Source: an uncultured virus (IMG/VR IMGVR_UViG_3300032180_000385)
Lineage: Duplodnaviria; Heunggongvirae; Uroviricota; Caudoviricetes
Strand: one strand, 5' to 3'
DNA: 64,000 nt
Virus record (IMG/VR): IMGVR_UViG_3300032180_000385
Coordinates: 1 to 64,000 of that record
This document shows positions 1 through 64,000 of this stretch, piece by piece. The translations under genes were made by a program, and so were the position numbers. A model generated the notes under the pieces. It made no database searches. It saw only the letters and a program-made list of their open reading frames with translations, and was not told the origin of the DNA. Numbering within the stretch: position 1 is the first letter of the stretch; each line of letters opens with the position of its first letter.

Positions 1-969
1 ATGGCTAAACTTCCGGCGAAGGCACTCGGAATCTACTGGCCGAGCTGGCAGGCGCCAGCCCTGTCCCGCATCCCGGCCGCGTACAACGTGGTCTACCTGT
101 TCGCGGCTGTTAACAGCGGCAGCAGCGGCGCGATCACGTGGGATCAGTCAGTGGAGAGCGCAACCCAGCTCAAGACCGACATCGCAGCTGTCCGAGCGGC
201 CGGGCGATGCGTGATGATGAGCGTGGGCGGTGGCGGGGTGCCCATCCAGCTCAGCACTACGTCGCAGGCGAACTCGTTCGTATCCAGCTTTGATCAGATT
301 TACACCGCGCTCGGCGGGGTGGACGGGGTGGACTGGGACCTGGAATCACAGGCCACTTTTACCGTGTCCGCCGTGGTCGTCGCGTCGCAGCAGCTCAAAG
401 CGAAATACGGTGCCAGCTTCGCGGTCACGTACTGCCCCGCACCATGGGACAGCACCGCTCGTGCTCTTACCGCTTCGTTGCACAGCGCTGGAGTACTAGA
501 CCTGGTATCTCCGCAGTACTACGACCTGTCCGGGCTCTCCGGCGAAACTGCCAAGATTTCCAACCTGGTATCCAGCATCGAAAACTCGTGGCTTCCGCAA
601 GTCGGCGGCGATGCCAGCAAGATCGGGTTCGGCTACGGTATCGCCAGCGTGGCAGGCGGCGAGACCATGACACAGGCGTCTGCGGTGACGTGTTGGAATA
701 CCCTGGTGGCCAAGTACCCGACGCTGCGCGGGATATTTGCGTGGGAGGCTAACGGAGACCTAGCGCAGAACTGGGCATTCGAGACAACCTTCGCACCGCT
801 CGTCATCGGAACCTCACCGCCACCGCCTCCGCCGCCCCCTCCGCCGCCGGGGACGTACACCGTCAAGACGGGGGACACGTGGTCTGGCATCGCTACCGCG
901 AACGGCCTCACGCTGACCGCTCTTATGCAGGCGAATCCGCCGGTGCCGGGGCAGGTTATCAAACTCTGA
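1..969 (+). CDS. GH18 chitinase-like glycoside hydrolase with poly-Pro linker and C-terminal LysM
   Basis: DGVDWDLE matches the GH18 catalytic DxxDxDxE motif; MSVGG and PQYY motifs; P12 linker; YTVKTGDTWSGIA LysM. Confidence 0.85.
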   Translation: MAKLPAKALGIYWPSWQAPALSRIPAAYNVVYLFAAVNSGSSGAITWDQSVESATQLKTDIAAVRAAGRCVMMSVGGGGVPIQLSTTSQANSFVSSFDQIYTALGGVDGVDWDLESQATFTVSAVVVASQQLKAKYGASFAVTYCPAPWDSTARALTASLHSAGVLDLVSPQYYDLSGLSGETAKISNLVSSIENSWLPQVGGDASKIGFGYGIASVAGGETMTQASAVTCWNTLVAKYPTLRGIFAWEANGDLAQNWAFETTFAPLVIGTSPPPPPPPPPPPGTYTVKTGDTWSGIATANGLTLTALMQANPPVPGQVIKL

Positions 970-2229
970 GTAGAGAGAAAATCGGGGGAAACATCATGAA
1001 AATGTCGCGCTGGGGTACTGTCATCCTTGAAACTACCCTGGCAGCCCTGGTTACCGGCGCAGCTTGGCAGGCAGCCAGCTCCCCCGCAGGATCTCCTCCC
1101 CAGCACGCTGTTCATCAGCCCTATCAGCAAGACTGGCTGGGTAGCCCTTGTCCTCCGACTCATCCCGACTGCCTGGTTTACCATCACGGAGGTTAACACC
1201 ATGAAAAGGTTCTTCCCGCGGCGGCAGCCATCACACGAGCATGACCTGCATGTCACCGGGATCCAGGCGCCGCACGCCCGGCTGTACTCCGTGCTGCTGT
1301 TCGGCTGCCGAACCTGCACGCACACCGAAACAGTACCGCTGGACGGCGACTGGAGCATCGAGCAGCTTGCCCGGCTGCGCAGCGATGACAACGGCAAGCT
1401 GTACGACCCCGGACCGGACCCCGCAGAAAGCACGGAGCAAGATGATGGTGCTTAAGAAGTACTTCTGCGACTGCGGGCACGCACCTGAAACGCACCAGCA
1501 CTGGCGATCCGGCACGGCGTGCGCGACCTGCTCCTGCCGCTACCTGTGCCAGCCCTGGGTCAACCCGCTCGCGCTGCTCGTCGGCCGGTGGCAGGTACGG
1601 CGGCTGACCAGGATTTCCTCTGTGGAGAAGCGGCGGATCCCTCATGGCGGATAAACCCCCGTACACCGGCCGGGACCTGGAGATGTTCAGCGCCGGGTAC
1701 ACCACTGCGCTGCGCGACATCCGGCTGATGCACGACATTCTCCGGAACGACGAACGGCTGATGAAGTGGATTTTCGCCCAGATCAAGACGCATGAGGATC
1801 TTTCCGTTACAGCCGGGCGTACCGTAGAGAGTAACGAAGGCGATGAGGCCACATGACTACCCCCGGTAAGTCCGAACATGAGTTCAGCGTCGATTTCCAG
1901 TGCCGGCACAGCGCTGAGGAGCTGCCCGACGACCGCACCCTGCACGACCGGCAGGAATCCTGGCGGGAGTTTGCCGATCACTGTTTCGATCACGATCCGC
2001 TACCCTGGCACGCGCCATCATGACCGACCACGGTACCCTTGCCGAGCAGCTTTATACGGCCTACGGTGAAAGCTCAGACTGGCTGAACTTCCAGGAGACG
2101 CGGATGCCGCCCTGGGACGAGCTGCCGGAGAAGATTCAAGACCATTGGTGTGCAGCGGCTAGGAAAGCCGTAGAATTGCTCATCCTGCCCATGTAAGCCC
2201 GTACAGCCACAACCCAGGAGGTTCCTTCC

Positions 2230-2601
2230 ATGCCTAGTTCGCCCGGACGTCCCCGTTCCGCGTCAGCCGCTGACCTTGCCGCTCTCGAGGAGCGCGTTCA
2301 GGCGCTAGAAGCCATCGTAAACGAAGCCATCGTCAACGCCGCACCCGCCGAGTGGATCACCTACGCCGCTCCGCCCGAGGCTCTCGCCCATCCGAACGGT
2401 ACCGCTCCAGTACTCCCCCAGGTTCCCGTTGACCGCATCGAGCAACTGAATGAGGACCAGCTTCGCCGGGCGCTGTGCTTCGCGGCGGAGATCGCACCGG
2501 AGGCGGTCGACCGGGCCATCGCGCTCGTGGTTCCGCAACCGTCGATCGAGGCTTTCTTCAGCCAGCCCACCGACCAGGAAGAGTTCGCGGATGAAGGATA
2601 A
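2230..2601 (+). CDS. hypothetical phage protein
   Basis: GGAGG upstream, GC-rich codon usage, overlaps the next start. Confidence 0.6.
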   Translation: MPSSPGRPRSASAADLAALEERVQALEAIVNEAIVNAAPAEWITYAAPPEALAHPNGTAPVLPQVPVDRIEQLNEDQLRRALCFAAEIAPEAVDRAIALVVPQPSIEAFFSQPTDQEEFADEG

Positions 2602-2833
2602 CGACCCCCAAAACCCGCGCGACTTCGACGTCGAGATCTGGGACACCGCCTTCACCAGTGGCAAATGGCGATCAGTTGACAGTCAAATTCGGCGGTTTTT
2701 CGCTCTCCCGCTCGACGGCCTGCTTACCAAGACAGAGGCCCAGCGGCTAGCACTAGCCTGCCCCGGACGGACCAGAATCGTACGACGGATCACCGAGGTC
2801 ATCGAAGAGCACGACCCCGCAGAAGACACCTGA
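2591..2833 (+). CDS. hypothetical protein, paralog of 58290-58556
   Basis: FDVEIW...LTKTEAQRLALAC vs YDVEWF...LTLDEAKQLARAC. Confidence 0.6.
   Translation: MKDNDPQNPRDFDVEIWDTAFTSGKWRSVDSQIRRFFALPLDGLLTKTEAQRLALACPGRTRIVRRITEVIEEHDPAEDT
2814..2829 (+). repeat. left 16-bp direct repeat ACCCCGCAGAAGACAC of the TIGR-Tas-like cassette
   Basis: identical to 5246-5261. Confidence 0.9.
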
Positions 2834-2836
2834 GCC

Positions 2837-3026
2837 GGTGGCCCGGTTCATGGGTGAAACGAGAGCCAAAAGTGCTACGGCCGGGCCGCCTTTGACAACT
2901 CCACAGACTTCCCCGCGGGTCCAAGAATGCGACGACAGCCAGAAGTCATACGGCTCGCGGGGAGACAAACGAGCGGCCCGGTCCATGGTCATGACGGTAG
3001 CCACGTAGCAGACGGCCGGGCCGCTC
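2837..3026 (+). ncRNA. TIGR-like stem-loop guide array 1 (3 units)
   Basis: each unit is a GC stem enclosing t(c/t)ca-N9-cg(a/g)nagcca-N9-cgg; spacer pairs tgggtgaaa/aaagtgcta, agaatgcga/gaagtcata, tggtcatga/cgtagcaga. Confidence 0.85.
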
Positions 3027-3049
3027 CTGAACAGAAAAGGGAAAAATAA

Positions 3050-3595
3050 ATGACAGTAAAGACTAAGGCTTTCAAGACCGCTGATGAGTATATTGCCCAG
3101 CGGCTCGACGGCGGCGTTCGTGATCCGGGCGTTATCGCGAAAGAGATGCTCGGCGATCCGGATCTGCGGAGGCTGCTCGTCGCGGTGGTGCGCTCGTACG
3201 TGTCCAACAGGATCCGCAGCCGGGTGCGGGCGATCGAGAACTCGGCCGGGCGGGGGGATGAGGTCCAGGCCCATTACGATAGCCAAAGACGCCACGGCCT
3301 CATCTCCCCCTCTGGTCGGCAAGACCCCGGTCGGCCAATCAACGCCGCTTTGCACCAGCGCGACCTTCTGGGTGAGCGCCTCTCCATCCCGAATCACGGG
3401 TACGTGCTGTACGCCGACCTGACCGTGGAGATGCTGGAACTGCGCATCGAATGGCTGGAGTCGATTAACCGCGGTAACGAACGGTCGATTCGTTACTACC
3501 GCTTGCTTATCGCGGAAATTCAGGCGGCCGGCGTGCAGACCCTGGGTGAGGCGGTAGCGGCCGGCGTCGTGCTCCGCGACGAGGGAGCCGCCTAG
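3050..3595 (+). CDS. unknown 181-aa protein between arrays 1 and 2 (candidate Tas partner)
   Basis: purine-rich RBS AAAGGGAAAAATAA-ATG; ORF exactly fills the gap between the arrays. Confidence 0.75.
   Translation: MTVKTKAFKTADEYIAQRLDGGVRDPGVIAKEMLGDPDLRRLLVAVVRSYVSNRIRSRVRAIENSAGRGDEVQAHYDSQRRHGLISPSGRQDPGRPINAALHQRDLLGERLSIPNHGYVLYADLTVEMLELRIEWLESINRGNERSIRYYRLLIAEIQAAGVQTLGEAVAAGVVLRDEGAA
3252..3309 (+). ncRNA. single TIGR-like unit embedded in frame in the 3050-3595 CDS
   Basis: ggggggatgagg-tcca-ggcccatta-cgatagcca-aagacgcca-cgg-cctcatctcccc; 12-bp stem with one G-U pair. Confidence 0.8.
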
Positions 3596-3599
3596 AGCC

Positions 3600-4046
3600 G
3601 GAGCGGTCCGGTCCATCGGGTGAACGAAAGCCATGGGTCCAGCGGCCGGGTCGCTCCTTAACAACTGAACAGACTTCCCCGCAGGTCCAAAACGCCGACG
3701 ATAGCCATCGCCGTAACGGCTCGCGGAGAACAAGAACAGCCCGGTCCAAGGTGGCCACGAAAGCCATTGAATCTACGGCCGGGCTGACAACTGAACAGAC
3801 TTCCCCGCGGGTCCATTGGTGAAACGACAGCCACACTTCGAACGGCCTGCGGGGAACAAGAACAGCCGGGTCCAACCCCTTTACGACAGCCAATCACCCT
3901 ACGGCTCGGCTGCACAACTCAATAGACTTCCCCGCGGGTCCATCAGCGTGACGATAGCCAGTGAGCGAACGGCCTGCGGGGAACTAAGACGAGCGACCCG
4001 GTCCACCGTTCCTACGATAGCCATGGCTCAAACGGCCGGGTCGCCC
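3600..4046 (+). ncRNA. TIGR-like stem-loop guide array 2 (7 units)
   Basis: spacer pairs tcgggtgaa/tgggtccag, aaacgccga/tcgccgtaa, aggtggcca/ttgaatcta, ttggtgaaa/cacttcgaa, accccttta/atcacccta, tcagcgtga/gtgagcgaa, ccgttccta/tggctcaaa. Confidence 0.88.
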
Positions 4047-4092
4047 CATAACTTAATAACCATCGTTCATGAAACAGGAAAAGGTAATCACG

Positions 4093-4905
4093 ATGAGCAG
4101 GGCATGGGGTAATATCGCTGATCTGCGGATGGCAGCCGAGACGCTGGCCGACGCGAAAAAGGCCAGGATATCCGCTGATAACCGGGTGAAGCGTGGTCGG
4201 ACAGTCGGCTGCCAGCTGGAAGCAGCGGAGATCCTCGACCCGGCGAAATTCCTGGAAGAGCAATACAAGGGCGTGCTCCTTTCTCAATATCAGGCGACGG
4301 TTCCGGAGCACATCAGGAAGTGGGCGGAATGCATTCCCGGCCTGGCCAGCGGCCCGCTGTTCGCCCGCATGCTGGGGGTGATCGGCAACCCGCGGATCGC
4401 CACCCCGTACCGCCGCGAGAAAGAAGACGGCAAGGTCATCCTCGTAGCCGACGGCAAGCCGTATGAGCGCACCGTCCGCCAGCTCTGGCAGTATTGCGGC
4501 TGCGGTGACCCGCGCACCATTCCGACCCGCAGCATACTCGGTGAGAGCCCAACCCAGGAGCAGCTGCTGAGGGGCGGCCAGCGCACCACCATGCTCCCGC
4601 TGCTGTATACGTTCAGCTCGTACCTGGTGCTGCAGCACACCCGGTCGGAGGCCGTCGCTGACAGCAAGTACTACCTCACCTATGTGGGCGCGAAGGCGGA
4701 CTGCGAGCTGCTCGGGAGGGTGCACGAGTTCGAGTGCCGGAACCGGAAGCGCCCGCCGATGGGGCCGAATGGCTGCGGTACGAGCCTGCATCCAGAATGG
4801 GGTGCGCCGGGGTCACCGTGGCGGCCAGGTCACATCAACGCGCACGCTCACCGCCTCGTGTGGAAGGCTTTTCTGAAAGACTTGTGGATTATTTCCGGAG
4901 AGTGA
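4093..4905 (+). CDS. Nop-domain / IS110 C-terminal-like RNA-binding protein without a nuclease domain (TasA-like)
   Basis: N-terminal coiled coil (KARISADNR), IPGLASGPLFARMLGVIG, TVRQLWQYCG and GHINAHAHRLVWKAFLKDLW; no DEDD/RuvC or HNH domain; RBS AGGAAAAGG before ATG 4093 (alternative start 4069). Confidence 0.8.
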   Translation: MSRAWGNIADLRMAAETLADAKKARISADNRVKRGRTVGCQLEAAEILDPAKFLEEQYKGVLLSQYQATVPEHIRKWAECIPGLASGPLFARMLGVIGNPRIATPYRREKEDGKVILVADGKPYERTVRQLWQYCGCGDPRTIPTRSILGESPTQEQLLRGGQRTTMLPLLYTFSSYLVLQHTRSEAVADSKYYLTYVGAKADCELLGRVHEFECRNRKRPPMGPNGCGTSLHPEWGAPGSPWRPGHINAHAHRLVWKAFLKDLWIISGE

Positions 4906-4913
4906 CATGAGCT

Positions 4914-5242
4914 GGGCGGCCCGGTCCAGAGCTGCAACGAAAGCCAAGATCGACACGGCCGGGCCGCCCTTTATAACTACATAAGCTTCCCCGCAGGTCC
5001 AAGCGCTCGACGATAGCCAGAAACCCAACGGCTCGCGGGGGACTAGACGGGAGTGGCTCGGTCCATCGTCATGACGATAGCCAGCCCTCGTACGGCTGGG
5101 CCGCTCCTTGACAACTACACAGATTTCCCTGCGGGTCCAAAAGGGACACGAAAGCCATGGGGAACACGGCTCGCGGGGAACAAGACGAGCGGCCCGGTCC
5201 ATTCAGGAGACGATGGCCATGGAAGGCACGGCCGGGCCGCTT
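4914..5242 (+). ncRNA. TIGR-like stem-loop guide array 3 (5 units)
   Basis: spacer pairs gagctgcaa/agatcgaca, agcgctcga/gaaacccaa, tcgtcatga/gccctcgta, aaagggaca/tggggaaca, ttcaggaga/tggaaggca. Confidence 0.88.
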
Positions 5243-5245
5243 CTT

Positions 5246-5261
5246 ACCCCGCAGAAGACAC
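5246..5261 (+). repeat. right 16-bp direct repeat ACCCCGCAGAAGACAC
   Basis: identical to 2814-2829. Confidence 0.9.
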
Positions 5262-5268
5262 GGGGCGG

Positions 5269-6120
5269 TTATGGCAGCGGGTTGTCCCACTCGCGCTCGT
5301 CGAGCAGCTGCTGCATCACCGCGGGGTTCCCAGTTGCCCCGTAGTACCGCTCGGCGAGCTTCTGCGACATCAGCGGATTTTCCTGGCCTGGCCACATCTT
5401 GACGTTTTTCCGGGCGTACACGATCGGGTGCCAGAGGTGCAGGATGTCACCTTTAAGCGTCTTGTGCTTCCCGTAGAGCGTATCGAGCGCACGCATCACA
5501 GCAACATCATCAAACCCCCAGCCCGACATGCGGCCGTCGAGTCCACCGACCCGCTCAAACGCCTCTTTAGGCAGCACGATGGCCATCGCCGCGAACCAGT
5601 GCCCGCGCCCCGGGGTGTTATCTCCGTACGGGCCGTTCTCGCTGTAGGAGCGACGCGGCGGCGGACTGGAAAAACGCAGCGGGTGAGCCGGATCTGACGA
5701 CAGCACCAGCTCGGTCGCCGTGTGCGTCATCCGGTACAGGTGCCGGTACGGAATGAGCCACAGCTTCCGGCCTTCCGCGCGAGCCTCACGGATCTCATCG
5801 GCCGCCTTAGTGATCTGAGCCCCGTACAGGTAGGCATCAGCATCCAGAACAACGTAAATGTCTCCGGTTGCCCGGCTGGCCGCGTCATTGACCGCAGCTG
5901 TTTTGGAAAATGGTACTTGACTGTTCGTGCCGACGATGATCTCCGCACCGGGTAGCTCGTGCTTCCAGTAATCGCGAAGCCAGGTCCAGCTTCGTTCCCG
6001 GTCGCTGCCCGGAGGTGCTCGGAACGGCACTAGCAGCGAGATGCCTGTACCCGGGGGAGACTGAGGCAGTGGCTTTGGCTTACGGCGAAAAAGGCGCATG
6101 ATCCAGGACAGCCAGCTCAT
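5269..6120 (-). CDS. glycosyltransferase family 2/7-like
   Basis: ISLLVPFR, FSKTAAVNDAA, DAD (DxD), GGLDGRMSGWGFDD, HLWH. Confidence 0.85.
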   Translation of the reverse strand: MSWLSWIMRLFRRKPKPLPQSPPGTGISLLVPFRAPPGSDRERSWTWLRDYWKHELPGAEIIVGTNSQVPFSKTAAVNDAASRATGDIYVVLDADAYLYGAQITKAADEIREARAEGRKLWLIPYRHLYRMTHTATELVLSSDPAHPLRFSSPPPRRSYSENGPYGDNTPGRGHWFAAMAIVLPKEAFERVGGLDGRMSGWGFDDVAVMRALDTLYGKHKTLKGDILHLWHPIVYARKNVKMWPGQENPLMSQKLAERYYGATGNPAVMQQLLDEREWDNPLP

Positions 6121-6842
6121 GTCTTCACCATCTTTCCGTAGTCCCGCATAACGTCATAGATCGCATGCTGCAAGTCCCAGACCTTGCCTTCCACCGGGCG
6201 GCCGGTCACGCCTGGCTCGAATGGCATCTCCAGCGAGGCGTGATAATCCCGCAGCTTGAACGTGCCGTGCTCGACGGGGTGCATGTTCTCCTGGGGCGGG
6301 AACTCGAACCGCCGCGGAACGCCCATCGCATCGGCGATGATCAGGCCGTGCAGCGAGCTGGTGACCAGCTTCCGGCAGGCGGAGATTTGCCGCATCACGA
6401 TGAACGGTGAAGCCAGGGGGTTCATGATCAGCGGATCATATTTCAGGAATTCCGGGCGCTGGGTCAGGTCGGGGTCGCTCCAGTGCGGCAGCAGCCCCAG
6501 CTCGTAGGCTTTCGGCATCGAGTCAATCAGCTCGGGGGCGAGCAGCGCCGGGTCCCCGGTCACGGTAGCGTCGGTGCCGGCATGCTGAGCGGTCAGCGGG
6601 CCGCGTACCGCGAGGACATTAGCCGCGAGGGGGAAGTCGTCGGTTTCCTGCAGCAGCCCGGCGCCGAGAACCGTCCCGCGCCAGGGGACCGGCATGTGGC
6701 CGAGAACGGATCCGGTAACAATGACGTCGGCGTGATCGGGAAGTGACCAGACCGGGTTGACCCCGCTAAAATGCTGGAGCAACAGTGGAGTCAGTGCGTC
6801 ACCCCAGTTGCTTGTGCCCCTCCACCAGTATGCACGAACCAT
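6117..6842 (-). CDS. polysaccharide pyruvyl transferase family protein
   Basis: NWGDAL, GSVL, AVRGPLT, GDPALL, TSSLHGLIIADAMGVP. Confidence 0.85.
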   Translation of the reverse strand: MVRAYWWRGTSNWGDALTPLLLQHFSGVNPVWSLPDHADVIVTGSVLGHMPVPWRGTVLGAGLLQETDDFPLAANVLAVRGPLTAQHAGTDATVTGDPALLAPELIDSMPKAYELGLLPHWSDPDLTQRPEFLKYDPLIMNPLASPFIVMRQISACRKLVTSSLHGLIIADAMGVPRRFEFPPQENMHPVEHGTFKLRDYHASLEMPFEPGVTGRPVEGKVWDLQHAIYDVMRDYGKMVKT

Positions 6843-7175
6843 CTGACCACCCGTCTGTTCGGCGTACCTCATACCTTAACAGCGGCGACGGCTCGCTGTC
6901 TCATGGTGTCTTAACTACGTAGGCGTTCGCGCTCGCTCGCAGACCGCCGATCCCGGTCAGGCTGCCCGACGGGGGAAGCTCGTTGCGGCTGATGCCGATG
7001 CTCTCAGCGGTCTCACCACTAGTGATCCCCCCGCCCACCGAGCCGTTGATGGTGTAAACGCCGTCAGGAGGCGCACCTGGACCTTCGGTCTGCGAGGAGA
7101 CCTGGGCCTGGCCGCCCTGGACGACGATGTGAATTGCGTAGGTCATACTGCCAGGGTACTCCGAGAGGAACGGCA

Positions 7176-7211
7176 AAGCGCCCGCTACCTGTGAGGCAAC
7201 GGGCGCTTTTT
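7176..7211. terminator. intrinsic terminator-like hairpin
   Basis: aaagcgcccg...cgggcgcttttt downstream of lsr2. Confidence 0.55.
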
Positions 7212-7231
7212 ACCCTGTGTTTTTTGCAGGG

Positions 7232-7591
7232 TCACGGACCGACGGAGAGCCGGTACTGCTCGACGACGTTGGCCGGGATCCGGCCGCGGGCCTTGATGCC
7301 GAGCTGCTGCTTCTGCGCCCACTCGCGAACCTTGGCGGTGTCGATGACGCCGCTGTCGCTGCCGCTGCCGTTGGCTGCCTTGCGGGCACTGCCGCGGATC
7401 GTCTTGCGGGCGGTTCCGGTCGCCTTGCGGGCGTGCTCGATGTACGGCGCGAGGGCCGCACGGAATTCCTTGGCGTGCGCGGCGTTCAGGTCGATCTCGT
7501 AGTCGGTGCCGTCGAGGCTGAAAGGAACGGTGCCTTCCGCGTCCCCGCCGTCGAGGTCGTCAATAAATAGGGTGGTGATCCTCTGGGCCAT
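7232..7591 (-). CDS. lsr2: Lsr2 nucleoid-associated protein
   Basis: MAQRITTLFIDDLDG...FSLDGTDYEIDL...VREWA...RGRIP. Confidence 0.93.
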   Translation of the reverse strand: MAQRITTLFIDDLDGGDAEGTVPFSLDGTDYEIDLNAAHAKEFRAALAPYIEHARKATGTARKTIRGSARKAANGSGSDSGVIDTAKVREWAQKQQLGIKARGRIPANVVEQYRLSVGP

Positions 7592-7693
7592 CGAAGTTCT
7601 CCTGATAACTGGCTGATGAGTGACTGAGATTGAAGCATATGACATCAGGAACAAGAAAGCAAAGAGCGGGAACCGGTATCCGTTTTGCGAGGA

Positions 7694-8551
7694 TCATGCC
7701 CGCCGAGTGACGGTTCCCGGACAGCCAGGTCCGTTATCGTACGCTGCCTGGGGTCGGTACAAGGGACACCAGAGACATTCAGTGGCATCCGGGGTAGCAG
7801 CGACCTGGTTGATAGTCAGGTACCCGTCTCGTATCATCTGTGCAGCAGCCTGCCGGGCAGCCATTTGGTCCAGGACTTCCGCGATCAAAATTTCATCTGC
7901 GGGAGTGCAGACATGTTCCCAGACGTACATCCCGTCTAGCGTCGAGGCAGTTCGAGGCCACGCAGCAAGGACTACTCGCGTCACCGGTAGCCCGGCTGCA
8001 CGCACGCCTGCTGCGTAGAGCAGAAGCTGGACAACGTATCGCCGGGATGGTCCTTCAACTGATTTTACTTTAGACAGCGATGTCGGGCCGAGGCACTTGT
8101 GATCTACGACACAGCGCTCAAGGGCATCGTAGAGGTCAGCATGTCCCGGATAATCTGGATGGGGAACAACCTTAGTCTCGGTAACCCATCGGAGGATGTG
8201 CTCTCGCGCGTTATCTCCTTCAAACGCGTCAGCAAGCCAGGCGTGAATAGCGGTTCCGCAGATACTAGGCCAGGGGTCCGAGACGTGGTTGGTTCGCGGG
8301 ATGCCAGCTAGCTTTCCGATCACCTGCCTGTCGCATGCAGCTCCGATTTCGCTCGGCCCGAGATGTACTTGCAGCGAACGCGGTGCACGATTTGCCTGTC
8401 GAACAACAACACCTCGCAACTCCCTAGCGTAACGACTTGCCCACTCTGAGTTTCCATCTACCCCTCGAGGCGCGGTGGCCATGTATTGCTGTGGAGAGAT
8501 GTGCTGCGGAGAAGAAGCCATGAACTCGTCAGGGCTGATACGGGGCGCCAT
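7694..8551 (-). CDS. PD-(D/E)xK (Cas4/RecB-like) exonuclease
   Basis: GPSEIG..C.R, GTAIHAWL, GHADLYD, VVDHK, QLLLYA, CLWCP. Confidence 0.8.
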   Translation of the reverse strand: MAPRISPDEFMASSPQHISPQQYMATAPRGVDGNSEWASRYARELRGVVVRQANRAPRSLQVHLGPSEIGAACDRQVIGKLAGIPRTNHVSDPWPSICGTAIHAWLADAFEGDNAREHILRWVTETKVVPHPDYPGHADLYDALERCVVDHKCLGPTSLSKVKSVEGPSRRYVVQLLLYAAGVRAAGLPVTRVVLAAWPRTASTLDGMYVWEHVCTPADEILIAEVLDQMAARQAAAQMIRDGYLTINQVAATPDATECLWCPLYRPQAAYDNGPGCPGTVTRRA

Positions 8552-8597
8552 CTCAGTAGTGTAGGTCTCATTTTCGGCCTACGCTATACTAGCTTCC

Positions 8598-8990
8598 GTG
8601 GCCAACAATTTTCCATCCCAGCCATCCGGCTTGGCGCTCGCCTCACTGAACTACGTCGTCAAGTTCGCCCCGCTGAGCGGACTTCCGCCGGTCAGCCCGT
8701 TCGCGTTCACAGGGGTGGCAACCGCCCTGGTGACGCAGTTCGCGGCCGGGCAATGGGGGATAAACTTCGACTTCACGGTGCCGGGCCAGACGGGCTCGTT
8801 CGATCAGGATGCCGTTGAGGCGGGAATGAAAGTATGGCTGGAACTAGTCGCACAGGCACTGGCCGCCATTCTCGGCGTTACCCAGGCGCAGGCATCAGCC
8901 GGGATTACCGTGACGCGAATCTGGACGTGGCAGGACGACAGCGCGAGCAACGTCAGCAGCATGAGCGAGAGCTGGCCTTGGACGGCTTAA
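8598..8990 (+). CDS. hypothetical protein
   Basis: clean ORF divergent from the nuclease; TATACT -10-like hexamer just upstream. Confidence 0.55.
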   Translation: MANNFPSQPSGLALASLNYVVKFAPLSGLPPVSPFAFTGVATALVTQFAAGQWGINFDFTVPGQTGSFDQDAVEAGMKVWLELVAQALAAILGVTQAQASAGITVTRIWTWQDDSASNVSSMSESWPWTA

Positions 8991-9670
8991 CCCACGACCC
9001 TGCTCACGATGATCAGCACAGTAAGAAAGAAAGTAAAGACAAGAACACTCCACATGAGCTGCCGCTGGACCAGCGATACTTTGTCCGAACAAATGCTACT
9101 GGCGAGCGGCGGGTTATCTGGAGTGACGAAACTGAGCATCCGCTCCCGATCAACGCTTGCCCCCGTTCTGGCAAAGTCATTTCGCGCATGCCGCCAGCCG
9201 TGGTAGCTTTCCTCGCCACCGTCCACATCACCCAGCGGGCCGAGGTAGAACGGAGACCGGTAGTCGCTATCGTCGTCGCTAATCGTTTCCCTAATGACGA
9301 AGGGCTCGTCGAGTCGCGTGATATCCTGTTCCTCAGCTGCCTCGACGGAATTTTCCGCAGGATCTACCCGAGCCCGGTGCACACCAGAAAGGATGCCGTT
9401 CTTATGACAGGCTCGGCACCATCGCTCCGTCCTGAGGGCTATCGGATCCGATACCTTCCCGCAAACCTCGCACTGCCACAGGTACTCACTCATCGCCGTC
9501 TCCTCCTGCGCTGAATGTACGCCTCCATCAGGATCGGCCCTAACTCGGTGCATGCCCGTGACGATGCCGTCCTCATGGCAGTTCCGGCACCATCGCGTTG
9601 TTGCCTCAGCCTGCGTCCAGCATTTGATTCCGCAAACCTCGCACTGCCACATCTTCCAGTCTCTGCTCAT
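8987..9670 (-). CDS. protein with two tandem CxxC...CxxC Zn-ribbon repeats and a C-terminal TM helix
   Basis: WQCEVCG...RWCRxCH twice; hydrophobic C-terminus. Confidence 0.6.
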   Translation of the reverse strand: MSRDWKMWQCEVCGIKCWTQAEATTRWCRNCHEDGIVTGMHRVRADPDGGVHSAQEETAMSEYLWQCEVCGKVSDPIALRTERWCRACHKNGILSGVHRARVDPAENSVEAAEEQDITRLDEPFVIRETISDDDSDYRSPFYLGPLGDVDGGEESYHGWRHARNDFARTGASVDRERMLSFVTPDNPPLASSICSDKVSLVQRQLMWSVLVFTFFLTVLIIVSRVVG

Positions 9671-9797
9671 CGTCTCCTCCTGCGCTGAATGTACGCCTCC
9701 ATCAGGATCAGCAGGACGAGGATCAGGCAGCTGACTCCGATGAGGATCCTCACGACCGGGCTGTACGGGAGGTCACCCAGCGGAAACGGCGGGCCGG

Positions 9798-9974
9798 TCA
9801 TGATGGCTGCCACGGCACGATGATCAACTGGTAGCGGCCGATCGGGATGATCCGCTGCATGTAAGCGAAATGCGTGTAGTGGACGGACAGCTTCAGGCAG
9901 GGACAGAGAACGTTAAATGTTATGTCTGACGTCGTCGCCACGTCCCCGCACCGCGGGCACTGCCAGCGGATCAC
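9798..9974 (-). CDS. Zn-ribbon microprotein ending VPWQPS
   Basis: WQCPRCG...CPC; GTGA overlap with the previous gene. Confidence 0.6.
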   Translation of the reverse strand: MIRWQCPRCGDVATTSDITFNVLCPCLKLSVHYTHFAYMQRIIPIGRYQLIIVPWQPS

Positions 9975-10150
9975 GATGGCTGCCATAGCACAATGACAAT
10001 GCGGTAGGGAGCGAGCACTTCACGCATGGTCGGGGTGGCCAGCAAATACGGGTCGCAGGCAAGACAGAAGTCAGGGATCGCAGGATAACTCGTCTTAATC
10101 CGGTGCCCGCAGACTGTGCACTCCCAGTCCCAGAGCTGGAAATCGCTCAT
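9971..10150 (-). CDS. Zn-ribbon microprotein ending VLWQPS
   Basis: WECTVCG...CLAC; ATGA overlap. Confidence 0.6.
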   Translation of the reverse strand: MSDFQLWDWECTVCGHRIKTSYPAIPDFCLACDPYLLATPTMREVLAPYRIVIVLWQPS

Positions 10151-10323
10151 GATGGCTGCCACACTACGATGACAATGCGGTAGGGAGCAAGCACTTCACG
10201 CAGGGTCGGGGTGCGCAGCCAGTACGGGTCGCAGGCAAAGCAAAATCTATAAGCCATAGGTCCCGTCGTGAGCCGGTAGCCGCAGTCTGTGCACTCCCAG
10301 TTCCGGGCAAAGAAATCGCTCAC
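10147..10323 (-). CDS. Zn-ribbon microprotein ending VVWQPS
   Basis: WECTDCG...CFAC; near-duplicate of 9971-10150. Confidence 0.6.
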   Translation of the reverse strand: MSDFFARNWECTDCGYRLTTGPMAYRFCFACDPYWLRTPTLREVLAPYRIVIVVWQPS

Positions 10324-10559
10324 GATGGCCGCCACGGTACGATTACCAAACGATACGGGTGCTCGGGTGTCAGCGGTGGCGTTCCCCACGGAATCTTCTT
10401 CATGAACGTAGTCTGCGTGAACGTTTCATAAGGATCAAACGTCTCCCAGGGCACGGGTATCTTCTGCAAGGAAGAGCAGCCGCAGACCGCTTGGCAGTAA
10501 TAACCCGGAGTAACGAACTGACTTCCGCATCTCGGGCATTCCCACAGAATATCGCTCAC
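10320..10559 (-). CDS. Zn-ribbon microprotein ending VPWRPS
   Basis: WECPRCG...CGC. Confidence 0.6.
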   Translation of the reverse strand: MSDILWECPRCGSQFVTPGYYCQAVCGCSSLQKIPVPWETFDPYETFTQTTFMKKIPWGTPPLTPEHPYRLVIVPWRPS

Positions 10560-10720
10560 GATGGCTGCCACGGCACGACTACCAGGCGAACATTTACAAG
10601 ACGCATGACTGTGAACGGAAATTCAGGGCCGAGGCAGCCGCAGACCCAGATGAGATTGAACTCAGAATTATCCGAGCCAGTTGCTTCACTCCCGCATTTC
10701 GGGCATTTCCAGATATTCAC
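10556..10720 (-). CDS. Zn-ribbon microprotein ending VPWQPS
   Basis: WKCPKCG...CGC. Confidence 0.6.
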   Translation of the reverse strand: MNIWKCPKCGSEATGSDNSEFNLIWVCGCLGPEFPFTVMRLVNVRLVVVPWQPS

Positions 10721-10724
10721 CGCG

Positions 10725-10985
10725 TTACTCCCCGACCGGCCGTCCGCCTCGCCCGGAGCTATCACAGAGCCCCATGATCAGATCGTGCATGAAAATCAGC
10801 ACCCGGCTGCCGTCATCGCGGACAATGATCGCCGCCGCGTACGGGCCGTTGCCCTTGCGTCCCGGGTGCGGACCCTCCCAGATAAACCAGCGGTGGCGGC
10901 TGACTAGGTCGTAGTCTTCGTCGTCTACTTTCGCAGTGCGAGTGTCGAGCGTACCGCGGGGGCCGTAAAGCGGGATTTCTTTCAC
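10725..10985 (-). pseudogene. truncated HNH-AP2 endonuclease (N-terminal part only)
   Basis: MKEIPLYG...VDDEDYDLVS..RW...GPYA...MH, paralogous to 10990-11514 but ends before the HNH core. Confidence 0.65.
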
Positions 10986-10989
10986 TGTT

Positions 10990-11514
10990 TTAATTCCCTT
11001 CGCCGAGCGCTGATTGTTCGTTAGGGCCAGCGAAGTTCAGTCGGGCAAACTCTCCCCATGCCTTTCTCGCAGCAGTATCGTAAGCACAAGCAGCATCTTC
11101 TTCAACAGTAAAGCTTCCAATATAATAAGTCTTGCCGTTTATTCTTATTGTTGCGATCCATCTGTATTTGCTTCGATAAACACCCTTAAATTTAGACGTT
11201 CCAGATCGAGAATATCCATTCGCCTTATTCTGAGTATCTGTAGCGATACGAAGATTACTGCGCTGATTATTAAGGCCATTTCCATCACGGTGATCGATGT
11301 TTGTAGCACCTAGAATGAGGCAGTGCATCCGAATTGTAGTTCCAGAGCCGTCCGCGCGCTTTATGGAAGAAACTGCATAAGGACCATGGAGGCGTCCAGG
11401 ACGTTTTTCTTCAAGGATATGCCACTTGTATTGACTAACTAGCTGATAATCTTCATCATCGACGAGAGCAACGCGACCTGCTGCTTTTTTGCCGTTAAGT
11501 ATTATTTCTTTCAT
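10990..11514 (-). CDS. HNH-AP2 homing endonuclease
   Basis: IDHRDGNGLNNQRSNLR, SKFKGV, AACAYD..A...WGEFARLNF; AT-rich. Confidence 0.9.
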   Translation of the reverse strand: MKEIILNGKKAAGRVALVDDEDYQLVSQYKWHILEEKRPGRLHGPYAVSSIKRADGSGTTIRMHCLILGATNIDHRDGNGLNNQRSNLRIATDTQNKANGYSRSGTSKFKGVYRSKYRWIATIRINGKTYYIGSFTVEEDAACAYDTAARKAWGEFARLNFAGPNEQSALGEGN

Positions 11515-11852
11515 TATATTTTCCTGATCTCCCAGAATCCGATCTTCTTCTCGTAGCGTACATACATTTCCGGCTGCTCTTCCTTGAACCTCTTGCTGTC
11601 AAATCTGTACGGTGTCATCCAGGCCAGCTTCAGCTTCGGCAGACCCGGTGTCCCGGTGATGCTGGCGCGAGTCGTTCCCTCCGGGCATGCCGCAGTAGTC
11701 TCCGCCTTGATCGCATCCTTGATCGCCTCGAACCGGCTCGCTGCTTCTTCGGCGGCGGCCTTCGCGCTCTCATACGAGGCCAGTAGCTCCTCGAGACGGC
11801 TCCCCGGCTGCGCGGAAACCTGAAACGGCGGCTCCTTCGGCTGCTCGGTCAC
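11514..11852 (-). CDS. hypothetical phage protein
   Basis: coiled coil followed by RFDSKRFKEEQPEMY. Confidence 0.6.
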   Translation of the reverse strand: MTEQPKEPPFQVSAQPGSRLEELLASYESAKAAAEEAASRFEAIKDAIKAETTAACPEGTTRASITGTPGLPKLKLAWMTPYRFDSKRFKEEQPEMYVRYEKKIGFWEIRKI

Positions 11853-12235
11853 TGCACCAGTCCTCTCGCGACGGCGCGCTCCCGTGCCTCCGGGGTCATG
11901 AACTGCACTGGCTTGCCGAGCTTCTCCGCGTGCGCGATCTCGCCGGCTGTGCTCGGTCCGAAGTAGCCGCTCTCGTCTGACACGACAAACACCCAGTCGG
12001 CCAGGGCGATCTTGTGCCGGTGCAGTTCGTCGAGCCGGATCTTGTCATCGTCGGTGATGTGCAGGTACGCGTCCGACTTGGTGTCGCAGCCGATCGACAG
12101 CACGATCTCGCCCGCCAGAGTCAGTCGGAAGTTCGCCTCCCTGAAAAGATCGTAGAAGCGAGTGCTTCCGCACAGGCATACGATGCGCGGCCGGGTGGGT
12201 GGCCACAGACCGTTATCCTCGAGCTGGTCGGTCAC
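11849..12235 (-). CDS. nucleoside 2-deoxyribosyltransferase-like fold protein
   Basis: IVCLCGSTRF...LDELHRHKIALAD.VFV...GYFGPSTAGEIAHAEKLGKPV. Confidence 0.65.
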   Translation of the reverse strand: MTDQLEDNGLWPPTRPRIVCLCGSTRFYDLFREANFRLTLAGEIVLSIGCDTKSDAYLHITDDDKIRLDELHRHKIALADWVFVVSDESGYFGPSTAGEIAHAEKLGKPVQFMTPEARERAVARGLVQ

Positions 12236-12353
12236 AGCGGTGCTCCCTCGTGTCTGGCGGTACGATCGTTGTGAGTATAGAACCTATGTTGCGTCAGGGG
12301 GAAGCCTGACTTAGACTCTTAGAGACTCAACGGAGCCTGTACTAAGGGGGCAC

Positions 12354-12734
12354 ATGTTCATCACAGGTGTTGATGATGACATAGTTTCATGCCGAGCCTA
12401 CGGCCACCGCTGGCCCTCGAAGAACCTGCGATCCGGTCGGAAGCTGCCCAGGGGCTTCGTTCCGCGGGCGGTTCATAATGGCAGCGTGGAGATCACCGAG
12501 ATATGCCCTGACTGCGGGAAGAAGCGGGTCACCGTGACGCTGCCTGGCGGAGCCTTCAACAAGGAGGTCATCCGGAACTACGTCGACCCGCCGAACTGGC
12601 CGGTGTTCAAGGGCGATGATCGCAAGACGCCACGGGACTTCCAGGCAGAGATGTATCGTAGGGTGAACGAAGAGCTGATGGCCGAAGCGCGCAGGAACCC
12701 GCTACCCCACGACGGGGATGCTTCGGGTGACTGA
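12354..12734 (+). CDS. hypothetical Cys/His-containing protein
   Basis: CRAYGHRW...CPDCG; RBS AAGGGGG. Confidence 0.65.
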   Translation: MFITGVDDDIVSCRAYGHRWPSKNLRSGRKLPRGFVPRAVHNGSVEITEICPDCGKKRVTVTLPGGAFNKEVIRNYVDPPNWPVFKGDDRKTPRDFQAEMYRRVNEELMAEARRNPLPHDGDASGD

Positions 12735-12819
12735 CCTTCAAGGTAGCCTGAGGAGCAGAGAATGCCCTGGCACCGCGCCAACGGCCCAGGGCTGGCCACT
12801 GCCCCCGGAGAACAGCGAC

Positions 12820-13401
12820 ATGAAAACTATACCGCTGTATGGTAAGAAGGCTGCTGGGCGTGTCGCACTAGTCGACGACGAAGACTACGAGCTAGCTATG
12901 AGGTACAGGTGGCACGTTTTTGAAAGAAAACAACCATCGGGTAACACAAATGGCCCTTATGCCTCCACCAACGTCAGAAAGCCTGACGGCTCCAAGCGTA
13001 TTATCCGCATGCATCAACTGCTCATGGGGTTTCCCGCATGCGACATAGACCACAGTAATCACAATAGTCTAGACAACCAGCGCAGTACTAATCTGCGCTT
13101 GGCCACTCGCAGCCAAAACAACGCAAATCAGATACCTCGATCAGGAAAAACTTCTGTATACAAGGGTGTTTCCTGGCATAAAGGCGCTAAAAAATGGACA
13201 GCTAATATCACTGTATACAGTAAACAGTGCTACCTCGGACTCTTCCTTAGCGAAGAAAATGCCGCCAGAGCGTACGATAAGGCTGCACTTGAGACATGGG
13301 GCGATCGAGCGCTGCTTAACTTTCGCCGGGTGAACGATGAGCTGATGGCCGAGGCGCGCAGGAACCCGCTGCCTAGCGACGAGCCTGAGGAGCCCGAATG
13401 A
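12820..13401 (+). CDS. HNH-AP2 homing endonuclease fused to a duplicate of the upstream gene C-terminus
   Basis: IDHSNHNSLDNQR.NLR, YKGVSW, AARAYD; ends RRVNDELMAEARRNPLP like 12354-12734. Confidence 0.88.
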   Translation: MKTIPLYGKKAAGRVALVDDEDYELAMRYRWHVFERKQPSGNTNGPYASTNVRKPDGSKRIIRMHQLLMGFPACDIDHSNHNSLDNQRSTNLRLATRSQNNANQIPRSGKTSVYKGVSWHKGAKKWTANITVYSKQCYLGLFLSEENAARAYDKAALETWGDRALLNFRRVNDELMAEARRNPLPSDEPEEPE

Positions 13402-13633
13402 CAACCGAGACGGAGCCGGCTGCTTCCTCCCTGCACGATCGCATCATCGGTCTGCTGTCGGCCGGCGGACCGGAGCAGATCCGGGCGGCCCTCGTCACGG
13501 TGCTGGAACGCCACGCCCCCCTACGCGATGACTGGGGCAGCATCTCGTGTGCATGCTGGTCGAAGCTCGGGCACCCAGCCTGGCCCTGCTCGGAACTGAA
13601 GCAGATCATCATGGCGCTATCGGAGGAGACGGA

Positions 13634-13975
13634 ATGACGACCACGGCAGAAAACCTGCGGAAGGCCGCGAGCCTGCTCCGCGAGCGCGGGCACTGCAAGA
13701 ACGCCCTGGAAGACGATGACGGCCGGCTGTGCATGATCGGCGCCTGGAATCTGGCCGTTCTGGGCCACAGCAAGAGCACCCCCAGTCGTCACGGCTGCGC
13801 GGACGTAATCATGGACATTGTCGGCGAGCAGTTCCCCGACCGAGTTCCGAATTACATACTGTGGTCCTGGGCGACATTCAACAACCATGACGACACCACC
13901 GCTGATGACGTGATCATGGTGCTGGAGAAGGCTGCTGCCCGGCTGGAGGAGAACGATGAAAATCCTCGGGCGTAA
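13634..13975 (+). CDS. actinophage hypothetical protein (DUF6197-like)
   Basis: LRKAASLLRERGHCK...GRLCMIGA...FNNH...DVIMVLEKAA. Confidence 0.55.
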   Translation: MTTTAENLRKAASLLRERGHCKNALEDDDGRLCMIGAWNLAVLGHSKSTPSRHGCADVIMDIVGEQFPDRVPNYILWSWATFNNHDDTTADDVIMVLEKAAARLEENDENPRA

Positions 13976-14795
13976 TGCTGTGCAATCAGCGCAGGCTATT
14001 ATCCTCGCCGTGAAATCATGGGATGAGCTGACGCAAACCATTATGAATGCTCAGGATGAGGCAGCCCGCAAACGAGATGATCCTTTCTTCAAGGGGGCAT
14101 CGGCTGCCTACGCTAGCGTGCTCGACTGGATGCAGGAGCTAGAAAAAAGAAATGGCCCGCTCGGAGGAAGAATCCGATGAGTGAGTTCATCCTGACCACC
14201 TGCGGATGCAATGAGCCCCAGGTAACCCCTCCCCCGCGATGCACAAACTGCGGCCGGTACAGCCACCGCGTAGATGACGGCTACAAGATTCCTCCCCGGG
14301 AAGGCCTGCTAACCGAGTGGTTTTTCCGGCGCTGGGCACGGCATAGGAACCAGCAGCCGCCGAAGCTGTCGGGTCGGATAACGACGGACTCATCATGACC
14401 ACTATTTACCTGGCTGTCAGCGGTGAGTATAGCGACTCCCGGGTCTGCCACGCGTTCAGCCGCCGGGAAGACGCCGAGAGCTACAAATTGGGCGTTGACG
14501 TGAGGGAGCTGGAGCTGCATGACGGCCCCGTCGAAGTGCGAGAATGGCACATGCTCTGGTGGCGGACAGATCTTCCCGACAGGGAGACGATACCGGGTTT
14601 CGCGAACGCCAATCCATACGAGTCATTTTTGCTCCAGGACTTTAACGGCGACGAGCGGTACTGCCGTCATGACTGGAAAGGTGCGCCTGCCACATCTGCG
14701 GGTGTTCTTACCGTCCAGGGCTGGAATCTCGATCAGGTTCGCAAGGTCTACTCAGAGCAGCGGGCACAGTACCTCGCAGGGAAAGAAGGCATCGC

Positions 14796-15392
14796 GTGAC
14801 CGAGCCGAAAATGCCTGAGCACATCCATGACGATGACGGAACCGTCGAGGGCTGCCCCGGCTGCTTCGCGGAACCTCCTCTCGGAACGCGGCTATTCTAT
14901 GAAGCGATGAAACGCGATGAGGCGATCGAAGCAGAAAGACGGGAATCGGCCATCGTCCAGAGCCCGGACATGATCACCGAACTGCGGCCAGGCCAGATCA
15001 TCGTAGTGGGAACGAACATCCGCGGGCTGCACGCCAGTGGCGCGGCCTGGTACGCGCACCAGCATTTCGGGCTCCGCTGGGGTGTCGGCCAGGGGCTGTC
15101 CGGACAGACGTACGCGCTGCCCACCATGGAAGGCTGGAACGAGCTGCGCCTTGCTGCCGCCCTGTTCTGCAGCTACGCCGCGCTGTCCCACGACCTGACC
15201 TTCCTGCTGACCAAGGTGGGCTGCGGCATCGCCGGCTACGAGGAAGAGAAGGTCAGCGCGCTGTTCGCGAAAGCCCCGGTCAACGTGCTGCGCCCGACTG
15301 GGTGGCCGCCGTTCAAAGGTAAGCCCATTGTTCATCCGGAACCTTACCAAGGCACTCTCCTGAAGCCGAAGCAGGCAAAGAAACATGACTGA
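14796..15392 (+). CDS. macrodomain-like phage protein
   Basis: VVGTN..GLHASGAA..A...FG...GQGLSGQTYALPT...FLLTKVGCGIAGY. Confidence 0.7.
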   Translation: MTEPKMPEHIHDDDGTVEGCPGCFAEPPLGTRLFYEAMKRDEAIEAERRESAIVQSPDMITELRPGQIIVVGTNIRGLHASGAAWYAHQHFGLRWGVGQGLSGQTYALPTMEGWNELRLAAALFCSYAALSHDLTFLLTKVGCGIAGYEEEKVSALFAKAPVNVLRPTGWPPFKGKPIVHPEPYQGTLLKPKQAKKHD

Positions 15393-16398
15393 CAGCGAAG
15401 ACGACGAGCCTGTCGACTGGACTGGTGTGACTGGGCGCCTGCTGCTGAATTTCGTTCCCGAGGATAAACGCGAAGAGGCTGCGGGCTTTCTCGAAGTTTA
15501 CCGGCAGGATGTCCGTGCCGCCACCGTTCATGATGTCGAAGTATGGCTGCGGGCAATCATTGAGCAAGCTAAAAAGGAGAACAACAATGGATAACCCACA
15601 ACTTGGCCGCAAGATCCTCGACATCGCCGACTTCGAGACAGAGCGGTTCGACATGCTCGTCTGGGGGATGACGACAAGCTGCGGAACTGCTGCCTGCCTA
15701 GCCGGGCATACTCTGCTGCAATCTGGCTACAAGCTTGACGGCGGCGAGAACTTCCTTCGCCCCGATGGCACCCCCATTCCAAACAACCCAGGGGAAGAAG
15801 CGCGGCAGCTGCTCGGGATGACCAGGGGAGAAGTAACCTTTTCCGACATGGAGCTGCCCCTGTGGGTGGATTTCAATCACGGGCTGGAGCGGTTCCGGGC
15901 AATCGTCGAGCGAGCCGAGAAGGAGGGGAGCGAATGACTGACCCTAGCCAGCGCGAAATCCGACACCCAGACGTGACCGTGCACCTCTCGACGGGATGCG
16001 ACGGCAACATCGGCGCGGTCATGGCCAGGATCACCGAGGGGCTGCGCCGGGGCGGGTACGCCAACGAGCAGGACGCCTTCCGGAAAGAGATCTTCAACGC
16101 AGAGAGCTACGATCACGCCCTGCGGATCTGCATGCGATGGGTACACGTGACATGACAGACAGGCCATCGATCTTCGGGTTGCCGCTGGACGTGAAAGACA
16201 CTGACCGGATCATCACCTGTACGCCACTAGCCGGGTTCGTTGTCCTCAAGGCTCTCGACAAAGAAGGCGAGATCGTGTACCTGGGCGGCGCCACCGATGG
16301 CCTGAAATCCATTGAATGCCTGGGCATGGCCCGGTATGCGGTGCTGAGGCTGGAGCACGGACTTCTGCAAGAACTAGAGGAAGAAGACGAGGAAAACG

Positions 16399-16857
16399 AT
16401 GAATGACGAGGAGCGCATGATGGGCACGGCAGAGCCTTTTTCCTTCTCCTGGACTATCACCTCTGTTGTCGACCGGAACGCGACGACAACCGCGATCGAG
16501 GCAGATTTCAACGGGGAGCAGTACGTTGTCACCGGATCGGCCAAGCGGGAAAAAGGCGACGTCTGGGATCCGGCCATCGGGCTCACCCTCTCCTTGTCTC
16601 GCGCCCTGAGCGAGCTGTCAGCAGAACTGAAAACGGACGGCCAAGCTCTCGTTCAGGCTGCCGAGCAAGCGAAGCAGGAGCGCATCAGCAGGCACATCAA
16701 GCGCGTGGAACGGAAGGTACTGAACGAGCCGGGGCAGCGCCAAACCCTTTCCATCACTGCCATCCGGGAGAAGTACGGCAATGAGGCCGCCAAGCGGGCA
16801 AGCGAGAGGCGTACCCGTACCCGATGGACCCCGATCGGACGAGACACTTTCGCCTGA
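16399..16857 (+). CDS. DUF1876/dsRBD-fold-like protein
   Basis: TGSAKREKGDVWDPAIGLTLSLSRAL. Confidence 0.55.
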   Translation: MNDEERMMGTAEPFSFSWTITSVVDRNATTTAIEADFNGEQYVVTGSAKREKGDVWDPAIGLTLSLSRALSELSAELKTDGQALVQAAEQAKQERISRHIKRVERKVLNEPGQRQTLSITAIREKYGNEAAKRASERRTRTRWTPIGRDTFA

Positions 16858-17456
16858 TGTCCATGCCCGACGAAACCCGCGAGATAGCCCCCAACCTGAA
16901 CGGACGGCAGAGGCTCCTAGCCGACGCGATCCTGCTAGAACGAACGGCTGTGGTGCTGCTGCGGCGGGGTGGAGCTGCGGCCACCGTCACCTATCTTAAG
17001 TCAACTGCACGTTACTGGCGAGACTTGGCGGAGGAAGAATGAATCGGGCGATGCGAATCAGATGGCAGGCGGCACCAGACGACTTGATCGGCGGCTGGTG
17101 TGTGCAGATGGAAGGCGAGCTGACACCATCAGAAGGCGGAATTCAGATTGCGAACTTCGTCAGCCAGGAGGTCGCCGAGCACACCACTCTACTGCATAAC
17201 CAGTGGCTGGAAGCGCAGGCCGAAGGCACCGCGGGGAGTATCAGGCCGGGGCAAGTGTGGGCGGATCTCACACCTGACCTGAGAGGCCGGACTGTAGAAA
17301 TCCTGAGCATCGAAAAAGGCAGAGCTGTCTGCAAGGTTCTGACCAATAGCAAATGGTCTGCTAAATCGGCCGGACGTACGGTAAAGATCAGCCTGTCCAG
17401 GTTCCGGGAAACTAATCATGGATTTCGGCTCGTCGAGCAATCTGGGGGAAAGAATT

Positions 17457-17852
17457 ATGCGTGAGATAGTTACCCAGATCCGGATTTATGACGACCTGGA
17501 TCATGCCCGGGACAAGAGCAAGAACGAGGCTGCGCACACGGTCACCGTCGGGCTGAACGGCGTCTGGCGCGAGCTGGACCTGTCGGAGGATCACCACAAG
17601 GAGCTGATAGCGCTGCTGCAGCCGTACCAGGACGCCGGGCACGTGCCGGCCGAGGCACCAAAGCCGAATGATCCGCTGCGCGGGAAGCGGTCGAGCCCGG
17701 AGTTCGCGTACATGCAAGGAATGCGGGAATTCGCGAAGGCGAACAACCTCCGGTATGTCACCTCGACGGGTAAGTTCTATTATAGTACCAGCCTGAGGAA
17801 GGCATATGCCGAACACCTGGCGAAGGAAGCGAGAGGGGAGACAACGCTATGA
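17457..17852 (+). CDS. Lsr2-like protein (divergent)
   Basis: IYDDLD...VTVGLNGVWRELDL...LQPY...MREFAKAN...TGK. Confidence 0.75.
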   Translation: MREIVTQIRIYDDLDHARDKSKNEAAHTVTVGLNGVWRELDLSEDHHKELIALLQPYQDAGHVPAEAPKPNDPLRGKRSSPEFAYMQGMREFAKANNLRYVTSTGKFYYSTSLRKAYAEHLAKEARGETTL

Positions 17853-18019
17853 TGGGGACTATGATACTCATGAGACACGGAGTGAAGGCCGGGGACATAG
17901 GTCGTACTGTGAAAAAGCGCGAACTAGAACCCCTGAGCGTGCCCGCCGAAGAGCCGCTGACAGCTCCTGCCGAGGAACCGGCACCTGTTCTCGTGCCCGA
18001 ACCGCAGCCTGCTTAAACG

Positions 18020-19221
18020 ATGCAGCTTACCTTGCTGGCACTGCTCGTCCCCTGGGTTGTCGCGATCACAGCAGTCACCATCGCTTGGCGGGGGAATCAG
18101 GCCTGGAAAAAGAAACAGGCAGCCGAAAAAGAGAGAAGAAGGGTTATCCCGAGAGTGAGCACCAGCGCCTGCCCAGGAGCGTACAACCTCAGTTGCACCT
18201 GCACCGGTAACTGCGGTTTCAGTCAGCCACAGCCGTTCATGTTTTACGGGAAACCCGCCTGCGATTGCCTATCCTGCATAATTGCCATGTCCGGCGGATT
18301 TTCGGCGGGCAGCGGGGGCGGTGGCAGTGCGGGCAGCAGCTTCGCATCGGGAGGCAACGGAGTATATATGGGTAACGTCAGCGGAGGAGGAGGAGCGGGC
18401 GGTGGCAGTGCGGGCAGCAGCTTCGCATCGGGAGGCAACGGAGTATATATATGGGTAACGTCAGCGGAGGAGGAGGAGGAGCGGGCGGCAGCACGGGAAT
18501 CAGCAGTACCGGATTTAGCGTCGGCAGCAACGGAAAAAGCATAGTCGGAAACGGAGTTCTTGGCAGCATGAGCGGGCAGGGTCGAGCCGGACGCGCAGGT
18601 ATGGCGGGCTTTGGCGAGCAGGATTACGCGTTCGCCGTCGGAAGCGTCCGCGGGTTTCGTATCTGGCGGATGACATCACCGCCACTGCACCAGAACCCGC
18701 ATGAGGCCTCCTGGGTGCCTACCTTGCTCCGAGGCCAGGCAAGCATGGAGTGGCGTCCCGGTGTGCAGGAAGCCTTGTGCAAGTACGTTCCCTCTCACAA
18801 GCCTCCTGTTGAATATGATACAAACGAGAAAGCCGAATGTGGCTGCGGCTATTGGGCGTATTGGAGCATGAGTGAACTCGGCTCGATGGTTACCGCCGAC
18901 AGCAGTTCTCTCCCGATCGCCGGGATCATCGAAGGTACCGGACGAGTCATCATCGGCGAGAAAGGCTTCCGCAGCCAGCGCGCAGCCATCCTCGCGCTCG
19001 CGCCCGCGTTCAGCATCCAGATCCAGGGCGGAGCTTCCGGGCAATCCGAAGAAACCGACCGATCTGACGAAGACCGCGAGCTGAGAGAAGCGCAGGAAAA
19101 CGGCGATAGCTGGAGCGGCATCATTCAGGTCAAGCTGATGGAAATGTACCCAGACGCGCAGGTCTTCAGTACCGTCGACGGAATGCTAGCAACCATTAAA
19201 ACCGGTGAAATGAGCGAGTAA
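18020..19221 (+). pseudogene. membrane-anchored Gly-rich/Cys protein split by a 2-nt slip in a TA tract
   Basis: ORFs 18020-18544 and 18451-19221 join if the extra TA in the second 81-bp repeat copy is removed; C-terminal part has GFRIW, CGCGYWAY, GEKGFRS. Confidence 0.6.
18316..18488 (+). repeat. 81-bp tandem duplication (Gly/Ser-rich)
   Basis: copies start at 18316 and 18397; differ in TA and GGA tract lengths. Confidence 0.85.
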
Positions 19222-20015
19222 CTGTGGGGGATCATCACTACTTCGTCACCTCTCCGGCCTGGGGGTACAACGACGAAACTGAAATCCGGGATTTTGAACG
19301 CGTGCTTCGGGACCACTTCCGCGACGTCCTGCTGTTTTTCGGCGCGTACGCCATGCACGATAAGGATTTGGATAATTGCGGGGTAGAATTTGATATGCCG
19401 GATAGGGTCGATGCGCTCAGCGGCATCCTGAAAGAGAATATAGCGATCGTGGCCGCCTGGGATCATCCGTGGCAGCTAGAGGAGTACGCAAAACGTGAGC
19501 GGCTGTGGATCGTACCTGGCTGGAAGACGATGGGGCTGGACAAATCGCAGCGTCCGAAGCCGAAACTAACCATTACCCCCTGGGAGCCAAAGAAACCATG
19601 ACGGAACAGCTGGACGACGAGCCGGGTCGCGCCTACTGCCGAGTGCCCGACTGTAGATGGGTTAGCAGGGAGTTCCAGTTCCGGGACATGGCAGGCTGCG
19701 CTGCTTCGTGGCACATATATGAAAAGCACCCGGAAACCTGGCGAGACCTTTTCGGTGATCGCCCGCCGAATGACCCTGACCCGCGTACCGATGCTGGGCT
19801 TGCTGAGATCTTCCTGCGGAACGTACTGGTATTATGGAGACCGACCGGAGATGCTGGTGGTGCGGGATAGCCGTAACCGTGGACATAGATCTACCGGAGA
19901 GCAACGGCCTGATCCGTGATGACAGTACCCTCGACGGAAGTGAATCGTGGATCTGCGCCGATCATGAAGCATGCCTGCGCCGGGCACGGGAGATCAAGTG
20001 GGGAATGGGGTAACG

Positions 20016-20354
20016 ATGGCTCGGTACGGACGACGGCTGACGTCCGCCGAGGCACGCGAGCTGCGGATCATCCGGGTAACCACCCGCGCGAAAGTGGCTG
20101 ATCTCGCCAAGCTGTATAACGTATCGCAAACCACAGTGCTGTCTGTCATCCGCGGGCTGAGCTACCTCGACGCGGGCGGCCCGGCCGATGACGTTATCCT
20201 GCACAAGGACGTCCGACGGGAACACGGTACCGCTGCGTGCTACGCGACCGGATGTCGACTGCCGGCGTGCGTGCAGGCCAACAAGGACCGGAGCCGCGAG
20301 TACCGGCAGCGGAAAAAGAAGGAACGGCAGCAAGAGGGGACAGACCGGTCGTGA
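20016..20354 (+). CDS. HTH plus HGT..CY..GCR..C DNA-binding protein
   Basis: VADLAKLYNVSQTTVLSVIRG; HGTAACYATGCRLPAC. Confidence 0.65.
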   Translation: MARYGRRLTSAEARELRIIRVTTRAKVADLAKLYNVSQTTVLSVIRGLSYLDAGGPADDVILHKDVRREHGTAACYATGCRLPACVQANKDRSREYRQRKKKERQQEGTDRS

Positions 20355-20987
20355 GTGAGGGTGCCGTAACGTATCCGAAAGAACCCTATGAAGCCGCGCG
20401 CCCGTGCCCATACTGCCAGGGTGCCGGGAAAGAACTGGTCATCGTGCAGGTGAAGGTAATCGTGTTCAGTCCGACGGTGATTGGCTACGCGGGAAGATGC
20501 GGCCACATCTGGGATCTCGCCGCTTACCGAATTCAAAAGCAGACAGCATGAACCAGGACGAGCACCTACCTGAAAGATCAAAATGCCTAAGCTAAACGAG
20601 CTAACCCTCAAGCAGGTCAGTGAAGCAGCCTCTGACGTCCGGCGGAACGTTCGCGGGGCAGTTGACGCGGCCAAATCCGGAAACCGGACGGAAGCATACG
20701 CGGCAGCTGAGCGCGCCCAGCACGCAGCCTTTGAACTGAAGCAGTTGTTTGCATGAACCAGGACGAGCACCCGCCTGGCTCGATGGCTGTCTGCCGGCAC
20801 TGCGGAAAGCTGATCACCCGGCTGGTTGCTGGCTGGACCGACCTCGACGGCTTCTTCGCCTGCGTCAAGTCACCGACCTACTCCGTTCGCGACGCGGTGC
20901 TGCACGTTCCCATGCCGGACGGGCTCATCGGCGCAGCCTTCGCATCGATCGTGCCAGACTGAACGGCATCTAGTATGGTAGGGAATC

Positions 20988-21338
20988 ATGACTAATGACC
21001 CTGTGACCCAGATGGCCAGGCGCCCGGGAGCCGGAGTAGCCATTGACCGGGACAAGCTGCTTCGCATGCGCCAGACCATGCTGCTGTCTCGTTCCCAGCT
21101 GGCCGCGAAGATGAGCGATGACGGGGAAACCCCGGAGTTTACGATCACCGCAGACGCGATCGCCAAGATAGAGAACGGCTGGCGAAAGCCGAAAACCGCT
21201 ACCTTTGGCCGGCTCTGTGATGCTCTCGACTGTAAGCCGGAAGATCTCCTGCCCGATATAGGCTCCACCCGGCCGAAACCATGTCCGCATTGCCAGGGGA
21301 TCTTCGGCCATGAAAGCGGCTGCCCTGATGCAACCTGA
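20988..21338 (+). CDS. XRE-family HTH regulator
   Basis: LSRSQLAAK...AIAKIENGWRKPK..TFGRLCDALDCKPEDLL. Confidence 0.85.
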   Translation: MTNDPVTQMARRPGAGVAIDRDKLLRMRQTMLLSRSQLAAKMSDDGETPEFTITADAIAKIENGWRKPKTATFGRLCDALDCKPEDLLPDIGSTRPKPCPHCQGIFGHESGCPDAT

Positions 21339-21601
21339 CGCCACGCTTCTTCCCTATGATGACGAGTACGATAACGAGTACAACGACGAATCTGAGTACA
21401 TACGCCAGCTTGCCCAGTACTATCCGCGCCTGGATAAATACCGAACAGAGGTAACCGAGCTTTCCGACGATCGGGGGTTTTACTGGCATCTCTATTCCCG
21501 CGATAACGGACGGCGCGTCAACGGAGGCCTCGCCGGAACCTGGTCGGGTGCCCTGCATGCCGCCCGCCTAGCAGCAGCATACGGACACGGGAGCGGTGCT
21601 C

Positions 21602-22126
21602 ATGAACGCTACTAGATATCACGTCACTATATTTAACACTATGAAACCAGTCAAAGTTCTACGGATGCCAAGTGGTGAGATAGCGCTGATAGATCCGGAA
21701 AACTGGGCTAAGGTTCAGGAACGTGGATCTTGGCACATTAATAAAACTCCAAGTGGAAAAACATATGTGCGCAGTAGCTCCAATAAAGGACGCCCTAAAG
21801 TACTGCTGCATGTATTCCTTACTGGTTTTCAGGAGACAGATCATATAAATGGTAATGCGCTGGATAACCGAATTGACAATCTAAGATCCGCAACCCGTAA
21901 GCAAAACATGGCTAACCAAAGAATGAAACGTACAAATAGATCAGGCTATAAAGGTGTAAGCTGGAATAGTGATACGGGTAAATGGCGAGCAGATATATCA
22001 AGAGGACCCGCTCACTACCTGGGACAGTTCACTGATCCTGTAGAAGCTGCCAAGGCTTATGACATAGCAGCGCTTAACCTCTACGGAGAGTTTGCTCTAA
22101 CTAACGAAAGGATGGGCTTGCTATGA
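21602..22126 (+). CDS. HNH-AP2 homing endonuclease
   Basis: TDHINGNALDNRIDNLR, SGYKGVSW, AAKAYD..A...YGEFALTN; AT-rich. Confidence 0.9.
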   Translation: MNATRYHVTIFNTMKPVKVLRMPSGEIALIDPENWAKVQERGSWHINKTPSGKTYVRSSSNKGRPKVLLHVFLTGFQETDHINGNALDNRIDNLRSATRKQNMANQRMKRTNRSGYKGVSWNSDTGKWRADISRGPAHYLGQFTDPVEAAKAYDIAALNLYGEFALTNERMGLL

Positions 22127-22372
22127 GGTACCACGTTACCCCATGGGGTTTTTTACTGGCTTGTCATCCTGATAGCTATTGTCGGACCGGAGGTTTACTG
22201 GGTTTTCGTCAATGGTGCCAACACTATTTCAGATAACACCTGGGCGGTCGAGCGCCTGGACTCGCATCCGTTCGACATGTCCGACTGGACCTGGCTGCAC
22301 TGGACTATCGCGCTCCTGCTCTGGTCTCTCTTCGGATGGCTCTCGCTGCACCTCCCCTTCCATATCCTTTAG
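22123..22372 (+). pseudogene. small membrane protein with +1 frameshift in a G4T6 run
   Basis: removing one T at 22149-22154 gives MRYHVTPWGFYWLVILIAIVGPEVYW...LPFHIL*. Confidence 0.5.
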
Positions 22373-22442
22373 CACAAAATAATTATCCCGCGGCTGGTTT
22401 CTGTCCGGAACTGGAGCCGGGTCTTTCTTAGAAAGGCACGGC

Positions 22443-23144
22443 ATGCGGAAGATAAAGAAATTCTCACTCACGATCCTCGTCTTTTCTGGTCTGCTCACTC
22501 TACTGGCTTTTACAGGTAACCAGGCTCCTGCTGTATCAGCGCTCCCCGCCCCACCGCACGGCTACCATCTGACCTATAGCCATGACTTTGCAACCCAGGG
22601 CTGGGGCGACTGGTCAATTACCTCGCAGAACGGCGCAACAGAAGCTGTTACCAGTCAGGGACTCGGTTCAACCCTGACAGCCACGATGCAGAATGTTGGC
22701 GCAAGTTCAGCCTTTGCGTTCAAGCCAGGCTCGTTTATCCAGGGATACGTGTATCTGGACCCGATTAACGGGGTAATTGCTAACTGGCCCGCGTTCTGGT
22801 CAGTCGGCCCGAACTGGCCGTATGGCGGGGAGATCGATTTCGTGGAAGGGCTGGGCGGATCCGCCTGCTGGCACACGCATTACCCAAACGACCCTAACCC
22901 GGGTGGTTGCGCCCCGGCCGGGCAGTTCACCGGCTGGCACGTCTTCTCCGCGCTCTGGACGCACGGGAAGGTTACCTTCTGGTACGACAGCCAGCAAGTA
23001 GGGACCGAACCGCTGACGACAGATAAAAATCTTCAGCTTGAGTTCGGTTCCACGTCAAACGATTTCGGCTGCTCGATCTGTCTCGGACCTCCGAAGTACC
23101 CGTCAACGGTTTATCTTCAGTGGGTGAAGGTCTGGCATAAGTAG
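22443..23144 (+). CDS. secreted GH16 glycoside hydrolase
   Basis: signal peptide; NWPAFW...GEIDFVEG (ExDxxE); WHVFSALW. Confidence 0.85.
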
Positions 23145-23516
23145 TCAGGGGGCAGGCGTTTTCGCGGGCAGTTTCGCCAGTGGCGTGAGGTTCTGCCGGA
23201 GCAGCAAGCCGAGAACGATGCTAACGGCCGCCGTAGTCGATCCGATCGCTGATGGAGAGAAATGCAAGTGGAAGGCGCCGAGCGCGATCAGCACGGACGT
23301 GAGACCGCCCTTGATCACCGGAAGGGACACTTCGCGAACGAGCACGGCGGTGAGAATCGAGAGCACAGCAGTAGTAATAACGGTGATCGCTCCGGTCTGG
23401 TCGGCGGTGAGATGCCAGCCCCAGGACACGGCTAGCGCTACCGCAGTGTTAACGCCGAACAGGATGACGGCCGGCTCCGTCCGGATGAGGTTCAGCAGCT
23501 GCTTGAGGTAATTCAC
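23145..23516 (-). CDS. putative holin
   Basis: about 4 TM segments, EPA and RQNLTP motifs; follows the peptidase. Confidence 0.65.
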   Translation of the reverse strand: MNYLKQLLNLIRTEPAVILFGVNTAVALAVSWGWHLTADQTGAITVITTAVLSILTAVLVREVSLPVIKGGLTSVLIALGAFHLHFSPSAIGSTTAAVSIVLGLLLRQNLTPLAKLPAKTPAP

Positions 23517-23518
23517 GG

Positions 23519-24412
23519 TCAGGCCTTTCGGTTACGGGTCAGCAGGGTTACCAGGGCGAGAAGGCACCCGGATGGAGAAGGCGCCGAAGACGGCGGAGTA
23601 GAAGACGAACTCGGTGCGAGCGGCGGTGACGATGCGGGGGCGGGAAAGGGATTCTGCCCGGTAATCGCATTAAATTCGGAGCCGAGCGTCACCAGATCGA
23701 CACCATCCGGATCCTTCCCGCTCGTTTTGTTTACCCAGTTAAGGCTGACCGGCGCCCAGGCTTCGCTGCTGAAGGTGGACCAGAAATTCCAGTCCATGTG
23801 CCAGAGTTTCCCCCAGGTGAGCAGCAGGAAACCAGCCGCGTCGTACCCGCAAATCAAAACGCAGTGCCCGCCGGCCAGCGAAGTGTCAGTGGTAACGATC
23901 CACGGCTGACCGTTATCGAATTGCGTGATGGCACTGTTCGGCAGGTTCAGCGCGACGGACAGGCAGCCGAACTCCCAGATCGCGGTCTTCATCTTCTCGA
24001 TGGCGGTAATGTCCACCTCGCCGTAAGCCGCGATCATCACGCCCGCCATGCCGGGGTTTTTCAGGTAGCTGAGGCCGTCCGGGATCTGCGCTCCGTTATC
24101 GGTCGGGTTGCGGCCTGGCGGCCCTGCGTTCGGGTCGAAGCCGCCAACCACCTCGTACGCTGTCAGCACCGCATCGTCGGGGACGGTAACCTCGGAGCCC
24201 TGACCGAACCAGGTCTGCTGCTGTATGATATTCGCATCACTCGCGAGTACACAGCACCCGTACGTATCATTCAGGTGCATTCCTATCACAGGGATACCTG
24301 AGCCCCAGTTAACGCTCGGCGGGGCCACGTTCTCACGTAGGGAGGCGGTCAGCCGGACTCGGGGGCGTTCCGATGGTGTCGGGACTAGTCCGCCCCGGAA
24401 TACGGTTGTCAT
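23519..24412 (-). CDS. papain-like cysteine peptidase, candidate endolysin
   Basis: NDTYGCCV (Cys), GGHCVLICGYD (His), TWG; adjacent to the holin. Confidence 0.7.
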   Translation of the reverse strand: MTTVFRGGLVPTPSERPRVRLTASLRENVAPPSVNWGSGIPVIGMHLNDTYGCCVLASDANIIQQQTWFGQGSEVTVPDDAVLTAYEVVGGFDPNAGPPGRNPTDNGAQIPDGLSYLKNPGMAGVMIAAYGEVDITAIEKMKTAIWEFGCLSVALNLPNSAITQFDNGQPWIVTTDTSLAGGHCVLICGYDAAGFLLLTWGKLWHMDWNFWSTFSSEAWAPVSLNWVNKTSGKDPDGVDLVTLGSEFNAITGQNPFPAPASSPPLAPSSSSTPPSSAPSPSGCLLALVTLLTRNRKA

Positions 24413-24713
24413 AGGGCCATCCTATCGTGCTTCCGGTTTCTTCTCTTCCGGCCGGTACTCCCAGGTTCGCCAGCCAGTCCGTCGGAAGCCCTCGCGCTTC
24501 AGCCGCCGAACCTGCCACGGCCAGGAGATCGCAATCCAGATCCGCAGGAAGAAACGGCTGCGCCGGGGAACACCCTCCATGCCTAACGGACCTTTCCGGG
24601 TAATCTGGGAGCCACCGCACGATACGGTCTGGCTGGCCACGCTGCTCCCCCAAGTGCTGGAGATGGCGATAGTCTGCGGACTCGTTGTGTCGAAGTTTAC
24701 CCCGGTAGCTTGG

Positions 24714-24742
24714 TTGTCGAACAAAGTATTACATGTTATGCT
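24714..24742 (+). promoter_or_regulatory. sigma70-like promoter of the HNH gene (near-leaderless)
   Basis: TTGTCG-17 nt-TATGCT, 6 nt before ATG 24749. Confidence 0.55.
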
Positions 24743-24748
24743 AAAACC

Positions 24749-25459
24749 ATGAGCGGACCAGCAGGCGTTACCTACCCGCCCGGCTATCGTTTCGGCCGGG
24801 GCACCGTCATTGAAGAAGTCAGGTTTCCCACAACAGACCCCCGGTACCGGAGCGGCGTTCGCGGCATAAGACTGAGGTGTGACTGCGGAAACGTTTACGA
24901 AGTTCGGCTCGCAGCGCTGACTAAAAAGTATAAGCCAACCCAATCGTGCGGATGCCTGATGCGGGAAGTAGCACAAACAGCCTCCATAACGCATGGTCTT
25001 ACTTATCACCCTCTTTACGAAGAATGGAGTAACATCAAACAGCGATGTTATAACCCGGATAATACCTCGTTCAGGTGGTATGGAGGGAGAATCACCCTGT
25101 GCAAGCGCTGGCACGATCCTGAGCTTTTCATAAAGGATATATTGGCCGAAATCGGTCCGAGACCTAAGGGGCGCACCCTGTCGGGAAAGATGCCAGCTTG
25201 GTGGATCGACCGTATCGATAATGATGGTGACTATAAACAAGGTAACGTCCGCTGGGTCACGCCAACTAAATCGACTCATAATCAACGTAGACACTGGGAT
25301 ACTAAACTTGATCCCGAGAAGATAATTGATATTAAGCGACGGCTCATTGCAGGTGAGAGCGGGATTTCGATAGCCAGATCTTACGGTGTATCGAAAGGGC
25401 ATATTAGCCGAATTAAAACCGGTAAAGCATGGTCTCATATCAAGGACCTTTCCGGGTGA
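24749..25459 (+). CDS. HNH-type homing endonuclease with C-terminal HTH
   Basis: CDCG, SCGC, THG..HPLY..W..IKQRC.NP, IDRIDNDGDY..GNVRW, SIARSYGVSKGHISRIKTGK. Confidence 0.85.
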   Translation: MSGPAGVTYPPGYRFGRGTVIEEVRFPTTDPRYRSGVRGIRLRCDCGNVYEVRLAALTKKYKPTQSCGCLMREVAQTASITHGLTYHPLYEEWSNIKQRCYNPDNTSFRWYGGRITLCKRWHDPELFIKDILAEIGPRPKGRTLSGKMPAWWIDRIDNDGDYKQGNVRWVTPTKSTHNQRRHWDTKLDPEKIIDIKRRLIAGESGISIARSYGVSKGHISRIKTGKAWSHIKDLSG

Positions 25460-27695
25460 GCTGACTGCCACCGCACGATACGGTCTGGCTGGCAACGCTG
25501 CTCCCCCAGACGCTAGAAATGGCGATAGTCTGCGCGCTAGTCGTATCGAATGCTACGGACGTACTTTGTGAGCTTAGGTATGCGTTGTTATTATTTGATC
25601 CCGATGAGCGATTGGCGTTGATTCCGATCCCGCCATCGATAAAAAGGCTTACCTTACCCGAAGATCCGGCAGTAGTTATCATTGCTTTCAACGTGATATG
25701 CCCGGAAAATGCCTGACCAGCACTGAAGAATCCTCCGCCGATTGTGTCGCCTCCGCTAGTCGTCTCAACGGTGCCCGACAGGTTCGGCTTAAACCCGAGC
25801 GTAGCTGTTTCGAAGGTACCATTAAACTCCGCTTCCACCTCATAAATGGTACCGACTACCGCGTCATTCGCCGGAATGGCCCAGGCGACTGTCATCAACT
25901 GCGTGCCATTATTGGCGTTAGTCTTGGCAGTCGTGTCCGTCTGCACGATCGGGAAGGTTCCGGAAAATGCAGCGTTAGTCAGTCCAGACGGCCTGCCAGA
26001 GAGCGTTACCGTTCCTCCGATAGCCTGAATCTCAACACCTTCCGTACCTGCCTGGATCAGGAAACCGGTCGTCGGGTTCCACCATTGAAGTGCCCCTATG
26101 GCAGACCACGGGCTGACGCTCCCGGTCATCGCACTGGCCTTGTACCAGTTGATCGCACCGCCTTGCTGGAGCTGCATCGCAATGTAACCAGATCCAGTAA
26201 TCGTGTCAGGCCCGTAGGTTACCAGCCCGGGGAGCAGCCAGTTACCGTACTGATCCTGAGCTTCCGACGGCGCGACGTTGCTTGCCAGCAGGGTATTCGC
26301 ACCTCCGACGGACAAGTACTGGCCGCTCACGGTACCGTCCGCCCCGTTACCGCCCTTTGGCGGGGCCGCAGCGGTGTGCCCGTACACGGTAAGAACCGGC
26401 GCCTGGGTACCGCCGCCGGCTCCGGCGAAAGAACAGCGATAGCTCGTATCCAGAGCAGGAGCGAGGCCGAAGGTTAGCGCGGTGGCGGTCCCGGCCTTCA
26501 AGGCGGTAAGAAAGCCGGTGGCCGCGGTGAGATCGATCACCGTGGTAACGCCCGCAAAGGCAGTGAAACTCTGGATTTGCGTGATGGCCGGAGACAGGCC
26601 GGTCCAGGATGGTCCGATGCCCGGCCCAAAGGTCGCGTACCCAAGCTTGACGGTCGCCCAGGCGCTGTACGTGGTCAGGCAGGTCAAGGTTAGCGTTACC
26701 CGGTCGATGGTCACGGTTGCCAGGTCGCTGGCTATCGACGACGGCAGGATCATGCCAGATTTCTGGGTGCCGTACAAGTTCCCCGGGCTGCCGGAAACGC
26801 CACCCTGATGCAGGGTGCCATCCGAGGGCGTAGAATTAGCCAGCTGATTGGCGCCACCTCCGATCGCGTCACTGCCATTCCAGGTTCCAGACAACGTTGG
26901 GTTGTAGACATGCGTGACCTGACCCGCTGCCGAGGCCGCCCCCGCACCGCCGCCGCCCGCACCAGGCGACGCACCGTTGCTGCCGCTAACGCCCGCATTA
27001 CCGCCGGCACCGCCCGCGCCGCCGCCAATCGAGCCTGCTAGGCCACCCAGGGCTCCACCGCTCCCGCCAGACGTAGCACCATCGCCGCCATCGTCGGCGT
27101 TTCCCGCGCTCCCGCCGCCACCGCAGCCGCCCGTTGACTGAGTGCCGTCACCGCCGCCGATGCCGCCGTCCTGCCCGTTACTGCTGAGACCGGATGGAGC
27201 GCTGCCGCCCGTTCCGCCAGATCCCCCGATGAGGTTACTTCCGGCGTTACCTCCATTAGCTGATATTCCCCCGAGGGCGCTGCCGAGATCAAAGGAGGAA
27301 GCCGTGCCAGGCTGACCAGGATTTCCGGTTGTACCGCCGCTGCCGCCCGCGCCAACGGTATATGAATATATTTGACCTGGGGTTACTGGATAAGCTGGGC
27401 AGGAAAAGTACTCGCCTCCGCCGCCGCCTTCCCCGCCTTTCGCCGATGTTCCGCCGCCACCGCCCGCTCCCGCACCCCAGCACTGCATCAGAAGCGACGT
27501 TACACCGGCCGGGCAGGTCCAGGTATACGTTCCCGCAGCGGTGGCTGGCATTCCGGCGGGACTGTTAGCCGTAATTTCCCAGACAATGCTTCCGTTCGGC
27601 GGCGGCTGCGCGACAAGCGCGTTGAACCGCTGTTCCAGTCCCTGCAGCTTCGCGAGGCCCTTGGGCAGAAGCTGTGCTCTCGAAGGGGTGGGCAT
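25440..27695 (-). CDS. glycine-rich minor tail / tail fibre protein
   Basis: WTCPAGVT...CWGAGAGGG Gly-rich domain; position in the tail module. Confidence 0.8.
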   Translation of the reverse strand: MPTPSRAQLLPKGLAKLQGLEQRFNALVAQPPPNGSIVWEITANSPAGMPATAAGTYTWTCPAGVTSLLMQCWGAGAGGGGGTSAKGGEGGGGGEYFSCPAYPVTPGQIYSYTVGAGGSGGTTGNPGQPGTASSFDLGSALGGISANGGNAGSNLIGGSGGTGGSAPSGLSSNGQDGGIGGGDGTQSTGGCGGGGSAGNADDGGDGATSGGSGGALGGLAGSIGGGAGGAGGNAGVSGSNGASPGAGGGGAGAASAAGQVTHVYNPTLSGTWNGSDAIGGGANQLANSTPSDGTLHQGGVSGSPGNLYGTQKSGMILPSSIASDLATVTIDRVTLTLTCLTTYSAWATVKLGYATFGPGIGPSWTGLSPAITQIQSFTAFAGVTTVIDLTAATGFLTALKAGTATALTFGLAPALDTSYRCSFAGAGGGTQAPVLTVYGHTAAAPPKGGNGADGTVSGQYLSVGGANTLLASNVAPSEAQDQYGNWLLPGLVTYGPDTITGSGYIAMQLQQGGAINWYKASAMTGSVSPWSAIGALQWWNPTTGFLIQAGTEGVEIQAIGGTVTLSGRPSGLTNAAFSGTFPIVQTDTTAKTNANNGTQLMTVAWAIPANDAVVGTIYEVEAEFNGTFETATLGFKPNLSGTVETTSGGDTIGGGFFSAGQAFSGHITLKAMITTAGSSGKVSLFIDGGIGINANRSSGSNNNNAYLSSQSTSVAFDTTSAQTIAISSVWGSSVASQTVSCGGSQLTRKGP

Positions 27696-27717
27696 CGTTT
27701 GTCGGTCCGTCCTCTGA

Positions 27718-29205
27718 TTAGAATTTTTCAGGATACATACTGGAAACCAGTGAAGCCATGTCCATCCGAACTCCAGCGAACGGCGTAATTGTTGCCGTAT
27801 CCGTATCATTATCGAATTCATAAGAGCCAACGAGGAAAGTGATGGGGCCGGGGGTTACCTCGCCGCCAAGGCTCGCGTCGGTGCAGATCAGCTGGGCTAC
27901 TTCCCCCGCGTGCTCGCAGCCGAGATCAACCGGAACGCCACCCGGATTCAGGTACTGTCCCGGCCCGACGGTGAACGGCCCCGCCCAGTTGGCCCTTATA
28001 TAACGAGACAGTATATTATTCCCGATCGCCTGCGCCTGCGTGGCTGTAAGCGTGCCAGCCGAGGTAATGTCCTGGTAATATTCCAGCACCCCGTGTTTCT
28101 GCGCTGATGCTGTATTCTGCACGGTAGTCGTCGTAAATGTCGCGAGAACTTCTGCTACGAGCACCGCTCCGCTAGGCCCGGTTACTGCGGGGATATCCGG
28201 GGTCTCCTGATAACGCAGCACCAGGGTATTAATGTCCAGCGCGATGGTGCGCGCGACGGGCGTGGTGGCAACCAGCATGCGGGTGGGCTTCCCGTTCGGA
28301 TTGCCTGCCGCGTCGGTGGGATACGGGAAGACCCGCAACTGCCACGGACCGCTCGGCAATGTTGACCCCTGGCCTTCTTGCACATCCCAGAGCAAACTAC
28401 CGCCCGTGCAAATCAAAGTGAGATAATCCGTAATGGTCTGGCTACCGGAATCCTGCTCTTGAAGAAGATAAACACCAGCCGGAGTGCCAATGCCGTGATT
28501 TACCCAGCGGAGTCCTCGGGTGATCGCTTCGTTGACATGGTCGTCGGGGTTACCCCACGTGGTGTACATGCTGGCGAAGTTCGTGCCAAGGGTGCCAGCT
28601 CCGTGTGCTGTGCAAGTCCAGCCGGCCGACGTGGGCTGCGGCTCGTCGAGGATGCCCTCCCATACGCATCCGGCACCGCGGAAGATCTGTATCACCCGTC
28701 CGGGATCAAGGGCATCGGTACGGGTTTCCGGTGGGATCTGCAATGTCCAGCTGGCCGCGTCCGGGCCACCAGGGCAGGTGAAAGAGTACTTGAGGCCACC
28801 GACGTGACCGATCGCGCCCAGCCAGCGGGGGTTTTTTGGCCGGGGCAGGATGTTTATCTCATCGGTCGCCACGGGCGTGACCGCAGGCAGCGGCGTGAAC
28901 GATATTGTGTAGTTCGCTCCCGCACCTGGTGTTACCGTGCTGACCCGGAACACTGTCGGCTCTTTCAGCGATCCGCCTCCCGTTTGAAGCTGAAAAGCAT
29001 CACCGGGCTGCGGAACATACCCGAAAAGCGTTCCCGTTACAAACGGCTGAACAACCACATAGGGAAGATAAAGACCTCCTGACTGTGAAGTCCCGGCCGA
29101 CGTGATGGCGATAACGGTGCTCAGGCTCGGGCTTGTCGGCGAATAAGCCGGCCAAGCGGGTGCAAGGGAACATATCTGCGAACGACTTCGTGACTCCAAT
29201 GGCAT
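27718..29205 (-). CDS. minor tail protein (hub-like)
   Basis: synteny; LKYSFTCPGG, VWEGIL. Confidence 0.7.
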   Translation of the reverse strand: MPLESRSRSQICSLAPAWPAYSPTSPSLSTVIAITSAGTSQSGGLYLPYVVVQPFVTGTLFGYVPQPGDAFQLQTGGGSLKEPTVFRVSTVTPGAGANYTISFTPLPAVTPVATDEINILPRPKNPRWLGAIGHVGGLKYSFTCPGGPDAASWTLQIPPETRTDALDPGRVIQIFRGAGCVWEGILDEPQPTSAGWTCTAHGAGTLGTNFASMYTTWGNPDDHVNEAITRGLRWVNHGIGTPAGVYLLQEQDSGSQTITDYLTLICTGGSLLWDVQEGQGSTLPSGPWQLRVFPYPTDAAGNPNGKPTRMLVATTPVARTIALDINTLVLRYQETPDIPAVTGPSGAVLVAEVLATFTTTTVQNTASAQKHGVLEYYQDITSAGTLTATQAQAIGNNILSRYIRANWAGPFTVGPGQYLNPGGVPVDLGCEHAGEVAQLICTDASLGGEVTPGPITFLVGSYEFDNDTDTATITPFAGVRMDMASLVSSMYPEKF

Positions 29206-29546
29206 TAGCTAATCACCCATCTTCCGTTTATTAGCTGACCATGATCACCGCAATGACAGAGCAGCGATGGTGAAAGTGTCAGTGGTTCCCAGGACAGTAC
29301 CTGCCAGAACGGGCCTCCTAGAAGCTGTCGTTGCACCGGGCCGTCAAAGGTAATCGATCCTTCGCAGAATCCGTTCTTCTGGCAGAACTCGTTACCGTCA
29401 TCCGGACGCAAATCATGTCCGACTATTGCCCCCCATTTTTCTACATCCGGAAATTTCGCGTACTGCGGGTTCAGCTTCCGGTCCGGTCCCCATGAGGTAA
29501 AATGGAGCCAGTGGGCGCTGCCGAGATCAAGCCGTGGGCTAGTCAT
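29205..29546 (-). CDS. small Cys/His protein (DUF6527-like)
   Basis: PLTLSPSLLCHCGDHG...GRW. Confidence 0.6.
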   Translation of the reverse strand: MTSPRLDLGSAHWLHFTSWGPDRKLNPQYAKFPDVEKWGAIVGHDLRPDDGNEFCQKNGFCEGSITFDGPVQRQLLGGPFWQVLSWEPLTLSPSLLCHCGDHGQLINGRWVIS

Positions 29547-32500
29547 AAGACGAGACGCTCCAAGAACCAACGATTCACAAAAGTTACACCGAGCGAGGGT
29601 GCCCCGGAGGGACTGTACGCGAACAACAGGTTGTCGGTTTTGTTCTGTCCGCCATCCAGGTAGAAGGGACCACCACTGGGGATTGCCGAATCGAGTACGC
29701 TGACGGCCTGGCTCCTGTCCAGGTCGCTGCCCAGGATCCGGCCGAGGTCTCTGTCAGTTGACGGCTCGTCGATGTAGAAGTTGGTGTACACTCCGCCAGA
29801 CGGGATATTAACGATAACGGTCTGTCCCTGAGTGTCGATAAACAGCACGTCAAGGAACTGATCTTCCAAATCAGTATCGGTGATGGACACCGTAAAGTAT
29901 CCCGACGTGTTACTGAAATCGATATCCTTGACGGGCAGTGTCATCTCACCCATCATCACGATTCCATTCACGATATCAGTGGCTGGCGTAAAGGTACGAT
30001 TAATCGTAGTCTGAAAAGGTGCCTTCGACTTCCCAAGGTACTCATACTGGTTGACAGTAATGGTCATTCGCCGTGATGCGGTGGGGTTGTCCCAGTTGTA
30101 CGCTACGGCTATTACACTGTACGTACCGTCGAATAGAGCATTCTGACCTGCTATGAGGGTCGGAACTTTATATTCAATGCCCGTGGGGAGGTCTGCAGTG
30201 TTCAAGATTGGCACACAGGGGTTAAGTGACGGCGGAGCATTATGCCCGGGTCGGTGTACGATGAGGGTGCCGAATGGTGCGAGTGGCGGAGTATGCGTCA
30301 GGGTGATAGAACCTTGCCCGCCGAGACCGCCCGCGACGGCATTACCGGAAGAGTAATCCGCACCGCCTCCGCCACCGCCGGGTGCTGAACCAGATAGGCC
30401 CACTGTATTCGCGACGGTTGCGCCATTCCCGCCCTTGCCACCACCTTTTACTGCGGGTGCGCCGGTTCCGCCTGACGCTCCGGCCGTCCCCGCAGTGCCT
30501 GTCGCTGCAGATCCGCCAGAGCCGCCGCCGCCACCACCATTCGTGCCGCCGAGGCCGCCCGCGCCGCCATCGTGATGTGTGGTGGCCGAGCTTCCGGTAC
30601 CACCAAGACCACCCGTCGTGCTGTTCAGCAAAGTTGCCTTGCCGCCGTGCGCGGTCACCGTGACGCCAGCCGTGCCGGAGGCCCCAGTCCAGCCCGGATA
30701 GGTCCCGAAGGTAGTACTTCCGCCGTCTACCGGGCTCCCGGATGCCACCGTATAGGTGAGCACGATCTGCCCGGTACTACCATTCGCACCAGGGTTGTTC
30801 ACGCCAGTGTTAGGATTGGTGTAACCGCCGCCCCCGCCTCCGCCAGGCGCCCCGCCAGCTGTCGGCCAGCCGGGCGAACTCGCGCCATTGCCGCCCGCAC
30901 CGCCGCCAGTCACCGCAGTAGCGCCCGTGCCACCAGTCATGCCCGACGCGTTGTTACCGGTGTTCCCGCCGGCCGCGCTCCCGCCAGACCCGCCGCCGCC
31001 GCCGGCGCCGTAAGAGGGAGATGTTCCGCCGGCACCGCCGTCGTGATGCGTTGTGTTTGCGCTGCCTGTACCGCCCACGCCACCGAGAGTGCCGCCGGGC
31101 TTCTCGGTCAGTCCGCCGTTCGCGGTCACGGTCTGATGCGCGGTGGCGGGCGTATCGCCAGCGAACGTAGTGGTGCCGCCAACAGCGCCCTGGAAGCCAG
31201 CGAGACCCCAGTTACCACCCAGCCCGCCCACGCCAACGGTAAACGGATAAGAGGTTCCCGGTGTAACGGCTACGGCTGGTTCCGCCGCGTATTCTCCGCC
31301 TCCGCCGCCACCGCCGCCCGCCGCTCCGCCCGACCCGCCGCCCCAGCATTCAGCTTTAACCGCGGTCACCCCGGCGGGGCAGGTCCACGACCCGTTACCT
31401 GCCTGATTGAAGGTCACTACAACCGGGGCTGCACCGGACTGGCCGCCCGTCCCGCATGCGTAAGGCACCGGGGTACCCGCTGCGACGGTCAGCACCTGTG
31501 AGGCGTACTCGCCGCCGCCTCCACCGCCACCGAGACCTGCTGTTGACCTGGCACCGCCGGATCCGCCAGCGCCCACGCATTCAGCCGTTACCGATGTTAC
31601 TCCGTTAGGCGGCCACCACAGGCCGGTGCTGCCGGTTAGCGTCTGGGTAATGACTGCCTGACTGGGCAGCTGGAACTGAGCCGAGAACGGGGTTCGGGCA
31701 GTACCGGGTACGCCCATAATATTGTAGTTAACACCGCGCACCGAGGCCGGAGTCGAGATCGACGGCGGATTGGCCACGATATTATCGAGCCAGGCGTTCA
31801 TCAGTCGCCACTCGGACCAGCCGCCGCTAACCCGATGGTTGGAGATCACGAGTTTGTAGGCTGTTATCCCGTTATAATTGAATCCGGCAGTTCCCTGCGG
31901 AATAGCCGCAGTCAGCCGAGTCCATTTAGGAGCTTCTGAACTGACAGACCAGGGCGTTTTCTTTCCGGTGACGTGAAAGGACAGTGTATGGCCACTGTTG
32001 TCAGTGAGCGTCCAGTTTAGTGTTACGTCAGAAGCGAACGGCACCCACGGCTTCCCGTGCGGCGCATCAAAACTCTGCCCGAACCAGACGGACAGCGCGG
32101 TCAGGCCAGCGATGCTCAGCGACAACCCGGTTCTGGTATATACGGCGGTTACGTTCGCGTTCGCAGACGGCTGGGTGTACCGCGCTGAATGCGGTCCGAC
32201 GACGAACTGCGTTGCCGACTGCGTCCAATTGGTACCGGAGACCGATGAGAAATTGTCGAGCGTGACGGCAGGCGGCGGAGCGGACTGGCCGGTCAGCGGG
32301 GAAGCAAAGTTAACGGTAGTCTGTCCTGCTGGATCGGTCCGCCCGTAGGGCAGCGCCTGGAAGCTCAGCGTGATCCCGGCGATGGGCGTAACTGCTTCCG
32401 GCGCGAATCCGTAACTGTTAACCGTCGGCAGCGCCCGGAAACAATCAAAAACCTGCGTGAGCCCGGTGCTCGCCGGAGTCCAGGATAGCGTCCAGGTTTG

Positions 32501-32845
32501 CGCGTCTACCGTCGCCATCAATAGTTCTTTTGCCGCAGCAAGAGTTACGTAATCAGGCGCACGGATAATAATCGGCAGCGTGATCGTCCGGTTGCTGGCC
32601 CGGTAACCGAAAGGACGCTCGCCATCCAGCAGCAGGCTCTGGACTAGGTCAGTAGTCGGCTGTGGTGTCCCCAGGTCATAGTTAGCAGGAGCGCCTACCG
32701 TTGTGCCCCCGCCGGCCGGATTGTACAGCCGGAAGGTAGCACCAACACCATTGGCATTCATTAGCTCTGGTATGTCACTTTGAACAGGTGTATTCCCGCC
32801 AAGCAACTCAAACAAATCAGCAATTACAAGCGAGTCACTTGACAT
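29543..32845 (-). CDS. distal-tail-like minor tail protein with Gly-rich domains
   Basis: first structural gene after the tape measure; NRTITLPI; two PxGVT.V.AEC.G.GG Gly-rich modules. Confidence 0.75.
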   Translation of the reverse strand: MSSDSLVIADLFELLGGNTPVQSDIPELMNANGVGATFRLYNPAGGGTTVGAPANYDLGTPQPTTDLVQSLLLDGERPFGYRASNRTITLPIIIRAPDYVTLAAAKELLMATVDAQTWTLSWTPASTGLTQVFDCFRALPTVNSYGFAPEAVTPIAGITLSFQALPYGRTDPAGQTTVNFASPLTGQSAPPPAVTLDNFSSVSGTNWTQSATQFVVGPHSARYTQPSANANVTAVYTRTGLSLSIAGLTALSVWFGQSFDAPHGKPWVPFASDVTLNWTLTDNSGHTLSFHVTGKKTPWSVSSEAPKWTRLTAAIPQGTAGFNYNGITAYKLVISNHRVSGGWSEWRLMNAWLDNIVANPPSISTPASVRGVNYNIMGVPGTARTPFSAQFQLPSQAVITQTLTGSTGLWWPPNGVTSVTAECVGAGGSGGARSTAGLGGGGGGGEYASQVLTVAAGTPVPYACGTGGQSGAAPVVVTFNQAGNGSWTCPAGVTAVKAECWGGGSGGAAGGGGGGGGEYAAEPAVAVTPGTSYPFTVGVGGLGGNWGLAGFQGAVGGTTTFAGDTPATAHQTVTANGGLTEKPGGTLGGVGGTGSANTTHHDGGAGGTSPSYGAGGGGGSGGSAAGGNTGNNASGMTGGTGATAVTGGGAGGNGASSPGWPTAGGAPGGGGGGGYTNPNTGVNNPGANGSTGQIVLTYTVASGSPVDGGSTTFGTYPGWTGASGTAGVTVTAHGGKATLLNSTTGGLGGTGSSATTHHDGGAGGLGGTNGGGGGGSGGSAATGTAGTAGASGGTGAPAVKGGGKGGNGATVANTVGLSGSAPGGGGGGADYSSGNAVAGGLGGQGSITLTHTPPLAPFGTLIVHRPGHNAPPSLNPCVPILNTADLPTGIEYKVPTLIAGQNALFDGTYSVIAVAYNWDNPTASRRMTITVNQYEYLGKSKAPFQTTINRTFTPATDIVNGIVMMGEMTLPVKDIDFSNTSGYFTVSITDTDLEDQFLDVLFIDTQGQTVIVNIPSGGVYTNFYIDEPSTDRDLGRILGSDLDRSQAVSVLDSAIPSGGPFYLDGGQNKTDNLLFAYSPSGAPSLGVTFVNRWFLERLVL

Positions 32846-32873
32846 CGCAACCAGCTCCTAGCATCATGGAATC

Positions 32874-33620
32874 ATGAGTGAATCGAAGGAGCGCTGGCTC
32901 CCTGTTCCAAGGTACGAAGGCCTGTATGAGGTATCCGATCTCGGCCAAGTTCGCAGTCTTGATCGTTACATACGAGGAAAGTACGGATCTCGTTTCCTTC
33001 GCGGACGAGTTCTTCACCCAGGTTCCCCTCGAAATGCGCGTCGAACTGTATCGCTGTGCCGCGATGGTGAACGTGAGACTCGTCTCGTAGGTAATCTGGT
33101 CCTGGAGGCATTCGTCAGCCCGCGCCCCGTAGGACAGGTAATACGCCATGGCCGGGCTGGAGGCGGTGCGCTTAATGACAGCCTGGATAATCTTGAATGG
33201 GGTACCCCAGAAGAGAACATGGGAGCGGACTGCCTTCGTGACGGCACAGATCGCAGGGGTGAAAAATGTGGAATGGCAAAGCTGACTGCAGCTATCGTCA
33301 CGGAGATGCGCATCAGGTACCTGGCTGGAGAAACAGTAACTTCTCTCGCAGCAGAATTCGGAGTTAGCGAATCGACGGCAAGTAATGCGATAACCGGAAA
33401 GAGATGGAGCTGGCTGCCCGGTGCTGTGCCGATTGACAATAAACGTCGTGGAAAACAAGGAGAAAATCATCACGCTGCAAAGCTTACGGCCGAGATAGTC
33501 CGGGAATGCAGAATTCGTTACGCAGCAGGCGAAACTACATACGCACTTGCCGAAGAGTTCGGAGTAAAACAGCCAACCATGCAAAAGGCCATCTCGGGTA
33601 AAACCTGGAAGAACATTTAG
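32874..33620 (+). CDS. NUMOD4-HNH homing endonuclease with two HTH repeats
   Basis: ERWLPVPRYEGLYEVSDLGQVRS, LVLEAFV, NLEWGTPEEN, AKLT...LAAEFGVS twice. Confidence 0.88.
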   Translation: MSESKERWLPVPRYEGLYEVSDLGQVRSLDRYIRGKYGSRFLRGRVLHPGSPRNARRTVSLCRDGERETRLVGNLVLEAFVSPRPVGQVIRHGRAGGGALNDSLDNLEWGTPEENMGADCLRDGTDRRGEKCGMAKLTAAIVTEMRIRYLAGETVTSLAAEFGVSESTASNAITGKRWSWLPGAVPIDNKRRGKQGENHHAAKLTAEIVRECRIRYAAGETTYALAEEFGVKQPTMQKAISGKTWKNI

Positions 33621-33654
33621 CCCCGCGATCACCAAACTGTCCGCAGTCATTTAA

Positions 33655-36600
33655 TTACCACCCGCCATAATTTCCGCGGCTTGCCGCCCGATGTGCCGAT
33701 CCGGTGAGCGCTTGGCTGAAGGCCGGTCCCTGCCGGTTGACCGCCGCCGTGTTCGCGTCCATCGACGCCCGCAGGGCACGCATCTCGTTGAGACTTTCCC
33801 GCTCGTAGGCAGTCATTCCGTCAGGAGAAACCGGCCGCGACGATCTGCTGTCACCGTGCCCTCGTGGCGAGATCCAGCCGCTGCGGCTCGGGGTGAGCAT
33901 TTCCGGAGCGCCGGTCTGGTTGTTGATCAGGTTCAGGCCTGGCTGGACGAGACCGCCCTGGTCGAAACGACGGCCGTGCTCGTCTATCCCGTGAATGCCG
34001 GTTGCCTTGCCTGCCAGCTTCAGCGCCTTCGTCTGTCCCTTGTCCATGAGGAACTGCTGCACGGCAAGCTGAGCGGCATCGTAGTTAGCTTGCATGCCCG
34101 CGTACAGCCCGCCATTCTGAGTCGCGGACTTGCCCACCCAGGAGGCGGGGTTGAAGACGTTCGCCACCATCAGGTCGCCGAGTTCCGGCTGCATCGCCCA
34201 GCCGAGCGGCGTAACCGAGCCCGGTCCGGAGATCAGGTATTTTAGCATCGGGTTGGTGGTCAGCGCCCGGACGAGCTGCAGCACGGGCGTGTTCGCCGTC
34301 GGCAGCTGCAACCCAGCACCGCCGGGCAGGGCACCGAGCTTCTGCTCCAGCCCCCGCAGGACCCCTTGGTCACCGGTCACCCTGTTTCCGGCATTGAGGT
34401 AGGCCCGGAGCGCCCGCTGGTAATGCCAGTTGTCGGTTTTCCACTTTTTCGAACCCTTTCTGTCATGCCCCAGGATCCGCTGGTCTGTTTCTGCCACACC
34501 GTAAGCGATGTTCGCTGCCTTCTCCGCGGCGGCGATCTTCTTCTCTTCTGAGGAGATCTGCCGGACCAGAGCGGCCCGCTCCTGCTCGGGAATGGCGGCG
34601 AGAACCGCCTCACGGTGCTTAATCGCCAGCTGGTCTTTCCCGATCGCGAATTCGGCACCCTTGTAAAGCTTGCTGTCCCGGAAGTACCCGGCGTCGTCGT
34701 GGTGCTTGCTGTCGTTGGCCATCCCGGCGGCGGCTTTCGCTGCGGCTGCCTGATCGCGAGTCAGTTTCGCCAGCAGTCCCCGCAGGTACCTGTCGTTGCC
34801 CGGGTTCTGCTGGTACTGCGCCACCTGTTTCGCCGCAGCATTGTAAGCAGCCTGGTCGCCCTTCTCAACCTGCCCGGCATGGAACAGCGCGGCCTGCGCC
34901 TTCTGGTAATTTTTCAGCTCGAGACGGTAAGCCGGGCTGGTCTTGCTGCCCTTGAACCGAGATAGGGTGCCGCCGAGCGACTCCACATTAGCCAGCGCCG
35001 CCGCAACGGCGTCTTTTGCATGCGTCAGGGCCAGGTCGTCGCGCTGGACGGTCTGCTGCGCCTTCTGCAACGGAGTTAGCGCCATCCACGCCTTGTATGC
35101 CTTGATGTTCGCCTGCTCGGTCGCGGCGGCAAACAGCGCGTTCTGCGCCTTGACGCTGTCAGCGGAGTACGCGCCGGTCAGCCCGTGCGCCAAGTCGTAA
35201 TTCATCTTATTGCCGTAGCGAGTCTCGGCGCGCTGGTCAGCTGCCAGCGCGGCTTCCATCCCGGCTAGGGTCTGCTTCGGGGTTTTCGGCTTCGGTTTCT
35301 GGCCTGGTTTTCTGTTCCGCTGATGCCCCCCGTGGCCGCCGCTCATGCCGGGGATGCCCAGCCGCTCGCCAACCGTGAGAAGGTTCGGGTTCCCGCCAAT
35401 CACCGAGCGGTTGGCGTCCCAGATCTCCGCCCAGTCACCCGCGTTACCGAGGAACCGCGCCGCGATGCCAGAGAGCGTGTCACCCGCCTTCACGTTATAG
35501 ACTAGGCCACCCTTACTCTTCATGAAACTAGCCGCGAGTGATAGTCCGGTAGAGTGCACGTCATTAATGCCATACCGTTCGACACCCTTACCCCAAAGAT
35601 TAGCTGCCTCTAGTACTGACGTTGTTGATTTCATCTGACTGATAACTCCCTGATCGCCAGATGAATTGACGAATTCTATAATGGCGGGAAGCTGCGTTTT
35701 CATTCCGCCCTTAAAGGCAGCATCAGAGATAGTACCCGCCGGCGTCCAGCCAATGAGCCCTCGTCCGCCAGTGCCAGCAGCAAACGGGTTCCAGTTCGAC
35801 TCTCCCCAAATTGATGCCGTAGCGCCAGCAGCAGCGAACTTTTGTCCGCCGAACAAATTTGTCAGCAGATAGTTATACAGCTCCCTGCCGTTAGCCATTT
35901 CCGAGCCAGTAGCACCGCCCGCCGGGCCGGTCCCAACTCCGCCTGCCAGCGCCGACGCTCCGGCCTTCGCGATGTGCGCAACCGCCTCTTGCGCTAGCTT
36001 GGGCGGCATGCCGCTCAGAATCCCGGCCAGGTTGCGCGTGCCGGTACCTTTCGCCGGATTACCGGTACCTTTCAGCAGGTCAACGACGGCCTTCGCGTTT
36101 CCGGCACTCGTTTGCAGCAGCAGATCGGTACCGACAGCGGAGAGCTTGCCCAGCGCGGAGGGATCCGGCCCGGTCGGAACGGTACTCACGCCGCCGCTGG
36201 CCGCGACGGACCCGCCCATGTTCGTTGGAGTCTGCTTCGTGCCCAGGCTCTTTAGAAATGACCAGAACTCTGCGCCCCCTGCGGTCAGTCCGCCGCCCTG
36301 GGTCAGCGGATGGGTGCCGGAAGGATCAGCAAAGCCAGTTTCTATCGAGCTGCCATTCATCACGCCGATAACCTGACCGGCAGTGAGGCTTCCGCCTACT
36401 TTGAGACCGGGTACCAGCGGAACACCTTCAGCAAGATAAACAACACTGCCAGCCTTAGGACCGTCATTCAGACGGTAGGTGAAGAAGGTGCCCGGACTTG
36501 GTCCAGCGGGCGGACCCCAGCCGCCTTCTGATGTGCGGAGAATAGTTCCGTTACCAATAGCGAGCACCGGACCTGCACCGGTGAAGTCGACTCCTTGGTC

Positions 36601-39600
36601 AATCCTTGAACTTCCGGCACTTGAGGGAATCGGGTTAACATAGCCACCACCGACCACACCGCCCTTGGCGAACCCCGGAACGCCCATCGCCTTCAGCGCG
36701 CTTGCGTGCTTCCGGACGGTCATCTTGTCAACGACGGCTTCGCCGGGCTCGAGAAGCGCGGGTACGGAGTCGCCGCCGCCGAAGCCGTCGAGTCGGCCAC
36801 CGCGGGCCATCGTAGCAATCTTCGGGATGCTGCCCGAGACGCTTGCCCACGAGCCAATCGAGTTGATGCCAGTCACCAGGTTGTTCAGCCCGCCGATCGA
36901 CGTGTTAACGGGAGGCTTGATGACACTGGTCAGGCGCCCCCAGGCCCCGCCGACGTTGCTGACTCCGGTGGCGAATGCCTGCGGCACCTGGCTCGTGTAG
37001 ATGGTGGTCATGGTGCTCAGGAACGGGCTCTTCTGCCAGGCGAGGTGACCGGTCATGATGCCGCGCACCGGCGTGTCGTACTGCGTCGAAGACGTTTTCG
37101 CTGATGCGTTGTAGACGCCCGGTATCGCCTGGGTGTACAGGTTGCTGATACCGGTGCCGAAGGTGCCCTGCTGCCAGTTCAGGTGCTGAGCCATCGTTGT
37201 GCGGACCGGCTTGTCATACCTGGACGAGGCAGCCTGCGCGCTGTTGTCGTAGACCGCTGGCAGCGCCTTGGTGTAGAGCTTGTCCATAGCGGTGCCGAAC
37301 GTATTCTGCTGCCAGCCGAGATGACCGGTCAGCGTCTTCTGCACTGGCTTGGCAAACTTATCGCGAGTGCTTGCGGCTGACTTGTCGAGGCTGGCGGGGA
37401 GATCCTTGGTGAACACCCTGCTCAGTCCGTTACTGAACTGTCCCCTGACAAAACCTAGCGCGTCATTCAGGTTCTTTTTCACGGACTTGCCGAGCTTGCC
37501 CGTGCCCCCGTCACCGAGTTCGGCATGCTTAGCGCTACCACCACCGGTGCTTGTCAGCGTAATTGCATGCGCGGGATGACCCGCTCCGCCGCCACCAACC
37601 GATCCGCCGGTCGCATACTTGTTGAGCCCGTCCAGGAATCCCGGTCCGTACATCTTCTTCAGGTGCGCGGCAGCGGTCTTGGTGAGCACGAACTCGCCGG
37701 GGGTGAGCATGGCCGGAACGGTATCACCGTGTCCGGTGCCGCCGATGTGACCGCCCTTAGCGTGACCCGGCAGGCCGTACATCAACGCATTGAGTCCCGC
37801 CGCGCCAAGCTTTCCGAGGTGCATGGTATCCGGAACGAGGGTGATCGGGATCCTGAGGGGAGGTGGCTGCTGCACCGTTGGCTTGATGGGCGGCGGCTGC
37901 TGCACCTGCGGCTTGATCAGCGTTGAGTTGATAATGGCGATTTGGTTACTGTTCAACCCGAGATGATGTAGTAGGGCATCAACTTGTCCGGGATCACTGC
38001 CAGGCTTGATCTTCAGCTTATTAACGTCCGCTATCTGCGTGGAATTCAGCCCGATAAGTCCCAGCATTTTGTTCACGTCACGCGGATCACTGCCGGGGTG
38101 AATCTTCAGCGCGTTTACTTCGTTGATCTTATGCTGGTTCAACTTGAGCCCTTGCAGAAGACCGGTAAGTCCCGCCCGCGCAATAGCCGAGCTGAGCTTG
38201 ACAGATGGCGGAACCGCATGAATCTTTCCGGTAAGATCCTTTACACTGGCTGTGGCTTGATTAATCGGGACGTGCGCGTCTGTCAGGATTTTGATGAGCT
38301 TTCGCTGATTAGTGCCAATCGCGGTCTTGTTGTTACTAGCAACAGCCTGCGTCAGGTTATCAATGACAGCTTTCGCCTTTGGCGTCGTGGCGACCATGTC
38401 CTTGGTGTACTCAACCGCCTGTGCTTGAGAATGCTGCTGGTCCTGGATGACACCTGTGTACTTAGAAACCGACGCGGTCGCCTGCGCCTGAGTAGAAAGC
38501 CCGTCCTTCACGAGTGAATTGGCCAGCGCTGTCCGGTCAGCAACTAGCTTCTGTGCGGAAGCGTTGTTGTTCAGGTCCCGCGTGTAGGTGACAAGCGCCC
38601 TGCCGATGTCCGGTGGCGTGCCCGTCGTGCCCGGCTTGGTGATGTCGGCGTACCCCGCAGCAAGATTGACCGGACTCCTGCCCCCGCCCGGTGGCGTGCT
38701 GTACATGTCCCCCTTCGGACCTCGTGCGGGGACATAACCCGCCGGTGATGTGAATCCAGGATGAGGAGGCTGATCAACCGCAGGACGGCCCCGGCTGTCA
38801 GTCGGCGGAACATAACCGCCTCGGGTCACGTGCCCCGGCTGATTAGGCTTCGGTGGCGCTGGCTTGGGCGTCGTCGCAGTAGTGATTGTTGCTGCAGCCG
38901 TTGTCGCCGCTCCCGTCGTTATCCCCGCCGCAGTTGTCGCCGCCCCCGTTGTCGTGCCCGCTGCAGTCGTTGCTGCTCCCGTAAGTGCCGCTCCTGCCTT
39001 ATTCGCCGCCGTATTTACCGCAGATACTCCGGCATTGTTCAGCCTGTTCTGAGCATTTTGGGCAGCAGCCTGAGCGTTCGCGGCAGCAAGAAGCTGCGCC
39101 TGGGTAGCCTTGTGCTGGCCGTACACCTTGTTCAGGTTCGTCATCTGAGCGACAGCCCCGGCCTGAGCATTATTCAGGGTCTTGTGTGCGGCGGCGAGCT
39201 GCGCGGAGGTAGCCGTACCGCTGGCCAGAAGTTTGTTCAGGTTCAGCTGGGCCGCAGCCGCCGACGCGTTGGCTCCCGTCAGGCCGCTCTGTGCTGCTTT
39301 TTTCTGCGCTGTTGTTGCCGGTCCCTGTGCCATCAAAGCGGTCAGCTTGTTCGTCGCCGCAGTTAGCTTGTTCTGCGCGTAAATCCCCGCGAGGATGGAG
39401 GCCCCGGTGACCAGTGGAGTGCCGCTCGCGCCCGTAGCCGCAGGAGAGACTGCCTTCGCCGCCTTCGCAGGAGAGACGCCCGCTTTTTTCTGCGCTGCCG
39501 CGATTGAAGCAGGTGTAGCACTGTACGTCCCCGCCGGAACTGTAACTCCCGGCGCACCGAACTGATCGAAAACCGAACCGCCAGCTGCGAACTTATTCAT

Positions 39601-42600
39601 TTTATGCAGGACGTCCGGCCCAAATTTATTCTCTAGCTTCTTCCGGGCATTCTTGTTGATCACGAACTCGCCGGGAGTCAGCAGCGCTGGCACTGTATCG
39701 CCACTGCCGCTACCGGGAACATGACCGCCCTTAGCGTAAGTAAATTCGAAGCTCAGGCCGAACGGAAGCGAAACGTGGACATGATGGCCGGTAAGCGCAT
39801 TGTTAATAACATTGAAGAGAGTATTGCCGAGACCCGCGAGCCCGCTGATAGCCTCATCCCAGAGGTGCGCGGCCTCATGGCGCATCCCGTCGAAGATGAC
39901 CGCGCCTTCCTGAAGGGCGGTGCTCACCAGCCCGCTGAGCCCGCTGATCGCCTCGTCCCAGAGATGGGCACCTTCATGACGCATCCCGTCGAAGATGACC
40001 GCGCCTTCCTGGATAGCGTTGTTCACCAGCCCGCTGAGCCCGCTGATCGCCTCGTCCCAGAGATGGGCACCTTCATGACGCATCCCGTCGAAGATGACCG
40101 CGCCTTCCTGGATAGCCCTGTTCACGAGGCCGTTGAGCCCGCTGATCGCGTCGTCCCAGAGATGTGCGCCCTCGTGCCGCGCTCCGTCGAAGACCACGGC
40201 CATCTCGTGCGGGAAAGAGTCACCGATCGCGTGCACGAACCGGTTATGGAACCCCTGGGCGATGATGCTCCAGAAACCGTCGAACAGCTTCAGCGTGTTG
40301 GACAGGAATCCCTTCAGGTCGCTGCCCTTGCTCCCGACGAAGAAATCGTAGATCTTGTCGGCGACGTCGTGCTGGAATCCAGTGAAGACCCCAGCCCACG
40401 CCGTATGGAACACTCCGCCGATCGTTTTGCTTGAACTGCCCAGGGCTCCGACGACCGAGTTCGGGTCACGCGGACCGCCCTGCCCGGAATCTGACGTCCG
40501 GTGACCGGTAAAGAACCCTGTCACGGCATTGGCACCGCCAACAGAGATATTCGCCGCGCCCTGCCTAGTGAACAGCAGGTTGGCGATCGGCTGGAACCAG
40601 CCGGGGACCGTTTTGTTGTACGTTGCCAAGTTAGACGCCTGCGTTGGCTTGCCCACCACAGCATTGCTGACGCGACCGAGCACCTGACCGATGATCGCGG
40701 CGATAAGTGCAGTCCCGCCCGCGCCCCGCAGCAGCCCTTCCCCGCCCGCTCCTTCAGCTCCCCCGCCTGCCTTGCCGAACAAGCCCTTGAACCAGGTGCC
40801 AAACCGGGAGAAGAAGCCACCGGCCGCCAGCTCGCCGCCCTGCACGACATCGGATGTGCCGCGGGCACCGGGGATGCCAGTGGGCGGGCCGAACTTGCCC
40901 CCAGTCGCTGCTCCGGCTGTTTCTTCAGTCGCAACAGTCGCTCCGCCCGAAACCAGCGCTTCCCTGATCATAGCTGCGGCACTAGTGCCTCCTTCCTCGA
41001 ACGCCGTTCTCATCAGGGCAGCTGCGTTTGAACCATCAACTTTCCCGCCGAGAAGACCACCGGTAAGCCTACCCAGAAGACTGCTACCGCTGAGAGCTTT
41101 GAAAAGGCTAGTAACACCAGTGAATTTCAGCAGTGCAATACCAGCAAGCGTGACCGCGATGCTCTCCAGAAATAGTTTGCCAGCCGTGTTCTTACTGATG
41201 TCCTTGACCCAGCCAGCGAAAAGGTTCAGCCCGTGCATAAGCGGAATGCCAACAACATCGATGATCTGCTTCAGGTTAAGCCGCAGGCTCTGGATCGTAT
41301 CCGAAAAGCTGCTGGTGCCTGGTTTGGCGGCAGTCGTTGCCTTTCCCAGGTTCAGCGTGTAATTTGCCAGGTCATTAACGTACTTCGCGGCGTCCGGCCC
41401 GTAGATGCCTACTGATTTCAGGTCGGCGAGAAGCTGTACGCGATCCTTGCTGGCTGCGGCCTTATTGCCTTTTCCAAGGTCCGTAGTAAACTTAGCAAGA
41501 GCTGTCTGCACCTTACCGGTACTGCCAACGAGGGCCTGCTGCGCCGGAGTCAGGTCGGATTGCAAGGTATGCGCGAGCGCGGCGGCCTTGCCCGTCAGGT
41601 TGCTGTTGCCGATGGTGACCGCGTTCTGATTCCCCTGAAGTTTAGTCAGGCTGCCACCCATCTGGCTGATCCAGTTCGTCGCCTGCTGGAAGGTAGTTAC
41701 GTACGGAGCGGCCCGTTGCACCCAGGAAACTACCTCAGCTTGCCAGGTCTTGTTGTTTCCGGCGGCCGTAACCATCGCCGCACCCGTATCAGCGATAGAA
41801 CTCGTCAACTGTGGACCGGAGGCTCCTGCCTTCATGTTGGCGTCGACGAGAGAGTTAGCGTTGGTCAACAGCGACTGAAAATCAGTGTTCACTGTGTCGT
41901 AGGTGCTCGTGCCAGACGCAATGTCCGTGTTGAAAGTCTTCATGCTCTGGCCGAAGGTAGCCATCGACGTCTGGGTGCCAGTAACGATGCCGTACCAAGT
42001 GTCCCAGGCGCTCGTCAAGTTGTTAATCGCTGTCACCTGGTCGTTGGCAGTTACCGACAGCACGTTCATGTCGCTGCCGACCATGCCCATCGTCTGGCCC
42101 ATGTTCAGGTAACCGGTTACCAGGGACGCGATCATTTGCATGGAGGTAGCCCACGCTTTGTTGTCCGCATTGGTGAAATCAGATACCTTGACTCCGGCTG
42201 TCTGTGCCAACTGCATTGCTGCGGGCAGACTGATTCCGTAGAGCTTCGAAATCTGAACAAGGCGCTCGGATTCAAGGGTGAAGTCCCCGAGGAGTTGCTG
42301 ACGCGACTGGCCGAGCGTTCTCGCATCAGCGCTGCCCGACGCTACTGCCTGCCGCCATGCGGCGGTAACATTCTTCAGCGAATTTTCTGTCGTGCTGAGC
42401 ATAGTAATGGGTGTCGAATTAGCAACGGCTGCAATTTGCGCGGATGCGTACTTCTGCATGGCATCCTGTGCCTTGACAGCCCAGACAACTACGGCAGCCA
42501 GTGCTGCTGCGATAAAGATGGCACCGCTTACCGCAGCCGGACCGAGTCCTTTCAGGACTTCACCAAATCTGGCGATCCGGCCACCCAGTGCTTCAAACAT

Positions 42601-45600
42601 CGGTCCAACGACAGCCCAGCCTTTAGCCGCTGCGAGCCCGATGCCAAGACGTTCAACCAAATTCAAAAGGGCAGTAGCAGCAAGTCCGCTCCAGGCGTAG
42701 AGGGCATGCAGCCCGATTGCCCAGGCTGCCAGGGCGCCGCCAAACGGCGTATGGATAAAGTCAGCGACTACTCGAAACAGCTTGGTGACAGCGACGCCGA
42801 TTCCTAGCATAATCTCAGCAATATGCGTTCGCTGGGTGATCCCGGCCAGAGCCCCCAGGAGCGCTCCAAGGTTAGCAAACGCTGTTGCCAGACCGGCGAT
42901 GTCGCGCTGTCCCATCTTGATAAAGTTTGACAGGCCGGTACCAGAGCTGGCTTTATTCATGTCCACGGCAATGCGGGCGGCTGTCCTGTCTAGTGCCGTT
43001 CCGGTGTCCGTGATCAGCTTTTGCATCACACCGCCACTCTTGCTGGCCATTGCGGTGAGCGCACTTCCGTATAGTTCGAATACCTGCGGGCGAACTTGAT
43101 CCTGCAGCGCACTGAAAGAATTACCTAGTGAACTTACCTTTGTCGTAACGCCACCTGCTTGAGCGCCTAGCTTCTGAAGACTACCGCCTGCCGACACCAC
43201 CATGAAATTCATCTGCGTGCCCATAGCCGTCGTCACAGTACCCAGATTTTTCACATATGTGGTAACCTGCGTAACCGCATCTTTGGCAGCAAGAGCAAAT
43301 CCGCCGAGACCGAGCGCCAGCGTAGCCAGCGCCGGAATCCAGACGGCAAAAATTTCAACAGCCAGTTCCATGGCGATATGCCAGAGCTTGACGCTTTTCG
43401 CCGCACCATTAAATGCCTGAACCTGCTGCTGCATCCAGCCGAACCAGCCACCCGCACCCTTTGTGAGGAACGGGGTAATACCACCTCCGCCGGCTGCACC
43501 TGCCGCACCTGCTGCAGCGGCTGCAAGAACTCCACCCCCTCCACCGCCCTTGCCCCCGCCTGCACTCCCAGCCATAGTAGTGGCCATGACGGAACGCAAT
43601 CTCCCGTACGCAGAGGCGAGATCTTTCACCCGGGCGATGTCTCCGGCGGTAGCCTTACTGAGGTCTATACTAGCTATATCTTTCAGTTCATCCTGAAGTC
43701 TTATCGCTTCGACAGCAATATCAGCTAGTACCCTCTTGGCGGAATCGCTGTCAACATGAGTTGCAAGGCTTATCAGGGTTTCCTTTATCTTCTTCGACTC
43801 AGCATCAAGCATAAATAGCTTATTCATCGCCTCCGTAATGTCAATATTAGCGGCTGCGGTCTGCGGTGCAAGAAACTTCTGATATTCTTTAAGTGCAGCT
43901 TCCTGAAGTTTGCCGAGATCATTCCAGTCTTTCGTCATTTTCCGGGCTAGGTCATCCCAGGCTTTCCGCTGGTCCGCGTCAAACTTAAGATTATCCTTAT
44001 TAGCGGACGCTTGCAGCTTACTGAGATCATTCCAGTCTTTTGTCATTTTCCGGGCTAGGTCATCCCAGGTCTTCTGCTGATCCGCACCACCAGCAGCGCC
44101 ACTCGCCGTATGCGCGGCTTTGACCCGCTTCAGTTCCTTTTCTGCCTGACTTAGCAGGGTTACCATCCGGATAACAGTGTCCGCCGCTGCCGCCTGGCTC
44201 ATGAGGTCGACAGTCGACTGCTTCATCTCATTCGATAGCTTGCTCTGCTCAATCCGGAGAATCATGGCCTGAGCAGCAGAATAACCGGCCTTCTCACCGA
44301 GATCAGACGTTGCAGCGTCAAGTTCCTTTAGTTTTGCTATCATATCAGCAGGAATAATAGTATTAAGCGGTTCGAATGCCTTTGCTGACTTTGCTGCCTG
44401 CGCTGCTGTTGCCGCCATAGTCGCGCCCAGTCCGCCGGTACTATCGGCTGCGGCATCTGCTGCCTTTTCCTGTACTTTTTCCGCAGCAGCAGCCAGGTAC
44501 TCAGCCGCAGCCATCCCGCCTATCGCAGCGGTGGTGACAGTATATCCCTTATCAGCATAACCCCTAACGCCACCCTGACTTGACTCCCCGTATCCCTTGG
44601 CGTAAATAGCCCGGACGCGCTCAACCTCAGCAGCAGTCGTTTCAACTGTGTTCTTGAGCTTACCCCACTTACTAATTTGCAAGGTGATCGAAGTGTCCGC
44701 TGCTGCCGTTACCCGCTGATACTCCTGAAGGAAGCCTTTGCCCGTACCTACTTTCTCCGTCCAAGTGACTAGCTCCGCTGTTGCTTTCTCCATCGCCGGT
44801 GCCAGATTAACTTCCGGGGTGATCTTTGGCTTTTCCGTTGCGATTTTTTCGTCGAGCGCTGCTGCTTCCGCTAGTGCCGGTTTTTCATCAAGCTTCGGAG
44901 TAACAACCGGCGTATCAGCTTGATTGAAAGCAGCTTTCGCAGCCGTAGCAGCCTCTTTACTGCCATTCTCTATCGCCGTCCTGAACTCCCGGGTCGCGGC
45001 TTCCTTATTTACAGTTAGCGGCACCGCGACGGGCTTCATGACCTCCCCTACCCGGGCCTTAGCCGCCGTCATCATCATGTCCTGATACAGCTTATCGCGT
45101 GCTGCTTCCGACATCTTCGGCTCAACAGGCACCTCGACTGGCTTACTGATCTTCGCGTCAAGCGCTGCCACCTCCGCCGTCGCCGGTCCCAGATCAACCT
45201 TCGGCTGAATGAATTCTTGCGACGATACTCGGTGCTTGTATTCCCCGCCGACAAACATGGCCTGCTGCCGCTGAAGATCTGTCAATGTCTGCTGGTTATG
45301 CTGCGGGACAAGGTTAACTTTCTGATCCCGGTAAAGCTGGACTAGTGCTGCATCTAGATTCTTAACACCACTGAGCGCCGCCCGCAGATCCGTCAGGTTG
45401 ATGTATCCTCCGGGCCTGTCCCCGCCTGCGGTTGCCATACTGCGGATCGTGGTCATAATCAGCTTGTCGAGCGCCATAACTTCCGTCATGGCCGGAGCCG
45501 TGTCCGCAGTAATCGACACCTCGGGCTTCTCTGCTTCTATAGCTTTGTCAAGCGCTGTGCATTCTGCCATGGCAGGAGCTGTGTTCAGTTCGGGGGTAAC

Positions 45601-48600
45601 GACGGGCTTAGCTGCGGTAAGAGCAGCCTGAAATTTTTCCTGAACCTTGCGCATAAGAGCGGATGACTCGAAAGCTGCAAGGAACTCATTTATATCCGGA
45701 ACAGCTTCGACAGGAACGGTTAGCTTAGTACTACTCCATTGTGCGCCAAGTGCCTGTGCGGCGGCAAGATTAGCATCCTCAACTTCTGTTCTATAGGTAT
45801 CAAAAAATTTCTTCTGTGCCTTCGTCAGCGGAACCGTGATCGCCTCAGCAGTTGCGTCACCCGCACCCTTCATCGTTGTCCGGACCTTGTCGGCAAACCC
45901 GGTTAGCGCTGTCTCCGACTCTTCTATGCTCGGCCCGAGATCAACCGGTATCTCAACAGGATTGGCCTTCACCTCCGCAACAGCCGCGGTAACAGCCGTT
46001 GCGACCTCCGGCATGACCTTCGACGTGTCCGCAGTGAACGGAACGCTTGCCGCCGCCGCCGCTGCCGCCTCTTGCGCGGCCTTCTTCAGCCTGGCTTTCA
46101 TCACCATGTCGGCCTGCTTCTCCGACAGCCCGGCCGCGATCAGCTCCGGTATCCCTCCCGCGACGGGCTTGTACTCTTCCCGCCCGACCGACATCTGCAC
46201 GCTCTTCATAAAGTCGGCCATATTGGCTTTAACCGGGATTGTCCGGCTCTGAGTTATCCGCGCCATCTCCGCCTGGATCTCGGCTTCGCTGAACTTAGCC
46301 TTCATTTCGACTGGATGAGCTGCAATCTCGGCATCCGCCACCGCGACTACCTTAGCTACCTCCGGGGTAATCACCGTTGTGTCTGTCTTGATTTGTTCCA
46401 CAATCGGATTAGCCGCTGCCCAGGCGCTTGCTGCTTTTTTCGCTTTATCTAGATCATCATCCAGGTCTTCCAGGTAGTCAGCCGCAGGCCGAACAGATAC
46501 CGTAGCAATAATCTTATAACCGGTTTTTGATGCATAGCTACCAGAACTTGGGTAGGCTGACGCATGAGGGGCATTATCTGCCGGATTTACGGGGGCGACC
46601 TGGTACGTATATCGACCAAGCAGGTTAGCCGCATTTGGTTTCTCATTAGCCCACGCCAGTCCGCTCCTACCGGGGTTAATGATATCTCCGACATCTAGCT
46701 TCGCATTAGTTGCGTGAAACAGGTCCTTTACCTCAGTGACGGCAGCAGTGGCCTCTGAGATAATTTTTTCTGTGTCAAGTTCTACCGGAATTTTAGTGTT
46801 CCTGTACTTAGCCTTTATGGCGGCTAGCTGCGCCTCAATCGGATCTTTATTTATATCTGGCGTGAACTCCATCTTCATCGACTTCATAATCTCGGCGACC
46901 GACTTGTCCGGCACCGGTACTGCGTTCTCCGGCTTATACAGGACCTGAGTAGCGCCCTTAAATACATCCTTCGAAGGGACGTCGAACGACCGGACAACGA
47001 AACCAAGCTCTTTCAGCTTAGGCAGCCATTCATCAAACCAGGTGTTCAACTGCTTCATGTCCTCGAATGCGCTGCGAGCACCTTCGCTGAAAAGCTTTAT
47101 TGCCTTGTCTTCACTGACGATGTTTCCAAGAAGCGAGTCTTCCCAGACAGGAGGGTGCTCCCAATCTCGGGCGTTGTGCGTTGATGGTGCCGTCTCGGAC
47201 ACGCCAGGACTGCCCGCGTACGGCCCCCTGCCGGTCTCTGCATGCTCAACGCGGAAGATGCGAGTCATCTCCTGCTTTACTGCGGCTTCAGCAGCTTTGT
47301 CCATAACAGGCTCAACCGTAACCGGCAGGGCTTCAAGGTGAATATTCCGAACGCCCTCAATAATTTGATCTTTAAGTACCTTAAACGGCTGATTTCTCGG
47401 GAAGGTAAATTCATGTGCGTCGTCCGGGAGATCCCCCAGGGCTATACTCTGCCTATTCAGGGCCTTGACTCCCGGTCCTGCAGTAATTTTCATCAAGGTG
47501 GTGCCGAATGTTTTTGCTACATCCTCCGACACTGCGGCGCTAGTGTAGCCCTTATCCTGGATTATCTGACCGGTCTTACTCCCAACACTACCGAGAATCT
47601 CATCAGGCTTATTAACACCCCGAAACAAAGTAACCTGCTGAGTAAAATCTGATACTTTATTAATCAGGGAGTCAATATCTGAGACAATACTAGCAACACC
47701 ATTATCCTGAGTACTTCCAGCACCCCCGACTGATAGACCCCTTAGTTGATCCTGTATTGTCTTGAAAGACCACTCGTAATACCTTTTCATAGCAAACAGG
47801 TCGTCTTCAGTCGTGCTGCTAGGAGTCCCTTCGCTGGACTTAGCTAGTTTCATTCCTGACAAAGCCTGCTTCATCTCCCGGGAGGCATCCCTGAACTCCC
47901 CAGCAGACATCTGCACGCTTCGCATAAAGTCGGCCATTGACGATCCAGCGCTCGCGGTCGGGCCAGGCCCTGCAACCCCCGCTCCCGCAACCCCCGCTCC
48001 CTCAAGCCCAGAAGAATCAACCCGGATCTTGACCGTCCGGTCCCGGGTGACGATCTTCAGCATCTCTTCGGCCACATCGATCGAACGGTCATCCAGGTCG
48101 GCCCGTATCCTCACCATGCGCTCGGCGGTCAGCGCGTCCAGTGCCGCCTGCGCCGCAGCCGAGTCCAGGACGACGTCGATCTCAAGGTCCTGTCCCGGCG
48201 GGAGTACGAGCTTTCCAACGTCAAACGTCACCGGAATCTGGGTAGTAAGGCTGCGAAGCTCCGCCAGCTTCCGGTCCAGATCAGCCGTGTTGATATCGAT
48301 GCTCAGGTAGTCGGACAGACCGGTTTGCGCGATCAGCTTCTTGATCAGCATGAGCTGGCTGCGGATCTTCGACTGAGGCACGTTAACATCAGCGAAGTCC
48401 GCCAGGCCAGACTGGGCTGCCAAAGTCTTCAGCTTCGCGAACGCCGCAGGAGCGCCCTCAACATTGACGCCGACATCAACCGTCCGGTCCGCCGTCAGGG
48501 CATTCAGCTCCGTTTTCGCCGCCGTCACAGAACCAGGCTTCAGGTAAAACTCGACCGGAATATCCGCCACGACATCCTGAGTAACGGCGGCAACCTTAAC

Positions 48601-49185
48601 CTGCAAGCCAATTGCGGTACCCAGATTGAACTCAGCCGGAATATCCGCCTTAACGCCTTCGGTAACCGCATCAACCTGAGCCTGCAGTCCGCCCGAGCCA
48701 CCGCGGACACCAAGATCGACAGGAACGAGTGCGCTGGCGCCTTCCGCCATGGCATCAATCTTTACCTGAAACTCGGCCCGAGATGGCATGTTAAGGTCAA
48801 CCGGTATCTTGGCTCCGATACCCGCAGTCAGCGTCTCAACCTGAGCCTTCATTCCTGTTTTAGTTCCAGTCAGGTCAACAGGTACCTTCGCCTTGATTCC
48901 TGCAGTCAGCGTCTCAACCTGAGTCTTTACGGCTGCCTTTGAAGGAAGCTTAAATTCGACTGGTATCTTTGCCTGAATCCCCGCGGTCAGCGTCTTAACC
49001 TGGCCTTGCAATTTAGTCTTAGTCCCAGTCAGCTCAATTGGAACCTTTACCTGCAAGTCATGATCAGTAAGAGCCAGCTTGTTAACTTCCCCCACCGCAG
49101 TTTTTACCTGCTTGGTAAGATCAGCAAAAAAACCGTCATCATTTGGTTTAATGTTAACGTAGGCCTCTCCCAAAAGACGGGCCAC
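33655..49185 (-). CDS. giant tape measure protein (5176 aa) with ART-like, M23-like, tail lysozyme and LysM domains
   Basis: MARLLGEAYV start; Ala-rich helical body; three GG...D.VPA.L.PGE motifs; follows the chaperones. Confidence 0.9.
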   Translation of the reverse strand: MARLLGEAYVNIKPNDDGFFADLTKQVKTAVGEVNKLALTDHDLQVKVPIELTGTKTKLQGQVKTLTAGIQAKIPVEFKLPSKAAVKTQVETLTAGIKAKVPVDLTGTKTGMKAQVETLTAGIGAKIPVDLNMPSRAEFQVKIDAMAEGASALVPVDLGVRGGSGGLQAQVDAVTEGVKADIPAEFNLGTAIGLQVKVAAVTQDVVADIPVEFYLKPGSVTAAKTELNALTADRTVDVGVNVEGAPAAFAKLKTLAAQSGLADFADVNVPQSKIRSQLMLIKKLIAQTGLSDYLSIDINTADLDRKLAELRSLTTQIPVTFDVGKLVLPPGQDLEIDVVLDSAAAQAALDALTAERMVRIRADLDDRSIDVAEEMLKIVTRDRTVKIRVDSSGLEGAGVAGAGVAGPGPTASAGSSMADFMRSVQMSAGEFRDASREMKQALSGMKLAKSSEGTPSSTTEDDLFAMKRYYEWSFKTIQDQLRGLSVGGAGSTQDNGVASIVSDIDSLINKVSDFTQQVTLFRGVNKPDEILGSVGSKTGQIIQDKGYTSAAVSEDVAKTFGTTLMKITAGPGVKALNRQSIALGDLPDDAHEFTFPRNQPFKVLKDQIIEGVRNIHLEALPVTVEPVMDKAAEAAVKQEMTRIFRVEHAETGRGPYAGSPGVSETAPSTHNARDWEHPPVWEDSLLGNIVSEDKAIKLFSEGARSAFEDMKQLNTWFDEWLPKLKELGFVVRSFDVPSKDVFKGATQVLYKPENAVPVPDKSVAEIMKSMKMEFTPDINKDPIEAQLAAIKAKYRNTKIPVELDTEKIISEATAAVTEVKDLFHATNAKLDVGDIINPGRSGLAWANEKPNAANLLGRYTYQVAPVNPADNAPHASAYPSSGSYASKTGYKIIATVSVRPAADYLEDLDDDLDKAKKAASAWAAANPIVEQIKTDTTVITPEVAKVVAVADAEIAAHPVEMKAKFSEAEIQAEMARITQSRTIPVKANMADFMKSVQMSVGREEYKPVAGGIPELIAAGLSEKQADMVMKARLKKAAQEAAAAAAASVPFTADTSKVMPEVATAVTAAVAEVKANPVEIPVDLGPSIEESETALTGFADKVRTTMKGAGDATAEAITVPLTKAQKKFFDTYRTEVEDANLAAAQALGAQWSSTKLTVPVEAVPDINEFLAAFESSALMRKVQEKFQAALTAAKPVVTPELNTAPAMAECTALDKAIEAEKPEVSITADTAPAMTEVMALDKLIMTTIRSMATAGGDRPGGYINLTDLRAALSGVKNLDAALVQLYRDQKVNLVPQHNQQTLTDLQRQQAMFVGGEYKHRVSSQEFIQPKVDLGPATAEVAALDAKISKPVEVPVEPKMSEAARDKLYQDMMMTAAKARVGEVMKPVAVPLTVNKEAATREFRTAIENGSKEAATAAKAAFNQADTPVVTPKLDEKPALAEAAALDEKIATEKPKITPEVNLAPAMEKATAELVTWTEKVGTGKGFLQEYQRVTAAADTSITLQISKWGKLKNTVETTAAEVERVRAIYAKGYGESSQGGVRGYADKGYTVTTAAIGGMAAAEYLAAAAEKVQEKAADAAADSTGGLGATMAATAAQAAKSAKAFEPLNTIIPADMIAKLKELDAATSDLGEKAGYSAAQAMILRIEQSKLSNEMKQSTVDLMSQAAAADTVIRMVTLLSQAEKELKRVKAAHTASGAAGGADQQKTWDDLARKMTKDWNDLSKLQASANKDNLKFDADQRKAWDDLARKMTKDWNDLGKLQEAALKEYQKFLAPQTAAANIDITEAMNKLFMLDAESKKIKETLISLATHVDSDSAKRVLADIAVEAIRLQDELKDIASIDLSKATAGDIARVKDLASAYGRLRSVMATTMAGSAGGGKGGGGGGVLAAAAAGAAGAAGGGGITPFLTKGAGGWFGWMQQQVQAFNGAAKSVKLWHIAMELAVEIFAVWIPALATLALGLGGFALAAKDAVTQVTTYVKNLGTVTTAMGTQMNFMVVSAGGSLQKLGAQAGGVTTKVSSLGNSFSALQDQVRPQVFELYGSALTAMASKSGGVMQKLITDTGTALDRTAARIAVDMNKASSGTGLSNFIKMGQRDIAGLATAFANLGALLGALAGITQRTHIAEIMLGIGVAVTKLFRVVADFIHTPFGGALAAWAIGLHALYAWSGLAATALLNLVERLGIGLAAAKGWAVVGPMFEALGGRIARFGEVLKGLGPAAVSGAIFIAAALAAVVVWAVKAQDAMQKYASAQIAAVANSTPITMLSTTENSLKNVTAAWRQAVASGSADARTLGQSRQQLLGDFTLESERLVQISKLYGISLPAAMQLAQTAGVKVSDFTNADNKAWATSMQMIASLVTGYLNMGQTMGMVGSDMNVLSVTANDQVTAINNLTSAWDTWYGIVTGTQTSMATFGQSMKTFNTDIASGTSTYDTVNTDFQSLLTNANSLVDANMKAGASGPQLTSSIADTGAAMVTAAGNNKTWQAEVVSWVQRAAPYVTTFQQATNWISQMGGSLTKLQGNQNAVTIGNSNLTGKAAALAHTLQSDLTPAQQALVGSTGKVQTALAKFTTDLGKGNKAAASKDRVQLLADLKSVGIYGPDAAKYVNDLANYTLNLGKATTAAKPGTSSFSDTIQSLRLNLKQIIDVVGIPLMHGLNLFAGWVKDISKNTAGKLFLESIAVTLAGIALLKFTGVTSLFKALSGSSLLGRLTGGLLGGKVDGSNAAALMRTAFEEGGTSAAAMIREALVSGGATVATEETAGAATGGKFGPPTGIPGARGTSDVVQGGELAAGGFFSRFGTWFKGLFGKAGGGAEGAGGEGLLRGAGGTALIAAIIGQVLGRVSNAVVGKPTQASNLATYNKTVPGWFQPIANLLFTRQGAANISVGGANAVTGFFTGHRTSDSGQGGPRDPNSVVGALGSSSKTIGGVFHTAWAGVFTGFQHDVADKIYDFFVGSKGSDLKGFLSNTLKLFDGFWSIIAQGFHNRFVHAIGDSFPHEMAVVFDGARHEGAHLWDDAISGLNGLVNRAIQEGAVIFDGMRHEGAHLWDEAISGLSGLVNNAIQEGAVIFDGMRHEGAHLWDEAISGLSGLVSTALQEGAVIFDGMRHEAAHLWDEAISGLAGLGNTLFNVINNALTGHHVHVSLPFGLSFEFTYAKGGHVPGSGSGDTVPALLTPGEFVINKNARKKLENKFGPDVLHKMNKFAAGGSVFDQFGAPGVTVPAGTYSATPASIAAAQKKAGVSPAKAAKAVSPAATGASGTPLVTGASILAGIYAQNKLTAATNKLTALMAQGPATTAQKKAAQSGLTGANASAAAAQLNLNKLLASGTATSAQLAAAHKTLNNAQAGAVAQMTNLNKVYGQHKATQAQLLAAANAQAAAQNAQNRLNNAGVSAVNTAANKAGAALTGAATTAAGTTTGAATTAAGITTGAATTAAATITTATTPKPAPPKPNQPGHVTRGGYVPPTDSRGRPAVDQPPHPGFTSPAGYVPARGPKGDMYSTPPGGGRSPVNLAAGYADITKPGTTGTPPDIGRALVTYTRDLNNNASAQKLVADRTALANSLVKDGLSTQAQATASVSKYTGVIQDQQHSQAQAVEYTKDMVATTPKAKAVIDNLTQAVASNNKTAIGTNQRKLIKILTDAHVPINQATASVKDLTGKIHAVPPSVKLSSAIARAGLTGLLQGLKLNQHKINEVNALKIHPGSDPRDVNKMLGLIGLNSTQIADVNKLKIKPGSDPGQVDALLHHLGLNSNQIAIINSTLIKPQVQQPPPIKPTVQQPPPLRIPITLVPDTMHLGKLGAAGLNALMYGLPGHAKGGHIGGTGHGDTVPAMLTPGEFVLTKTAAAHLKKMYGPGFLDGLNKYATGGSVGGGGAGHPAHAITLTSTGGGSAKHAELGDGGTGKLGKSVKKNLNDALGFVRGQFSNGLSRVFTKDLPASLDKSAASTRDKFAKPVQKTLTGHLGWQQNTFGTAMDKLYTKALPAVYDNSAQAASSRYDKPVRTTMAQHLNWQQGTFGTGISNLYTQAIPGVYNASAKTSSTQYDTPVRGIMTGHLAWQKSPFLSTMTTIYTSQVPQAFATGVSNVGGAWGRLTSVIKPPVNTSIGGLNNLVTGINSIGSWASVSGSIPKIATMARGGRLDGFGGGDSVPALLEPGEAVVDKMTVRKHASALKAMGVPGFAKGGVVGGGYVNPIPSSAGSSRIDQGVDFTGAGPVLAIGNGTILRTSEGGWGPPAGPSPGTFFTYRLNDGPKAGSVVYLAEGVPLVPGLKVGGSLTAGQVIGVMNGSSIETGFADPSGTHPLTQGGGLTAGGAEFWSFLKSLGTKQTPTNMGGSVAASGGVSTVPTGPDPSALGKLSAVGTDLLLQTSAGNAKAVVDLLKGTGNPAKGTGTRNLAGILSGMPPKLAQEAVAHIAKAGASALAGGVGTGPAGGATGSEMANGRELYNYLLTNLFGGQKFAAAGATASIWGESNWNPFAAGTGGRGLIGWTPAGTISDAAFKGGMKTQLPAIIEFVNSSGDQGVISQMKSTTSVLEAANLWGKGVERYGINDVHSTGLSLAASFMKSKGGLVYNVKAGDTLSGIAARFLGNAGDWAEIWDANRSVIGGNPNLLTVGERLGIPGMSGGHGGHQRNRKPGQKPKPKTPKQTLAGMEAALAADQRAETRYGNKMNYDLAHGLTGAYSADSVKAQNALFAAATEQANIKAYKAWMALTPLQKAQQTVQRDDLALTHAKDAVAAALANVESLGGTLSRFKGSKTSPAYRLELKNYQKAQAALFHAGQVEKGDQAAYNAAAKQVAQYQQNPGNDRYLRGLLAKLTRDQAAAAKAAAGMANDSKHHDDAGYFRDSKLYKGAEFAIGKDQLAIKHREAVLAAIPEQERAALVRQISSEEKKIAAAEKAANIAYGVAETDQRILGHDRKGSKKWKTDNWHYQRALRAYLNAGNRVTGDQGVLRGLEQKLGALPGGAGLQLPTANTPVLQLVRALTTNPMLKYLISGPGSVTPLGWAMQPELGDLMVANVFNPASWVGKSATQNGGLYAGMQANYDAAQLAVQQFLMDKGQTKALKLAGKATGIHGIDEHGRRFDQGGLVQPGLNLINNQTGAPEMLTPSRSGWISPRGHGDSRSSRPVSPDGMTAYERESLNEMRALRASMDANTAAVNRQGPAFSQALTGSAHRAASRGNYGGW
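39830..40210 (-). repeat. 99-bp (33-aa) tandem repeats in the tape measure
   Basis: AVIFDGMRHEGAHLWDEAISGLSGLV repeated about four times. Confidence 0.85.
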
Positions 49186-49186
49186 A

Positions 49187-49582
49187 TCACACCGTCCCTT
49201 CTAGATCGAACAAGCCGGTGGTAAGGAACGGATAAGAGTTAGCCTCGGAACCTGGGCCGCCCGGCCCGTGCATCTGGATAGCAGGATGTTCCAGGAACAC
49301 GGTGGGATTCGTCGGTGCTGCCGCGCTGCCGTAAATATGGCCGGTGTCATCCCAGCCGACGTACGGGTGCGTGAGTTCCTTGGTAAATCCCGGAGGCCTA
49401 GCGTTACTGCCCCGTCCAGTCCGGGCCGAAGCAGGCGTCCCTGGGCGAACATGCACCACAGCGATCGCGACTGCCGCAGCCCGGTCCGCGAGATCGAGCA
49501 TCAAAGGTGCGACGAGACCCGTAGGAGAATTCAACATCTCAAATACCGCCTCTTCTGAGATATGAACGTCATCCACGTCCAA
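49187..49582 (-). CDS. putative tail completion / neck protein
   Basis: synteny; LNSPTG.V, FLEHP, YPFL. Confidence 0.5.
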   Translation of the reverse strand: MDVDDVHISEEAVFEMLNSPTGLVAPLMLDLADRAAAVAIAVVHVRPGTPASARTGRGSNARPPGFTKELTHPYVGWDDTGHIYGSAAAPTNPTVFLEHPAIQMHGPGGPGSEANSYPFLTTGLFDLEGTV

Positions 49583-49591
49583 GCGCCTCCT

Positions 49592-49966
49592 TTACATCCC
49601 CATAAAAGACCCGGGGATCTCCTCGTCCTTGCCTTCTGCTTCCCAGGGCACAAGATTGCCGTCGGCTCCCTTGCGGAACCCACTGACAGGGGCGTCCGGG
49701 TTCTCGACCACCATTCCCGCTGCCTCCTGGAAGGCTTTCAGTGCCTTCAGCGCCTCCTTCTCCGGATCGACGCGCTGGCCGATCGTTTCCTCGAACGCTT
49801 CCAGCTGGTCGGCGTCCATGCCGTCCGTGCAGATCGCGTACACCATGTTGAGCAGCTGGCGCGGGGTTAGCGCCTCGATGCCTTTTTCCGTGTGCCGGAG
49901 CCGTTCCCCGTCGAGACGCGCTGAGTGGTGGGCGGCGTAACTGAGGAGCCATCGCGCGGCTTGGTA
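49592..49966 (-). CDS. tail assembly chaperone, frameshifted C-terminal extension
   Basis: -1 frame opens at GGG CGC CCT AC (GRPT to GRPYQAARWLL...) and runs to 49592. Confidence 0.6.
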   Translation of the reverse strand, partial: YQAARWLLSYAAHHSARLDGERLRHTEKGIEALTPRQLLNMVYAICTDGMDADQLEAFEETIGQRVDPEKEALKALKAFQEAAGMVVENPDAPVSGFRKGADGNLVPWEAEGKDEEIPGSFMGM

Positions 49967-50634
49967 GGGCGCCCGGAGACGATCTCCATCACCTGCGAGA
50001 TCACCGGCAGAAGCTCTTCCGCGTCAGCCTTGGTCTCGATGGCATGATTCTCGAAGGCCTGCCAGTCGCCCGTGTCGAACGACTTGCACATGGCCTCCCG
50101 GCCGGCCTTGCAGTGCTCGCAGTTGCCGCATGCCTTCGAGCCCGCATAAATGCAGTCTCGCAACATCATGTAGACCGCTCCCAGGGCGCGCGGGTCGTCG
50201 GATGACATATCCGCCGCGGACGCGTACTTGAGCAGGGGCATCAGGCCGATCTTCTCCGCGATGCGGAACTTCTTCCCGAGCAGCTCGATCGTGTCGTGGT
50301 TCTCGATGACCGCACCCTCGGTGATCATCGGCGCCCCCTCGGCCTTCGCGGCCCTGGCGTGCACGACGGCGAGATCCCGGTCGTCCTCGTTCGAGATGCC
50401 GTTCGCGGCTGCCGTAGCGGCTGCCTGAGGGGGCGTCACCGGTGCGGGCACAGAGGCGGGTGCGGAAGACTCCTCTTCCTCATCATCATCATCGTCGTAG
50501 TCGTCGACCGGAGTCGGCGTAGGGGTAGCGCGTGCGGCTGGGCTCCGGTACGCAGGAGGCGGTGTCGGGGTAGGCACATTGTCGGCTTCATTCCAGTCGA
50601 TCTCGATATCGTAATCGGCTTCCTGAGCAGGCAT
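49867..50634 (-). CDS. tail assembly chaperone
   Basis: between tail tube and tape measure; FRIAEKIGLMPLLKYA; SGRPT. Confidence 0.7.
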   Translation of the reverse strand: MPAQEADYDIEIDWNEADNVPTPTPPPAYRSPAARATPTPTPVDDYDDDDDEEEESSAPASVPAPVTPPQAAATAAANGISNEDDRDLAVVHARAAKAEGAPMITEGAVIENHDTIELLGKKFRIAEKIGLMPLLKYASAADMSSDDPRALGAVYMMLRDCIYAGSKACGNCEHCKAGREAMCKSFDTGDWQAFENHAIETKADAEELLPVISQVMEIVSGRPTKPRDGSSVTPPTTQRVSTGNGSGTRKKASRR

Positions 50635-50730
50635 TTTAACTTCTCTCTATTGTCTGATAGTGTCTGAAAGCGGTCCGGTCCACTTAGGGAACGTGAGCCA
50701 TAGATGCAACGGCCGGATCGCATTTTCTTT

Positions 50731-50788
50731 GAGGAACTCCCCCGGCCAGGACCCTTTCGCAGCCGGGGGAGCTTCTTTCTTGTTTTGT
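50731..50788. terminator. strong hairpin after the tail tube gene
   Basis: gaactcccccggc...gccgggggagcttc; T-rich tail on the + strand. Confidence 0.45.
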
Positions 50789-50811
50789 TACGGATGGTGC
50801 TAGCGATACGG

Positions 50812-51560
50812 TTACGTACCGGAGATGCCCGTGGTGGGATAGCGCATTATCGCGCTTGCTGCGCTGAACGTGCTCTTCATGGAGACCGCTGCCGCAACGC
50901 CGCCGGCGACGGCGTAGTCGGGAAGGATCTTGCCGAAGAAGTACTGGCCTGGCCCGGCTCCCTGCACGCCGACCGTGGACGGGTAGAGGTAAAAGTTCCG
51001 GGGCTGGCCGTCGGTCGCCGCGACGTAGGTCTGCGCAGTGGCAGTGTCGTAGAAGCCGGTAAAGTCACCGGATGCGTCCGGCAGGCCGGCCACCCAGATC
51101 AAGTTAGAGTCTCCCATGGTGGTGACGTCTACCTTGGCGACGGTGAAGTTGAGGCTCCAGTCTGACAGAAACGCCATCGGGCTTGCTGAGTCGGTCGGGT
51201 TTACGCCAATGTAAGCGATCGTTCTGTTACCTCTCGTCCTTTTTACAGGGCGAGCGGGCTGGTCATTTCTGCCAGCCTCTGCATGTCTCCATGCAGTCCG
51301 GACTATACCTTCACCCACAAGGGGTGCCACGTACCTAGTCTCTGAACCATCCCGTCGAGACCTTTCAGTTCAGGCGGGCTCGGCTGCTGATTACCCCTGC
51401 TAATCTCTTTTTGAACCATCGCGCTCGCGTTTTCACGCCACGCTGTGGTGCGATCAGGTGACTCGGGCGTCCCAGCAATTCTCGCAGTTTGCACTGAGTG
51501 ATTGCTCTCTCAGGCGGCCAGTCGACCGTTGCGTCCATGAATTCTCGAGATGGTACTCAT
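50812..51560 (-). CDS. major tail (tube) protein, two exons 51525-51560 and 50812-51219, 147 aa spliced
   Basis: exon 1 MSTISRIHGRNG joins in frame to IAYIGVNP...VDVTTMGD...VAGLPDASG; RBS AGAAGGAG. Confidence 0.88.
51220..51524 (-). ncRNA. group I self-splicing intron (305 nt, no ORF)
   Basis: P GAATTGCTGGGA, Q AATCAGCAG, R TTCAGAGACTA, S AAGGTATAGTCC; exon ends in U paired to G in P1 (cggu-c-gacu-ggccg); intron ends in G. Confidence 0.9.
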
Positions 51561-51851
51561 CTCCTTCTGTATCGGCGCCTTGACGCCATACGGGAGAGAC
51601 CGGCTCCAAGCGCATCGTGCCCGTGGCCGCGATCTAGTGCTGCTCCTGCCATAGTAACTGTCTCGGAGGCGGATTGAAAGCTGCGCCGGATGCACTTACC
51701 AATCTGGCGGGAGATTACTTCTCGGAGGACTTCCAATCTCCTTTACAGAAGGGACCGAGTGGATGGCTAGATGACACTCTCCCTGTTGTGATAGGATTTT
51801 CTTATCTACAATCGCGCCAAAAGCTAGTCAACCCCAAAGAGGTGCCTGATT

Positions 51852-52967
51852 ATGAAAGAGAAAATCTGCATCGATTGTGGCAGAACTTACACACACGGCG
51901 GACGGGGGCTGTGCCCGAACGACTACGCAAAAAGGAAGCGCTACGGAACACTTCCGCCCCTGAAAACAAGAGGCCCCGACGCTCAGTGCAAAGCTCCCGA
52001 AGGATGCACGAACATGGTAGGGCGCTCCGGCGCCAGAGGGCTGTGCCCTAAGCACTACCAGCGACTTGTCAAGTCAGCTGGAGGGCTGGAGCAACCGGTG
52101 CGAACGGCTCCACTAGCGGCGAGGTTTCGCGCGAAAATAAGTACCGAGCCATGCCCGTGCGGTTGCGATTGCGAACTGTGGACGGGAGGGATTCAGCCTA
52201 AAACCGGGTACGGTAATTTCTCGATCAAGAACAAGACTTATCTAGCACATCGCGTCGCGTGGGAGCTGGAGAAAGGCGAGATACCGGACGATTTCGATAT
52301 CGATCACGTCCAGGAGCGCGGCTGCCGTCATAGGCATTGTGTTAAGATTACGCACCTGGAACCTGTTCCGACGGTGCTGAACAATCGGCGTATACCAATG
52401 ACGGAGCAGCGAAGAGACGGACTTTCGGAAGCAGGAAAGAGGGGATCTGCCATCCGCTGGGCAAGAGTCCGGGCCGGTGAGGCTGAAGTCGATCAGGCAA
52501 TCTGCTCCCGGGTTCTCGCTTTCGTTCTTGCCCATCCCGATGGTAGTCGTGCGCGGCAGATAGCAGAGGCGCTGGATATGTCTATCCACAACGCAAGGCA
52601 AGGTCTTACCCGTCTCGCTAAACGCAAGATGATTCTCGGTAATGGTTCCGGGCTTTACCAGCCGCTACCTGCTGAAGAATGCTGGCGTCCTGTGCGAGGC
52701 TATGCCGCGTTTTATGAAATCTCTGACCGGGGGAACGTCTCTGCCCTGGCCCGGCCGCGAACGCACGGCGGACTGCTGATTCCCCAGCTCAACTCCGCAG
52801 GCTTCCGGGTTGTTCGGCTGTCTAAGTACGGTCAAGTGACAACATGGACTGTAGGACGACTCGTGCTCGAAACGTTCTGCTGGCCACCTCCGCATCCGAA
52901 GGCGAGAGCGAAGCATGGCCTAAACGGTAAGCTAGATGACGCACTGTCAAATCTTCACTGGAGTTAA
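51852..52967 (+). CDS. composite HNH endonuclease (Zn fingers, HNH, wHTH, NUMOD4-HNH)
   Basis: RGLCP twice, CELWTG..YG, AHRVAWEL, IDH...HLEPV, then WRPVRGYAAFYEISDRG...NLHW. Confidence 0.8.
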   Translation: MKEKICIDCGRTYTHGGRGLCPNDYAKRKRYGTLPPLKTRGPDAQCKAPEGCTNMVGRSGARGLCPKHYQRLVKSAGGLEQPVRTAPLAARFRAKISTEPCPCGCDCELWTGGIQPKTGYGNFSIKNKTYLAHRVAWELEKGEIPDDFDIDHVQERGCRHRHCVKITHLEPVPTVLNNRRIPMTEQRRDGLSEAGKRGSAIRWARVRAGEAEVDQAICSRVLAFVLAHPDGSRARQIAEALDMSIHNARQGLTRLAKRKMILGNGSGLYQPLPAEECWRPVRGYAAFYEISDRGNVSALARPRTHGGLLIPQLNSAGFRVVRLSKYGQVTTWTVGRLVLETFCWPPPHPKARAKHGLNGKLDDALSNLHWS

Positions 52968-52975
52968 ATAAAACC

Positions 52976-53212
52976 ATGACTGACTACAGGGATGCTCACC
53001 GCGACGCGATGGCCGCCGTGCAATGCGAGGTCAACGACGACACCGAGGGCGTAATGGCGGTGCTGAACAACGCGAGCAACCTGGCTGCCACGGCACAGAT
53101 CCTCGCCATCTGGCAGGCAGGCTTCCTCCGGTACATAGCCTCAGAAAGCGGTGCCCCCGTGCAGGAAGTGCTCGCCGCCTGGCGAAGGAACGAGGAGACG
53201 AGGAGCACCTGA
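52976..53212 (+). CDS. hypothetical protein
   Basis: GC-rich codon usage ORF. Confidence 0.55.
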   Translation: MTDYRDAHRDAMAAVQCEVNDDTEGVMAVLNNASNLAATAQILAIWQAGFLRYIASESGAPVQEVLAAWRRNEETRST

Positions 53213-53543
53213 TCCTGGCCGGAAAGCGATGGCGCAACGAACCGGTGCCTGGTAAATTTCTTGCGTCGAGCCCCCGCACCTCCGGTTCCCGAAGCCTCGC
53301 TAGGCAGTGGAACGGGAGGAATCATGGTTCAGGCGGTACCAGAAGGTCGTGAAAGCGGGTACGGATCGCACGTCAGAGAAGCCGCGGAGACAAGGGCAGG
53401 GCGGCCCTGCCGGCTAGGGATGAGGCCGGCACCTTCCTGATCGGGATCCCTGGTTGCGTGCCCTCCTACTCTGTTATACTCTAAGCGTAGATAGAAACGA
53501 AGGAAGCAGAGTCACGGCCGACCGCTACACGGGGAGTAACCAG

Positions 53544-54188
53544 ATGAGCGCAAATGTCGACGGAGGTGGTAAAAAATTTACCTGCTCGCGCTGCCATCGA
53601 GACGATCTAACGGAAGACGACTTCCCGATCGACTTGCGTCGAACATCAGGTCGATACCCCTGGTGCAAGCCTTGCAAGGCTGCATACATGCGAGAGAAAT
53701 ATCCTGAACGATACTCTGATGAGCATCCAGGCCCACCTCTGTCTCCTGTCTGCACAGGATGCGGTGGACCACGGGGGGCTAAGCGTGCCCGTTGCAATGA
53801 ATGTGAAGCAAAATACCAACGAGAATACCGCCATGGTGTAGTAATTAAGGAGTCGCCACTGACACTTGAACAACGAACTGAAAGACGTAAACAGAGTCAA
53901 CGAGAGTCAAAAAGGCGCACAGAACTTCGACGCTACGGAACAACCCCAGAAGAATGGGATCGAGTACTTGTAGCTCAAGGAAATTGTTGCGCTATCTGTC
54001 GTACGAATACGCCTACAGGCGCTGGAGCTAAATACGGGCACTGGCATACAGATCACGACCACGCAACAGGAAAACTGCGCGGACTACTATGTTCATCATG
54101 CAATCTTCTCCTTGGACATGCTGAAGATAATCCCGCACGACTGCGAGCAGCAGCAAATTACCTAGAAAAATACCTAGAAAAGGATTAA
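53544..54188 (+). CDS. endonuclease VII-family homing endonuclease
   Basis: YGTTPEEW...QGNCCAIC...DHDHATGKLRGLLCSSCNLLLGHAED. Confidence 0.88.
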   Translation: MSANVDGGGKKFTCSRCHRDDLTEDDFPIDLRRTSGRYPWCKPCKAAYMREKYPERYSDEHPGPPLSPVCTGCGGPRGAKRARCNECEAKYQREYRHGVVIKESPLTLEQRTERRKQSQRESKRRTELRRYGTTPEEWDRVLVAQGNCCAICRTNTPTGAGAKYGHWHTDHDHATGKLRGLLCSSCNLLLGHAEDNPARLRAAANYLEKYLEKD

Positions 54189-54191
54189 ATT

Positions 54192-55262
54192 ATGCCTGCT
54201 GGTGAAATTCAAGAAATGTTCAGTGTCCGAGAGACGCCGTGGCACCGTCAGGGTCATGTTCTCGACGACTACCCGCAGACCTTCGAGGAGGCCCGCAAGC
54301 TTGCCGGGCTCGACTGGGATCCGATTGCTGTCCCCGTCTACCAGGGGCTGGACAAGGACAGGCTTCGTGAACGGATCGTTGAGGCCCTTAGAGAGGAGAG
54401 GCCGCTTGAGCAAGTCGATGCCCTTCTCGCAGCCTGCGATCAGTCACTCATCACCGACAAGGAGTTCCGACGCATCGCCCGCAGCGACGACGTGCCCAAG
54501 TCGCTCTCCTATCAGCGCGACAGTTACAACATCATCCCGAACAGCGTCTTCGGCGAGATCATCGACTCGATCACCGGCGCCGCGCCAGGCAAGATCCGGC
54601 TGGAAACAGGTGGCTGCCTGTCCGGGGGCCGCCAGGTCTGGATACTCGCCCGCCTCGACGAGCCCATCGAGTTCAAGGGCGACAAGTCGCTGACCTTCCC
54701 GCACCTGGGTATCACCAGTCGTAACGACGGCAAGGCATCCTGCGCCGCCCGACTCACTACCGTCAGAATCGTCTGCTGGAACACCTTCAGCGCTGCGGAA
54801 GCCGAGGGTGAGCGCACCGGCGCGGTGTACAGCTTCAGCCATCGCGGTAACTGGCGTGACCGGATCGGCGAGGCTCGCGAGGCACTGATGTTCGCCCGGC
54901 GTGAAGCTGCCGAATACGTCGAGACGATGACCGAACTGCTCGGCATCAAGGTCACCTCGGTCCAGGAGCAGCTGTTCCTGCAGGCGTTCATCCCGTCACC
55001 GCCCGAAGGCGTCATCTCCGACCGGGTAGCAAAGAACATCGACGAGGCACGGGCAGCCGTTGCGGGCTTCCTGAACAGCCCGACGGTGGAAGGTGCCGGC
55101 GTCCGCGGTACTGCCTACGGTCTGGTGCAGGCGGCAGGTGAGTACCTCGATCACGCACGCCGGGCGAACAGTTGGGAAACGAAGATGGGGAGGTCGATTT
55201 TGCGGCAAGAACCCTTGAAAGCAAAGGCTGCTCAGCTGGCCCGGCAGGCGGCGCTGGCGTGA
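54192..55262 (+). CDS. DUF932/DUF945-family protein
   Basis: MFSVRETPWHRQG, ETGGCLSGGRQVW, RIVCWNT, GTAYGLVQA..EY.DH. Confidence 0.85.
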   Translation: MPAGEIQEMFSVRETPWHRQGHVLDDYPQTFEEARKLAGLDWDPIAVPVYQGLDKDRLRERIVEALREERPLEQVDALLAACDQSLITDKEFRRIARSDDVPKSLSYQRDSYNIIPNSVFGEIIDSITGAAPGKIRLETGGCLSGGRQVWILARLDEPIEFKGDKSLTFPHLGITSRNDGKASCAARLTTVRIVCWNTFSAAEAEGERTGAVYSFSHRGNWRDRIGEAREALMFARREAAEYVETMTELLGIKVTSVQEQLFLQAFIPSPPEGVISDRVAKNIDEARAAVAGFLNSPTVEGAGVRGTAYGLVQAAGEYLDHARRANSWETKMGRSILRQEPLKAKAAQLARQAALA

Positions 55263-55547
55263 CGAACACACCCGGTCCGATCCTGCTCGAAACCTCTTCC
55301 GCTGACGTTAGCCTCAGTCCGGTCACCCCAGAATCGTGCGATCGCTGCGGCCCAGCCGTCCGGGCGCTCTGGCAGGTCTCGGCCGGAACAGGAGTGCTGA
55401 CCTTCTGCGGGTCGTGCTACCGGAGGTTCCGGAAGATAGCAGCGAGCCGGGAATGATCTGTTTCGTCCCTCGGTTACACCACCTCGTACCTCAGCACACC
55501 CCAGGCGAGACTCATCAGGAGTCGCCGAGAGAGCCGAGGAGAACAAG

Positions 55548-56021
55548 GTGCTATCAGCACTCGCAGCAATTTTCATCACAGTCCAGCCCGGAGACACGCT
55601 GTCCGGCATCGCCGTCAGTCACGGTGTGTCACTTGCCGCGGTGGAGGCGGCCAACCCCCAGATCGAGAACTTCAACCTGATCTACGCGGGCAACCGGGTC
55701 GCCATTCCGAAAGGGGGCAGCTACCAGGCGCAGCCTCAGCCGACCTACCGCCAGCCATCGCAGGCCCCGTCAAACAGTTACGGCGTTGCGGGCACAGGCG
55801 GCGGTTCCCTGTCGGATGTCCCGGGCGTCCCGTCGTCGTTCGCAGCATGCGTGGCCCTGCGAGAGTCGGGTGACGGGTCGGGCAGCTCGAACATCTACGG
55901 GATCATCCCTGGGAGCGGATACAGCGTCGCAGGTGACTCGCTAGCGCAGCAGAAGGCGGTGTTCGCCCAGATCTATCAGAGGTATGGAGTGACAGCCTGG
56001 CAGCCCTGGGACGGATGTTAG
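55548..56021 (+). CDS. LysM plus Rpf/transglycosylase-like protein
   Basis: TVQPGDTLSGIA...NLIYAG; CVALRESG...YG...AQQ...G..AW. Confidence 0.75.
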   Translation: MLSALAAIFITVQPGDTLSGIAVSHGVSLAAVEAANPQIENFNLIYAGNRVAIPKGGSYQAQPQPTYRQPSQAPSNSYGVAGTGGGSLSDVPGVPSSFAACVALRESGDGSGSSNIYGIIPGSGYSVAGDSLAQQKAVFAQIYQRYGVTAWQPWDGC

Positions 56022-56085
56022 AGTGGCCGAAAAGGCACTCCATCCGTTAACCTGTACCTGATGGGTCGTGGCTGACCCTGGGCAG

Positions 56086-56125
56086 AAGAACCACCGCTCC
56101 CCGTGTCAGGAGCGGTGGTTCTTTC
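56086..56125 (+). terminator. intrinsic terminator
   Basis: 15-bp perfect stem aagaaccaccgctcc/ggagcggtggttctt. Confidence 0.7.
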
Positions 56126-56458
56126 ACGCTCGGCCCTCCGGATGGGGTATTATATGTGTAGCGGGTTTAGAGTGAACAACTAGTAAAGAGAAGGGGACGG
56201 GAAAGTAGCGTGCTGATAAAGCAGAAATCTCATCCGATGCCCGATGAGGTCCTGCTGGTCGCCCGGATGGAAGCGGAAGACCGTCGCAAGACCCGGGAAG
56301 AGTACTATCACTGGCAGGAGCGGGATCTCAGGATCCGGCTGGCGATCTACACCGACATCGTGACCGGAAAGCGCTTTCCTGCCGAAGGTCGCACCTACTA
56401 CAAGGTCCGCATCGCGATGATCCGCAACGAGCTGAAGGCGCGGAAGGCGGGGCCATGA

Positions 56459-56845
56459 CTAGTGCGGATACAGAGCCTTGCAGTCCCGCGGAGCGTCCTT
56501 GGCGTTCACGATCGCGCGCAGCTCGGTTACCTCCGCTATTATCTTCGGCGTCAGCTTTGCTCCCTTCGGCGTCGCATCAGAGAAAAATGCGCCCCAGAGA
56601 AGTTTATCTTGCGCTCGTGCACTATTATTTTCCACGCACTGACTGTACTGAACGACCGCTTCACCGCTGTTCCCGTGAATCTGCCCGATCGTCAGGAAAA
56701 CAACGATGATCGACAGTGCTACATCCAGGCAGATGGAAACAGCCAGCATCAGCGCGGTCTTCTTGCTGGCTTTGCCTCGCTGCAACTGCCCGATCAGCCT
56801 CATCGCCGTGCTGATCAGGGCCTCATCATCCTCTTCCGGCTTCAT
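56459..56845 (-). CDS. single-TM membrane protein, paralog of 56842-57240
   Basis: LISTAMRLIGQLQRGKASKKT..LAVSICLDVALSI. Confidence 0.65.
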   Translation of the reverse strand: MKPEEDDEALISTAMRLIGQLQRGKASKKTALMLAVSICLDVALSIIVVFLTIGQIHGNSGEAVVQYSQCVENNSARAQDKLLWGAFFSDATPKGAKLTPKIIAEVTELRAIVNAKDAPRDCKALYPH

Positions 56846-57240
56846 CTCGTCCCCTGTCCGTATACTTGCTGGCAGTCCACAGGAATATAAAGAGCTTCAA
56901 CTACTTTCAGGAAAGATTTACCGAGCGCGTTACTATGAAAATCCTCAGTATTCAGTATCCACAGACTAACAAACTCCTGCTGAGTAGCATTGCTCTCATT
57001 GCAAATGGTCAGCTCCTGTGAGCGAAGTCGGTTTTCCTGATCAACAAGTCCGGAATTACTGTGCGACAACCCGACCCCGAGAAGTATCACCACAATGGAA
57101 AGCGTGACATCCAGAAAAATAGAAATAGCGAGCAACAGCACAGTTTTCTTGCTGGCCTTCGTCCGCTGAAGTTTCTTTATCAACTCCATCGCAGTGCCGA
57201 TCAGAACATCATCGGCGGGTTCCTCAGTTCTGTCCGGCAT
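56842..57240 (-). CDS. single-TM membrane protein, paralog of 56459-56845
   Basis: LIGTAMELIKKLQRTKASKKT..LAISIFLDVTLSI. Confidence 0.65.
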   Translation of the reverse strand: MPDRTEEPADDVLIGTAMELIKKLQRTKASKKTVLLLAISIFLDVTLSIVVILLGVGLSHSNSGLVDQENRLRSQELTICNESNATQQEFVSLWILNTEDFHSNALGKSFLKVVEALYIPVDCQQVYGQGTR

Positions 57241-57445
57241 CCGATCGCTCCTGCTCGATAACGCGCAGCATAATAGCCGCTGCCATCTTATCCCGATTCG
57301 GTTTCTTCGCATCCTCGCGAATCGAGACCAGCAAGCTAATAAGCCGCAGCATATCTCCGTTCGTCAGTCGTCCTTCCTGATACCCTTCGAGCAGGCGATC
57401 AAGATCAGCCTTATCCGAATTAAGCTCGTCCACGATCACCGCCAT
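57224..57445 (-). CDS. small helical protein (LD.LLE...AAAIMLR module)
   Basis: similar to 58582-58797 and the C-terminus of 59747-60472. Confidence 0.6.
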   Translation of the reverse strand: MAVIVDELNSDKADLDRLLEGYQEGRLTNGDMLRLISLLVSIREDAKKPNRDKMAAAIMLRVIEQERSDAGQN

Positions 57446-58290
57446 TATTTCCGCCCCAGCCGCAGGTACCACATCCGTGCGGACATCTCCCTCTCCGGAG
57501 CGAGAAAGGCTAGCGCCCAGGTGCCGAACCAGATAAACCAGCCCGCATCCCCAACGGACGGCTGACTCCAGCTCCAGTGCAGGATGGCATACGCGAACAG
57601 CGAATCAGAGGCCAGTAGCCCCAGTGCGCCGATGCTAATCAGCCAGAAGGAATTCGACACCCTCGTTCCGTGACGAAAATGCCGCATGGCCAGAACGATG
57701 GTGACCAGCGCGCAGATCTGCAGCAGCAGTAGAATGTCCGCCGTCGGATAGGCGATGGATACTACCTTGGCGATGGTCGAGGCGCCACTGGCATGCGCGT
57801 TAGGACTGATGAGGAGAGGCCAGGAGAACAGCCCGAAAGTAAGACCTGTTACCGCCACTGCCACCGCTGCGGCACGCCGGTTCACGTGGATGTTGCCGCC
57901 GCTGGCCAGCATCACCAGTCCGGCCACGAAAAATACGTAGCTGCTCAGTTCCAGCGCGTCGGACAGCCCTGGATAAGGCACGCTGTCCGTGATCTTCGTG
58001 TAAGCGAGAGCCGTTCCAGCGCCCAGCAAGTTCAACGCCATCCCGACGAGCAGTAGCAGCCAGGCGAACTTCCGCCGACTGGGATTAAGCACGACGCCGA
58101 GGATCATCCCCGCTACGGCCAGTCCCAGAACCGGCATGAACCCCACCGTGATCCAGCCAGGCACTTTCGGCTGAATGTAGTAGGCGACGATGACCGCGAT
58201 GTAGCCGAGAAGGAACAGCGCCTGCGCCTGGCTCAGGAAACCGGGCCAGGGCGCAGCTGGCTTTCCGGTGTCCGATGCTGAAATAGCCAT
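57445..58290 (-). CDS. multi-TM sensor-like membrane domain without an output domain
   Basis: about 8 TM; AWLLL, PYPGLSDAL.L..Y, SIAYPTADILLL, DAGW resemble N-termini of actinobacterial GGDEF/kinase sensors. Confidence 0.7.
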   Translation of the reverse strand: MAISASDTGKPAAPWPGFLSQAQALFLLGYIAVIVAYYIQPKVPGWITVGFMPVLGLAVAGMILGVVLNPSRRKFAWLLLLVGMALNLLGAGTALAYTKITDSVPYPGLSDALELSSYVFFVAGLVMLASGGNIHVNRRAAAVAVAVTGLTFGLFSWPLLISPNAHASGASTIAKVVSIAYPTADILLLLQICALVTIVLAMRHFRHGTRVSNSFWLISIGALGLLASDSLFAYAILHWSWSQPSVGDAGWFIWFGTWALAFLAPEREMSARMWYLRLGRK

Positions 58291-58556
58291 TACGATTCTC
58301 CATTCGCTTCCGGAACTACTCTTCTGGTGATCTGAACAACACGGCAGGGTGCCCCGCGGCAGGCTCTGGCGAGCTGTTTCGCCTCATCAAGCGTCAGCGG
58401 CCCCGTCAGTGAGAACCCGAGAAACGATCTCACCTCGAACCCGGCTCCTCGCCACGCACCGAGAAGAAACCACTCGACATCATATTCTTCAGCCCAGCCA
58501 GCATCCGGCTCGATCTCGCGATCATCTGAACTGTCGTCTTCTCTCCATGCCTCCAT
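58290..58556 (-). CDS. hypothetical protein, paralog of 2591-2833
   Basis: LTLDEAKQLARAC. Confidence 0.55.
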   Translation of the reverse strand: MEAWREDDSSDDREIEPDAGWAEEYDVEWFLLGAWRGAGFEVRSFLGFSLTGPLTLDEAKQLARACRGAPCRVVQITRRVVPEANGES

Positions 58557-58581
58557 TGCGCACCTCCCCGCAGTTCTCTGC

Positions 58582-58797
58582 CTAGCTCAGCCATTTTTCC
58601 GTCTTCGCCTGCTCGATGAAACGTAGCATGATCGCCGCCGCAACCCTGTCCCCAGCGATAAAATCTTCTGCCACGCCGTTCATGATCCGCAGGAGCAGTC
58701 CTTTCAGCTCTTCCGTCTCCACAGGTATCAGCTCGTCCCGGCCGAATTTCTCTAGCAAAGTATCCAGGCGCAGACGACTCGACGGGATAGCTGTCAC
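58582..58797 (-). CDS. small helical protein (LD.LLE...AAAIMLR module)
   Basis: LDTLLEKF...DRVAAAIMLRFIEQ. Confidence 0.6.
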   Translation of the reverse strand: MTAIPSSRLRLDTLLEKFGRDELIPVETEELKGLLLRIMNGVAEDFIAGDRVAAAIMLRFIEQAKTEKWLS

Positions 58798-59294
58798 GAC
58801 GAACCTGACTCGTCCTGGAAAAACTCTCTGCGCCTGACGGCAGCAATAACATACAACCCTCGCTCTGTCGGAATAGGGGCCAGTGTTATATCGACAGGAA
58901 GTTCCTGACCGCTCTTCGTCAGTAGCGAAAGAGCGAGGCCCGTGCCCATCGGGCGAATTACCGGGTTAGTCAGGTAAGCTTTCCGATGCGCCGCGTGCCC
59001 AGACCTCAGAACACTAGGTACCAGCATATCTATCGACTCTCCGCGCAGTTGTGATCGGTAATAACCAGTCAGCAGCTCCATCTGACGGTTAACCAGGAAA
59101 ATTTTTCCGGTCTCTCCCTCGACAATGGTAATAGCATCCGGAAAATCATCGAATATCTTGATAGTCAGATCAGCGACGAAAACTATGTCAGTGCGAGGAA
59201 TCTCCGGACGCAGCAGGAGATGCAGTACAGGCACAACATACGTTTCAACCGAATTATCCGCCAATTCACTGCCTCCCTGTTCACTATTTGTCAT
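58794..59294 (-). CDS. stand-alone PAS domain protein
   Basis: PDAITIV...GKIFLVN.QME.LTGY.RSQLRGESIDMLVP...RPMGTG...KSGQELPVDITLAP. Confidence 0.88.
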   Translation of the reverse strand: MTNSEQGGSELADNSVETYVVPVLHLLLRPEIPRTDIVFVADLTIKIFDDFPDAITIVEGETGKIFLVNRQMELLTGYYRSQLRGESIDMLVPSVLRSGHAAHRKAYLTNPVIRPMGTGLALSLLTKSGQELPVDITLAPIPTERGLYVIAAVRRREFFQDESGSS

Positions 59295-59746
59295 GGCGAA
59301 CCTGGCTTACCTGACGGACCATTTCGAGGCTCCCTGCGCCGAAGCGTAGCGATGACGAACAGGCCGTGCATTGTTGAAACGGGAGCGAGCATGATGTCCA
59401 CCGGAACCTCCCGCCCGCTCTTCGTCTGAATCGAAAGATTGAGGTTGGCGCCCATCTGCCGGACCTTAGGATCAACCATGTACCCGGTTCGGTGCTCGAG
59501 ATGCCGCGGACGGCGCTCTTGCGGCACGAGCATGTCCACCGTCTGGTTGCGCAACTCGCTACGGTGATAGCCGGTCAGGAACTCAGCCTGGTCATTGACG
59601 AGCCGGATCCGGCCGGTTTCCCCGTGCACGATGATGATCGCATCCGGTGACTGCTGGAAAATCTGAACAGCCAGGTCGGCGGTGAAGCGGATATCTTCGG
59701 CGATCTGACCGATTCCGCGCTCGTCCTGGTAACTCTCTGTGCTCAC
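59291..59746 (-). CDS. stand-alone PAS domain protein
   Basis: PDAIIIV...GRIRLVNDQAE.LTGY.RSEL....VDMLVP...RQMGA...KSGREVPVDIMLAP. Confidence 0.88.
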   Translation of the reverse strand: MSTESYQDERGIGQIAEDIRFTADLAVQIFQQSPDAIIIVHGETGRIRLVNDQAEFLTGYHRSELRNQTVDMLVPQERRPRHLEHRTGYMVDPKVRQMGANLNLSIQTKSGREVPVDIMLAPVSTMHGLFVIATLRRREPRNGPSGKPGSP

Positions 59747-60472
59747 TTAAGTCTCGCCTTCTAGTACCCGGAGAATAATAACTGCTGCGATCCGGTTCCC
59801 CGTCGGTGCCTCCCGACTGTCCAGAATCTCCCGGAGCATATCGGCTAGCGCCGCTTTCTCATTCGACGTAATGATCTGCGCCTGGTACCTTTCTAGCAAA
59901 TTGTCCAGCTCCGGCGTATGCGGGCTGTGCAGAATGCGCGCGGCGTCATAGGCGACGTTCTTCCAGAACACGTCGATCTTGGTTTCCAGCACGCCAGTCC
60001 GGTCAGCAACCGTGCTCAGCCGGTCAGTAACTGACTGAAGCGAGGGCACGACCCGCCGGTTGATCTCGTCGACCTTGCCTTCCAGCGCTCCGGTTCGGTC
60101 AGAAACGAGATTGAGCTTGTCTGTTGCCGCAAGGAGTGCCGGAGCGACCCGGCTATTAATGTCGGCGATGTCCCGCTCGTTCTTCTCGATTTTGCTGATA
60201 AAGCCCTCTACCGAACTAGCCACTACATCCTTTGCGATGCCCTGTATCTGGGCAACACGATCCTTAGAGCTATCCCTTCTCCGAGAGTACAGAAAAGAGA
60301 TAACAGCGACAAGAACAGCAGCTATCGCAGAAAGTATCGTGAGGATCTCGTAAAAAGCTACACCGCCGGACGAAGAAGATGCTGCCGCATCAGCCACCGT
60401 CAGTATCAGACCGCCTGCCACGCCCAGATTCCCTTCGCTCGCAAGGGACCGGCTCCAGCAGGCCGCGGTCAT
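59747..60472 (-). CDS. TM plus coiled-coil protein with internal repeat (start uncertain)
   Basis: TM EILTILSAIAAVLVAVISFLY; duplicated DRTG.LE.K.D; C-terminal LDNLLERY...NRIAAVIILR. Confidence 0.6.
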   Translation of the reverse strand: MTAACWSRSLASEGNLGVAGGLILTVADAAASSSSGGVAFYEILTILSAIAAVLVAVISFLYSRRRDSSKDRVAQIQGIAKDVVASSVEGFISKIEKNERDIADINSRVAPALLAATDKLNLVSDRTGALEGKVDEINRRVVPSLQSVTDRLSTVADRTGVLETKIDVFWKNVAYDAARILHSPHTPELDNLLERYQAQIITSNEKAALADMLREILDSREAPTGNRIAAVIILRVLEGET

Positions 60473-60657
60473 ATACGCTTAGCGTAGCGTACCTGTCTAG
60501 TACAGTCTAAGCCTCGCTCGCGGGGGATGATCCTTCCGGCGGAACGGTGAAATCGCGGTCACGTACCCAGCCCTGCCGTTCGAGGAGGACGGCCATCTCC
60601 TCGCTTACCACCGGCTTCGCGTGCACCGGCCCGTCCCGGAAGTCCATGCCTGGCAGT

Positions 60658-61738
60658 TTACAGGTCGTCTAGCGCCCGCAGCAGCTTCCTGGCGTTCGCT
60701 TCGAAAGTTCTGTCGGCAACAGCTTCCCGCGCCTGCTCCGCTATCTTGCCCCGTTCTGCCTCGTGCGTGATATACCAGTGCAGGATTTCGCTGGCATCTT
60801 CCGGGTCGGTGAACCGCGGCAGCATGTGCAGCACTTCGTCTCCTTCCGGGCGCGCGTCCCGAAGGAAGGGCAATCCGATGGCCGCCATCTCTACCTCGCG
60901 CGGCCCCATGGCCCAGCCCTGGCCAGCGTAGGCGTCTTCGGACTCACGCCGGTACAGATTGATCCCCATCTTTGCGTGCCGGTACAGCTCCGCCGTTTCC
61001 GTGTTGTCCACACAGGTATCGCGACCGTGCCCGATATACTTCCGCAGCCTGCTGTCCGGTGCCAGCTCCTCGTCCCAGTAATTGCCGCCAAGCAGCACGT
61101 CGAGGTTCCCCAGATCGAGGCGCTCGAAAAACTCGGCACGGCTCTTGAAGCAGGTTCCGATGAAGGTCAGATCGGCAGCCAGCTCCGGGTTCACCGGCCC
61201 GCGCCGAGGGTAGTGCACGTCCGGGCGGTACGCGTGCGGCATGTACAGCGCCGGGCCAAGTTCCCGGTACGCAGCGATATTAACTGGATCGTTGAGGAGG
61301 TTCAGGTCAGCATGCTGAGCCCGGTCCAGTTGCTCTCCGTCCTGATAAGTAAGGCGATTCTGTATGAAGGATCACTTGCTTCATTTTCCGTAGCTTGAAA
61401 AGCTGGAACATGCCCCCGGTAATAAAGAACCCGGACACGTACAGAATAACGTCAGGCCAGAAAGTCATCGCCGCGTGGGTCAGCCCCTGCATCGACATGA
61501 CGATGGCGTCCTTTTGACTCTTCACGGCCTGCTCGACGACAGGAAGCCCCTGTTCGTCCGTCACAATGTTGCCATGCTCATCTGTTTTCGGAAGAAGAGC
61601 CTTGGAATAAAACACGAGCCGATCGTTCAGGTTATACATAAGGACCTCATTGCCCAGCTCGCGCAATGCATCAGCCCATCCGTAGTAAACATCAGCAACC
61701 GAGAAGTCCGGGCCGGGGTGACATATCAGAATACGCAC
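60658..61738 (-). pseudogene. CgeB-like glycosyltransferase split by a 4-bp duplication
   Basis: GTG-RILICHPGPDFSVADV...HTESPY continues as QDGEQLDRA...YMPHAYRP in another frame; TAAG-TAAG at 61346-61353. Confidence 0.75.
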
Positions 61739-61847
61739 AAAACCACCTCCTCCCGATGACACACTCGAAATTTTATGGTACGATTTATTCGGCTCGGTAG
61801 CACCGGTCAGGGGTACTTCCGAGCCTGATCGCATCGGAGGTGCGACT

Positions 61848-62381
61848 ATGCCTGATCATACACAGGCGGAGCGCTGGCTGCCAGTGCCGGGGTACGAAGG
61901 ATTCTACGAGATCAGTAATCGCGGTCAGGTCCGCAGCATCCGCCACATGACGCAGGCCGGATGGCGCGGTGGCAAGCTGCTCTCACCGTTCCTCGATGCC
62001 GATGGGTACTTGCGTGTCAACCTCAGTCGTTATGGTGCTACTCGAAGTGTTACCATCCACACTCTCGTGCTGACAGCATTCGACCGTCCCCCTGCAAGCG
62101 GGGAGCAAGGCAGGCACGGACTCGGCGGGAAAACTGACAACCATCTAGAGAACCTGGAATGGGGAACGCCACAGGAAAACAGTGACGATAAATACAGAGA
62201 CGGCACGATGGCCTGTGGCGAGAAGCAGGGAAATTCAAAACTTACCGCTACTGATATAAAATCAATCAGAACTCGTCGTGCTGCCGGGGAGGAAGCAAGT
62301 TCACTAGCTCTTAACTTTAAAATAAGTGAGACACATGTAAACCGAATCGTAAAGCGTGAATCGTGGCGTCACATACCGTAG
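61848..62381 (+). CDS. NUMOD4-HNH homing endonuclease
   Basis: ERWLPVPGYEGFYEISNRGQVRS, IHTLVLTAF, RH..G.KTDNHLENLEWGT. Confidence 0.9.
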   Translation: MPDHTQAERWLPVPGYEGFYEISNRGQVRSIRHMTQAGWRGGKLLSPFLDADGYLRVNLSRYGATRSVTIHTLVLTAFDRPPASGEQGRHGLGGKTDNHLENLEWGTPQENSDDKYRDGTMACGEKQGNSKLTATDIKSIRTRRAAGEEASSLALNFKISETHVNRIVKRESWRHIP

Positions 62382-62391
62382 CTCAGTACAT

Positions 62392-62814
62392 TTAAATCAC
62401 GCCGCACTGCACACCAATCCTGGCTCCAAAGAAAGTCACTCCATTAAAAAGCAATCGCCCGTAGCTCTCAATTGCGATAGGCTCAGCGAAATGACAGGCT
62501 CCGCCCAAGGTTGGATCAACCATAATGGCTTCTGGAATACTACTCGATGTTATATTTTCTCCTATACCGAGAAAACTATCCAGGGCGCGTTGGACAGCCT
62601 CGCTAGGCGCTGCATCACTGATCGCAATAAGCACCCTTAGATTACAGGTGAACGCCCCGTCCATCGTAGCACCATAGGTAACGTATGGTTGGCCTGGCAA
62701 AATCACCGCGACAGGAGGCTGGATCGAGTCTTTCGCCTCGGCCATAACCCGCAGACCCGTCTTCGCGGCGATCTGATTCGCCAGGGCTGCCCGAACCGCA
62801 CCAAGATCAGCCAC
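62392..62814 (-). CDS. putative tail terminator / head-tail protein
   Basis: GTG-ADLGAVRAALA...PPVAVILPG...DPTLGG; synteny. Confidence 0.65.
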   Translation of the reverse strand: MADLGAVRAALANQIAAKTGLRVMAEAKDSIQPPVAVILPGQPYVTYGATMDGAFTCNLRVLIAISDAAPSEAVQRALDSFLGIGENITSSSIPEAIMVDPTLGGACHFAEPIAIESYGRLLFNGVTFFGARIGVQCGVI

Positions 62815-63272
62815 TAGTTCTCTCCTCCGCTTGCTTGCTCTCCCGAATGGTGCCGCAGGCGCTCCTCGACGTGCGCGAGATGCCGGGCATGAACGTCCGC
62901 AACAAACGCGGCCGTTATCGATCGGGTACCGGGGTGATCTGGATGATGACGGCGGCACAGGTTATAGGTCATTCCGGTAATGGGATCAGTCAGGGCATGA
63001 TGTCCTAGCCGCCAGCACCAGCGCTGATGACAATTGTGTTTCTTATAGATGGCAATTAGACCACCGATAATTGTCACTTCCGCCAGATCGCTGCCGAAAC
63101 CCGAGAAAAACCCATAGTAGGGACCTGGCTCGTTAATGGTACCGGTATGAAACTGAAGCCAGTAGCCCAGGCCGAAATGAGTCACGTTCCACTGCCAGAT
63201 TCCGTACGCTAGTACGCCTAGCAAGGCAACCGGAACAAGATACCAGAAAGTTTTCACACAAGTATGTCCCAT
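62814..63272 (-). CDS. membrane protein
   Basis: two TM; YYGFFSGFGSDL, HNCHQRWCWRLG, CRRHHP. Confidence 0.6.
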   Translation of the reverse strand: MGHTCVKTFWYLVPVALLGVLAYGIWQWNVTHFGLGYWLQFHTGTINEPGPYYGFFSGFGSDLAEVTIIGGLIAIYKKHNCHQRWCWRLGHHALTDPITGMTYNLCRRHHPDHPGTRSITAAFVADVHARHLAHVEERLRHHSGEQASGGEN

Positions 63273-63877
63273 TCCAGCGCCCAGGCTTCTTCCCGCTGGC
63301 CTGTGAACGGCATTAGCCTGCCCCAGGACACCATCCCCGCCGGATGTGTCAGGACCGCATGCCCGTCGTGCGGCAGGGAAATACCCATAACCAGGCCGGG
63401 TACCGGAGCATCCTCCGCAACCCGGAAGAAATCTCGCAGTCGCACCCGGCAGCCGCCACTCCTTGCCGCTTCCAGCGCGGCCTCGATCGACGTACCGCTG
63501 TCTACGGTCCCGCCGGCTAGGCGGTGCAAGGCCAGGATCTCATCGTCGGCTAGGACAATGCCGGTCACGGTCGCGAGATGGTAGGCGATCGCCAGGGCAG
63601 AGCAGGTTGGATAGACGTCGTTGAAGCCAGGCACTTTCGACATCACATCGGATGCCATGGCAGCTCGCTTAGCCGCCGTGTTCGCGGTAACCAGCGGGGA
63701 GACACTCGCCTTGTACAACGCCGCCTGGTGCTTCTGCTGCGCGGTCTGCTTCGCCTGTAGTGCGGCAAACTGCTTCTGTCCCGTCGGCAGCAGCGTGCGG
63801 GTTACCCACGACCGGGATCTCCGCGGGGTGTAGACCCGCTGCCACGGCCCGCCGCCCCACCCTTTTCCCCGGGCCAT
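63254..63877 (-). CDS. hypothetical protein, possible Cys-His peptidase-like C-terminus
   Basis: PTCSALAIA...GHAVL...VSWG. Confidence 0.45.
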   Translation of the reverse strand: MARGKGWGGGPWQRVYTPRRSRSWVTRTLLPTGQKQFAALQAKQTAQQKHQAALYKASVSPLVTANTAAKRAAMASDVMSKVPGFNDVYPTCSALAIAYHLATVTGIVLADDEILALHRLAGGTVDSGTSIEAALEAARSGGCRVRLRDFFRVAEDAPVPGLVMGISLPHDGHAVLTHPAGMVSWGRLMPFTGQREEAWALEWDILV

Positions 63878-64000
63878 AACCGGCCCTTACCGCTGGTGCG
63901 AGGACCCGCTACCCGGAGCATGACCACTGTGCCCGACGGAGTGAGGATCTGCGGGACAATACCCCAGCAGTTGGTCGTCGTCAGCACAGGTCTCGTCCTG

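Follow-up and report, generated by a model that had tools for sequence, protein, structure and literature searches.

A perfect 16-bp direct repeat brackets a guide cassette near the start of the window (the whole 64,000-nt stretch of DNA analyzed here, which comes from an uncultured virus of the Caudoviricetes). The repeat is rather likely to be the scar of a recent insertion, as a unit, of a TIGR-TasA cassette by generic short-homology or illegitimate recombination that is not encoded by the cassette. According to this reading, a 2.4-kb cassette consisting of the guide array, a partner gene and TasA would have entered the phage as a single piece not long ago, the 16-bp repeat would be phage (target) sequence duplicated by the insertion, and repair functions of the host or the phage would have carried out the insertion through short-homology or illegitimate recombination of an ordinary kind. 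The flanking repeats would also permit loss of the cassette by deletion. Taken alone, the repeat is probably an insertion scar. The features are listed in Table 1.

Table 1. Coordinates of the cassette, its flanking repeats and related features in the window.
Feature	Position	Strand	Remark
Related motif copy	1416..1440	+	gene 1201-1455, 3' end; shares 24 of 25 nt with G001:16873-16897 (minus)
Host-phage gene, 80 aa, upstream of the cassette	2591..2833	+	no relative in public searches
Left repeat copy	2814..2829	+	codes for the end of ORF 2591-2833 (..DPAEDT*)
Stem-loop TIGR sub-array 1, three units	2837..3026	+	CCA-N9-CG-N4-CCA-N9-CG within stem
Partner gene, 181 aa, mostly helical, no known fold	3050..3595	+	homologous to PHROG 4604 members by local profile
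Guide unit in frame inside the partner gene	3242..3319	+	fold z -4.6
Stem-loop TIGR sub-array 2, seven units	3600..4044	+	two alternating stem types
TasA, 270 aa, with a Nop domain but no nuclease domain	4093..4905	+	278 aa if start at 4069
Stem-loop TIGR sub-array 3, five units	4914..5242	+	units and stems
Right repeat copy	5246..5261	+	weak 5-bp hairpin with the next five bases; matches motif elsewhere in the phage
Orphan guide unit, same type	50667..50722	+	45 kb off, upstream of gene 49867-50634 (minus strand)

A scan of the window located the two exact copies of ACCCCGCAGAAGACAC, and these are the only exact copies both in the window and in the 185-kb record that contains it (G001). The match is not extended by the flanks, where 16 of 60 positions are alike. 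The left copy stops 7 nt short of the first stem, whose pairing begins at 2837, and the right copy is separated by 3 nt from the last stem, which ends at 5242; both distances, and the coding of the end (PAEDT) of gene 2591-2833 by the left copy, are as described in the initial annotation. Since 8 of 40 simulated genomes contained a 16-nt repeat somewhere within 0.5-5 kb, its mere occurrence is not rare, and the evidential weight of the repeat lies in its position at both cassette edges. When 50-nt windows situated 1.5-5 kb apart in this genome were paired at random, none of 20,000 pairs shared 14 nt or more, and 2 of 8,000 random pairs of 100-nt windows shared 16 nt or more. An 18-nt repeat at 27275/29513 was rejected as a cassette edge, being inside coding regions.

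The two repeat copies enclose 16 guide units, arranged as three, one within the 181-aa ORF, seven, and five beyond the 270-aa ORF. CCA-N9-CG occurs twice in all 16 units (with one TCA), and palindromic stems surround the four units that were folded (z -1.8 to -4.6). The spacer windows are 9 nt long and end in A almost without exception (33 of 34), leaving the 8 variable nt that had been claimed. Judged by sequence, the cassette is a member of the stem-loop TIGR-TasA class. An Lsr2 gene near the cassette suggests an actinobacterial host.

The 270-aa protein is identified as TasA on the basis of its Nop-domain match and the lack of an N-terminal nuclease. It has 106 relatives, and a profile derived from 54 of them matches TasR (9MTY) with an E value of 2e-7, the alignment beginning at TasR residue 121, or query position 19. 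The structure model (pLDDT 94.5) starts with coiled-coil helices, and its top Foldseek matches are TasH and TasR (E 2e-4 to 2e-3), with the IS110 recombinases IS621 and ISCro4 lower. A RuvC-like DEDD domain is absent according to both the TasR alignment and the structure model. None of the serines in the TasA alignment is invariant, and the two that are nearly so appear, from the alignment, to lie outside the wedge loop. TasA is described as binding DNA by dual guides and repressing transcription in the accessible text of the TIGRFinder preprint (10.64898/2026.09.09.750476).

The partner protein, which like TasA has no Pfam match, has a helical model (pLDDT 86) and 23 distant relatives, in whose alignment there are no invariant columns. 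Foldseek and VIA gave no PDB match for its fold (best Z 4.5) and the ESM Atlas nothing usable, which proves neither a new fold nor an absence. At 22 of 31 distinct loci, among them all ten of the closest, a partner homologue is situated upstream of TasA at a distance of no more than 1.3 kb; the 31 are those with at least 1.2 kb of upstream sequence among 56 distinct loci, the other 25 being too short. The L088 locus is not independent evidence of the linkage, because its protein is identical to one profile member.

The TasA and partner pair is present in the cultured phages Scowl, Euphoria, Rich, Omega, Morrissey, LonelyBoi and Peregrin and in prophiFSAT01-1, where the partner is labelled PHROG 4604 (unknown) and TasA PHROG 4285 ('transposase'). 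Scowl TasA has 91 matching records, 79 of them at 95% identity or more (duplicates included). There is one copy per genome in all 91 phage records, and all the A1 copies examined occupy one slot. The Scowl region is covered to 80% by 78 of 333 matching records, and the cassette is patchy among close phages. Of four A1 arrays, those of Euphoria and Bethlehem are the same, while those of Scowl and Pinto differ mainly in the spacers, with the stems kept. About 79 cluster A1 phage records carry a two-gene TIGR variant with spacers apparently replaced within unchanged stems. Omega gp21 matches the TasA profile (3e-35) and gp22 the partner profile (1e-10), together with 11 units; gp21 has no Pfam transposase match.

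Filled and empty sites could be compared among relatives in five cases. Against LittleE and Courthouse, Omega has about 2.2 kb inserted between copies of a perfect 9-bp repeat, CACTGCGAT, of which LittleE and Courthouse have one copy at the junction, with 8 of 9 nt. The accessible text of PMC3706429 describes this insert as an IS110-like transposon and gives its duplication as 5 bp. Courthouse and LittleE retain an orphan unit about 160 nt past the junction, with the stem of Omega but different spacers, and the rest of that region is about 95% identical; because of this unit, the 'empty' junction of the Omega relatives may be a deletion. In Rich, compared with Acadian, the insertion is at start/stop overlaps with 5 shared nt, and a 15-nt match near the Rich cassette was rejected because it is outside the junctions shown by Acadian. 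No exact repeat is present at the junction in A1 (Pinto and Scowl vs Target and Ringer), in Peregrin vs Grayson, or in Morrissey vs NS-I and Gustav, where gain or replacement took place at a gene boundary. The Rich slot is filled by other genes in Baee and PRodriguez, and unrelated genes occupy the cassette slots of other phages likewise in Marge and Gustav.

To these comparisons may be added a survey of edges. An automated survey of 29 loci, in which p = 0.002 was reached only by the window and by an array-internal match at L115, missed the repeats of L070 and Omega through wrong edges, and 18 loci were therefore delimited by hand. Of these, two (the window and L070) have a repeat of at least 12 nt within 100 nt of both edges. 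The L070 repeat is 12 bp long, its copies being separated from the cassette edges by 42 and 22 nt (p 0.007), and L083 has a 9-nt repeat (p 0.047). A 15-nt repeat at L049 was not counted, as it is promoter-like and 790 nt beyond the last unit. Across loci the repeats are 16, 12, 9 or 5 nt long or missing, and their sequences are unrelated. Flanking repeats, as judged from these sequences, are thus not a family trait and probably mark some, probably recent, events. The initial annotation had proposed that other TasA loci be surveyed for such repeats; they proved not to be general, being found at 2 of the 18 hand-delimited loci and missing in three of the five filled/empty comparisons.

The origin of the repeat in this phage may be approached through its near-copies, which are found at 1418-1433 and G001:16880-16895 (minus), each with 14 of 16 nt. 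The first is at a gene end, ahead of a start codon, and further related motif copies are at 7233 (minus) and, in a family of small genes, at two ends. Gene 2591-2833 has one paralogous domain in the same record, and the conserved domain stops just before the repeat. A 22-nt empty site was constructed in silico from the left flank, one repeat and the right flank, with a frame picked after the other copies had been seen. It differs from the copies at 1418 and G001:16880 by 3 and 2 mismatches, respectively, as compared with 4 and 3 for the right copy in its present context, so that the gain over the right copy is only 1 nt. Two hits within 3 mismatches were obtained for 1 of 400 random genomic 22-mers, and neither the left copy nor the circle junction matches the other motif sites within 5 mismatches. 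The two flanking copies have in common a 2-nt variant that is absent from the other motif copies, and are therefore taken as copies of each other. The repeat looks target-derived on these grounds, and we infer one intact phage motif that was partly duplicated on insertion. The right copy with the preceding bases also resembles the start of the second stem type of the array (8 nt), and given this likeness part of the repeat may come from the array itself.

Removal of the cassette at the repeat would extend gene 2591 from 80 to 224 aa, antisense into a glycosyltransferase gene, which makes the clean empty site an awkward ancestor. No empty-site relative of this phage was found: a search with gene 2591 returned only itself, a scan of viral contigs with the 26-nt left junction only the same record, and the one sequencing run containing the region yielded nine partial foreign pieces and no usable cover. 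The single-copy empty junction that was expected in relatives is thus seen in LittleE and Courthouse, relatives of Omega, but in none of this phage. The earlier suggestion that the cassette came in, or is able to depart, as one unit finds indirect support accordingly, by the 9-bp repeats and single-copy junctions of Omega, the patchy presence and the repeat that looks target-derived, but lacks an empty site for this phage.

The insertion-scar reading is supported by the position of the repeat at the edges beyond chance, the matches of the in-silico empty site, and the repeats of Omega and L070. The points that count against it are the missing empty-site relative, the 224-aa run-on, the post-hoc 22-nt frame, the array-like right end and the orphan unit of the Omega relatives; moreover, no enzyme for the inferred recombination was found. 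Generic recombination is favored because the repeat lengths vary, slots are shared with other genes, TasA is without RuvC, the partner shows no catalytic pattern, and G001 is without a tyrosine or serine integrase, RecT or Ku. The search of G001 covered tyrosine and serine integrases (PF00589, PF00239), RecT and Ku, and the cassette itself indeed encodes no recognizable recombinase, as had been noted. Variable repeats and shared slots fit capture by short homology or end joining, as in phage mosaicism.

The repeat might instead be a phage gene-boundary motif, a weak hairpin over a gene end and ribosome-binding site, that is reused as a joint, with the TIGR cassette as one cargo. The related copies listed above, including that at 1416-1440, where a gene ends ahead of a start codon, are in its favor, as are further genes of this phage that lie between repeats (12687/13354, 78835/81305) and the left edge of the A1 cassette, which lies at a short motif, presumably a stoperator, recurring at gene starts there. 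However, there are only two exact copies, one of them within a coding region, the wider pattern was fitted to its examples, so that its null is too kind, no promoter or terminator was called at the repeat by a sigma-70 scan, and the hairpin at the right copy is no better than shuffles (z -0.95). This possibility, which overlaps the insertion-scar reading and differs from it mainly by claiming a reused joint, is considered unlikely.

A self-mobile cassette, in which TasA would bend and open a target chosen by a guide and insertion would be completed, with a variable-length duplication, by the partner or a host enzyme, appears improbable. It would accommodate the precise Omega insertion with its flanking repeat, first described as a transposon, the tight repeats in the window and at L070, the kinship of Tas with the C-terminal half of IS110, the conserved partner, and the dispersal of single units to distant sites. 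That TasA may aid integrases is also suggested by Faure et al., in the accessible text of PMC12045711. However, no guide matches the junction at any of five loci, namely the window (16 units), L070 (7), Omega (11), Rich (6) and Pinto (2), the best having 5 mismatches in 18, and RNA-guided insertion by the present guides is rejected on this basis. The single copy per genome and the common slot of the A1 copies, the lack of a visible catalytic domain or invariant residue, and the unconserved cassette ends are further points against it. The same best value, 5 mismatches in 18, holds for matches of guides to the repeat or junction in the window, and so upholds the earlier remark that no spacer pair matches the repeat. 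The proposed correspondence of the repeat length with two 8-nt windows breaks down, the other repeats being 12, 9 and 5 nt and no guide matching a junction. Guide targets in the 185-kb record (8-nt spacers, gaps 0-4) were rejected, the single hit falling within the null (0-2, mean about 1), and none within 1 mismatch was found in a 129-kb virus record (G000) in either canonical geometry. An incidental repeat, arising from a local template switch or chance match unrelated to arrival, would agree with the many short duplicated patches in this phage and with the lack of a flanking repeat in most relatives, but is very improbable in view of both copies lying within 7 nt of the outer stems and of the same pattern in Omega and L070.

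A more speculative proposal, about which we are doubtful, is that in a two-gene TIGR lineage of actinobacterial phages the partner is the missing factor for spacer replacement or mobility, by which guide units would be rewritten and copied and the cassette inserted with variable target duplication; the Omega 'transposon' and A1 gp71/gp72 would then be cultured examples. TIGR-TasA itself is already known, and the aspects that appear new are the partner linkage, the gain and loss as a unit and the flanking repeats. Among openly accessible papers we found none linking TIGR to Omega gp21 or the A1 phages, to the partner or to flanking repeats, and the loci may already be catalogued. The terms 'direct repeat' and 'actino' occur zero times in the accessible main texts of 10.64898/2026.08.11.744272 and PMC12045711, and the accessible Science supplements contain no match for a peptide of the window TasA, Omega, Bethlehem or mycobacter. 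The spread of TIGR arrays, spacer gain and targets are stated as open questions in the accessible parts of PMC12045711 and 10.64898/2026.09.09.750476. A TasA lineage that is accompanied by a conserved partner, comes and goes as a unit and has orphan guide units remaining after it would, through its presence in dozens of cultured phages of Mycobacterium smegmatis with conserved stems and different spacers, offer both a candidate factor and a system for laboratory study of the questions of spread and spacers, and the 'IS110-like transposon' of 2013 may be re-read as a TIGR cassette.

Among known systems, the IS110/IS1111 bridge recombinases share the Nop/Tnp fold, and the cassette resembles them also in that terminal inverted repeats were not seen, none of the 25 longest of 150 inverted pairs joining both its ends. 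They differ in that the cassette is without the RuvC DEDD domain, its guides miss target and donor junctions, and its repeats are long and variable. A DDE transposon with target duplication does not fit, the duplication length not being fixed (16, 12, 9, 5 nt or none) and neither gene having a Pfam match, and an att-core integrative element fits poorly, PF00589 and PF00239 being absent from G001 and the repeats unrelated between loci. PeSL shuffling in RB49/phi1, in which short repeated elements flank optional genes with gain, loss and mini-circles (PMC2839356, accessible text), resembles the present case in its short repeats around optional phage genes, but involves promoter-terminator cassettes in many copies, whereas here there are two exact and a few looser copies. 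The TasParB-TasA operons in the accessible text of Faure et al. are similar in combining TasA and a second gene in one operon and in their variable flanks; those, however, have dual-repeat arrays and a ParB-like partner, and the partner here is without a Pfam or fold match. The stem-loop TIGR-TasA systems, as far as they are described in the accessible texts of Faure et al. 2025 (PMC12045711) and the TIGRFinder preprint (10.64898/2026.09.09.750476), share with the cassette the Nop-only protein, the CCA/CG boxes, two 9-nt spacers, the stems, sub-arrays on either side of the genes and an intragenic unit. The cassette differs from those descriptions in its conserved non-ParB partner, in the location of its intragenic unit, which is within the partner rather than tas, and in its flanking direct repeats and gain or loss as a unit. 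Cultured counterparts are the Omega 'IS110-like transposon' (gp21), whose guide arrays and partner were not recognized in the accessible text of the Omega paper (PMC3706429), and its A1 homologues, e.g., Bethlehem gp71: these are the same cassette, with a repeat of 16 bp here and of 9 bp in Omega (published there as 5 bp).

Within the arrays of the TIGR-TasA cassette (window 2845-5230), two stem types alternate strictly, and 33 of the 34 spacers terminate in A. Several of the spacer A sequences resemble one another (those at 2845, 3610 and 3810; those at 2980 and 5060). In four cluster A1 phages (L100, L101, L105 and L126), five-unit stem-loop arrays occupy a 340-nt gap between the partner gene and tasA. 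Their stems are conserved and their spacers replaced, with three spacer sets among the four phages.

Guide units also occur inside coding regions. One lies in frame within the partner gene of the window, at the least confident region of the partner, and others are found in Rich, LonelyBoi and Morrissey. In five TasA relatives (L033, L084, L086, L037 and L040), the arrays resemble chains of half-units (CCA-N9-CGG), which the full-unit search pattern failed to detect. In the compared loci L079/L097 and L080, the partner gene is downstream of tasA, beyond long-stem units.

Features of the window in and beyond the cassette
Feature	Position	Strand
GH18-LysM gene, first in window	1-969	+
In-frame guide unit	3242-3319	
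Glycosyltransferase and polysaccharide pyruvyl-transferase genes, convergent on cassette	5269-6872	minus
Very long ORF (15.5 kb), probable tape-measure gene	33655-49185	minus
99-nt repeats internal to this ORF	39881-40150	
Lone guide unit	50667-50722	+

Other genes are flanked by repeats. Imperfect duplications of the 3' end of the upstream gene (window 12687/13354) are present on both sides of an HNH-AP2 gene (12718-13401). In the 129-kb virus record G000, a repeat (C1:78835/81305; 16 nt exact, ~30 nt imperfect) brackets a 789-aa pectate-lyase-like, glycine-rich gene.

The window (9798-10765) and L127 (12200-17200) carry small genes that belong to one large family. These genes have 3' DNA in common, terminate in VVPW(Q/R)P and are frequently cysteine-rich; about 14 such ends were detected. 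A gene in L127 (16378-16959, minus), RuvC-like in appearance by eye and with no Pfam match, contains a 25-nt patch almost identical to window 1416-1440, a related copy of the repeat motif.

The lone guide unit is of the same type as those of the cassette, 45 kb distant; it adjoins the start of gene 49867-50634 and has no flanking repeat. Courthouse and LittleE (L116 and L117) retain an orphan unit ~160 nt past the Omega junction, with tasA absent from the compared stretch. Its stem is identical to that in Omega, whereas the spacers differ.

Follow-up and report, generated by a model that had tools for sequence, protein, structure and literature searches.

Guide RNAs of the box C/D class are known from within host genes, as intron-encoded snoRNAs in eukaryotes and as archaeal C/D sRNA genes that overlap the ends of ORFs. 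Closer to the locus considered here are the TIGR-Tas systems. In-frame tigRNAs have been described inside tas genes, where they occupy disordered regions, and small-RNA sequencing recovered them for BlTasA (Xu et al. 2026, bioRxiv 10.64898/2026.09.09.750476); the same work left open whether tigRNAs are matured by Tas itself, by host RNases, or by "auxiliary factors". Stem-loop arrays together with a nuclease-less TasA are exemplified by PlTasA, from a Peromyscus gut contig (Faure et al. 2025, PMC12045711; Guan et al. 2026, 10.64898/2026.08.11.744272), and stem-loop tigRNAs come off with the stem attached (Faure et al. 2025, PMC12045711). TasA was described as having no clear protein associations save for occasional tasParB operons, TasParB having been called by HHpred (Faure et al. 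2025, PMC12045711).

We analyzed a 64,000-nt stretch of DNA from an uncultured virus (hereafter the window) in which a complete tigRNA unit lies in frame within a small gene, here termed the partner or companion, directly upstream of tas. Like the tas-borne tigRNAs of Xu et al. (the BlTasA wedge loop and others), this is a complete in-frame unit in a gene of the TIGR locus, the ORF of which remains unbroken; it likewise falls in a poorly ordered segment between structured elements, and it raises the same idea, namely a possible link between the maturation of guides and translation. Unlike those examples, the host is a separate upstream gene (3050-3595), tas itself (4093-4905) holds no unit, and the linker units of the family occur in two reading frames and in one to three copies. 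The passages of Xu et al. 2026 (10.64898/2026.09.09.750476) on intragenic or embedded units and on accessory or adjacent genes name no host gene other than tas, and a full-text literature search on tigRNA with accessory gene returned nothing further; supplements or TIGRSafari may already show the companion or the units within it. Tas-borne in-frame tigRNAs are already in print, and what is new here is hosting by a separate, syntenic companion gene. As with box C/D guide RNAs, we are dealing with a two-guide, box C/D-like RNA on the transcript of a protein-coding gene; box C/D RNAs, however, lie in introns or at ORF ends and are not known to be translated in frame in the middle of a protein.

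The array architecture resembles that of PlTasA (Faure et al. 2025, PMC12045711; Guan et al. 2026, 10.64898/2026.08.11.744272) in that it consists of tandem hairpins in which a conserved loop is flanked by two ~9-nt spacers, the stems vary yet always pair, and three sub-arrays are placed around a TasA gene. In contrast to the PlTasA locus, a conserved protein gene that holds a unit here fills the ~600 nt separating sub-array 1 from sub-array 2, and relatives of the window's Tas use dual-repeat arrays with a period of 34 or 42, the clade thereby spanning both architectures. Coordinates of all features are collected in Table 1.

Table 1. Features of the TIGR-TasA cassette and associated elements, in positions of the 64-kb window.
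Feature	Position	Strand	Description
16-nt direct repeat, left copy	2814..2829	+	Perfect repeat ACCCCGCAGAAGACAC; repeat family D7
TIGR sub-array 1	2834..3029	+	3 stem-loop units, stem types A, B, A; matches at 2848, 2921, 2983
Partner gene	3050..3595	+	181 aa; three-helix N-terminal domain ~8-68, linker ~66-100, C-terminal part 110-170
Intragenic tigRNA unit	3252..3309	+	Stem arms 3252-3265 / 3296-3309; core 3265-3297
TIGR sub-array 2	3599..4049	+	7 stem-loop units between partner gene and tas
tas, TasA type	4093..4905	+	270 aa; Nop-like RNA-binding protein without nuclease domain
TIGR sub-array 3	4912..5245	+	5 stem-loop units 3' of tas
16-nt direct repeat, right copy	5246..5261	+	Perfect repeat ACCCCGCAGAAGACAC; repeat family D7
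Solitary tigRNA unit	50666..50726	+	Type-A stem; pattern with 1 mismatch; fold -22.6; covariance model 47.4 bits, E 3.5e-8

The TIGR locus spans 2834-5245 on the plus strand, with 15 intergenic stem-loop units split into three sub-arrays, and the order of the cassette, all on that strand, is sub-array 1, partner, sub-array 2, tas, and sub-array 3. When the 64-kb window was searched with the array pattern CCA-N9-CGANRGCCA-N9-CGG, allowing at most one mismatch, 17 matches were found where 0.10 were expected, and none of 100 dinucleotide-preserving shuffles reached that number. The matches comprise the 15 intergenic units, one at 3265-3297 within ORF 3050-3595, and one standing alone at 50680-50712; 16 units thus fit the pattern within 2848-5231. 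Every unit is surrounded by a self-complementary stem, fold energies for the 15 intergenic units ranging from -15.4 to -33.9, and in the unit alignment GGT.CA, ACG, GCCA, and CGGC are invariant around variable spacers of 8-9 nt. Over the 13-bp helix of the 15 intergenic units, 94.9% of cells are paired and seven of the 13 pairs are altered on both sides; the covariation score of this helix was reached by none of 500 shuffles. The two alternating stem types correspond to repeat families D1 (eight copies) and D2 (six copies), and what the array really repeats is an A+B pair, about 130 nt long. Over window positions 2895-5181, conservation extends to the linkers that separate type-A from type-B units, with ACAACTNNACAGACTT, for example, before each type-B stem. 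A covariance model was trained on the 15 intergenic units only, the intragenic unit being left out; of the 15 units used for training, 13 appear in its output, with 61-71 bits (61.5-68.3 for sub-array 1), including five of the seven in sub-array 2 at E<=1, those at 3732 and 3858 being absent under default filters. One antisense match of the model scored 19.9 bits (E 0.036).

The perfect 16-nt direct repeat brackets the whole TIGR-partner-tas cassette with a spacing of 2432 nt, which suggests that the cassette moved in, or can be mobilised, as one unit; the 16-mer was also found in eight other viral contigs, none related to the locus, and those occurrences were set aside as chance matches. The solitary unit is separated from tas by ~45 kb; it falls in the intergenic stretch that divides the minus-strand ORFs 49867-50634 and 50812-51330, and is followed by a GC hairpin and T-run at 50741-50790. 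A scan with the sigma-70 consensus found no promoter, a result that carries little weight outside a known host. Nor did any of the 17 guides, each queried in four spacer arrangements (68 queries), find a target in the 129-kb record: the best self-match, for a single query, had two mismatches of 18, about 0.4 such hits being estimated by chance, and neither the partner nor tas was matched by a guide at fewer than four mismatches.

The product of ORF 4093-4905 is classed, by its sequence matches, as a TasA-type protein, in agreement with the initial annotation, which had called the system a nuclease-less Tas. It matched NCBIfam NF052498 ("TIGR-Tas system RNA-guided endonuclease", TIGR_Tas_endo) with an E of 4e-14 over model positions 1-213 of 215, at 53.1 bits, a score below the equivalog cut-off of 100, and PHROG 4285 at 5e-16. 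With a profile of 26 family members, the top PDB match was 9MTY_A (E 0.0079), from the TasR structure (Faure et al. 2025, PMC12045711); the 270 aa of the window's protein are collinear with residues 121-295 of TasR, a chain of 331 aa, and so align after the N-terminal part of TasR. No HNH, RuvC, or any Pfam domain was found in Tas or the 26 family members. Homologues numbered 86, and no member of the clade was found in 185,579 species-representative genomes. A protein with the same motifs occurs in Table S1 of Faure et al. 2025 (PMC12045711), a likeness judged by eye only. Several Cys and His residues are invariant or nearly so in the family, namely C-G-C-G-D (135-139) and C215, C228, H233, H247, and H251, accompanied by W236 and W243, in a conserved insertion ahead of the last helix (region 215-251); this set may form a metal site, or may be the counterpart of the C-terminal processing loop of Xu et al.

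ORF 3050-3595 is a real conserved gene, syntenic with tas. Tas relatives led to seven further viral and 24 metagenomic loci; with duplicates dropped (L025, L026, L021, L029, L035, and L037), 15 distinct loci with at least 500 nt upstream of tas were left. The partner HMM was built from the window protein and 23 library homologues, with no locus sequence in it; in 14 of the 15 related loci it detected a same-strand partner homologue directly upstream of tas (E<=2.6e-6 among 2,170 ORFs), co-occurrence being viewed from the tas side only. The exception, L038, gave an E of 0.26, and nothing else in the loci fell below 0.3. A link between homologues and Tas genes, on which the initial annotation had made its reading depend, is therefore observed.

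An exhaustive HMMER search gave 23 partner homologues at E<=1e-3, with lengths of 153-202 aa; a word-indexed search retrieved only the protein itself, and tblastn and megablast against phage records gave no match. In a 36-sequence alignment (A2), the N-terminal and C-terminal domains are conserved and the linker varies in both length and sequence. No column is invariant; P114, T125, and G142 are nearly so, and no others. The AlphaFold2 model made with this alignment (mean pLDDT 88.3, pTM 0.73) has a beta-hairpin and a long helix in its C-terminal part (110-170), and its sole weak stretch is residues 61-100 (block means 67-82), on either side of which the pLDDT is 92 or more. That stretch includes residues 68-87, which are encoded by the tigRNA unit and fall within the length-variable columns 100-165 of the alignment. 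A single-sequence AlphaFold2 prediction was poor (pLDDT 58) and was superseded by the alignment-based model.

In stating that the partner belongs to no recognizable family the initial annotation was correct: Pfam, PHROGs, NCBIfam, PDB sequences, fold searches, and Atlas yielded none, Foldseek against the PDB gave nothing at E<=0.001, and the best VIA-align wide matches, to HTH-like domains of three helices and to lone long helices, reached a Z of 5.0, which is below the level meaningful for helical proteins. Its companion suggestion, that the partner could be a missing effector or processing factor, did not fare as well, synteny being all that speaks for it. Nothing suggests that the partner is an enzyme; the model is not enzyme-like, and the lack of an invariant column speaks against it. 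The architecture instead hints that the partner would most likely be a small dimerising, nucleic-acid-binding adaptor of TasA. Prediction of a complex between Tas and the partner scored 0.01 against a mark of 0.32, a result that bears on binding neither way.

The tasParB-tasA operons (Faure et al. 2025, PMC12045711) offer the nearest parallel in gene order, as there, too, a small gene and tasA share one strand, with arrays upstream, between, and downstream, and for the companion, as for TasParB, dimerisation via the C-terminal part is predicted. Searches directed at ParB were empty: the 36 members of the partner family had no Pfam match of any kind at E<=0.1, PF02195 was absent from the 129-kb record at E<=0.01, and no ParB chains appeared among the PDB profile matches of the partner at E<=10 or in the fold lists. 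Neither "ParB" nor the contig names of the related loci were found in the supplement of Faure et al. 2025 (PMC12045711) as searched. That the partner and TasParB are one and the same protein is possible but doubtful.

The initial annotation had placed a complete unit in frame at 3252-3309, within an intact 181-aa ORF, and had considered its stem to be unlike either intergenic type; both observations hold. The core, CCA-GGCCCATTA-CGATAGCCA-AAGACGCCA-CGG, matches the array pattern without a mismatch (spacer A at 3268-3276, then the loop CGATAGCCA, and spacer B at 3286-3294), and the stem arms pair over 14 bp, G-U pairs included. The unit is in frame with ORF 3050-3595 and contributes the peptide GDEVQAHYDSQRRHGLIS; note that the third reading frame would give CGA-TAG in the loop. 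As a 65-nt fold, it has an MFE of -31.6 kcal/mol (z -3.37), equalled by none of 200 shuffles, and the covariance model recovered it at full length (3251-3311) with 39.6 bits and an E of 1.8e-6. The stem lies outside both repeat families D1 and D2: beyond the common invariant GGTC, it agrees, by eye, with type A at three of nine other positions and with type B at none of nine, and all 13 pairs of the model nevertheless form. Counting against a guide reading, CUU, a motif at tigRNA processing boundaries (Xu et al. 2026, bioRxiv 10.64898/2026.09.09.750476), is absent from both bases of the intragenic stem; it is found at the stem base in 11 of the 15 intergenic units and in the solitary unit, and is lacking in the other four. 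Because stem-loop tigRNAs are released with their stem, the product expected from 3252-3309 would be about 58-65 nt, not the 36-nt RNA from 3262-3297 that had originally been proposed. Among sequencing runs, one DNA holder of this sequence was listed and no RNA holder.

The unit in the window is not the only one of its kind. Twelve units were found in the partner linker, in six of the 15 partner-bearing loci (window included), and in the alignment all 12 fall within the linker's variable columns. At no more than one substitution, there is one in the window, one in L012, two each in L014 and L017, and three in L040; L036 has three tandem 39-nt linker units of its own motif, which recurs between the genes and after tas. 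The conserved scaffold is thus present in homologues, as a guide reading of the segment had implied, and the initial annotation's alternative suggestion, that a tolerant loop can take up units, is well supported by the linker, which is variable both in length and in sequence and has zero to three units in two frames. The linker has no unit in the remaining nine partner-bearing loci, and the partner therefore does not need one. L015 has one candidate linker unit.

With the first conserved ACG as the anchor, the C of that triplet falls on codon position 3 in three loci (the window, L014, and L040) and on codon position 2 in three others (L017, L012, and L036), with the consequence that the conserved nucleotides give unlike peptides according to frame (..YDSQ.. 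versus ..T.A..). Since units recur in one linker but are read in two frames, the sequences argue that it is the RNA motif, and not the peptide, that is conserved there. The multi-unit linker inserts have periods of 42, 42, 42, and 39 nt, each a multiple of three, unlike the intergenic arrays of L017, where the period is 34. In L040, the edge repeats of the three intragenic units are those of the intergenic array, and they are palindromic and perfect; the edge repeat is itself the palindrome GGCGGGCCCGCC. Fold z values were -4.38 for the linker units of L040 and -2.69 for those of L014, whereas those of L017, L012, and L036 did not stand apart from shuffles. Among the 23 homologues available as protein only, four have the unit peptide signature in the linker: that of frame 2 in P0090 and P0099 (two matches versus 0.018 expected), and that of frame 1 in P0095 and P0096 (three matches versus 0.59 expected). 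Reading these signatures as linker units would be suggestive only. In L019 (4001-4069), the partner ORF passes its usual C-terminus and continues in frame through two or three units (peptide PRGDTEAKGDTEAKGDTEASDLTE) to the start of tas. In L027 (1-10819), units are spread over a stretch of more than 10 kb that takes in both flanks of tas, forming at least ten small clusters amid stop-free frames; such frames abound in GC-rich DNA, and units in other ORFs of L027, L013, and L028 are hence uninformative.

Recurrence, the use of two frames, and an intact stem of unique sequence together point to a real guide unit, maintained as RNA in a permissive linker. We therefore consider it probable, short of being confident, that 3252-3309 is a genuine stem-loop TIGR-TasA guide unit lying in frame in the companion's linker, where selection acts on the RNA, and that it is transcribed and processed as a guide, which would couple partner output to that process. 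The targets of selection in the linker would be the motifs on either side of the spacers, together with the central loop and the self-complementary stem, and the linker peptide would be whatever those bases spell in the frame used. The whole plus-strand cassette would be transcribed as a precursor RNA, in which TasA would bind the intragenic hairpin, and the hairpin would be trimmed, like its neighbors, to a stem-bearing guide of ~60 nt. As the unit lies inside the coding sequence, any excision of the guide would sever the partner mRNA; each transcript would then yield either full-length partner or guide, never both, and the output of partner would be coupled to guide maturation.

One alternative is that the unit is a neutral passenger. 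Arrays to either side of the partner would expand and be reshuffled through recombination, and a unit might sometimes land in the tolerant segment and persist there for a time unused, regulating nothing. The distribution of linker units is patchy, at six of 15 loci, and neutral gain and loss fits such a pattern as well as function does; a single subfamily includes L012 with a unit and L023, L019, L013, and L011 without one, and the linker holds anything between 0 and 3 copies. In P0088, the closest protein homologue at 43% identity, the linker is shorter by 13 aa and shows no unit signature. The missing CUU would also suit an unused copy, as would the score of 39.6 bits, compared with 61-71 for the 13 intergenic units listed. 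Against these points, all 15 fixed positions of the intragenic unit are intact, and its 14-bp stem is fully complementary although unrelated in sequence to types A and B. A stem of that sort implies that compensatory changes have maintained it or that it arose very recently, and in the latter case a likeness to A or B would be expected. The intragenic units of L040 have, moreover, kept perfect edge repeats, and the periods of multi-unit inserts are divisible by three even where the intergenic period is 34. On balance, we consider a passenger origin unlikely.

It is also conceivable, but distinctly unlikely, that the unit serves primarily as a dedicated autoregulatory switch, in which binding or processing by Tas cuts or blocks the partner mRNA, partner levels fall as the Tas RNP rises, and any role as a guide is secondary. 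Autoregulation through guide processing was the first inference of the initial annotation. It follows from the sequence that excision from within a coding region must sever the message; units recur in the partner (six of 15 loci) and in none of the 13 tas genes of the clade that were scanned, and the same coupling idea has been raised for tas-embedded units (Xu et al. 2026, bioRxiv 10.64898/2026.09.09.750476). With nine of 15 loci lacking a unit, however, such a circuit is not essential. The spacers vary between loci, like those of ordinary guides, and a pure operator would need neither two intact 9-nt spacers nor the loop. Finally, the notion that ORF 3050-3595 is merely a chance open frame between sub-arrays, and the unit an ordinary intergenic array member, is scarcely credible: spurious ORFs are plentiful in GC-rich DNA, the word-indexed and tblastn searches gave no homologue, and a stem-loop TasA locus with a ~450-nt "intergenic region" between sub-arrays has been described (Faure et al. 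2025, PMC12045711), but an artefact is refuted by the 23 homologues of like length from the exhaustive search, by two flanking domains conserved as protein and confidently folded (pLDDT >90), and by a position and strand upstream of tas that are kept in 14 of 15 related loci.

If the preferred reading, a genuine guide unit in the companion's linker, is correct, guide units extend beyond intergenic arrays and tas, and array finders that mask coding sequence, or search tas alone, will undercount guides. The two-frame pattern would then be a clean natural case of RNA-level selection setting a protein segment. A syntenic, unannotated companion is also a concrete candidate in the questions of how stem-loop tigRNAs mature and what a nuclease-less TasA does in phages. 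One might go further and cast the companion as the auxiliary factor still missing from stem-loop TIGR-TasA, where it would take part in guide maturation or serve as an effector arm, its own mRNA doubling as pre-tigRNA and each transcript being either translated or cut. We regard this extension as quite improbable; were it true, the locus would have a built-in feedback balancing guide supply, TasA, and helper, and would be the first RNA-guided system with guides stored in the reading frame of an accessory gene.

A last observation concerns the Tas clade itself, members of which, at 44-65% identity, come with dual-repeat arrays in some phages and with full stem-loop arrays in others. The period of the arrays is 34 in L012, L017, and L030 and 42 in L014 and L040, and stem-loop arrays with a period of about 55-73 are found in the window, L011, and L032. 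The clade thus looks like a bridge between the two published array architectures.
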